This document shows, piece by piece, positions 1-20,125 of a DNA stretch of 20,125 nt. The position numbers were made by a program, and so were the translations under genes. The notes below the pieces were generated by a model, which saw nothing but the letters and a program-made list of their open reading frames with translations, searched no databases and was not told where the DNA came from. Within the stretch, counting starts at the first letter, position 1; each line of letters starts with the position of its first letter. This DNA is from a bacterium (lineage in GTDB: Bacteria; Krumholzibacteriota; Krumholzibacteriia; LZORAL124-64-63): contig JANOEP010000019.1 in assembly GCA_031441465.1 (NCBI GenBank), positions 1 through 20,125 of the forward strand. The letters run 5' to 3'.

Positions 1-248
1 ACGCTGTCGCGGTGCGCGCGGGACTTGTAGACGATGTACGCGAAGACCACGGTCTCGCCGGACTTGAGCTTCAGCTGGCGGGGGAAGGGCATGCAGAAGT
101 CCGCCTTCAGGTCGTCGCCGGCGCATTCCTTGTAGTCGAGCGCGCCGTACGAGCGCCAGATCTTGGAAGCCGCCTTGGCTATGCGGCGGTAGGCGGGAAG
201 ATTGCGTTTCGGCACCGGCAATACGAAGCCATCAACATATTTGGGCAT
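1..248 (-). CDS. DUF1428 (YbaA-like) family protein, runs off the left edge
   Basis: Not in the ORF track; translated by hand from ATG at 248: MPKYVDGFVLPVPKRNLPAYRRIAKAASKIWRSYGALDYKECAGDDLKADFCMPFPRQLKLKSGETVVFAYIVYKSRAHRDS. YVDGFV.PVP, GAL.Y.EC.GDD and ETVVF...Y.SR.HRD are DUF1428 signatures. GAGGA RBS upstream. Confidence 0.88.
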   Translation of the reverse strand, partial: MPKYVDGFVLPVPKRNLPAYRRIAKAASKIWRSYGALDYKECAGDDLKADFCMPFPRQLKLKSGETVVFAYIVYKSRAHRDS

Positions 249-297
249 GGGAATTTCCTCGGGTCGGTTGTTTTTGGGGTAGCGAAAATCCGGGCGG

Positions 298-838
298 TCA
301 GAACCGAATGGTGGCCGTCACGGGAAAATGGTCGCTGGGAAACGGCTTCGTCTCGTCGTAGTCGACGATGCCAGCTTGGGAAGCTGACACCGGCGGGCGG
401 ACGAGGATCCAGTCGATGCGTTCGCTCTCGTGGCGGGCGGGCTTGAAATCGTTGAAGGTGTTTAAGTCTTCATTCCCGCGCCGAGGTGCGAGCGTCCACG
501 TGTCGACGAGGCCGACCTCCTGCGTGAGGATGTCGTAGGCGCGGCTCTTGCCGGCGAGGCAGTTGAAATCGCCGACCACCACGAGCGGCACGGTCGGGTC
601 GAGCTTGGCTAGGCGGTCGCGGATGAGCGTGGCGGCTTTCTGCCGGGCCTCTTCCACCTGGTGGTCGAAGTGGGTGTTCCAGAAATAAAATTCGCGGCCC
701 GTGGTCCGCTCGCGCAGGCGCACCCACGTCACCATACGGCGGAACTTGTTGCCCCAGGTCATCGAGCCGACGACCTCGGGCGTGTCGGAGAGCCAGAAAT
801 GGTCGAAGGCCACCGGCTCGAACCGGTCGCGGCGGAAA
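298..838 (-). pseudogene. Endonuclease/exonuclease/phosphatase (EEP) family protein, C-terminal part only (5' end missing at the junction)
   Basis: C-terminal ~179 aa of ORF 298..1149 carry FWLSDTP, NTHFDH, GDFN, RIDWI and PSDHFPV motifs. The upstream part of that ORF is the antisense of the permease gene. The N-terminal EEP motifs (TxN, QE) are absent. Confidence 0.85.
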
Positions 839-1276
<438 letters not shown>

Positions 1277-1328
1277 GGAGTGCGGACCGGCCCCCCGCGA
1301 CAAGGCCCTGGTGCAAGGAACGGAAGCG

Positions 1329-1757
1329 ATGCCATCGACGTCCCGACCACCGGTGCTCCTGTACGACGGCGACTGTGCCTTCTGTCAGGGGGTCGTCAGG
1401 TTCGTCTTGCGGCACGAGAAGCGGCACGGGTTGCATTTCGCGTCCCGGCAAAGTCCGTTCGGCGTCGCGGCGTTGGCGCGCCATCCCGGTCTGCCGGACA
1501 TCGATTCCGTGGTGTGGCTCGAGCCGGAGTCCCTCGGGCAGCCGCAGCGGGTGTATATCCGTTCGGAGGCGGCCCTTCGCGTCGCGGCCTACCTCGGCGG
1601 CTGGTGGCGATGTGCGGCGGTCGCGCGCCTCGTGCCCCGTCGCTGGCGGGATGGGGCTTACGATCGCGTTGCCGCACTTCGGAAACGGCGGCCGGGCTCC
1701 GCGCAGGCTTGCCGGCTCCCCGCCCCCGAGGCCCGCGAGAGATTCATCGATCGCTGA
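1329..1757 (+). CDS. DCC1-like (DUF393) thiol-disulfide oxidoreductase family protein
   Basis: From ATG 1329: MPSTSRPPVLLYDGDCAFCQGVVRFV, containing the DxxCxxC motif, then DSVV, RSEAALR, VPRRWRDGAYDRVA and ERFID. AAGGAA about 8 nt upstream. Confidence 0.88.
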   Translation: MPSTSRPPVLLYDGDCAFCQGVVRFVLRHEKRHGLHFASRQSPFGVAALARHPGLPDIDSVVWLEPESLGQPQRVYIRSEAALRVAAYLGGWWRCAAVARLVPRRWRDGAYDRVAALRKRRPGSAQACRLPAPEARERFIDR

Positions 1758-1787
1758 GCCTCGAGGCGGCGTGCGCCGTCGCACGGA

Positions 1788-2348
1788 CTAGTCCCCCGCA
1801 CCCGCCAGTTTCTTCCCCGCCCGCACGATCATCGCCACCAGACCGAAGACCAGCACCAGTCCCAGCACCGGCAGCAGCAGGGCGATCGTACCCAGGACGA
1901 CGGCGCCACCCGTCTCGGCGGCGGCCACGACCGGGTTGCCGAAACCGGCGGTCATGACGGTCGAGAGGGCGCGCGTGCCGACCGACGCGGCTTGGACGAG
2001 GCCGGCGAGGCCGCCGCCGGCGATGATCGCCAGCGGCCAGCGCGCGTAGCCCGGCAGGTCGATGGCCACGGCGGCCATCAGCGCGGCGCCCGCGACCGCG
2101 GCGGCCGGTGTGGCGAGGGTGTCCAGGGCATGGTCGAGCCAAGGCACGCAGTAGGCCAGGGCTTCGGCCAGGGCGGCGGTGCCGAAGATCACCAGCGCCG
2201 TGGTCGAACCCAGCCAGGCGAACCCGGCGGCCGGCTCCAGGTGCCCGGTGTGCACGGCGATCGCCGCCAGCAGCAGGGGCACGAAGACGCGCAGGCCCGC
2301 CGCGGCGGCGAGTCCCAGTCCTAGCGTCACGCCGATCGCCGTGTCCAT
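1788..2348 (-). CDS. DUF4126 family membrane protein
   Basis: GLGLAAAAGLRVFVPLL, EALAYCVPWLDHALD, TR..ST..TAG.GNPVV...E pattern; multiple hydrophobic helices; GAGGT RBS; starts 19 bp after the hemA stop. Confidence 0.8.
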   Translation of the reverse strand: MDTAIGVTLGLGLAAAAGLRVFVPLLLAAIAVHTGHLEPAAGFAWLGSTTALVIFGTAALAEALAYCVPWLDHALDTLATPAAAVAGAALMAAVAIDLPGYARWPLAIIAGGGLAGLVQAASVGTRALSTVMTAGFGNPVVAAAETGGAVVLGTIALLLPVLGLVLVFGLVAMIVRAGKKLAGAGD

Positions 2349-2367
2349 GGTTGACCTCGCTCGCCGA

Positions 2368-3705
2368 TCAGGGATGGTCGTGCAGCTCGTGCGGGTCGCG
2401 CGGTTCCTTCGACTCGCGGGGCTCTTGCGGCGCGAAGAGCCGGTGCAGCGTCGCCAGGTGCTGCAGGCGTTCCTGCTCGCTCTCGGCGCTCTTGAGCGAC
2501 TCCATCGAGCGGCCCAGCACCTTCTTGATGAACTGCTGCAGGCTGGCGTCGACCGCGGCGGCGACCTCGTCGGACTGCTTGCGGCGCACGTAGCCGACCT
2601 GCTTCTCCTTCAGGTCCTCGAGGTAGGCGCGGAACTCGGCCACGCTCGGGCGCAGGTCCATCTCGCCGACCCACGCGCGGAACTCCGCCAGTTCGTCCTC
2701 GATGATGCGATCGGCCGCCGGCAGCTGCTTGCGCCGCGCGGTCAGGTTGGCCTGGACGATCTCGTCGAGGTCGTCCAGGCCGAAGACGTAGGTCTCGTCC
2801 ACGCGCGCCACGTCGGGATGGACGTCGCGCGGGACGGCGATGTCCAGCACGTAGAGCGGCCGGCCGCGGCGGCGGCGCATGGCGGCGCGCACCATCTCCG
2901 GCAGGATGACGGGCTCCAGGCTGCCGGTGGTCGAGAGCACGACGTCCACGTCGGCCAGCGCGGCGGGCAGGTCCTCCCAGGGGCGGGCGCGCACGAGCTC
3001 GCCCTTGCCGCCGTTGAGGTCGGCCGCCAGGGCCTGCGCGCGTTCGGGGCTGCGGTTCACCACGATCAGACCGCCGATGCCCTGCTGCAGGAAGTGGCGG
3101 GCCGCCAGGGAGCCGGTCTCGCCGGCCCCCACCAGCAGGGCGCGGTGACGGGACAGGTCGGCGAAGAATTTGCGGGCCAGCTCGACGGCGGCGAAGGCGA
3201 CGCTGACCGCGCCCTCGCCGATCTTCGTCTCGGTGCGGACGCGTTTGCCGGCGCGGAACGCGCCCTGGAACGCGCGCATGAGCACCGGGCCGAGTTCGTG
3301 GTGTTCCTTGGCCAGCCTGTAGGCGTCCTTGAGCTGGCCGGAGATCTGGGGCTCGCCGAGCATCATGCTTTCCAGGCCGGCCGACACCCGGTAGAGGCGC
3401 CGCACGGCCTCCCCGTCGGTGAGCCGCACCGCGAACTCGCCGGTGAACAGGGCGGGATCGAGGCCGGCTTCGGCCAGGCAGCGGGTCATGACTTCGAAGG
3501 TGGCGAACTCGGGCCGGGTCTCGAGGTAGATCTCGGTGCGGTTGCAGGTGCTGACGGGCACGGCCGAGACGAACCCCGGTTCCCTCCCCAGGGCATCCAG
3601 CAGCCTGCCCACGCGTTCGGGGTCGATGTGCGCGCGCTCGCGCACCTCCGTCGGTGCGAGGCGGTGGTCGACCCCCCACATGTGCAGGCCGGCGTGCCCC
3701 GCCAT
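2368..3705 (-). CDS. hemA: Glutamyl-tRNA reductase
   Basis: Start ATG 3705 overlaps the upstream stop (TGATG). Motifs STCNRTEIY (catalytic Cys), GLESMMLGEPQISGQ, SVAFAAVELA, GAGETG (NADPH binding), DIAVPRDV. The ORF-track extension to 4497 is spurious. Confidence 0.96.
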   Translation of the reverse strand: MAGHAGLHMWGVDHRLAPTEVRERAHIDPERVGRLLDALGREPGFVSAVPVSTCNRTEIYLETRPEFATFEVMTRCLAEAGLDPALFTGEFAVRLTDGEAVRRLYRVSAGLESMMLGEPQISGQLKDAYRLAKEHHELGPVLMRAFQGAFRAGKRVRTETKIGEGAVSVAFAAVELARKFFADLSRHRALLVGAGETGSLAARHFLQQGIGGLIVVNRSPERAQALAADLNGGKGELVRARPWEDLPAALADVDVVLSTTGSLEPVILPEMVRAAMRRRRGRPLYVLDIAVPRDVHPDVARVDETYVFGLDDLDEIVQANLTARRKQLPAADRIIEDELAEFRAWVGEMDLRPSVAEFRAYLEDLKEKQVGYVRRKQSDEVAAAVDASLQQFIKKVLGRSMESLKSAESEQERLQHLATLHRLFAPQEPRESKEPRDPHELHDHP

Positions 3706-4568
3706 CACACGCCCCCGCGCAAGCTGAAGTTGTGGAAGCTCGGGACGAAGTGGTGGATCGCGCCCATCGCCAGCACCACCGCGAAGTAGGTCACGATGGC
3801 CAGCATGTTCATGCGGCGGCCGCGCCAGCCCCACCAGCGGTGGCCGGCCAGACCCACCAGGTAGACCAGGAAGATCACCCAGGAGGTCAGGATCTTGGGA
3901 TCGAAGGGGGTCAGGCTGCGCGCCGTTTCGGGGTCGAGCTTGTCGGCCAGGTCGTAAAGCCATAGGTGGCCCAGCGCCAGGGCTCCGAACAGCAGCGGCA
4001 CGCCCAGCTTGGCCGCGCCCACGCTCATGCGCTCCAGGACCTCCAACGGCGGCAGCCGGCGGAAGAGCAGCCCGAAGGTCTTGCGGGCGAGCTGGCGCGC
4101 CAGCACCAGGTAGAGGACCGCGTAGAGGAAGCTGAGGCTCAGCGCCGTGTAGGCCAGCAGCACCAGCACGGCGTGGCCGGCGTAGCCGGGGTCCTCCAGC
4201 AGCGGGTTGGCCGCCGGTTCGGCGACGGAGAACGCGCTGGCGATGAACTGCAGCAGGAAGCCCACGCCGGTGACCAGGAACCCCGTCTCGCGCACGCGCA
4301 GCCGCCGCTCGACCACGGCGTAGATCAGCAGCAGGGACAAGGCCAGCAGCGACAGGAACTCCAGGGGCGAGGCCATCGGCAGGTGGTGGTGGACCCTGGC
4401 GTGCAGGACGGACGCCGCGAGGTGGGTCACGACGGTCGCCGCGAGCAGCCGGCGGGCCCAGTGGTGGGCGAACCTGCGGTTCTCGTAGAAGACCCACAGG
4501 TACGCCACGAAGAGCAGCAGGTACAGCAGCGGGAGCAGGACCTCGCTCACGGTCAGCGCGAGCCTCAT
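3705..4568 (-). CDS. CcsA/HemX-like cytochrome c assembly family membrane protein
   Basis: From ATG 4568 (ATGA overlap with the hemY stop, GGAGG upstream): about 8 hydrophobic segments, HLPM, H..L..LAY.A, LY....RQL..K, RLPPLEVLE, DPK, GWRGRR and C-terminal HNF. Directly upstream of hemA, as is common for this family. Confidence 0.85.
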   Translation of the reverse strand: MRLALTVSEVLLPLLYLLLFVAYLWVFYENRRFAHHWARRLLAATVVTHLAASVLHARVHHHLPMASPLEFLSLLALSLLLIYAVVERRLRVRETGFLVTGVGFLLQFIASAFSVAEPAANPLLEDPGYAGHAVLVLLAYTALSLSFLYAVLYLVLARQLARKTFGLLFRRLPPLEVLERMSVGAAKLGVPLLFGALALGHLWLYDLADKLDPETARSLTPFDPKILTSWVIFLVYLVGLAGHRWWGWRGRRMNMLAIVTYFAVVLAMGAIHHFVPSFHNFSLRGGV

Positions 4569-6031
4569 GCCGTCCCTCCTTCGACGCGGGGACCGGTCGC
4601 CGCTAGCCGGTCGAGCACGGCGGCGGCCATGGTTTCGGACTCCTTGATGCAGGCGTTGACCGACACGCCGCGGTACGAGCTGCCGCCGAGGTGCAGACCC
4701 GGGAGGCCGGCGAGCTGCGCGTCGATCCGGCGCAGGCGGTCGAGGTGGCCGGGCTCGTACTGGGCGATGGCCCGCGGGTGGCGGAACACCTGGACCATCG
4801 CGGGCTCGCCGCGCAGGCCCATCAGGCCGCGCAACTCGGCGACGGCGCGGTCCCGCAGGGCGTCGTCGTCGTCGTCCAGGACGCGCGGGTCGAGTGGGCC
4901 GCCGGCCATGCAGTGCAGCAGGACCCGGCCATCCGGGGCGCGGTCCGGGAAGATGCTGCTGGTCCACAGGGCGCCCAGCAGGCGGCTGCGCTCGCGGGTG
5001 GGGATCAGCAGGCCGAAGCCGTCGAGGTCGTGGGCCACGTCGTCGCGCGCGTAGCCCAGGGCGATCACGGCCATGGGCACGTAGGGGATGCCGTCCAACA
5101 GACCGGACAGCGTGGGGTCGAGGCCGCGCAGGTGGGCGGCGGCCGCGTGGGCCGGCGTGGCGTGGACGACGGCGTCGCAGTTGATGGTCTCATTCCCGGC
5201 GGTCCGCACCCGCCAGGTGTCACCGTCGCGCAGGATCGACGCGACCTCGCTGTCCCCGGCGAGGACCGCGCGGGCGTCGGTGCGCAGAGCTTGCGTCAGG
5301 GCGGCGGGCAGCGCCGCCATGCCGCCGCGGAAGGAGTGCAGGGTGCCGGACGGGCCGGCGTCGGCGGCCTTCTTGCGCTGCTTGGAGATGGCCGCCAGCG
5401 CCCGGAACAGGCTGCCGTGGTCGCGCTCCAGCTCGATCATCCGGGGGAATGCGGCCGCCAGGCTGAGCCGGCGGGCGTCGCCGCCGAAGATGCCCTTGAC
5501 CATCGGGTCGAGCATCAGCTCCGCGAAGTCGCGCCCCAGGCGCCGTCGGCCGAACTCCCAGACCGACTCGTCGGTCGTGGGATCGTCGGCCGCGCGGCCC
5601 AGGTCCCGCCGACGCGGCACGAGGAGTTCGCCCAGGATGCGCAGCTTGGCGCGGAGGGAGAAGAGGTCGCTCTTGAGGAAGGCGGGCGGCGAGGCGGGGA
5701 TCTCCCGCAGGCGGCCGCCGACCACCAGGAAACGGCGCCGGGCCGCATCGCTGCTGCGCACCAGTTCGCCGCCCAGCTCCAACCGGTCGACCAGGCGCAG
5801 GGTCGCCGGCTCGTTGTCCAGGAAGCCGTTGGGCCCCCACTCCAGGCGCCAGCCGTCGCGTGCGAGGGTGCGCAGGTTGCCGCCGAAGTCCGGCGCGGCC
5901 TCCAGGACGTCGACCCGCAGGTCCAGCCCGCGCGCCGTCGCCCCTTCCAGCAGGCGCAGGGCCGTGGCCAGGCCCGACACCCCGCCGCCGACCACGACCG
6001 CGCGTCGCGTGCTCCCGGAGCGCTCAGGCAC
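4565..6031 (-). CDS. hemY: FAD-dependent protoporphyrinogen/coproporphyrinogen oxidase (HemY type)
   Basis: GTG at 6031 with GGAGG upstream. Rossmann motif VVVGGGVSGLATA, E.GPNGF, GIFGGD...LS...AFP, GFGLLIP, SSIFPDRAP, AIAQYEPGH, YRGVSVNACI. Confidence 0.92.
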   Translation of the reverse strand: MPERSGSTRRAVVVGGGVSGLATALRLLEGATARGLDLRVDVLEAAPDFGGNLRTLARDGWRLEWGPNGFLDNEPATLRLVDRLELGGELVRSSDAARRRFLVVGGRLREIPASPPAFLKSDLFSLRAKLRILGELLVPRRRDLGRAADDPTTDESVWEFGRRRLGRDFAELMLDPMVKGIFGGDARRLSLAAAFPRMIELERDHGSLFRALAAISKQRKKAADAGPSGTLHSFRGGMAALPAALTQALRTDARAVLAGDSEVASILRDGDTWRVRTAGNETINCDAVVHATPAHAAAAHLRGLDPTLSGLLDGIPYVPMAVIALGYARDDVAHDLDGFGLLIPTRERSRLLGALWTSSIFPDRAPDGRVLLHCMAGGPLDPRVLDDDDDALRDRAVAELRGLMGLRGEPAMVQVFRHPRAIAQYEPGHLDRLRRIDAQLAGLPGLHLGGSSYRGVSVNACIKESETMAAAVLDRLAATGPRVEGGTA

Positions 6032-7112
6032 GCGTCGCCTCCGCGTGGAAGGGATCGCCGGCCAGGCGCGCCGCCAGCGAAGTGAGCCAGGTCTCGTCGA
6101 GGTTGAGCGCGGCGCCGCGGTCGAACTCCCGCACGCCCAGGCGCTCGGCCTCGCGCCGCAGTTCGAGGTCGAGTTCGTGCAGCGTCTCGATGTGCTCACA
6201 GGTGAAGCTGACCGGCTGCACCAGCAGGTGGCGGCAGCCGGCTTCGGCCAGGCGGCGCGTCTCGGCCGTGATCTCGGGACCGAGCCACTTGATGGGGCCG
6301 ACCTTGCTCTGGAAGGCCAGAAGGGGTGCGGGGCCGCCCGGCAGGCGGGCCAACCAGGCGGCGTGCCCGGCCGCGGCGAAGGCCGACCGCACGCGTTCGT
6401 GGACGGCGCTGACCGTGGCGCGGGTCTGGCTGAGATAGGGGTCGCCGCGTTTCACGAATCTCTCGGGCAGGGAGTGGGCCACGTAGATCAACGCGCAGGC
6501 CTGCGGGTCCACGCCCTCGCCGGCCCAGCGCAGCAGGCCGCGGCCGGCGTTGGCTGCCAGGGTCGCGATGAAGCCGTCGAGCAGGTGCCAAGCCTCGACC
6601 ACGTGGACCGCGGCGCCGGGGGCGAAACGGTCCAGCGACTCCTGTACGAAGGCCAGCGTGCTGCCGTTGGTGGCGTCGGAGTACTGGGGGTACATCGGCA
6701 GGACCAGGAACTGCTCCGCGCCGCGCTCACGCAACCCGCGCACGGCCTCGTCGGGGTAGGGGCGCCAGTAGCGCATGGCCGGCAGCGCGACCGTCGGGCG
6801 GCCGGCTGCGATCAGCAACTCGGCCAGCCGGTCGCCTTGGGCGCGGGTGGTCGGGACCTGCGGCGAGCCGCCGCCGTGGCCCATTTCGAGGTACCGCCGC
6901 CGCACGGCCGGCGCGCGCCGCCGCGCGATCAGGCTGCCCAGGACCGGGGAGAGGAAGCGCGGGATGGGGATGATCTGGGGATCCCGGAACAGGTTGCGCA
7001 GGAAGGGCTCCACGGCGTCGGGCCCGTCGGGACCGCCCATGCCGCAGAGGATCAGGCCCGTGGTCCGGGCCGGGTCGAGGCGGTCCTGCCGAAAGCGACG
7101 CGGTGCGGTCAT
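6024..7112 (-). CDS. hemH: Ferrochelatase
   Basis: ATG 7112 with GAGG upstream. Motifs MGGP, PFLRNLFRDP.II, GGGSP, MRYWRP, LPMYPQYS, AHSLP, GDPY, FQSKVGP.KWLGP, F..EHIETLHELD. Confidence 0.95.
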   Translation of the reverse strand: MTAPRRFRQDRLDPARTTGLILCGMGGPDGPDAVEPFLRNLFRDPQIIPIPRFLSPVLGSLIARRRAPAVRRRYLEMGHGGGSPQVPTTRAQGDRLAELLIAAGRPTVALPAMRYWRPYPDEAVRGLRERGAEQFLVLPMYPQYSDATNGSTLAFVQESLDRFAPGAAVHVVEAWHLLDGFIATLAANAGRGLLRWAGEGVDPQACALIYVAHSLPERFVKRGDPYLSQTRATVSAVHERVRSAFAAAGHAAWLARLPGGPAPLLAFQSKVGPIKWLGPEITAETRRLAEAGCRHLLVQPVSFTCEHIETLHELDLELRREAERLGVREFDRGAALNLDETWLTSLAARLAGDPFHAEATRA

Positions 7113-7119
7113 CCTCGCC

Positions 7120-8496
7120 TCAGATGGTCTTGGAGAACAGGGGCGTCTCGCTCGTGCGGTCCAGGTAGGCGTCGAACTCCATGCACAGGTTGCGCACGAA
7201 GAAGCGCCCCAGCTCGGTGACGCGCACACGGTCGGGCAGGAACTCCACGAACCCCTCATCCTGATAAGGGCGCAGGCGGGCCAGCCCGTCGGCCAGCAGC
7301 GCGTCCGCGGGCGTGCCGAAGCCGGGCTCGGTCAGCGCGTACGGCAGTTCCAGGTTGCACATCAGGTTGAGGATCGCCAGGCGCCGCAGGCGGTCGTCGT
7401 CGCTGAGCCGGTGACCCTTGACGATCGGCAGGCGTCCGGCGTCGATCGCGGTCTGGTAGCCGTCGAGTTCGGCGTCGTTCTGGACGAAGCGGTCGCACAC
7501 GTCGCCGATGCCGCTCATGCCGAAGGCCAGCATGTGGGGCGCCGGCCGCGTCGTGTAGCCCATGAAGTTGCGGTGCAGGCGCCGCTCCCGCAGCGCGACC
7601 GCGAGTTCGTCGTCGCGGCGGGCGAAGTGGTCGATGCCGATCCAGTCGTAGCCGGCCTCGGCGAACAGGTCGATGGCCAGGCGGAACAGCTCGAACTTCT
7701 CGAAGCCGGACGGCATGTTGTCGGTGTTGATGAGCTTCTGCTGGGGCTTGACCCAGGGCACGTGGGCGTAGCTGAAGCAGGCCACGCGGTCGGGCCCCTG
7801 CTCGATGATGTCGTGCAGGGTGCGCTCGAAGGACGTGCGCGTCTGCTCCGGCAGGCCGTAGACGAGGTCGAGGTTGACGCCCTCGTAACCGGCCTCGCGG
7901 CAGGCCCGGTACAGCTCCAGCGTGCGGTCGCGCTTCTGCAGCCGGCCGATGGCCTTCTGCACCGCGGGCTCGAAGTCCTGCACGCCCAGGCTGATGCGGT
8001 TGAAGCCCTGCGCGCGCAGGAAGCGCGCCTGTTCGGGCGTGCCGATGCGCGGGTCGACCTCGATCGAGATCTCGCCCCGCGGGTCGACGGCGAAGGCGGC
8101 GCGCAGCAGGCGCAAGGCGCGCTCGACCTGCGGGTCCTTGAGGAAGTTGGGCGTGCCGCCGCCCCAGTGCAGCTGCACGACGCGCCGGCCGGGGCCCAGC
8201 ACGTCCACCACCGCCGCCAGCTCGCGCTCGACGCGGTCGAGGTAGGCGTCGACCGCGCCCTTCTCGCTGGAGACCACGGCGTTGCAGCCGCAGTAGTGGC
8301 AGTGCTTCGCGCAGAAGGGCAGGTGCAGGTAGACCGACAGCTCGTCGTCGGGACGCGACGAGAGTTCGCGCAGCGCCTCGCGGTAGTCGGTCTCGCCGAA
8401 GTCGCGCGTCCAGGCCGGCACTGTCGGGTAGCTCGTGTACCGCGGTCCCGGCTTGTCGTGCTTCTGGAGCAGTTCGCGCGGCACGTCCAGCGCCAT
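7120..8496 (-). CDS. hemN: Oxygen-independent coproporphyrinogen III oxidase (radical SAM)
   Basis: N-terminal GPRYTSYPT (true HemN rather than HemW), YLHLPFCAKHCHYCGC (CxxxCxxC), HWGGGTP, GFNRISLGVQDF, DLVYGLPEQ, IGIDHFA, RNFMGYTT, FSKTI end. Confidence 0.96.
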   Translation of the reverse strand: MALDVPRELLQKHDKPGPRYTSYPTVPAWTRDFGETDYREALRELSSRPDDELSVYLHLPFCAKHCHYCGCNAVVSSEKGAVDAYLDRVERELAAVVDVLGPGRRVVQLHWGGGTPNFLKDPQVERALRLLRAAFAVDPRGEISIEVDPRIGTPEQARFLRAQGFNRISLGVQDFEPAVQKAIGRLQKRDRTLELYRACREAGYEGVNLDLVYGLPEQTRTSFERTLHDIIEQGPDRVACFSYAHVPWVKPQQKLINTDNMPSGFEKFELFRLAIDLFAEAGYDWIGIDHFARRDDELAVALRERRLHRNFMGYTTRPAPHMLAFGMSGIGDVCDRFVQNDAELDGYQTAIDAGRLPIVKGHRLSDDDRLRRLAILNLMCNLELPYALTEPGFGTPADALLADGLARLRPYQDEGFVEFLPDRVRVTELGRFFVRNLCMEFDAYLDRTSETPLFSKTI

Positions 8497-8497
8497 G

Positions 8498-9535
8498 TCA
8501 GTCCCCCTCGCGGTACGCCTGCACGGTCGCGACCAGGGTCTCGACCGCGGCGATCGGCGCTTCGGGCAGGATGCCGTGCCCGAGGTTGAACACGTGGCCG
8601 GCGGCCTCGCGGCCGGCGCGGCAGATCTCCAGCGCGCGGCGGCGGATCTCCTCGTGGCTGCCGAACAGGCACAGCGGATCGAGGTTGCCCTGGACCGCCT
8701 TGCCGGGATAGGTGCGCGCGGCGACTGCCAGGTCGAGCGTCCAGTCCACGCCGAACGCCTCGGCGTCGAGCGTGCGGACATGGTCGAGGTAGGGGGCGCT
8801 GCCCTTGAGGAAGTAGACCCGGGGCACGCCGGCGTCCTTCAAGCCCGCGAGGATGCGCCGCAGGCCCGGCATGATGATCGCGGCGTAGTCCTGGGGGTGC
8901 AGGATGCCGCCCCAGGTGTCGAAGATCTGGACCGCGTCGACGCCCGCTTCGACCTGCATCAGCAGGTAGTCGGTGATCTGGTCGGCGAGCTTGTCCAGCA
9001 GGCGCGCCAGCAGCGCCGGATCGGAATAGAGCATCGCCTTGAGGTGCCGGTAATCCTTCGAGCCCCCGCCCTCGATCATGTACGCCGCCAACGTGAACGG
9101 CGCGCCGGCGAACCCGATCAGGGGCGTGTGGCCGCCGAGTTCGCGCTTGATCAGGCGCACGGCCTCGGCCACGTAGCCGGTGTGCTCGCGCGAGTCGACG
9201 ACGCAGAGGGCGTCCACGTCGGCGGCCGTGCGGACGGGATCGTGCATCCGCGGGCCGTGGTCGTCGAAGGAGAAGGGGGCGCCCATGGGCTCCAGCGGCA
9301 CCAGGATGTCGCTGAACAGGATGGCCGCGTCGAAGCCGAAGCGACGGATCGGCTGCAGGGTGACCTCGCAGGCCAATTCGGGGGTCTTGCACAGCCCGAT
9401 GAACGAGGTCTTCTCACGCACCGCGCGGTACTCGGGCAGGTAGCGGCCCGCCTGACGCATGATCCAGATGGGCGTGCGCTCGGGAGCCTCGCCCCGCAGG
9501 GCGGCTAGGTAGGGGCTGGTCTGAAGAGAGGCCAT
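8498..9535 (-). CDS. hemE: Uroporphyrinogen decarboxylase
   Basis: PIWIMRQAGRYLPEYR, DAAILFSDIL, LIGFAGAPFTLAAYMIEG, QIFDTW, QGNLDP, HVFNLGHGI; GGAG RBS. Confidence 0.97.
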   Translation of the reverse strand: MASLQTSPYLAALRGEAPERTPIWIMRQAGRYLPEYRAVREKTSFIGLCKTPELACEVTLQPIRRFGFDAAILFSDILVPLEPMGAPFSFDDHGPRMHDPVRTAADVDALCVVDSREHTGYVAEAVRLIKRELGGHTPLIGFAGAPFTLAAYMIEGGGSKDYRHLKAMLYSDPALLARLLDKLADQITDYLLMQVEAGVDAVQIFDTWGGILHPQDYAAIIMPGLRRILAGLKDAGVPRVYFLKGSAPYLDHVRTLDAEAFGVDWTLDLAVAARTYPGKAVQGNLDPLCLFGSHEEIRRRALEICRAGREAAGHVFNLGHGILPEAPIAAVETLVATVQAYREGD

Positions 9536-9606
9536 GTCGTCTCCGGGATAGGGTCGCCGGTGCGGAGCAGCACCGCGACGCGGGCGACCGCCACGCGCTG
9601 GGAGGA

Positions 9607-9650
9607 AATCTAGTCGCGGTTCCGGCGCATTGTGTCACAAATACGTCACA
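9607..9650 (-). promoter_or_regulatory. Putative promoter/operator of the hem operon: -10-like TAGATT plus TGTGAC direct repeat
   Basis: The minus strand reads TGTGACgtattTGTGACacaatgcgccggaaccgcgacTAGATT. The repeats are 11 bp apart and lie in a short AT-richer patch upstream of hemE. Confidence 0.4.
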
Positions 9651-9684
9651 TTGGGGGTTTTAAAGGGTCTGGGGGGCGCCGTCC

Positions 9685-9722
9685 AAGAAACGGGCCCCGC
9701 ACCGTCCTGGTGCGGGGCCCGT
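9685..9722 (-). terminator. Rho-independent terminator downstream of the omcS-like gene
   Basis: Perfect 14-bp stem ACGGGCCCCGCACC (9690-9703) / GGTGCGGGGCCCGT (9709-9722) with a 5-nt loop, followed on the minus strand by TTTCTT; 45 bp after the stop at 9768. Confidence 0.85.
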
Positions 9723-9767
9723 CGGATTGTCGCAAATCACCCGGCCCGGGCCGGGCTGGTCAACGGA

Positions 9768-10889
9768 TCAGTGCACTTCGTAGTGCGCGTCGCCGAAGTC
9801 CTTCACATGGCACTTGTTGCACAGCGAACGCTGGTTGGTCACCAGGGTGTAGCCGTAGTCCTTGTTCGCCACGTCATCCGCCGAGGCGCCGGTATCGGTG
9901 ATCAGCGGGTGCGAGCTGATCAGGTGCGTGGACGTGAAGTCCCAGCGGCCGGCGTCCGCGAAGGGCGACGCGTGCGAGCGATGGCAGGTCAGGCACATGA
10001 CCTGGTCCTGGGGCAGGGGGCCCTGGGTGTAGTTCAGGGGGTTGACGGTCTCGAGGTCGACGTTGACGACTTCGAAGGGCACCAGGCCGCGGTACGAGGT
10101 GGCGGGGTCGCCGCCGGTGGTCTGGTCGGTGGTGATGTAGGCGTTGTAGGTCGCCGCCACCAGGCTGCCCATGTCCTCGCCGGTCGCGTGCACGAAGTCC
10201 GAGGTGTTGCCCGAGTGGAGGTCCGTGTGGCAGTTGGCGCACCACTCGCTCATGCCCGACTTGTAGACGGTGTGCGAGAGGTCGGTCTCGGGCACGCCCG
10301 AGGGGCTGTTGCCCAGCGTGCGGCGGCTGTTGCCGACGGCCAGCGGAGCGGGGCTGTCGAAGCCGTAGCGGGCGCCGCCGTAGATGGGGCCGGTGCCCTC
10401 GTCGCCGTACAGCAGGCGGTAGTTCTCGTTGCCGTGGGGATCGTGGCAGCTGGTGCAGGTCAGGTACTGGCTGTCGAAGTCGCCGCCGGGGGCCGCGGCC
10501 AGCATGGGATCCCGGACGATGCCGTAGGCCGGCGAAACGACGTTATGGCCGTGCGTGTAGCCCTGCCGGGAGCCGGCGCGGGGGAGGGTCCACGAGAAGG
10601 TCTTGGTGAGCCAGTAGAAGTCGCCACCGGCGCCCCAGCCGAAGCCGCCGGCGAACTGGCCGTAGGCCGCGTGGCACTTCAGGCAGGTGTCGCTGGCGTT
10701 GCCGTTGTTCAGCAGGTAGGCGTTGCCCGCGGGATGATTGACATCCACGGGGTTGCCGTTCTGGCTGTTGTGCATCGTGTGGCAGCCGGCGCAGTAGGCC
10801 ACGCCGCCGTCGTGGAACGCCAGGGCGGCGCCGCTGCTCAGGGCGAGAGCCAGGACGATGGTTGCGGTGATCAACAGTTTGTTCTTCAC
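9768..10889 (-). CDS. omcS: OmcS-family hexaheme outer-surface cytochrome c (candidate nanowire subunit)
   Basis: GTG start with GGAGG RBS; 24-aa Sec signal ending ALA; six CxxCH motifs (CAGCH, CLKCH, CTSCH, CANCH, CLTCH, CNKCH). The blocks FHDGGVAYCAGCHTMHNS, GGDFYWLTKTFSW, GHNVV, APGG, CHDPHG, YRLL, GMSEWCANCHTDLH, PFE, CHRSHAS and QRSLCNKCHVKD are colinear with Geobacter OmcS as I recall it. Confidence 0.9.
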   Translation of the reverse strand: MKNKLLITATIVLALALSSGAALAFHDGGVAYCAGCHTMHNSQNGNPVDVNHPAGNAYLLNNGNASDTCLKCHAAYGQFAGGFGWGAGGDFYWLTKTFSWTLPRAGSRQGYTHGHNVVSPAYGIVRDPMLAAAPGGDFDSQYLTCTSCHDPHGNENYRLLYGDEGTGPIYGGARYGFDSPAPLAVGNSRRTLGNSPSGVPETDLSHTVYKSGMSEWCANCHTDLHSGNTSDFVHATGEDMGSLVAATYNAYITTDQTTGGDPATSYRGLVPFEVVNVDLETVNPLNYTQGPLPQDQVMCLTCHRSHASPFADAGRWDFTSTHLISSHPLITDTGASADDVANKDYGYTLVTNQRSLCNKCHVKDFGDAHYEVH

Positions 10890-11067
10890 AGAATCGCCTC
10901 CGAGTTGTGCCGGCGGGCGAAGCCGCCGATGGGGTTTGACGCTGGCGACCGGGTCGCCGTGGCCGAGCGTGAGGCCGGCCGCTCTTCATCCGACGAGAAC
11001 CAGAACCACTGCCGAAAATCGAGACGTGCGAACAATCCTTGCGGCCCCGCGCGGGCGGAGCCTCCTG

Positions 11068-11991
11068 CTACTCTCCTGCTTCCGTGCCGAAGATCCCGAA
11101 CGTCTGGACGCGCCCTTCGTAGCCCTGGGCCACGAACACGCGCCCGGACGTCGCGGCGATGGCGAGGGGGTGGTAGAGCTGCCCCGGCGCACCGCCGAAC
11201 GAACCGAACTCTGACGAGAAGTTGTGGTCACGGTCGTAGACCAGGACCGTGTGCCGCATGCGGTCCAGGACCAGGACCTCGCCCGCGGGCCCGAAGGCGA
11301 TGCCGACCGGGAAGGCGAGGCGGCCCGGGCTGGTGCCGGGGCGGCCGAAGGAACCGGCGTCCGCACCGTCCGCCGTGCGGATCAGCACCAGGTGCAACTC
11401 GCCGCCGGGGATGTAGAGGCGGCCGTCGGGCGCTTCGGCGGGACGGCCGAGTTCCGACTGCTCGCTGACGCCCTCGAGGGCGCGGTGCCAGAGCACGCGG
11501 CCCGTCGCGGCGTCGTGCTTGGTGAGCGTGCCGGCGTATTTGTCGAGTGAGACGTAATTGCCGTCGGCGGTGACGATCAGGTGGTCCGGCTGCCACTGCG
11601 GCGCGGGCCGCTCGACGTCGAAGCGCACCGGCTCGCCGCGCAGGTCGAGCTTGCGCAGGGTGCGCGCGCCGTCGGCGTCACGGTCCGCGAAGACGAAGCC
11701 GCCGTCGAGCTCGAGGCTGCCGTCGACGGGGGTCGAGAGGGCGGCCGCGATGCTGCTGGTGAACAGGGTGATCCCGTTCCCGTCGACGACGTGGAATTTC
11801 ACGCCCCGCTCGTCGGTGACGCACACGTCGCCGGTCGCGGGATCGAGGCTCAGGGCGACGGGACGAACCTGGCCGGCCGCACCCATATCGATCTGCAGCG
11901 TGCTTTCATAGCGAAAAGCGATCGTTCCCTTTGCCGCGAGCGGGCAAACGGTCAGCAGGGCGGCGATGCAGATTGCGCGGCTGCTTGTCAC
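11068..11991 (-). CDS. Secreted NHL-repeat beta-propeller protein
   Basis: Repeats such as FGRPGTSPGRLAFPVGIAFGPAGEVLVLD and FGSFGGAPGQLYHPLAIAATSGRVFVAQ. A signal-peptide-like N-terminus follows GTG 11991; the alternative start is ATG 12066. Confidence 0.85.
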   Translation of the reverse strand: MTSSRAICIAALLTVCPLAAKGTIAFRYESTLQIDMGAAGQVRPVALSLDPATGDVCVTDERGVKFHVVDGNGITLFTSSIAAALSTPVDGSLELDGGFVFADRDADGARTLRKLDLRGEPVRFDVERPAPQWQPDHLIVTADGNYVSLDKYAGTLTKHDAATGRVLWHRALEGVSEQSELGRPAEAPDGRLYIPGGELHLVLIRTADGADAGSFGRPGTSPGRLAFPVGIAFGPAGEVLVLDRMRHTVLVYDRDHNFSSEFGSFGGAPGQLYHPLAIAATSGRVFVAQGYEGRVQTFGIFGTEAGE

Positions 11992-12092
11992 GGGGGTGTC
12001 ACCGAATCTGTTGGTGTATTCACAGCGAAGTTGTTTCGAAGTCACTCGCGACGCTGTTGTTGTCATTCATTGTGAGCTCTTGTCACGGAGAT

Positions 12093-12122
12093 ATCATAGC
12101 GCTTCTGTTACTATTCCGTCAA
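12093..12122 (-). promoter_or_regulatory. Sigma70-type promoter for the NHL-omcS unit
   Basis: Minus strand TTGACG (12122-12117), 18-bp spacer, TATGAT (12098-12093); each hexamer matches consensus at 5/6, with an AT-rich tract upstream. Confidence 0.6.
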
Positions 12123-12206
12123 ATGCATTTTGAAGTAAACGCTCTCATATTGCGAAAAATCTTTATTTTTGACAATAGTCGCCAATATCCACTATTTCGG
12201 TCGTGT

Positions 12207-12240
12207 AAAGCAGACCGGCCCCCTGATGGGAGCCGGCCTG
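12207..12240 (-). terminator. Probable terminator hairpin after the 42-heme cytochrome gene
   Basis: Minus strand CAGGCCGGCTCCC-ATCA-GGGGGCCGGTCTG-CTTT forms a 13-bp stem whose two mismatches are G-U pairs only on the minus strand. The U-tract is short. Confidence 0.6.
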
Positions 12241-12280
12241 TTAAAATACGCACTAGTTTGGCGAGATCAATTCACAGCCA

Positions 12281-15200
12281 TCAGCGCTTCTGGCGGATCT
12301 TTTCGGTATGGCATCCGATGCACAGCTTCCCGCCGGCGTCCTCCCGGAGCACCTTCTCGAACTCCGACCCATGGGGATCGTGGCAGCTCGCGCAGACAAT
12401 CTCGCCGCCACGGACCGGGTCGGTCGTCCCGGCGCCCAGCGGGTGGTCGGTGTGCTCCTGCCAGGAGTGGCAACGCAGGCACGGGTCGGGACCGGCGGGG
12501 ACCGCACCGGCCGCCGCCGGGCTGAGGTGGGGGTTGTGGCACATCGTGCACTGACGGCCCTCGGGATCGGGGTGACGGTGGCTGGAGGACTTCATCCGCG
12601 CCGCCTGCTCGGCGTGACAGCGGCCGCAGACGGCGGCTTGGCTGCGCGGCAGCAGATCGGGCACCGGAGAGGCGTGGGGCGTGTGGCACTCCAGGCAAGC
12701 CCGCTCTCCCGAGAGGGGCGCGTGGAGGGTCGCACCCTTGAGTTCCTCGGCCAGGCCGGGATGGCAGGACAGGCAGAGGCGTTGCTCCGCACCCGCCTGC
12801 ACCTTGCCGCTCGCGTCGTGGCAGGCCTTGCAGTCCCGCTTGGCGTACGGCGGATGGACGTGGCCGTGTGTCAGGCCCGCCTGCGTGGAGGCGTGCGGGT
12901 CGTGGCAGGCCATGCAATCGGCCGACTCGAGGTCGAAGCCCAGGTGCGGCCGGGTCAGCGCCGAACTCTTCAGGTCGTGGCAGGTTGCGCAGAGGGCGGG
13001 CACCTCCCTGGTCAGGAGGTTCGCCTGAGTCGTGCCGTGCGCGTCGTGGCAGGTGGCGCAACTCCCGTCGGCGAACGGCATGTGTTGCCGGGGAAGCGAC
13101 CGCGCCTCCTGCAGGTCCTGGTGGCAGGCCCAACAAGATTTCGCCCGTTCGGTGCGCAGCAGCGCGGGCTGGTCCGACCCGTGCGGGTCGTGGCACGCGG
13201 AGCATTCGCCGTCGCGAGCCGGCCGGTGGGCCAGATCCGCCCGCGGGAACAGGTCGCTGCTCTCGTGGCACGCGGCGCAGGCGGCGCCGACGCCGCCGGC
13301 TTTCAGCAGGTGATCGCCGCGGGCTGCGTGGGCGTCGTGGCAGGCGCTGCAGTCGCCGGCGTCGAAGGGGGCGTGAGGGTGCCGGCGCGCTTCCGTGAGC
13401 CCGTCGTGGCAGCCGGCGCACAGCGCCTTCTGGTCGGCGATGGGTGCGGGGCCATCGTGGCAGGACGCGCAGTCGCGGTCGTCGAAGGGCGGGTGCGAAT
13501 TCGGCCGGATCAGCGCTGTCTGTGTGGAGTGGTGCGGCGCGTGGCAGCCCGTGCAGTCCAGCCCGGCGAGTTCACGCCCGAGGTGGGCGCTCTTCAGGGC
13601 GACGTCGCTCTCGTCGTGGCAACGGAAGCAGAGTTCGGCGGCCGGCGCCGTCAGCAACGCCGGCTGTGCGCCGCCGTGGGGCAGATGGCATGTCGTGCAG
13701 TCGTCCATGATCGGCGGATGGACCGACTTCGCCGCCGCGACGTCGACGACGTCCTCGTGGCAGACGGTGCAGAGCAGCGGCTCCGGCGCGGCCAGCAGAT
13801 CGGCACGGTCCGCGCGGTGGGCGTCGTGGCACGCGGTGCAGTTGCCGGCGGCGACCGGCGCGTGCGCGTGGCCGACGGCGCCCTGGCCTGTGTCGTGGCA
13901 GTCCAGGCAGATCGCCGTCGCCGGTCGTCGCAGCATGGCGGCCTCGTCGCCGCCGTGGGGCCGATGGCAATCCCCGCAGAGGCCGTCTGCGACGGGCGGG
14001 TGCAGGCTGCCCCCCTCGGGTTTGACCGCCTGATCGGCGTGGCAAGCCAGGCAGGTTGCCGCGGGCGAGGCCTTCAGCAGGGAAGGCTGGTCGGCGCGGT
14101 GCGGCGTGTGGCAGGCGAGGCAGTCGCCGCGCGCGGCCACATCGTGGGGGTGGGAGGTGACGAGTTCGACCTTGACCTTGAGGTGGCATCCGAGGCAGAG
14201 GGTCCCCGCCTTGGCGGTCAACAGTCCCGGCTCGGTCGAGCTGTGCGGGTCATGGCAGGCGGAGCAGTCCCGCTTGACGAAGGGCGCGTGGTCCGAGACG
14301 GCGGCGACGGACACGTCGCCGACTTCCTGGTGGCAACCCAGGCACAGCTCGCCGGGAGGCGCGGTCAGCAACGCGGCCCGCGCGCCGCCGTGGGCGTCGT
14401 GGCAGGCGTTGCATTCGCCGCCGGCGACCGGCGCATGCACCAGGTTCTTGCGGAACGGTGCGTCGTCGTGGCATTCGAAGCAGAGCCGGCGCAGCTCGGT
14501 CTTGATCATCCCGGCGTGTGAGCTGCCGTGGGCGGCGTGGCAGTCCAGGCAGGAGCCGTCGGCGACGGGTGCGTGAGGCGTCGCGGCGCCGACGCCGGGC
14601 TGGTCGTGGCAGGACAGGCACAGGTCGTTGCCCTGGGCGACCAGCGCGGTGACGCCCCCGGCGTCCTGCACGTGGCAGGCGGCGCAGTCGCGGTCCTTGA
14701 CGGGCGCGTGCTGCACGGCCAACAGGAGCTTCGGCGCGTCGGCGCTGTGGGGATCGTGGCAGGACGTGCAGCCGGTGATCGCGGCCGCGTCGCCGTGCGC
14801 CTGTGCGAGCTTGCGGGCGTCGCGGTGGCAGGACAGGCAGAGCGCGTCGACCGTCGTGTCGAGCAGGTGCGCTTCGGCGCTGCCGTGGGGCCGGTGGCAG
14901 GCGGCGCACCCCTCCTTCTTCAACGGGGCGTGGACGAACGCACGCGTGAAGGCGGCGCCGTCGTGGCAGGTCAGGCAGGCCGCGCCGCCCTTCGCCGGCA
15001 ACAGGCCGGGCTGGCCGCTGCCGTGGGGGTCGTGGCAGGCGATGCAGCCGCCGTCGCGCACCGGCGCGTGGACGTGCGCCAGCTCGGATTCGGCGATCTG
15101 GGGCGCGTGGCAGCCCGCGCACAGCTCGATGCCCGACTCCTTCAGGGCCAGCCGCCCCACGACGCCGTGGGGCTCGTGGCAGGCTTCGCACTCCGCCTTG

Positions 15201-15382
15201 GCGAAGGGGGCGTGCGCGTGGGGGGCGCCGACGGCCTTCTTCTGGTCGGCGTGGCAGTCCAGGCAGGTCTTGGTGCGGAAGGGTCCCGCCGCCAGGGCGG
15301 CCCCGGGGAACAGGATCGCCGTCAGCAGGGACGCCAGCAGCAGGACCGGAACGAGTCCGGCGGACACAGCACGCTTACTCAT
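12281..15382 (-). CDS. Giant multiheme cytochrome c, 42 CxxCH motifs (paired-CXXCH repeat family)
   Basis: 1033 aa with a Sec signal ending ALA. Hand count gives 42 CxxCH motifs in a repeating H-x-P...CxxCHxxH...LL...CxxCH unit. No lipobox or C-terminal membrane anchor. Start overlaps the upstream stop, with GGAG RBS. Confidence 0.95.
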   Translation of the reverse strand: MSKRAVSAGLVPVLLLASLLTAILFPGAALAAGPFRTKTCLDCHADQKKAVGAPHAHAPFAKAECEACHEPHGVVGRLALKESGIELCAGCHAPQIAESELAHVHAPVRDGGCIACHDPHGSGQPGLLPAKGGAACLTCHDGAAFTRAFVHAPLKKEGCAACHRPHGSAEAHLLDTTVDALCLSCHRDARKLAQAHGDAAAITGCTSCHDPHSADAPKLLLAVQHAPVKDRDCAACHVQDAGGVTALVAQGNDLCLSCHDQPGVGAATPHAPVADGSCLDCHAAHGSSHAGMIKTELRRLCFECHDDAPFRKNLVHAPVAGGECNACHDAHGGARAALLTAPPGELCLGCHQEVGDVSVAAVSDHAPFVKRDCSACHDPHSSTEPGLLTAKAGTLCLGCHLKVKVELVTSHPHDVAARGDCLACHTPHRADQPSLLKASPAATCLACHADQAVKPEGGSLHPPVADGLCGDCHRPHGGDEAAMLRRPATAICLDCHDTGQGAVGHAHAPVAAGNCTACHDAHRADRADLLAAPEPLLCTVCHEDVVDVAAAKSVHPPIMDDCTTCHLPHGGAQPALLTAPAAELCFRCHDESDVALKSAHLGRELAGLDCTGCHAPHHSTQTALIRPNSHPPFDDRDCASCHDGPAPIADQKALCAGCHDGLTEARRHPHAPFDAGDCSACHDAHAARGDHLLKAGGVGAACAACHESSDLFPRADLAHRPARDGECSACHDPHGSDQPALLRTERAKSCWACHQDLQEARSLPRQHMPFADGSCATCHDAHGTTQANLLTREVPALCATCHDLKSSALTRPHLGFDLESADCMACHDPHASTQAGLTHGHVHPPYAKRDCKACHDASGKVQAGAEQRLCLSCHPGLAEELKGATLHAPLSGERACLECHTPHASPVPDLLPRSQAAVCGRCHAEQAARMKSSSHRHPDPEGRQCTMCHNPHLSPAAAGAVPAGPDPCLRCHSWQEHTDHPLGAGTTDPVRGGEIVCASCHDPHGSEFEKVLREDAGGKLCIGCHTEKIRQKR

Positions 15383-16691
15383 GGCTCTCCTTCGCGGTCT
15401 GCTGCGCCAGCCGTTCGCGGATGACGGCTTCGGCGCCGGGGACGATCCTGACGGTCGTGGCGGCCTCGAGGCGGGCGATCGCGTTGGCGATGTTCTCCCG
15501 CGTGCGTTGGGCCCTCATCCGCAGCAGCAGGTCTTCGCGGCAGTCCGCGAGCGGCCGCGGCGTGGGTTGCTCGACCTCGGTCACGACGGCGACCACCCAG
15601 CCGCCGGGCACTTCGTAGGGATCCAGGATCTGGCCGGCCCGGGCCTCGCCCGGCTTCAGGCCGAGCATCTCCGGCTGGAGCCAGGTCGTGGGCAGGGCGG
15701 CGGCGTCCTGGCGGACCTCGGCCGTGCGCTTAGCCAGCCAGGTCATCTCGGCGCCCTGGTCCAGGCGCTTCTTAAAGGTGTCCGCGGCTTCCTTTTTCTC
15801 AAGCAGCACGCTCTGCACTTTCAGGCGGGTCGGCGGCGTCAGGTGCGACAGGTTCGCTTTGTAGAACGCGGCGATCTCGGCCTCGGTCGGCGTGAAGCGG
15901 AATCTGCCCAGGGAGTTGACCATCTCCTCGAGCACGAGGTCCCGTTCCTGCTGGGCCGCGAGGCGTTTGACCGCGCTCCGCTTGGGGTAGCCGAGCCGCC
16001 CGGACTCGTAGCCGAGCAGGGCCTCGCTGAACCACTTCTGGAAAAACTCGTCGCGGATCTGCGGGGCGTCGGGTTTGTTGGCGAGCCCGTGGAAGTGCTC
16101 GAAGCGCATGTTGCTGGTGAGCGCGCTGACGCGCAGGGCGCCCGACGGCAGTTTCGCGAGCACCGCGTCGCTCTCCTTCAGCTGCTTCTTCACCGCGGGG
16201 TCGGTCGACGCGTAGTCGAGGGAGGCGAGCAGCGTCTCGTCCACCCGGATGCCGTATTTCGACTTCAGGTCTTCGAGGTAGGCGGCGATGGCCTCTTCGC
16301 GGGCCTGCGCCGGGTCGGCGATGACCAGCGGCGCGGTGCCGGCGATCGAGTCCAGCAGGGCGATGATGCTGCGCGAGCGGATGGTCTCGCGCACCTGGGC
16401 CGCGATCATGTCCTTGCGGTGAAGGCCCGTGCGGTACCCCTCCTGGATGATCAACTCGTTCTGGACCAGGCGCCGCAGCACGGCCGCGGGCTCGGGCATC
16501 TGCTGCTCCTGGCTCTTGTTCATCTGCAGCGTGACGAAGAGTTCCATGTCGAGGTCGGCGACGGAGATCGTGTCGCGACCCACGAACGCGAGGGGGGTGT
16601 TCTCTGACGGGACCGCGGCCACGGTCGCGCTCGCGACCAGGAGCGCGACGACGGTGAGCGCGAGGCGGGCGTGGGAACGGGCGAATTTCAT
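15375..16691 (-). CDS. SurA/PrsA-like periplasmic chaperone with parvulin (PpiC)-type domain
   Basis: Signal peptide; LAFVGRDTISVADL and VLRRLVQNELIIQEG (SurA-N-like); PTEAEIAAFYKAN; VQSVLLEKKEAA...RLDQGAEMTWLAK; LKPGE...PYEVPGGWVV. Confidence 0.8.
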   Translation of the reverse strand: MKFARSHARLALTVVALLVASATVAAVPSENTPLAFVGRDTISVADLDMELFVTLQMNKSQEQQMPEPAAVLRRLVQNELIIQEGYRTGLHRKDMIAAQVRETIRSRSIIALLDSIAGTAPLVIADPAQAREEAIAAYLEDLKSKYGIRVDETLLASLDYASTDPAVKKQLKESDAVLAKLPSGALRVSALTSNMRFEHFHGLANKPDAPQIRDEFFQKWFSEALLGYESGRLGYPKRSAVKRLAAQQERDLVLEEMVNSLGRFRFTPTEAEIAAFYKANLSHLTPPTRLKVQSVLLEKKEAADTFKKRLDQGAEMTWLAKRTAEVRQDAAALPTTWLQPEMLGLKPGEARAGQILDPYEVPGGWVVAVVTEVEQPTPRPLADCREDLLLRMRAQRTRENIANAIARLEAATTVRIVPGAEAVIRERLAQQTAKESHE

Positions 16692-16692
16692 G

Positions 16693-17766
16693 TCAACGTA
16701 CCTTCCCCGGCTGCCGGGATTCCTCCCACAGCCTGTGCATGGACGCGGCGAGCAACCGCCGCGGCGAACTCGATCCCGTGTTGCCGAACCAGCCCCGCAC
16801 GGGGCGGTTGTCCTGATCGATGTCGAAAGCGGCGGCCACCAACCCCGTGCGGGTGTCGACCGTGCGCAGGTGCAGCGAGAACGAGGACAGCGTCTCCCAG
16901 GGAACCGCGGACGCCGACGCGCCTTCTTCGGCCGCGGACGGGGCGGCCTGGTCCGGTTCGCGGGTGATCATTTCCAGCACGATCGCCTCGGGCGCGCCGA
17001 ACGTCTCGGCCAGGAGCGCCAGCCCGGATCGATCGAGCCGGCGCGGGTCGGCGCCTCCGGCCACCAGGGCGCCGCCCAGCACGGCCGGGTCCAGGACCGC
17101 GCACGCCGAGTCGGCCAGCGCGGCTTCGAGCAGGCACTGGGTCGCGATCTGGGCGGTCGCGGCGTCGAACCCCAGGGGATGGACCGCCAGCGGCGCGAGG
17201 GGCGCCCCCGACCGCGGCCGGTTCGTCGCGGCGAGCGTGGCGACGAGCCGGCGGCAGGCGATCGCGAAGTCGATCCGCCAGGCGGCGCCGCCCAGGGCGC
17301 ACGCTTCGGTGGCCGCCGACCCGATCAGGCCGGTGCCGGCGTCGAGGGTGCGGCCGGCCAGTTCGATGCGGTCGCGCCCGAGGTACAGGTGGACGAGCAG
17401 CAGGCGGTCCGCGCCCGCGCTGTCGAGATCGGCGAGGAAGGCCGGCGGGAGGAGCCGGCCGTCGCGGATCCGCCGGTGGCGCTGCAGGGCCAGCGACGAC
17501 GCGGCCGGCAGGGGCGCGCCGCCGTGGCGCGCGAGCGCGCCGGTCAGCTCCTGTTCGCCGAGCGCGCGCAGGTCGGCCAGGTCCGTCACGCCGCTGCCGT
17601 TGCCGGCGCCGGCCATGAACAGCAGGATGCAGGTGCGGCCGGTCGGGTCGGGTGCGGCGCGCTGCGCGGCGGCGGGGGTCGCACCCAGCAGGGACGACAG
17701 CAGCGCCAGGACCGCCGCGGCGTGCCTGAAGTGGGCGACCATGGGGCTGCCGGACGTCGCTCGCAT
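16693..17766 (-). CDS. Exported protein with two CsgG/TolB-N-like alpha/beta domains
   Basis: ATG 17766 overlaps the upstream stop (TGATG); alternative ATG 17742. Signal peptide ending AAA. Two copies of the strand motif (IELAGRTLDAGTGLI and FSLHLRTVDTRTGLV), each preceded by a GAD/GAP helix-strand element. Confidence 0.65.
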   Translation of the reverse strand: MRATSGSPMVAHFRHAAAVLALLSSLLGATPAAAQRAAPDPTGRTCILLFMAGAGNGSGVTDLADLRALGEQELTGALARHGGAPLPAASSLALQRHRRIRDGRLLPPAFLADLDSAGADRLLLVHLYLGRDRIELAGRTLDAGTGLIGSAATEACALGGAAWRIDFAIACRRLVATLAATNRPRSGAPLAPLAVHPLGFDAATAQIATQCLLEAALADSACAVLDPAVLGGALVAGGADPRRLDRSGLALLAETFGAPEAIVLEMITREPDQAAPSAAEEGASASAVPWETLSSFSLHLRTVDTRTGLVAAAFDIDQDNRPVRGWFGNTGSSSPRRLLAASMHRLWEESRQPGKVR

Positions 17767-18335
17767 CAGAACAGGGACTCCAGCGCGTCGCGCACCGCCC
17801 GGCGCGACACCTCGTGTTGGCTCGCCGAGTCGCCGCCGAAGAGCTTGCGCCAGAACGACGAGCCGTCGCGCGAGACCTGGGCGTTCCAGACCATGGTGCC
17901 GGTCTCGGTCTCCAGCATGGAGAACGACGCGGTCAGCGCGCAGGTCTGATCGCCGCCGCTGCGCCGCTGCCCGTAGTCCTCCACCGTGCCGGTGAAGATC
18001 GCCTGGGCGCCGAGCGCCTCGCCGAGCGTGACGACCTGTTCCGGCGTCAGGGGCGTGTCGGACCCCAGGCCGAGCCGGTTGCAGGCCGCCAGCGTCGCGC
18101 CCGGGTCGACGATGTCCAGCGCCTCGGTCTGCAGCAGTTCGGCCAGGAACACCGGCTGCAGCCGCGCCGCCGCGAAGCGGTCGGCGCTGAGATTGTGGAA
18201 CGGGACCACCGCGCAGCTCTTGACGAAGCTGAGATCCACGTCGGGATGGATGAAGTGCGTGGTCTGGGGCGCGCACCCGGCCAGCAGGGCCAGCCCGAGC
18301 GCGAGCGCGATCCGGATTTCCCGTCGATATGCCAT
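17766..18335 (-). CDS. CsgG/PelC/DUF799-like lipoprotein
   Basis: ATG 18335 with GGAGA RBS (alternative 18353); lipobox LAGC; AVVPFHNLS, LGEALGAQAIFTGTVEDY, MLETETGTMVW and amphipathic FWRKLFG. Confidence 0.8.
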   Translation of the reverse strand: MAYRREIRIALALGLALLAGCAPQTTHFIHPDVDLSFVKSCAVVPFHNLSADRFAAARLQPVFLAELLQTEALDIVDPGATLAACNRLGLGSDTPLTPEQVVTLGEALGAQAIFTGTVEDYGQRRSGGDQTCALTASFSMLETETGTMVWNAQVSRDGSSFWRKLFGGDSASQHEVSRRAVRDALESLF

Positions 18336-18373
18336 CGTCCCGTCTCCCGTCATGGCGGCCGCGCGGCCGCGCC

Positions 18374-20125
18374 TCAGAAGCTCCAGTGGACCCTGAAGCT
18401 GGTGTTGAAGGGCGAGTTCCGTTCGCCGTCGCGTTCGTATTCCTGGACCTCGAGTCCGCCTTCGAGCGTGAGGCGGGGGCGCGCGCGGCAGACCGCCTGC
18501 ACGGAGGCACCCTGCTGGTGGGTGTCGGTGCGCGTGTCGTGCTGGTCGCTGAGCGAGAACTGCAGGCTGACGCTGCCGCCGGGCAGCGGGGTCCAGGTCA
18601 GGTAGTGGCGCAGCATCCAGTCGTCCCTGAGGCGCTGCTCGTAGCGGGCGAGACTGTTCAGCGACAGCAGGGGCCGGATCTGCCAGCCGAGGTCGAGTTG
18701 CGTGTCGTTGAAGGGCGTGAATCCCGCGCCCGCGACCGTGCTCACCCAGCGGTTGACGCGGCGCAGGTTCAGGCTGAGTTGCGGCTTCGGGGCGCAGGTG
18801 ACGGTCGTGGAGACGGTCCATGACCGGGAGTCCTGGGTCGAAGCGTAGTCGTCGAGGCGCGCGTGGCTGACTTGCTGTTGCAGGCGGAACGCCGGGGCCG
18901 GCTGCCAGGCGACGTCCAGCGACACGTTTTCGGTGACCTTGTCGAGGTCGCGGCTGTGATCCACCAGGCGCGACCAGCCCAGCCGGCTCCAGAGGCGCTC
19001 GCGCTCGCGGCGGGTCAGCGAGAGGGTGGTGCCCGTCACGTCGGTGCTGCTGCGCGACGGGCTCTCCAGCTTGTCGACGTGGTAGGAACCGCTGGCCGTC
19101 CACAGGCCGCGGCGCCAGGTCGCGCCCAGGCGGTGGTCGGCGCCGCTGAGATCGCGCGCCGCATCGTCGAAGCGGCGCTCTTCGAAGCTGGCGTCGTAAG
19201 TCAGCGTGAGATCGCGGCGCGCGTCGTATTCCAGGTTGCCGATCAGCTGGTACCGCGAGACATCGCTCTCGGACGTCGCGCTGGATCCTGGCCCCTCGAT
19301 CTCGAGTTCGGTCAGGGCGATCACCGCTTCGGTGGGGCCGGTCTTGATGTCGACCAGCTTCAGGCGGCGCGCGGCGATCCCCGACGGGAACTCGATGAGC
19401 CAGCCCTGACGCCCGTTGCCCCAGTCCTGGTAGGCGGCGCGCGCGGCGCCGGGCGCCAACTCGGTCCAGGCGACGCCCTCGGGGTCGTCGTTGACGAAGA
19501 CGCGCCACTGCAGGAAAGCGGGGAAGCGCACGATGTCCGCGATGTAGAGAACGGCCTGGGTCATCTCCGTCGTCTCGCCGAAGTCCACCACGAGGTTGCG
19601 GTAGTCGCCGCCGTACTCGCGCACGACGGCCTGTTCGTCGCCGAGGTCCAGGCCCGCCGGCTGGTCGCGGTCCAGGTCGGCCAGGGCCGGCAGCGGCGTC
19701 GGTGCGGGTTCGAGGGGGTCGAGGCTCTCGGGAGTCCCATCCAAGACGTAGCCGATGGACAGCGGCACCAGCAGCGAGCGCCGGTCGCCGCCGAGATCGA
19801 TGGTCTGGTGCAGGAATCGGCTGCGGGCTTCCAGAGCGTAGCGGACCCGGTTGCCGTCCAGACGGCCCGACTTCCGGTACTGCGAGCTGTGACTGGTGAA
19901 GAGCCGCTTGGTGCCGCTGCTCACCGATCTCGTGTCGCTGCGGGTAAAACCGTAGCGCAGATCCCCGTAGCGTTGCCAAGAACGCTGGATGCCGGCGCTC
20001 AGCATCCGGTCGCGGTTCTCGGTTTCCGTCGGGGGCGTTTCGCGCCGCCAGGAGGCGGTGTCGCTGTAGCGCAGGTACCAGTCCCCCCAAGCGGGTACGC
20101 CGCGCACATTGGCGCCCCAGTCCAG
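18374..20125 (-). CDS. Outer-membrane beta-barrel protein with an inserted discoidin/F5-8-type-like domain, 5' end beyond the window
   Basis: The frame is open to the window edge (LDWGANVRGVPAW...). Many alternating amphipathic strands rich in W/Y/S/T/R. The C-terminus FRVHWSF ends in an aromatic residue like a BAM beta-signal. Confidence 0.78.
   Translation of the reverse strand: MDWGANVRGVPAWGDWYLRYSDTASWRRETPPTETENRDRMLSAGIQRSWQRYGDLRYGFTRSDTRSVSSGTKRLFTSHSSQYRKSGRLDGNRVRYALEARSRFLHQTIDLGGDRRSLLVPLSIGYVLDGTPESLDPLEPAPTPLPALADLDRDQPAGLDLGDEQAVVREYGGDYRNLVVDFGETTEMTQAVLYIADIVRFPAFLQWRVFVNDDPEGVAWTELAPGAARAAYQDWGNGRQGWLIEFPSGIAARRLKLVDIKTGPTEAVIALTELEIEGPGSSATSESDVSRYQLIGNLEYDARRDLTLTYDASFEERRFDDAARDLSGADHRLGATWRRGLWTASGSYHVDKLESPSRSSTDVTGTTLSLTRRERERLWSRLGWSRLVDHSRDLDKVTENVSLDVAWQPAPAFRLQQQVSHARLDDYASTQDSRSWTVSTTVTCAPKPQLSLNLRRVNRWVSTVAGAGFTPFNDTQLDLGWQIRPLLSLNSLARYEQRLRDDWMLRHYLTWTPLPGGSVSLQFSLSDQHDTRTDTHQQGASVQAVCRARPRLTLEGGLEVQEYERDGERNSPFNTSFRVHWSF

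Follow-up and report, generated by a model that had tools for sequence, protein, structure and literature searches.

An OmcS-family hexaheme cytochrome and an osc-like companion cluster in a Krumholzibacteria-like bacterium

An OmcS-family cytochrome gene and its neighbours

We surveyed the window, by which we mean the whole stretch of 20,125 nucleotides that was analysed, and found on its minus strand a gene for an OmcS-family hexaheme c-type cytochrome (9768..10889), the exact open reading frame (ORF) that an earlier, sequence-only reading had singled out. The ORF starts with GTG, carries GGAGG 7 nt 5' of the start and has a GC3 of 0.90-1.00 throughout. Its product is a precursor of 373 aa, comprising a signal peptide (residues 1-24) whose last residues are ...SGAALA and a mature protein of 349 aa that begins FHDGGVAYCAGCHTMH. 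In precursor numbering, six CxxCH motifs begin at C33, C69, C145, C217, C299 and C357, and six further histidines, all of them named by the earlier reading, are found at H26 (H2), H40 (H16), H115 (GHN), H152 (DPH), H234 (FVH) and H306 (RSH), giving a tally of 12 histidines for 6 hemes. The CxxCH motifs are invariant in all 118 aligned family members, and each is matched by one of the six in OmcS. The further histidines likewise pair with OmcS histidines in the phmmer alignment; H115, H152, H234 and H306 are each present in 118/118 family members, H26 in 116/118 and H40 in 110/118. On these sequence features, the product is a Sec-exported, six-heme c-type cytochrome whose hemes are all predicted to be bis-histidine ligated. 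RNA contigs from four libraries of four studies cover parts of the gene with 85-99% likeness, which is not proof of its transcription.

About 45 nt past the cytochrome stop codon lies a terminator-like, GC-rich hairpin followed by GUUUCUU (9682..9726, minus strand). The RNA fold of 9680-9775 on this strand has a predicted energy of -54.1 kcal/mol (z -4.58), and none of 200 shuffles is as stable, while a simple scan for the terminator consensus does not list the hairpin. It probably ends the transcription unit ahead of the hem genes. Nothing across the window reaches the gathering score of an Rfam family, and at that threshold no known riboswitch is found 5' of the cytochrome gene. The hemE-N-H-Y / hemA genes lie directly downstream of the cytochrome gene. 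We considered a functional tie between them and rejected it: HemE is adjacent in 2 of 78 related loci and the hairpin stands in between, and we therefore treat this adjacency as lineage-specific.

The genes on the other side of the cytochrome were compared with the omcS-companion (osc) cluster of G. sulfurreducens, which was described by Shen et al. (2025, Cell Chem Biol 32:239) as cited in the excerpted text of PMC13194489 and PMC13712944. The former excerpt proposes that OscH acts in OmcS folding, OscE/F/G in secretion and OscD in morphology, and equates oscC with GSU2501, oscI with GSU2495 and oscJ with GSU2494. We seeded profiles for the helper genes with those that flank the OmcS homolog in Geobacter sp. 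AOG1 (locus L043), whose naming as OscE to OscH is by position, interpolated from the oscC, oscI and oscJ anchors in the same excerpt.

All five upstream helper genes are on the minus strand and are separated by gaps of at most 38 nt or overlap. The outermost gene (18374..20125), recognised by its GC3 phase, encodes a large outer-membrane beta-barrel protein that ends ...FRVHWSF, a counterpart of the 775-aa barrel at the OscE position. About 200 N-terminal residues are lost at the contig end, and the L043 barrel profile matches the remainder at 8e-44 (profile positions 204-759 of 762); the genome has no other gene of this kind. In a same-family genome (G014), the barrel gene opens the cluster. 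The next product (17766..18335) is an LpoB/GNA1162-like lipoprotein with the lipobox LLAGC (Pfam LpoB, 1.1e-05), the counterpart of the short lipoprotein at the OscF position, and it matches L043 ORF 16358-16969 by blastp (32% identity, 1.7e-33) and by profile (2.9e-65). The secreted protein of about 350 aa encoded at 16693..17742 (GC3 phase) has no Pfam or NCBIfam match; using hhalign, we found that it corresponds to the 370-aa lipoprotein family of other loci (probability 99.5, E 9.7e-23, 271 columns), that is, to the second, longer lipoprotein at the OscG position. It is followed by a secreted PPIC-type peptidyl-prolyl isomerase (PPIase; 15375..16691; Pfam Rotamase_2, 3.4e-12) at the OscH position, which the L043 PPIase profile matches at 1.1e-92 and whose gene overlaps the start of the next by 8 nt. 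This next gene (12281..15382) encodes a cytochrome of 1033 aa with 42 CxxCH motifs (Pfam Paired_CXXCH_1, 3e-215) at the OscI/OscJ positions. Its residues 10-644 align with 26-heme proteins and residues 649-1030 with 16-heme proteins minus their signal peptides, which are encoded by separate adjacent genes in most related loci. By alignment, the 42-heme protein represents these two cytochromes fused in one chain.

Between the 42-heme gene and the cytochrome gene lies a gene for an NHL-repeat beta-propeller protein (11068..12066, minus strand; Pfam NHL, 3.4e-09), which corresponds to the NHL gene that accompanies OmcS homologs at other loci; the profile from the L043 NHL gene matches it at 3.5e-53. 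Since the first ~60 codons are low in GC3, its true start probably lies downstream of 12066. The 214-nt low-GC gap that precedes it contains a sigma-70-like promoter match on the minus strand (12093..12122; TTGACG-18-TATGAT, 10/12), which is a consensus match only; the scan gave 2 sites against 0.5 expected, with a sigma-70 consensus that may not be that of the host phylum.

By position, the window holds the osc traits of a PPIase-containing gene (OscH), a barrel with two lipoprotein-type proteins (OscE/F/G) and large multiheme cytochrome sequence after the PPIase (OscI/OscJ). Judged by these matches, the helper genes are homologous to, and collinear with, the companions of a Geobacter OmcS homolog. 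The profile for the OscD-type propeller finds nothing among the 8 window proteins, nor among 12,659 genome ORFs at E up to 1e-3, while it gives 38 matches in 37 of the 78 related loci. With a genome completeness of 96.8% and a cluster whose 5' end is cut off by the contig, this does not prove that the organism lacks OscD. An NHL propeller does occur in the window.

Host and distribution of the locus

We examined the composition and relatives of the locus in order to place its host. The GC content of the window averages ~0.71, with a range of 0.64-0.76 over twenty 1-kb bins, in agreement with the ~70% first estimated by eye; that of G. sulfurreducens is about 61%. The named relatives of the cytochrome are Krumholzibacteria/Krumholzibacteriia metagenome-assembled genomes (MAGs), at 63-67% identity, and so are those of the neighbouring HemE, encoded by one of the hem genes from which the earlier reading had suggested that taxonomy be assigned, at 68-77%. 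An ortholog is present in all six same-genus genomes (90-94% identity) and in 16 of 24 same-family genomes, and the gene order of the entire cluster is conserved both in a MAG contig of the same genus (L016) and in a 1.6-Mb contig from a genome of the same family (L010). Although the window is one whole 20-kb contig of a 74-contig assembly, as would suit a contig mis-binned from a Geobacter-like organism, such an artefact is effectively refuted by the GC content of ~0.71 throughout, by HemE on the same contig, by the orthologs and collinear clusters of the same genus and family, and by the Geobacter and Geomonas homologs, which are just 31-33% identical to the cytochrome. The sequence relatives thus place the gene in a Krumholzibacteria-like bacterium, not Geobacter, as the earlier reading had suspected.

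The homolog search finds the OmcS family in many phyla. In the genome studied here, we counted 27 six-frame ORFs with at least four CxxCH motifs, a few of which overlap one another, and a motif scan found no ORF for a small PpcA-type triheme cytochrome. A second OmcS-family copy is encoded on another contig, has no helper genes and keeps His16. Krumholzibacteriota (FCB group, a candidate phylum) is not known to have a cultured electroactive representative. The earlier suggestion of a lineage not known to be electroactive nevertheless needs qualifying, since, in the excerpted text of Dalcin Martins et al. (2021, PMC7914226), OmcS genes are described in a Krumholzibacteria MAG that was enriched in an iron-fed reactor and for which an iron-cycling role was proposed.

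Likeness to OmcS and the case for filaments

Using phmmer against the PDB (E up to 10), we found that OmcS (6ef8/6nef) is the only sequence matched by the cytochrome, with an E of 2.9e-42 and two stretches that together pair query residues 25-364 with OmcS 1-407, which bears out the full-length alignment that the earlier reading had proposed as a check. The AF2 model of the product, predicted without hemes, has a pLDDT of 91.9 and a pTM of 0.88. Foldseek matches this model to 6ef8_A at E 7.4e-23 (TM 0.78/0.72), and VIA-align superposes 325 of 349 mature residues on OmcS with a Z of 33.1 and an rmsd of 2.2 A, starting from model residue 25, which falls on OmcS residue 1. Sequence and predicted fold agree that the product is a genuine full-length member of the OmcS family. 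Pfam and NCBIfam return generic multiheme domains only (Paired_CXXCH_1, with weak DmsE, NrfH and MtrC matches below their cut-offs), as would be expected if the protein were a periplasmic electron carrier or enzyme subunit that shares with OmcS a multiheme scaffold and nothing more. We consider this improbable, given that the end-to-end match in sequence and fold is to OmcS alone (the next matches have an E of 3.1 in Foldseek and a Z of 4.3 in VIA-align), that the gene is linked to those of an outer-membrane barrel and lipoproteins, and that the neighbouring genes encode neither a catalytic domain nor a partner enzyme.

We also asked what the retained N-terminal ligand says about polymerisation. 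Mature residues 1-18 pair with OmcS residues 1-18 in the phmmer alignment, and H40 therefore pairs with OmcS His16, at the identical mature position that had been noted before. A 2019 account by Wang and co-workers is said to name His16 as the heme 5 ligand that comes from the neighbouring subunit of OmcS. The earlier reading took this residue for a mark of retained polymerisation, an interpretation that goes too far in view of the family comparison: because His16 is kept in 93% of the aligned members, among them orphan paralogs like the second copy found here, it is the family norm and does not by itself separate wire-formers from other members. Among the 38 related loci with full 10-kb flanks, a lipoprotein gene is present in 26, the combination of lipoprotein, multiheme cytochrome and NHL genes in 19, and 10 hold orphan OmcS-family copies that lack helpers. 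Gene context is stronger evidence than His16 for the filament reading. Since the helper genes are collinear with Geobacter OmcS companions, filament formation by the product is plausible, and we rate it slightly above even odds. The nanowire-building capacity claimed earlier is likewise something that we infer, with support from the adjacent osc-like helper cluster, which the earlier reading had not noticed.

A less probable reading, to which we give well under even odds, is that the protein forms no long filaments but works at the surface, singly or as a small oligomer, in the terminal reduction of metals or humics or in electron uptake, and that the helpers serve its folding and export only. 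G. sulfurreducens OmcS is the sole family member in the PDB copy searched, and filament formation by any OmcS homolog is for this reason without a structural precedent there. The helper-less loci show that the family is not confined to assembly clusters, the near-universal His16 may be needed for other reasons, and the protein is shorter than OmcS. The ligand set speaks against a monomer: in the OmcS filament, one heme 5 ligand is supplied by the neighbouring subunit (Filman et al. 2019, PMC6584659), and among the 12 conserved histidines only the His16 equivalent is available as the sixth ligand of heme 5, which in a monomer would be five-coordinate or require a large N-terminal rearrangement. 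Moreover, the N-terminal segment of the AF2 model superposes on filament OmcS from residue 1, and the complete set of barrel, lipoprotein and PPIase genes is collinear with Geobacter-type companions. A homo-dimer prediction with two copies of residues 25-373 and four hemes scored 0.00 in both runs, which the method returned as 'no answer'.

We favour a filament mechanism, to which as a whole (export, helper-assisted secretion, head-to-tail polymerisation and feeding by the 42-heme protein) we assign a probability of roughly 0.6, and in which we infer the secretion route, the polymerisation, the role of each helper and the direction of electron flow. After export and heme attachment, the neighbouring prolyl isomerase would aid folding of the cytochrome, which would then cross the outer membrane via the upstream-encoded barrel and the two lipoprotein-type proteins. 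On the surface it would polymerise head to tail, as OmcS does, with His16 (precursor His40) serving as the sixth ligand of heme 5 (C299-x-x-C302-H303) in the next subunit, and the continuous heme chain would conduct respiratory electrons between the cell and minerals or partner cells, in one direction or the other. The fused 42-heme cytochrome would be a likely periplasmic electron feeder, and the NHL propeller a likely filament-handling factor. More tentatively, at somewhat less than an even chance, a member of Krumholzibacteriota may build true OmcS-type conductive filaments with a permuted companion cluster, fed by a periplasm-spanning fused 42-heme cytochrome and not by PpcA-type carriers.

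Were the cytochrome to polymerise, the long-range extracellular electron transfer that OmcS wires support would reach beyond the classical metal reducers, into an uncultured phylum associated with sediment and sludge, and this would bear on what drives iron and humic cycling there. With helper genes that are compactly arranged and single-copy, and with a natural fusion of the 26-heme and 16-heme proteins, the locus could help explain how wires are fed and exported. Should true OmcS-type filaments exist in Krumholzibacteriota, cytochrome nanowires and the machine that exports them would together be a module of ancient origin, portable and at work in very different cell envelopes. The fusion would then suggest that its 26-heme and 16-heme partners dock directly with each other.

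Comparison with known systems

The cytochrome shares with OmcS (GSU2504 of G. sulfurreducens, PDB 6EF8/6NEF) a signal peptide followed by F-H-x-G-G-V-A-x-C-x-G-C-H-T-M-H, the order of the six CxxCH motifs, the six further histidines at matching positions, the fold from residue 1 through the C-terminal CNKCH motif, an adjoining NHL-propeller gene, and a nearby helper set of barrel, lipoprotein, PPIase and multiheme cytochrome. In contrast, identity is ~30% over all alignment columns (Foldseek) or 38% over structurally aligned residues (VIA-align), and the mature protein is 58 residues shorter (349 vs 407) through loop deletions and has a short C-terminal tail past its last motif. Its interface loops may differ from those of OmcS. 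Its host is a Krumholzibacteria member with 71% GC and not Geobacter, and its polymerisation is a prediction.

Compared with the osc-type cluster beside the AOG1 OmcS homolog, the order of barrel, short LpoB-like lipoprotein, longer lipoprotein-like protein, PPIase and multiheme cytochrome is the same. However, the NHL and OmcS pair stands at the 3' end and not at the 5' end, as in a cyclic permutation; the 26-heme and 16-heme cytochromes are fused as a 42-heme protein; neither the window nor the genome yielded a 7-bladed propeller of the OscD position; and the window has no tandem second OmcS-like gene, the paralog being located on a different contig, where it lacks helpers. The cluster described here also begins beyond the contig end.

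The OmcS family and its companion genes were already known to be widespread, and OmcS genes in Krumholzibacteria were published in 2021, as the excerpt of PMC7914226 shows. That MAG and the present genome share the candidate phylum and the gene family call, which was made there with FeGenie. While the excerpt reports a marker gene and its read abundance, our analysis adds the heme ligands, the predicted fold and the helper cluster.

The OmcS-like protein and its heme ligands

We interrogated the OmcS-like gene of the window (gene G), which a sequence-only reading had described as encoding an OmcS-family hexaheme cytochrome in DNA of about 70% GC. In the ORF listing, gene G occupies 9768..10889 on the minus strand and encodes 373 aa, with a GTG start codon, a GGAGG 7 nt upstream, and a GC3 of 0.90-1.00 over its entire length; the window averages ~0.71 GC, close to the earlier estimate. 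The product begins with a typical Sec signal peptide ending in ...SGAALA, followed by FHDGGVAYCAGCHTMH, and contains six CxxCH motifs and all of the extra histidines named in that reading, so that every detail visible in the sequence was borne out.

Pfam and NCBIfam returned generic multiheme domains only, nothing more specific. When all PDB chain sequences were searched using phmmer (E<=10), OmcS of G. sulfurreducens (6ef8, 6nef) was the sole distinct sequence matched, with no further OmcS homolog among these chains. The match is full-length (E 2.9e-42), its two stretches jointly spanning query residues 25-364 and OmcS residues 1-407. An AlphaFold2 model, built from an input alignment of 118 sequences, has a mean pLDDT of 91.9 and a pTM of 0.88. 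Foldseek finds 6ef8_A as its sole significant match in the PDB (E 7.4e-23, TM 0.78/0.72), and VIA-align places model residues 25..364 on OmcS 1..407 with a Z of 33.1 and an rmsd of 2.2 A over 325 residues, whereas the runner-up, OmcE, reaches a Z of 4.3. The gene G product genuinely belongs to the OmcS family over its full length; it shares ~30-38% identity with OmcS and has 58 fewer residues.

The ligand of heme 5 that comes from a neighboring OmcS subunit is reportedly His16, a finding ascribed to Wang et al. in 2019. We built an alignment of 118 sequences: the gene G product, the paralog, and 116 relatives of full length with six motifs. The six CxxCH motifs, H115, H152, H234, and H306 are invariant, while H26 (mature His2) is a histidine in 116 of the 118 sequences and H40 (mature His16) in 110. 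Together, the six CxxCH motifs and six further conserved histidines provide twelve histidines for six hemes. Filman et al. 2019 (PMC6584659) report that histidine likewise fills all 12 axial positions in OmcS; 11 of these ligands come from the own subunit and one, at heme 5, from the neighboring molecule. By the numbering of the phmmer alignment, the histidine in the fifth CxxCH of OmcS is His332, which pairs with H303 of the gene G product. The claim that the polymerization ligand is retained stands insofar as the histidine is present, but it is not specific to this gene: the orphan paralog has it too, and retention of His16, as judged from the alignment, is the norm of the OmcS family and no special property of gene G. 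Eight aligned sequences (P0136, P0139, P0146, P0194, P0212, P0228, P0233, and P0244) have no histidine in the His16 column, although their six CxxCH motifs are all intact. These may represent natural variants that do not polymerize or whose ligation differs, and would make useful contrasts.

Host genome and paralog

The window is an entire contig (C19) of a 3.49 Mb genome in 74 contigs that is 96.8% complete. We searched a collection of 5.8 billion proteins with the gene G product; among the best 120 listed, 7 carry source names, which are Krumholzibacteria, Krumholzibacteriia, or Eisenbacteria MAGs at 62-67% identity and one match at 93% labeled just "bacterium". HemE, encoded 230 nt downstream of gene G, has its best named matches in Candidatus Krumholzibacteria (77%) and Krumholzibacteriia (68-69%), and a few others are labeled bacterium, Acidobacteria, or Eisenbacteria. 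Gene G orthologs are present in 6/6 same-genus genomes (90-94% identity) and in 16/24 other genomes of the family. These named relatives and this ortholog distribution make a mis-binned contig very unlikely. Homologs from Geobacter and Geomonas are only 31-33% identical, in agreement with the non-Geobacter host proposed earlier.

A second OmcS-family gene lies on contig C11 (G000:C11:111970-113052, plus strand; locus L002 / L091). Its product is 59% identical to that of gene G, with six motifs and the identical 16-residue start FHDGGVAYCAGCHTMH; its GC (0.66) and GC3 (0.81) are below those of the window copy, and no helper genes were found near it. Another genome of the family has two tandem OmcS-like genes, 70% and 55% identical to gene G at the protein level, in locus L089 (listed position ~9327-10382, G014:C7:17326-18381, minus strand). 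This tandem pair recalls omcS-omcT, whereas in the window's genome the second copy sits elsewhere.

The gene cluster and a proposed route

GC3 phase and translations place genes A-G and the hem genes all on the minus strand. In the direction of transcription, the cluster comprises a large barrel-type protein (A, 18374 to beyond 20125, truncated at the contig end, C-terminus FRVHWSF), an LpoB/GNA1162-like lipoprotein with lipobox LLAGC (B, 17766-18335), a secreted protein with no family match (C, 16693-17742), a PPIC-type prolyl isomerase (D, 15375-16691), a 1033-aa cytochrome with 42 CxxCH motifs (E, 12281-15382), an NHL propeller (F, 11068-12066), and gene G (9768-10889). The barrel and lipoprotein set is single-copy in the genome. 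Between E and F, a 214-nt gap (12067-12280) has a much lower GC (0.38-0.53 per codon phase) and, on its minus strand, a match to a sigma-70-like promoter, which suggests that F and G are transcribed separately from the helper genes. A strong hairpin with a U-tract (9682-9726, minus strand) follows gene G. Beyond it lies a heme biosynthesis row (2368-9535): hemE, a hemN-like radical SAM gene, hemH (ferrochelatase), hemY (protoporphyrinogen-oxidase-like flavoprotein), an unassigned 265-aa ORF (3705-4500), and hemA. HemE adjoins an OmcS-family gene in only 2/78 related loci, so the hem-cytochrome adjacency looks lineage-specific. The hem genes are flanked by a DCC1-like thiol-disulfide oxidoreductase ORF (1107-1757, plus strand) and a DUF4126 membrane protein gene (1788-2348, minus strand).

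Homology, fold, ligand set, and the homology and order of the helpers were observed at this locus; localization, polymerization, and electron flow we infer. In the OmcS-like model that we favor, the gene G product would be exported via Sec and receive its hemes, fold with the assistance of the PPIase (D), exit through the barrel and lipoprotein module, and polymerize via a His16-to-heme 5' bond as OmcS does, with the 42-heme cytochrome (E) supplying electrons. The genome holds 27 six-frame ORFs with at least 4 CxxCH motifs, a few mutually overlapping, and a crude motif scan of it found no small PpcA-like triheme ORF. Contigs from four RNA libraries (four studies) cover parts of gene G at 85-99% likeness, one of 978 nt spanning the NHL-OmcS gene boundary; they are a weak hint of transcription and no proof, the runs having been picked with gene G.

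Comparison with osc-type clusters

Scanning one genome per GTDB species with the family alignment gave 222 stretches with relatives, of which 78 loci were retained. Their record titles include Krumholzibacteriia, Eisenbacteria, Gemmatimonadota, Fibrobacteria, Zixiibacteriota, Ignavibacteria, Acidobacteriota, Nitrospirota, Rokuibacteriota, Anaeromyxobacteraceae, Desulfuromonadales, Geobacter, and Geomonas, among others. Downstream of the OmcS homolog of Geobacter sp. AOG1 (L043) come, in this order, an NHL protein, a 514-aa 7-bladed propeller, a 775-aa barrel (C-terminus LRLSF), a 203-aa GNA1162/LpoB/CsgG-like lipoprotein, a 370-aa lipoprotein, a 590-aa PPIase, and a multiheme cytochrome. Profiles seeded with these genes, iterated over the 78 loci and run against the window genes, matched the barrel to A (8e-44), the PPIase to D (1.1e-92), the NHL protein to F (3.5e-53), and the short lipoprotein to B (2.9e-65), and hhalign linked C to the 370-aa lipoprotein family (probability 99.5, E 9.7e-23). 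Profile search detected nothing equivalent to the 7-bladed propeller in the window or among the 12,659 genome ORFs. Of the loci, 38 have complete 10-kb flanks; within this set, the lipoprotein occurs in 26, the multiheme cytochrome in 24, and the NHL protein in 22; 19 have all three and 10 none.

PMC13194489 includes omcS, omcT, and oscC in the osc operon, the omcS-companion cluster of G. sulfurreducens, and gives the proposed roles as OmcS folding for OscH, secretion for OscE, F, and G, and morphology for OscD. With names interpolated from its anchors (oscC=GSU2501, oscI=GSU2495, oscJ=GSU2494), A-B-C-D-E correspond by position to OscE-F-G-H-I/J.

Genes for 26-heme (~660 aa) and 16-heme (~410 aa) cytochromes are separate and adjacent in most related loci across phyla. 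Residues 10-644 of E align to the former and 649-1030 to the latter, with a junction near residue 645-650 and no signal peptide on the 16-heme part; E is, by these alignments, a natural fusion of the two. The window has one 42-heme protein where most loci have two adjacent cytochrome genes, and its NHL-OmcS pair is placed after the helper genes, not before. In a genome of the same family, the cluster starts with the barrel gene.

Relatives of the gene G product form 796 clusters at 50% identity (E<=0.001), 113 of them with E<=1e-30. In 2021, Dalcin Martins et al. (PMC7914226) reported OmcS-encoding genes from a Krumholzibacteria MAG that had been enriched in a reactor fed with iron. OmcS homologs in diverse bacteria are described by Portela et al. 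2024 (PMC10954620), and Shen et al. 2025, by its title, presents the OmcS assembly machinery as widespread and ancient. That this Krumholzibacteria-like genome carries a real OmcS-family gene with a helper cluster is well supported, and the product is a good, if unproven, candidate nanowire protein. Gene G belongs to an already known kind, the OmcS-family gene with a helper cluster.

Follow-up and report, generated by a model that had tools for sequence, protein, structure and literature searches.

The window, a stretch of 20,125 nucleotides that makes up one whole contig, contains seven genes that sequence comparison establishes, one by one, as counterparts of Geobacter osc genes (Table 1). 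The core osc system has already been described, and the cluster is probably a derived, streamlined form of this omcS-companion (osc) system; this explanation takes in both its genes and the mechanism proposed for them below. The layout marks one clade (20 of the 21 loci fetched), and the relatives are mostly labelled Krumholzibacteriia.

Table 1. Features of the cluster and its immediate surroundings in the window.
Feature	Position	Strand	Remarks
hemE-hemN-hemH-hemY-(CcsA/HemX-like)-hemA, context outside the cluster	2368..9535	-	second half of a single heme operon
Terminator-like hairpin between omcS and hemE	9690..9722	-	14-bp perfect stem, then TTTCTT
OmcS-family hexaheme cytochrome	9768..10889	-	only PDB sequence match is OmcS 6EF8 (E 2.9e-42)
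NHL beta-propeller, orthologue of the pre-omcS family (GSU2505 by position)	11068..12066	-	start may be GTG at 11991
Sigma-70-like promoter before the NHL-omcS pair	12093..12122	-	TTGACG-18-TATGAT, 10/12 consensus match
Terminator-like hairpin after the 42-heme gene	12211..12240	-	z -3.2, 2/200 shuffles as stable
42-heme cytochrome, in-frame OscI-OscJ fusion	12281..15382	-	exactly 42 CxxCH; one Sec-type signal peptide
OscH orthologue, SurA/PrsA-like parvulin chaperone	15375..16691	-	Pfam Rotamase_2 (E 3e-12)
OscG orthologue, two tandem PelC-like domains	16693..17766	-	signal peptide, no evident lipobox
OscF orthologue, PelC/GNA1162/LpoB-fold lipoprotein	17766..18335	-	lipobox LAGC
OscE orthologue, large outer-membrane beta-barrel	18374..20125	-	5′ end beyond the window, on contig C41

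Homology to the Geobacter osc cluster

The reference cluster contains an OmcS identical to PDB 6EF8 at 407 of 407 residues. Reference-side profiles were searched against the whole host genome (96.8% complete), seven profile-profile comparisons were made per window family, and single-protein searches were run in three whole genomes, using blastp and profiles. The window genes are the best or only matches to the reference-side profiles in the whole genome, and each true osc pair scored highest among its seven comparisons. Single-protein searches returned OscF and OscH as best matches in all three genomes. Together, these three kinds of search bear out an earlier note on this DNA, which had recognized a rearranged osc-like locus.

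In G. sulfurreducens the system extends over GSU2505-GSU2493, comprising an eight-gene block, GSU2500-GSU2493, and an OmcS-family subunit (PMC13194489 and PMC12977616, which draw on Shen et al. 2025). The window cluster, whose host lies outside the Desulfobacterota, keeps the counterparts of OscE, OscF, OscG, OscH, OscI and OscJ in the same order, and an NHL gene directly before the hexaheme. Unlike in the reference, the NHL-omcS pair has been relocated behind the E-F-G-H-IJ block instead of preceding it, OscI and OscJ form one chain rather than two proteins, and OscH has lost the first of its two parvulin domains. One hexaheme replaces three in the cluster, the genome's GSU2502-like gene lies elsewhere, on contig C35, and a 7-heme cytochrome flanks the block.

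Two genes of the reference layout are missing. No full-length match to OscD (GSU2500) was found in the host genome or in any of the 26 family genomes that carry this type of cluster; five other genomes of 71 have one. The second NHL gene, expected after oscJ at the GSU2493 position, was likewise not found in the host genome; the local NHL gene belongs to the pre-omcS family. Its profile-profile match to that family (E 1e-28) exceeds those to the post-oscJ family (6.5e-11) and OscD (0.006), which rules out its being OscD. A quick tree likewise places the NHL gene behind the 42-heme gene within that family (support 91-93). Counting against the assignment, its best reference-genome match by single-protein search is another NHL protein.

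Gene order and transcription units

All seven genes, encoding the barrel, lipoprotein, tandem protein, parvulin, 42-heme cytochrome, NHL propeller and hexaheme, lie on the minus strand at the places given beforehand, confirming their co-orientation. The description of them as mostly coupled applies to one part of the cluster. The lipoprotein and tandem genes overlap by 1 nt, a 1-nt gap separates the latter from the parvulin gene, and the parvulin and cytochrome genes overlap by 8 nt, whereas the cytochrome, NHL, omcS and hemE genes are set apart by gaps of 178-232 nt. All four close relatives in the alignment keep the stem of the hairpin after the 42-heme gene, and both promoter hexamers are identical in them too. 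None of 200 shuffles was as stable as the omcS/hemE hairpin (z -4.2). Judged from these signals, the machine genes (E-F-G-H-IJ) are probably transcribed as one unit and the subunit pair (NHL-omcS) as another. A single RNA run contained 6% of the words; its pieces were short, shallow and partly from other organisms.

Sequence past position 20125 was retrieved from contig C41, which overlaps the window end through a 141-nt stretch present once on each contig. It adds the start of the barrel gene, a divergent 7-heme cytochrome and hemC-hemD-hemB-hemL.

Barrel, PelC-like proteins and chaperone

The window holds the last 583 of about 735 residues of OscE, including a C-terminal Phe. The protein is the sole match to the OscE profile in the genome (E 5e-15), and profile-profile comparison gave 99.9% over 651 columns. 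Structure prediction for a relative with 81% identity (pLDDT 89) gives about 28 strands and an inserted discoidin/CBM32-like domain, the insert matching CBM32 at E 0.002.

OscF shares 36% identity with its reference counterpart; its Cys21 is invariant across 52 rows of the alignment. OscG is the weakest of the three channel genes (profile-profile 94.8%, E 5e-8, 279 columns), and the OscG profile alone missed the tandem gene in the host genome; the second domain of the tandem protein matches OscF at E 6e-24. The label "CsgG-like", previously attached to the lipoprotein and the tandem protein, proved wrong: both match PelC, GNA1162 and LpoB instead. CsgG gave no Pfam match and no PDB profile match at E up to 1, and stood at Foldseek rank 43, a sign of shared fold only. 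The PDB profile matches of OscF are PelC entries 5T11 and 9H80, and the best Foldseek matches of the OscG model (pLDDT 87.6) are also PelC. OscH is recovered with a profile-profile score of 99.9% (E 3e-33).

A fused 42-heme cytochrome

The earlier count of 42 hemes is exact. Hemes 1-26 correspond to OscI and hemes 27-42, 16 in all, to OscJ, with the junction near 13420-13456. This assignment comes from the heme-spacing fingerprint, for which all ten comparisons placed the best register at offsets 0 and 26. Simple repeat expansion is rejected as the origin of the protein. A second, independent OscI-OscJ fusion, with a different junction, occurs in another genome (G065). No OscI-OscJ fusion or 42-heme cytochrome was found in the literature searched, which did not extend to the full text of Shen et al. 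2025, and the literature covered gives no cluster role for OscI or OscJ.

We tentatively consider that OscI and OscJ may be halves of one head-to-tail 42-heme wire that would span the periplasm and charge the filament directly at the OscE barrel. Because the two proteins have fused twice independently and the genome contains no triheme Ppc-type carrier, the lineage would then run a hard-wired circuit from inner membrane to nanowire with a minimal six-gene, OscD-free kit. We hold this reading as a whole to be somewhat less probable than its opposite. A complex prediction for the barrel with the last 12 cytochrome hemes, using close relative L004 modelled without hemes, scored 0.00, which counts neither for nor against such an arrangement. 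If straight, the 42-heme wire would be about 33 nm long.

The hexaheme subunit

The hexaheme has six CxxCH motifs and six further conserved His, and thus all 12 conserved histidines, His40 being the equivalent of OmcS His16. The hemes of OmcS are liganded by 11 of its own His and one from the neighbouring subunit (PMC6584659, in the part consulted). Of 124 OmcS-family members, 93% retain His16, which therefore does not mark wire formers. The window hexaheme shares 37-39% identity with each of the three reference paralogs, outside which it branches; no orthology specific to the wire-forming OmcS, as opposed to OmcT, GSU2501 or OmcJ, was found. According to the portion of PMC12977616 covered, OmcS is the only paralog known to polymerise and the paralogs are indistinguishable by sequence. 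We infer that the window hexaheme may form a wire; what cytochrome filaments do physiologically is itself under dispute (PMC11077965, as far as excerpted). The view that only one omcS paralog is present holds for the cluster and fails for the genome, where contig C11 carries a second, isolated copy with 57% identity.

Proposed mechanism and alternative explanations

We hypothesize a sequence of steps from protein folds and from Geobacter genetics, using the roles that the accessible part of PMC13194489 cites for OscH, OscEFG and OscD. The hexaheme would be exported by Sec, receive its hemes from a CcsBA system encoded elsewhere and be held by the OscH chaperone. It could then pass through the OscE barrel, with its roughly 28 strands, or be mounted on it; beneath the barrel, OscF and OscG may form a PelC-like periplasmic collar. 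Outside the cell, hexahemes would stack head to tail via the His16-type ligand, with the fused OscIJ chain as a putative periplasmic wire bringing electrons to the OscE platform.

A rather unlikely alternative is an oversized porin-cytochrome conduit resembling MtrCAB, in which a DmsE/MtrA-type 42-heme chain threads the barrel and passes electrons to a single, non-polymerising surface hexaheme. The window shares with MtrCAB and DmsEF a paired-CxxCH periplasmic cytochrome, a large barrel and an outer cytochrome, and the 42-heme protein scores far above the DmsE-family model cut-off, though as repeats. MtrB (6R2Q) stands at rank 7 among the Foldseek matches of the barrel. OscD, which is tied to wire morphology, is missing, and for most OmcS paralogs wire formation is not known (PMC12977616, same portion). 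However, the chain has 42 hemes rather than 10, and family searches gave the barrel no MtrB-family match; what Foldseek matched to it are large barrels of a generic kind, all with TM-scores below 0.3. Mtr-type conduits are not known to include a chaperone or PelC-like proteins, whereas chaperone and collar genes are present here. The genome also has a separate DmsE decaheme gene next to a 632-residue candidate barrel, among other candidate barrel-plus-cytochrome loci, so the osc cluster is not its only outer-membrane conduit. Still less credible, and largely refuted, is that the barrel and PelC-like proteins export polysaccharide or amyloid in a Pel- or curli-like manner and are merely neighbours of the cytochromes. 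The OscF and OscG profiles do match PelC (E 1e-7 to 1e-11), and the barrel carries a sugar-binding-type fold. As in the PelBC exporter of Pseudomonas aeruginosa (PDB 9H80; PMC12141448, consulted in part), the gene for an outer-membrane barrel is accompanied by PelC-fold lipoprotein domains, which might assemble into a ring in the periplasm; in contrast to it, the window has three PelC-like domains in two genes, the barrel has no PelB match, and the likely cargo is a cytochrome. A test set beforehand failed to refute the osc link because an OmcS-family gene occurs in 40 of 40 sampled genomes with OscF, against 0 of 14 with only weaker PelC-like matches, and because PelG was not found in the host genome; Pel export is rejected on the same grounds. 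No glycosyltransferase or curli gene was detected among the window proteins scanned.

The idea that the locus is a near self-contained unit, with a dedicated heme operon co-regulated with the wire machinery and supplying it, did not survive and is now quite improbable. Of the 21 fetched loci of this cluster type, five have hem genes beside the cassette and a sixth has hemA alone; in genome G089 the same hemB/hemE slot is occupied by an unfused osc cluster from the other clade, and two unrelated loci (L030 and L044) also have hem genes next to an osc cluster, a repeated adjacency that may reflect selection. Against this, 15 of the 21 loci have no hem gene within the limited flanks fetched, and a strong hairpin separates omcS from hemE. 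Nor is the unit self-contained, because the hem genes are the cell's only pathway (hemA, hemE, hemH and hemY being single-copy housekeeping genes), interrupted by the cassette, and because the heme-attachment genes lie on contig C35. The cassette merely interrupts this operon, splitting it between hemL and hemE, with the first half (hemC-hemD-hemB-hemL) on contig C41.

Implications for cytochrome nanowire export

The osc-type reading can also be set beside the omcE nanowire clusters of Desulfuromonadia, which lie near heme-maturation genes and likewise combine a subunit with two multiheme cytochromes, a large barrel and NHL-type propellers; their tetraheme subunit is unrelated, and the part of PMC13712944 covered describes no OscF/G/H counterparts. 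The same part of this 2026 paper calls the secretion, anchoring and charging of cytochrome nanowires unanswered. As a natural minimal version, the window cluster shows that the system can dispense with OscD, the last NHL gene, one parvulin domain and the extra hexahemes, while OscE-F-G-H-I-J and NHL-omcS are its fixed parts, and its compactness makes it a candidate for heterologous expression. The repeated OscI-OscJ fusion gives two giant cytochromes that have been little studied a role that can be tested. A complete export kit, beyond a mere omcS match, is thereby extended to about a quarter of the sampled genomes of an uncultured phylum.

Genomic Context and Reference Cluster

The earlier note's placement of seven genes in this cluster was borne out for every one of them, all on the minus strand. 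The window is the entire contig C19 of a genome that is 96.8% complete. Its end overlaps contig C41 by 141 nt, the overlap length at many contig ends of this assembly, and the overlap seed is present once per contig. C41 carries the start of the barrel gene (OscE, about 735 residues in total), a divergent 7-heme cytochrome, hemC, hemD, hemB and hemL. The 7-heme gene (L001:16361-17266 on C41, just past window position 20125) points away from the barrel gene and overlaps the end of hemL. Such cytochromes accompany many osc clusters outside Desulfobacterota, with no fixed position or orientation, and none was seen in Geobacter-side loci; they are a possible extra component. At window positions 298-1276, a short frame for an ABC-permease C terminus (701-1276, plus strand) abuts and overlaps an endonuclease/phosphatase-family frame on the minus strand; these look like gene remnants or a misjoin.

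Genes of the osc-like cluster, with positions in the window
Product	Name	Position	Strand
Barrel	OscE	18374-20125	minus
Lipoprotein	OscF	17766-18335	minus
Tandem protein	OscG	16693-17766	minus
Parvulin	OscH	15375-16691	minus
Cytochrome, exactly 42 CxxCH	OscI+OscJ	12281-15382	minus
NHL propeller	pre-omcS NHL	11068-12066	minus
Hexaheme	OmcS family	9768-10889	minus

The reference was genome G282, in which one protein is identical to the OmcS structure 6EF8 (407/407 residues). Its gene order, here called the Geobacter order, is kinase, response regulator, NHL, omcS, second hexaheme, spermidine-synthase-like gene, third hexaheme, YVTN-type propeller, 729-residue protein, lipoprotein, tandem protein, parvulin, 26-heme, 16-heme and NHL. 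The letters D-H were assigned from gene order and the cited locus tags; the first NHL gene is GSU2505, since GSU2506/2507 are the regulator and kinase (PMC10599522). oscC, oscI and oscJ correspond to GSU2501, GSU2495 and GSU2494, and OscH is described as acting in folding, OscE/F/G in secretion and OscD in shaping the wire (PMC13194489). The eight-gene block GSU2500-GSU2493 has been tied to maturation and secretion, GSU2495 carries 26 hemes, and OmcS is the only one of four paralogs known to form a wire (PMC12977616). The 16-heme oscJ is frame-broken in the G282 record (L100:12189-13529; separate frames hold 10 and 5 motifs), and a frameshift difference in oscJ between strains has been described (PMC13194489).

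Homology and Folds of the Secretion Genes

For each reference family a profile was made from 12 to 15 loci in Geobacter order, or from 6 (last NHL gene) or 2 (GSU2502-like gene), and searched against the proteome translated in six frames from the window's genome. The barrel was the only match of the OscE profile (E 5e-15) and the lipoprotein the only match of OscF (4e-39); the parvulin ranked top for OscH (4e-33; next 9e-21), as did the window propeller for the pre-omcS NHL (2e-21; next 3e-8). The OscG profile missed the tandem gene, its only match in this proteome being the lipoprotein. In 35 profile-profile comparisons the expected partner was top-ranked for all five window families: OscF at 100%, OscE (651 columns) and OscH at 99.9%, the pre-omcS NHL at 99.8% and OscG at 94.8% (E 5e-8, 279 columns). 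When single proteins were searched against three whole genomes, the cluster gene was the best match in 3/3 for OscF and OscH and in 2/3 for the NHL gene. A quick tree of 79 propellers placed the window protein on the pre-omcS side, apart from 14 post-oscJ rows.

OscF and OscG profiles match PelC (5T11, 9H80, 5T0Z) and GNA1162 with E-values of 1e-7 to 1e-11, and gave no CsgG match at E up to 1. Two alpha/beta domains are seen in the model of OscG (pLDDT 87.6), and Foldseek ranked PelC first and CsgG 43rd. The OscE barrel, judged from a model of a full-length relative that is 81% identical (pLDDT 89), comprises 11 long strands, an inserted domain (~250-415) with a weak CBM32 match, and 17 further strands, as counted from the strand list. 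Twelve PelC copies assemble into a ring at the PelB barrel (PMC12141448; PDB titles); by analogy, OscF and OscG might form a collar beneath OscE.

The 42-Heme Cytochrome

The 42-heme protein is a fusion of OscI and OscJ. Its motif spacings follow the 26-heme pattern, a 17-residue junction and then the 16-heme pattern; with linkers alone scored, OscI fitted best at offset 0 and OscJ at offset 26 in 10/10 comparisons across 5 genomes. The OscJ signal peptide is absent from the fused protein. Genome G065 carries another 42-heme fusion (L112:12841-15939), whose junction is 23 residues long; it lies in a Geobacter-order cluster with OscD that is nested among unfused clusters in the OscE+F+G tree (64 loci; FastTree, midpoint root, ten duplicate or broken loci excluded). 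Two origins of the fusion are the simplest reading. In the literature searched, which lay apart from Shen et al. 2025 and its supplements, no report of the fusion or of the window gene order was found.

As OmcS spans 47.5 angstroms per six hemes (PMC6584659), 42 hemes would extend for about 33 nm if straight. The periplasm is <30 nm wide in most microbes and >40 nm in G. sulfurreducens, where the triheme PpcA-E charge OmcS (PMC10954620). Among the 27 frames with at least three CxxCH in the window's genome, none has exactly three. The 42-heme chain may be straight and feed the wire, and we tentatively entertain a hard-wired charging chain, though we consider it rather doubtful.

The Hexaheme Subunit

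The only PDB sequence match of the hexaheme is OmcS 6EF8 (E 2.9e-42). Across 124 aligned family members, the six motif His and five further His are conserved in essentially all rows, and His16, which we take to be the OmcS ligand donated by a neighbour, in 93%; the window protein has 12/12. In OmcS, eleven heme ligands are its own and one comes from the neighbour (PMC6584659). The hexaheme shares 36.7, 37.3 and 38.9% identity with the three reference paralogs and falls outside them in the tree, so orthology does not tell whether it polymerises. It is likely to be exported and displayed; assembly into a filament is an even call.

An orphan OmcS-family paralog lies on contig C11 (L002:8944-10062), 57% identical to the window hexaheme and with all 12 conserved His. 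No osc genes lie near it, and many relatives carry similar orphans.

Transcription Signals and Heme Genes

Along the minus strand, the 42-heme gene is followed by a hairpin, a TTGACG-18-TATGAT site (identical in 4/4 aligned close relatives), NHL-omcS and a perfect 14-bp hairpin followed by a short run of T; the terminator scan listed neither hairpin.

The cassette sits between hemL and hemE, and hemA, hemE, hemH and hemY are each single-copy in the genome. Heme attachment genes (ResB and CcsA families) are located on contig C35, as a full maturation pair. A CcsA/HemX-like membrane protein scoring below the CcsB cut-off is encoded directly before hemA (window 3705-4562). Among 21 loci, hem genes flank the cassette in five, one more has hemA, and the fetched stretch of the other 15 has none. 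In genome G089 (L115), the hemB/hemE slot of the heme operon likewise holds an osc cluster, unfused, in Geobacter order and from another clade, and hem genes adjoin osc clusters at loci L030 and L044. Given such variation, hem adjacency is recurrent yet not required.

Losses, Spread and Layout Variants

OscD was sought with a 29-row alignment in 71 genomes of the family. It was matched at full length (E under 1e-100) in 5/71, and 21 others gave nothing beyond partial propeller matches; no full-length match was found in the window's genome or in any of the 26 family genomes with window-type OscH, all of which were searched. As several Geobacter-order loci of other lineages (e.g., L020, L035, L061, G089) also lack OscD, its loss is not peculiar to the window's clade. 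The window OscH lacks ~110 residues corresponding to the first parvulin domain, which four loci of the clade keep. The GSU2502-like gene sits on C35.

Strong OscF matches (E under 1e-60) occur in 40 of 151 phylum genomes, with weaker ones only in 14 more. An OmcS-family gene is present in 45/151, including all 40 strong-OscF genomes and none of the 14 weak ones, and window-type OscH in 29. The E-F-G-H-IJ-NHL-S order was found in 20 of 21 loci examined (of the 29); in the remaining one, the contig stops within the cytochrome. Of the 21, 18 have a single 41- or 42-heme frame, and in two this frame is broken at a point away from the junction. Window-type loci form one clade (support 1.0, OscE+F+G tree), and since kin genomes are not independent, this amounts to one inherited rearrangement. 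The nearest hexaheme relatives with informative labels are mostly Candidatus Krumholzibacteriia, with a few Gemmatimonas or Fibrobacteraceae; in 2020, an omcS match was described from a Krumholzibacteria genome (10.1101/2020.09.22.307553).

Other layouts were also observed. In L023 and L037, 26- and 16-heme genes precede NHL-omcS, followed by additional NHL, 9-heme and 20-heme genes and by two PelC-like ones; no OscE or OscH match lies in the stretch seen. Five loci (L018, L027, L032, L071, L072) consist of two divergent halves, NHL-S-D-E-F-G and H-I-J-NHL. In Anaeromyxobacter (L077:11487-19675), two omcS-like genes flank very large cytochrome frames with 49 and 16 motifs. The window's genome has three further candidate barrel-plus-multiheme loci: L130:6171-13309 (DmsE decaheme, 632-residue protein, 9-heme protein), L131:5648-10221 (28- and 12-heme frames) and L132:5344-10662 (20- and 13-heme frames); overlapping frames in the latter two suggest frame breaks.

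Two features of the eight-gene block do not hold in the window, which makes its cluster a variant rather than a canonical osc cluster. Judged from sequence, it descends from the osc system and would work like it.

Follow-up and report, generated by a model that had tools for sequence, protein, structure and literature searches.

OmcS-type filaments are proposed to carry electrons micrometres beyond cells, and the route by which electrons cross the periplasm (20–30 nm wide) to these filaments is unsettled. The osc (omcS-companion) cluster was reportedly defined by Shen et al. 2025. In Geobacter sulfurreducens, GSU2495 (oscI) and GSU2494 (oscJ) lie in the osc operon and are listed as periplasmic in PMC13194489, which credits the channel of the system with OmcS secretion, citing Shen et al. 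2025; GSU2495 carries 26 CxxCH motifs and Gbem_1124 is equated with it in PMC2996986. A 26/16-heme operon is also conserved in the syntrophic SEEP-SRB1 partners of ANME archaea, and Skennerton et al. 2017 (PMC5539420) describe a core set of a propeller, a 16-heme and a 26-heme cytochrome and a peptidyl-prolyl isomerase (PPIase), all with signal peptides and without transmembrane helices, in which the 16-heme partner is unrelated to hmcA. The same study reports no expression of the pair during metal respiration in cultured species and raises electron acceptance as an alternative; this silence makes it less likely that outward electron transfer is a routine task of the pair. Transcription of gsu2495 was low, together with that of omcS, under Pd(II) reduction (bioRxiv 10.1101/319194) and was elevated in the biofilm of a gsu1771 mutant (bioRxiv 10.1101/2023.02.27.530372). 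No experiment that assigns a function to OscI or OscJ was found in the literature searched, which did not extend to Shen et al. 2025. The decaheme cytochrome MtrA holds an 80 Å chain of ten bis-His hemes and is sheathed by the 26-stranded MtrB, as described in PMC7198977.

Analysis of a 20,125-nucleotide stretch of bacterial DNA (the window) revealed a gene that is very probably, as judged from its sequence and spacing, a single-chain form of the OscI–OscJ pair (Table 1). What is new here is the fused variant, which the first-pass annotation overlooked; the protein is not a new kind, as the 26+16-heme pair has already been published. A paper on a 42-heme cytochrome was not found in the literature searched, which left out most subscription journals.

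Table 1. Features of the window, in minus-strand order.
Feature	Coordinates	Strand	Details
Large outer-membrane beta-barrel with inserted beta-sandwich domain (predicted), OscE position	18374..20125	-	5' end cut by contig end; C-terminus ...RVHWSF
189-aa lipoprotein, LpoB/GNA1162-like, OscF position	17766..18335	-	LAGC lipobox; Pfam LpoB 1.1e-5
357-aa predicted exported protein, OscG position	16693..17766	-	No Pfam family; CsgG-like by language-model features, lead only
PpiC-type peptidyl-prolyl isomerase, SurA-like, OscH position	15375..16691	-	Pfam Rotamase_2 3.4e-12
42-heme c-type cytochrome gene	12281..15382	-	1033 aa + stop; 21 Paired_CXXCH_1 domains; very probable fused OscI–OscJ homologue
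Predicted Sec-type signal peptide	15287..15382	-	Residues 1–32; MSKR, hydrophobic core, ALA|AG; no lipobox; read from sequence and hydropathy
OscI-equivalent part	13457..15286	-	Hemes 1–26, residues 33–642; repeat modules hemes 1–9 and 10–26
OscJ-equivalent part	12284..13456	-	Hemes 27–42, residues 643–1033; modules hemes 27–35 and 36–42
NHL-repeat beta-propeller, propeller of the conserved core set	11068..12066	-	Pfam NHL 3.4e-9
OmcS-like hexaheme cytochrome	9768..10889	-	373 aa, 6 CxxCH; phmmer vs 6ef8_A, E 2.9e-42

The 42-heme reading frame and its product

The boundaries first assigned to the gene are correct, and they enclose a single open reading frame on the minus strand; the plus-strand reading is ruled out because that frame contains a stop. 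Its product contains 42 CxxCH motifs, as originally counted, which account for all 84 of its cysteines, whereas 2000 residue shuffles gave a mean of 0.63 motifs and a maximum of 4. The motifs are spaced 17–29 residues apart, mostly 23–25, and are covered by 21 Pfam Paired_CXXCH_1 stretches (E 3e-215) and by NCBIfam TIGR01905 (E 8.3e-202), so that the protein consists of the doubled CxxCH domain of about 41 residues that defines PF09699 and TIGR01905. The first 39 residues lack cysteine and feature a basic N-terminus followed by a hydrophobic core, which is modelled by AF2 as a helix at 10–24 that runs into a region of low pLDDT at 25–33. Maximal 19-residue hydropathy past residue 35 is just 1.05, thus indicating that there is no anchor, in agreement with the earlier proposal of an anchorless Sec substrate. 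Cleavage after residue 32 would leave 1001 residues, or 23.8 per heme where about 24 had been estimated, with a computed mass of about 104 kDa as apoprotein and about 130 kDa with hemes. These features firmly predict a Sec-exported, anchorless c-type cytochrome whose 42 hemes are bound solely by MtrA-type doubled-CxxCH units.

A further 54 histidines lie outside the CxxCH motifs. Across the family, 42 spare-His columns are kept at a level of at least 50%, 38 of them invariant, which bears out the earlier estimate of roughly one spare His per heme; no Met column is conserved except one at 53%. Proline makes up 7.6% of the protein and occurs beside the distal His in HxP and xPH motifs. The AF2 model (pLDDT 84.4, pTM 0.55) remains at pLDDT 77–90 across the junction between hemes 26 and 27 (residues 630–660), and its sole clear structural match is MtrA (PDB 6R2Q chain A): a ten-heme stretch, residues 295–531, superposes on it over 224/265 residues with Z 12.8, an rmsd of 3.8 Å and 28% identity. 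MtrA is also matched in sequence (E 3.5e-17). The protein shares doubled-CxxCH units, a bis-His pattern and little secondary structure with MtrA and DmsE, as the first-pass annotation had proposed, but it has 42 hemes instead of 10 and three conserved irregular three-heme junctions, at hemes 8–10, 25–27 and 34–36, which may bend, kink or branch the chain.

Assignment to other cytochrome families was considered and rejected. The score for TIGR03508, the MtrA/DmsE family, is above the cut-off at 437.9 but is summed from 9 partial stretches, and with 42 hemes in 1033 residues against ten in about 300 the protein is MtrA-like locally only. Polymeric c7-type "nanowire" cytochromes such as GSU1996, from a Geobacter-type organism, are likewise single-chain, peptide-minimised, multi-domain heme wires; they consist of c7 modules with three hemes each, one of which is a His-Met heme. 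The two-heme period of the window protein, a Paired_CXXCH_1 score of 696 bits against 143 for Cytochrome_C7 (PF14522) and the lack of a well-conserved Met column speak against this assignment. HmcA, the 16-heme cytochrome of sulfate reducers, is similar as a large periplasmic multiheme cytochrome, but the match to NF045713 reaches 52.7 bits where the cut-off is 400, and Foldseek matches to HmcA structures have E values of at least 2.

Repeat misassembly had been named as a possible refutation, and it is unlikely. The encoded protein sequence is highly repetitive and the gene comes from a 20-kb contig in a draft assembly, with the cluster cut by the contig end, which could favour an assembly artefact or a pseudogene that arose by repeat collapse or expansion. 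However, the internal DNA repeats are merely 60–78% alike over 42–111 nt, 88–96% being reached solely by 24–25-nt motif cores, and Tandem Repeats Finder returned nothing relevant. Logan contigs of two runs, which are possibly the source samples and hence not fully independent, each span 11000–17000 unbroken, without a single difference or gap. Short read-contig "joints" that might have suggested rearrangement were discarded, as their sides measure just 20–28 letters and come from other contigs with similar motifs. All 126 motif Cys and His residues are invariant across 84 homologues that likewise have 42 motifs, and the GC3 of the reading frame is 0.90. We thus give an artefactual origin practically no credence.

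One-chain and two-chain forms of the family

Among the best 120 listed homologues plus the query, which share 31–38% identity, 85 proteins have exactly 42 motifs and 24 have exactly 26. The stand-alone 26-heme proteins match the spacing of hemes 1–26 motif by motif, including the 28-residue gaps. We examined 80 related loci, 7 of which are cut by a contig end; the 73 intact ones comprise 57 with adjacent 26- and 16-heme ORFs, 11 with a single 42-heme ORF and 5 that deviate, so that 68 of 73 total exactly 42 hemes. In each of the 57 split loci the ORF pair corresponds to residues 1–642 and 643–1033 of the fused protein, the 26-heme protein ends 3–12 residues (median 5) past its last motif, and in 53 the 16-heme ORF has a hydrophobic signal core of its own. 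The total of 42 and the position-specific spacing are therefore preserved in both the one-chain and the two-chain form.

The window protein shares the doubled-CxxCH block and the spacing of hemes 1–26 and 27–42 with OscI/OscJ of G. sulfurreducens and with the SEEP-SRB1 26/16-heme operon, and, like these proteins, it has a signal peptide and no transmembrane helix. It differs in being one polypeptide that lacks the second signal peptide; just 17 residues separate heme 26 from heme 27, without a signal-peptide remnant. Identity to OscI/OscJ was assessed through the 26+16 pairs of the Geobacteraceae relatives Geomonas, Geotalea and Citrifermentans rather than through GSU2495/GSU2494 themselves, and the Geobacteraceae homologues are 33–37% identical to the window protein.

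A tree built on the 26-heme part sets 9 fused rows, the window among them, on one side of a 100* branch, while the fusions L010, L012 and L055 nest among split forms; at least four changes between the fused and the split state are required. These three fusions retain the "LKPGAxGK"-type motif of the 16-heme protein's mature N-terminus at the junction, where their spacings of 23–29 are ordinary inter-heme distances. The fused form implies that the 26- and 16-heme proteins act head to tail as one 42-heme unit, and it means that one gene suffices for expression in structural and biophysical studies. The family occurs in Krumholzibacteria, Gemmatimonadota, Acidobacteriota, Nitrospirota, Myxococcota, Thermodesulfobacteriota, Zixibacteria-labelled genomes and other MAGs, and with this wide spread the machinery may matter for electron flow in sediments and soils well outside Geobacter.

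Gene neighbourhood

All seven genes in Table 1 are encoded on the minus strand, and the neighbours include the OmcS, barrel and CsgG-like proteins that the first-pass annotation had named, the last of these as a language-model lead. The features that mark the osc cluster are present: 26+16 spacing, an upstream PPIase, an OmcS-type hexaheme cytochrome and a beta-propeller. The small lipoprotein and the large barrel probably have counterparts there as well. The gene order is permuted relative to the osc cluster: the genes for the propeller and the OmcS homologue follow that of the cytochrome, an arrangement also seen at the Krumholzibacteria locus L002. The stop codon of the PPIase gene overlaps the cytochrome ATG by 8 nt, and AAGGAG lies 7 nt upstream of this ATG. 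A PPIase is present in 65/80 loci and directly upstream of the cytochrome in 58/77; homologues of the lipoprotein are found in 65, of the hexaheme cytochrome in 60 and of the NHL protein in 55 of the 80. The hexaheme neighbour aligns to OmcS mature residues 1–407 and retains FH.GGVA.C.GCHTMH, and it is evidently a true OmcS homologue.

The barrel, LpoB-like and CsgG-like genes stand upstream of the PPIase gene in the order expected of OscE/F/G, and their putative OscE/F/G labels are taken from position. Barrel homologues were detected in 58/80 loci by a two-round profile, whereas phmmer searches with the window's barrel and CsgG-like protein found just 1 and 2 of the 80 loci, respectively. In the AF2 model of the barrel (pLDDT 84.3), the 583 residues available form about 23 long strands. 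A complex prediction that paired the L002 barrel (residues 50–729) with the last 318 residues of the 42-heme protein from that locus gave 0.00 in both runs and no verdict; it covered one wire end and one candidate partner, and is evidence neither way.

Possible roles of the 42-heme chain

The best explanation as a whole, which we consider somewhat probable, is that the protein is a fused OscI–OscJ that serves as a periplasmic conduit feeding the OmcS machinery; taken by itself, the function of a periplasmic wire to this machinery is plausible but short of probable. In the proposed mechanism, two His would ligate each of the 42 hemes, and these would follow one another in an unbroken chain; where the protein is split, the last heme of OscI (26) would lie against the first of OscJ. 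The PPIase, whose gene is translationally coupled, could be the foldase of the 42-heme protein with its 7.6% Pro. The holoprotein would stay in the periplasm, a localisation read from sequence features, as a long conduit with segments of 9 + 17 + 9 + 7 hemes, which could carry and buffer electrons on their way between carriers of the inner membrane, or soluble ones of the periplasm, and OscE/F/G-type outer-membrane machinery at the base of an OmcS-type filament, with electron flow possible in either direction. The strictly conserved heme count represents a testable length constraint. In an unlikely extension of this proposal, 42 would act as a molecular ruler: a fixed wire of about 30 nm, made of four rigid segments (9, 17, 9 and 7) as one chain or as 26 + 16, would match the width of the periplasm and hard-wire inner-membrane quinol oxidation to the base of an OmcS-type nanowire, replacing diffusing small cytochromes. 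The first-pass interpretation, a rod of about 30 nm or more that links inner-membrane donors to the base of the OmcS filament, or an electron store, is partly supported: the repeat type, the spare His, the signal peptide, the missing anchor and the neighbours bear it out, and the length of the rod and its contacts at either end are conjectural.

A store would be a soluble periplasmic sink for up to 42 electrons that buffers intermittent acceptors without bridging membranes. The protein lacks an anchor and a recognisable docking domain, its heme density is very high, and multiheme cytochromes abound in the genome (24 ORFs have at least three CxxCH motifs), all of which would suit a store. Yet a store leaves unexplained why exactly 42 hemes and their spacing fingerprint recur across phyla in fused and split form, and why the genes are tightly linked to those for OmcS, the barrel and the PPIase; we consider it unlikely. 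Neighbourhood and fold could alternatively point to a conduit in or beyond the outer membrane, in which one end is held in the OscE-type barrel like MtrA in MtrB, or the entire chain passes through the barrel or the CsgG-like channel to the cell surface. The MtrA-like fold is consistent with this, as are the CsgG-like neighbour, a lead only, and the adjoining barrel, whose strands were counted without its N-terminus and for which Foldseek ranks MtrB (6r2q_B) first in a list with many other large barrels. However, TonB-dependent receptors, ushers, SlpA and LptD match about as well as MtrB, at TM-scores of about 0.3, and both the periplasmic listing of OscI/J and the role of the channel in OmcS secretion argue against a conduit of this kind, which we regard as quite improbable.

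Inward electron uptake, where the wire would work in direct interspecies electron transfer or in cathodic uptake and not in metal reduction, is a variant of the periplasmic-conduit explanation rather than an exclusive rival. Conservation in SEEP-SRB1, silence in metal respiration and the suggestion of electron acceptance, as given by Skennerton et al. 2017, are in its favour. The sequence carries no sign of direction, however, and the family also extends to organisms of diverse lifestyle, as in Geomonas, Anaeromyxobacter and genomes labelled Nitrospira or assigned to Acidobacteriota and Gemmatimonadota; we regard the inward reading as very improbable.

A search of the whole window against Rfam with E up to 0.1 gave no match, and no GEMM-like riboswitch was seen upstream of the cytochrome genes; a terminator and promoter scan yielded nothing informative but a lone promoter-like site that precedes the NHL gene. 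Heme-biosynthesis genes were rejected as part of the system: a hem gene (hemA) lies near just one of the 80 loci (L006), so that the adjacency in the window is not conserved. The multiheme ORFs of the genome include ones with 28 and 19 motifs.

The 42-heme gene and its family

The first-pass annotation placed a 42-heme cytochrome at 12281–15382. A single ORF does fill this interval (GC3 0.90; overall GC of the window about 70%), but it lies on the minus strand; a plus-strand reading meets an in-frame stop and was rejected. The 1033-aa product contains 42 CxxCH motifs at spacings of 17–29 residues, against a mean of 0.63 and a maximum of 4 in 2000 residue shuffles; the motif number given in the annotation is confirmed. 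All 84 cysteines lie within motifs, and there are 54 additional histidines. Pfam resolves the whole chain into 21 Paired_CXXCH_1 domains (E 3e-215), in agreement with the 21 stretches that NCBIfam assigns to TIGR01905. The N-terminus (MSKR, a hydrophobic core and ALA/AG, with no Cys before residue 40) resembles a type I Sec signal, and beyond it hydropathy over 19 residues never rises above 1.05, indicating that there is no membrane anchor. Cleavage after residue 32 would leave a mature chain of 1001 residues, or 23.8 for each heme, and a holoprotein of about 130 kDa, so the proposed anchorless protein of about 1000 residues, with about 24 per heme, holds. Proline makes up 7.6% of the protein and occurs within HxP and xPH ligand motifs.

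Misassembly of the repeat region, a concern raised with the original proposal, is excluded for practical purposes. Internal DNA repeats of the gene are 60–78% identical over 42–111 nt, identities of 88–96% are confined to 24–25-nt cores around the motif, and Tandem Repeats Finder returned only a trivial 20-nt repeat in the window, which is an entire 20,125-nt contig of a 74-contig, 3.49 Mb genome. For each of two freshwater-sediment metagenome runs, Logan contigs cover positions 11000–17000 unbroken, with neither a difference nor a gap; this agreement represents a second assembler, not a second organism, and the runs may be source samples. When the protein is aligned with 84 homologues of 42 motifs each, none of its 126 motif Cys and His residues varies.

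A protein-collection search gave 778 matches. Among the best 120 plus the query, exactly 42 motifs occur in 85 of 121 proteins and exactly 26 in 24, while the other 12 have 29–41 or 52; these best 120 share 31–38% identity with the query, and their lengths cluster around 1050–1070 residues. Motif spacing is position-specific and common to the family (hemes 8, 25 and 34, for example, are consistently followed by a gap of 28 residues), and the 26-heme proteins follow the spacing of hemes 1–26 and stop there. In reference genomes, the best 80 of 181 relatives comprise 57 loci with adjacent ORFs of 26 and 16 motifs, 11 with a single 42-motif ORF, seven truncated by a contig or locus end and five that deviate (see table). 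The closest cytochromes among these 80 belong to Candidatus Krumholzibacteriia MAGs (52–53% identity). The total is 42 in 68 of the 73 complete loci, and the heme number is fixed at 42. Exceptions are a 45-motif ORF (L006) and a 1629-aa database protein with 52 CxxCH (P0052). A separate case is L065, an Anaeromyxobacter-labelled MAG contig where large ORFs of 29 and 16 motifs lie upstream of a fused 42-heme gene; these may be a second, differently organised copy.

The 26-motif half corresponds to GSU2495 of Geobacter sulfurreducens, for which two sources give 26 heme-binding motifs (PMC2996986; bioRxiv 10.1101/2025.11.06.686851). PMC13194489, citing Shen et al. 2025, names GSU2495 oscI and GSU2494 oscJ, annotates both products as periplasmic and places them in the omcS-companion operon, whose other products have proposed roles for OmcS nanowires in folding (OscH), secretion (OscE/F/G) and shaping (OscD). 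Skennerton et al. 2017 (PMC5539420) describe the same operon in SEEP-SRB1, with a core of a six-bladed propeller, 16-heme and 26-heme cytochromes and a PPIase; each of these has a signal peptide and none has TM helices. The 42-heme protein is very likely a fused OscI–OscJ, and its cluster is of the OmcS type. Both the 26 + 16 pair and the cluster around it have been published, and the 42-heme chain is a real variant, not a new kind of system; the literature collection searched, which covers papers citing Shen et al. 2025, contains no mention of the single-chain form or of the constancy of 42.

Junction, ligands and modules

At split loci the 26-heme protein ends 3–12 residues (median 5) past motif 26, and the 16-heme ORF carries a separate hydrophobic signal core in 53 of 57; a conserved (F/Y)(K/R)LKPGAxGK follows the core ahead of the first motif. 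In an unrooted ML tree of the 26-heme part (69 rows, 653 columns, LG+G4, SH-aLRT support only), a 100* branch separates nine fused rows (the window, Krumholzibacteria, three Gemmatimonadota, three Acidobacteriota and one Anaeromyxobacter-labelled MAG) from the other 60, which are 57 split loci and three fused (L010, L012 and L055). At least four fused/split changes are needed on this tree, and none of 500 label shuffles gave so low a number. In the three nested fusions the LKPGA-type motif is retained, at spacings of 23–29 residues; these are in-frame joins that have lost nothing but the second signal peptide. The window's clade has a 26/27 junction of 17–26 residues lacking that motif. Inter-heme spacings across the joins are ordinary, and an AF2 model has pLDDT 77–90 over residues 630–660; from this we infer that hemes 26 and 27 sit next to each other in a single unbroken chain and, likewise, that where OscI and OscJ are separate proteins they would dock head to tail.

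Exactly 42 non-motif columns of the 85-protein alignment have His in at least 50% of rows, 38 of them invariant and the others at 99, 91, 82 and 69%; the window's residue in the 91% column is Thr, and a His lies one residue away. Besides the start codon, a single Met column reaches 50% (53%), and the window has Leu there. The anticipated one spare His per heme is thus present and fits bis-His ligation throughout, consistent with the bis-His hemes described for MtrA (PMC7198977).

Segments before hemes 9, 26 and 35 are mutual best matches (0.27–0.34), and so are the segments preceding hemes 8, 25 and 34. Combined with the spacing pattern, these similarities mark three irregular junctions that are homologous to one another, along with four modules (hemes 1–9, 10–26, 27–35 and 36–42). 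The second junction coincides exactly with the OscI/OscJ break. The full-length AF2 model from the 85-row alignment (mean pLDDT 84.4, pTM 0.55) is confident in predicted local geometry, but not in long-range arrangement. Foldseek against the PDB gave one significant match, MtrA (6r2q_A, E 1.3e-5), and VIA-align superposed residues 295–531, all in module 2, on MtrA (Z 12.8, rmsd 3.8 Å, 224/265 residues; next match Z 4.2), in keeping with the suggested MtrA-type repeat. The protein is exported, anchorless, all-heme and built of MtrA-type units. Extrapolating from the 80 Å chain of ten bis-His hemes in MtrA (PMC7198977), a straight chain would measure about 33 nm, although the three junctions may be bends. 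The PDB sequence table labels 6r2q_A "Cystathionine beta-synthase", whereas the fold library gives the Mtr complex; the former name looks misassigned.

Gene neighbourhood and possible role

Every gene in the window is on the minus strand, and transcription runs from the barrel gene towards the hem genes.

Features of the window, of its genome and of related loci
Feature	Position	Strand	Remarks
Large beta-barrel	18374–20125	minus	1st; 5' end lost at contig end
LpoB-like lipoprotein, 189 aa		minus	2nd; Pfam 1.1e-5
Exported protein, 357 aa		minus	3rd; beside CsgG clusters in ESM Atlas (score 0.95, lead only)
PpiC-type PPIase		minus	4th; directly precedes 42-heme gene
42-heme cytochrome	ATG at 15382, stop 12281–12283	minus	5th; single ORF, 1033 codons
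Sigma-70-like promoter match	12093–12122	minus	TTGACG, 18 nt, TATGAT; 10/12
NHL propeller		minus	6th; downstream of 42-heme gene
OmcS-like hexaheme, 373 aa		minus	7th; aligned to OmcS (6ef8) mature residues 1–407, E 2.9e-42
hemE	8498–9535	minus	hem genes 8th, after OmcS-like gene
hemN-like	7120–8781	minus
hemH	6024–7259	minus
Protoporphyrinogen-oxidase-like	4565–6199	minus
hemA	within 2368–4497	minus
Second 6-heme ORF (372 aa, Paired_CXXCH_1 match), 28-heme ORF, 19-heme ORF, 10-heme 315-aa MtrA/DmsE-sized protein	among C11:111943–113058, C22:33650–36460, C16:178109–180985, C66:84131–85075	+, -, +, +	other contigs of the genome (G000)
L006	9953–13354		deviating; 45 CxxCH in one ORF, MAG
L030			deviating; 31 + 10 motifs, overlapping frames
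L039			deviating; 26 + 11 motifs
L063			deviating; 26 motifs only
L077			deviating; 25 + 16 motifs
L065	2–7410 and 10001–13291		see text

The PPIase stop and cytochrome ATG overlap by 8 nt, with AAGGAG 7 nt upstream of the ATG, which suggests translational coupling; the PPIase ORF ends at the cytochrome ORF start in 58 of the 77 loci with enough upstream DNA. Homologues of the window proteins were found by phmmer in 65 (PPIase), 65 (lipoprotein), 60 (OmcS-like) and 55 (NHL) of the 80 loci, and of the barrel in 58 by a two-round profile; the Krumholzibacteria locus L002 has the window's gene order. The 373-aa hexaheme keeps the OmcS N-terminal FH.GGVA.C.GCHTMH. The promoter match sits in the 214-nt gap between the 42-heme and NHL genes, a region with two promoter-like sites against 0.4 expected.

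The barrel fragment was modelled by AF2 (pLDDT 84.3) with about 23 long strands and a beta-sandwich inserted between strands. Since homologues have about 730–750 aa, the complete barrel is likely larger. MtrB is the top Foldseek match (E 4.3e-8), barely ahead of TonB-dependent receptors, ushers, SlpA and LptD (TM about 0.3), so the protein is best described as a large barrel. The sandwich, at residues ~140–280 of the fragment, carries a conserved family consensus (NRFEIxF…TRYxKVV…VTELQxF) and matches no Pfam family.

A mechanism is proposed where the coupled PPIase assists folding, the 42-heme protein stays in the periplasm and all of its hemes form a continuous bis-His chain, which would act as a long electron conduit as well as a buffer, linking inner-membrane or soluble carriers to the outer-membrane machinery beneath an OmcS-type filament. 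The protein could instead be a pure electron store, or an outer-membrane or extracellular conduit held within the barrel. It could also be a wire for inward electron uptake, an alternative role that Skennerton et al. suggest (PMC5539420); according to them, proteomics and transcriptomics of four cultured species found no expression of these cytochromes in metal respiration, which also counts against a routine metal-reduction role for the proposed conduit. Elsewhere, gsu2495 is low, along with omcS, during Pd(II) reduction (10.1101/319194) and up in a gsu1771-mutant biofilm, in a study that terms GSU2495 a periplasmic cytochrome induced on Fe(III) oxide in an omcB-deficient strain (10.1101/2023.02.27.530372).

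Downstream of the OmcS-like gene, and codirectional with it, are five heme-biosynthesis genes (2368–9535), a suggestive position beside a cluster needing 48 hemes per protein pair. A hem gene is nearby in only one of the 80 loci (L006, with hemA directly upstream of the 45-heme gene), so these genes are outside the conserved neighbourhood. The longest hemA ORF has 709 aa, but its GlutR_N match begins at residue 275; the first ~270 codons are probably not hemA, and either the true hemA start or a further small gene is located near 3700. Genome-wide, 24 high-GC3 ORFs have at least three CxxCH, and the second 6-heme ORF among them is possibly an OmcS paralogue.
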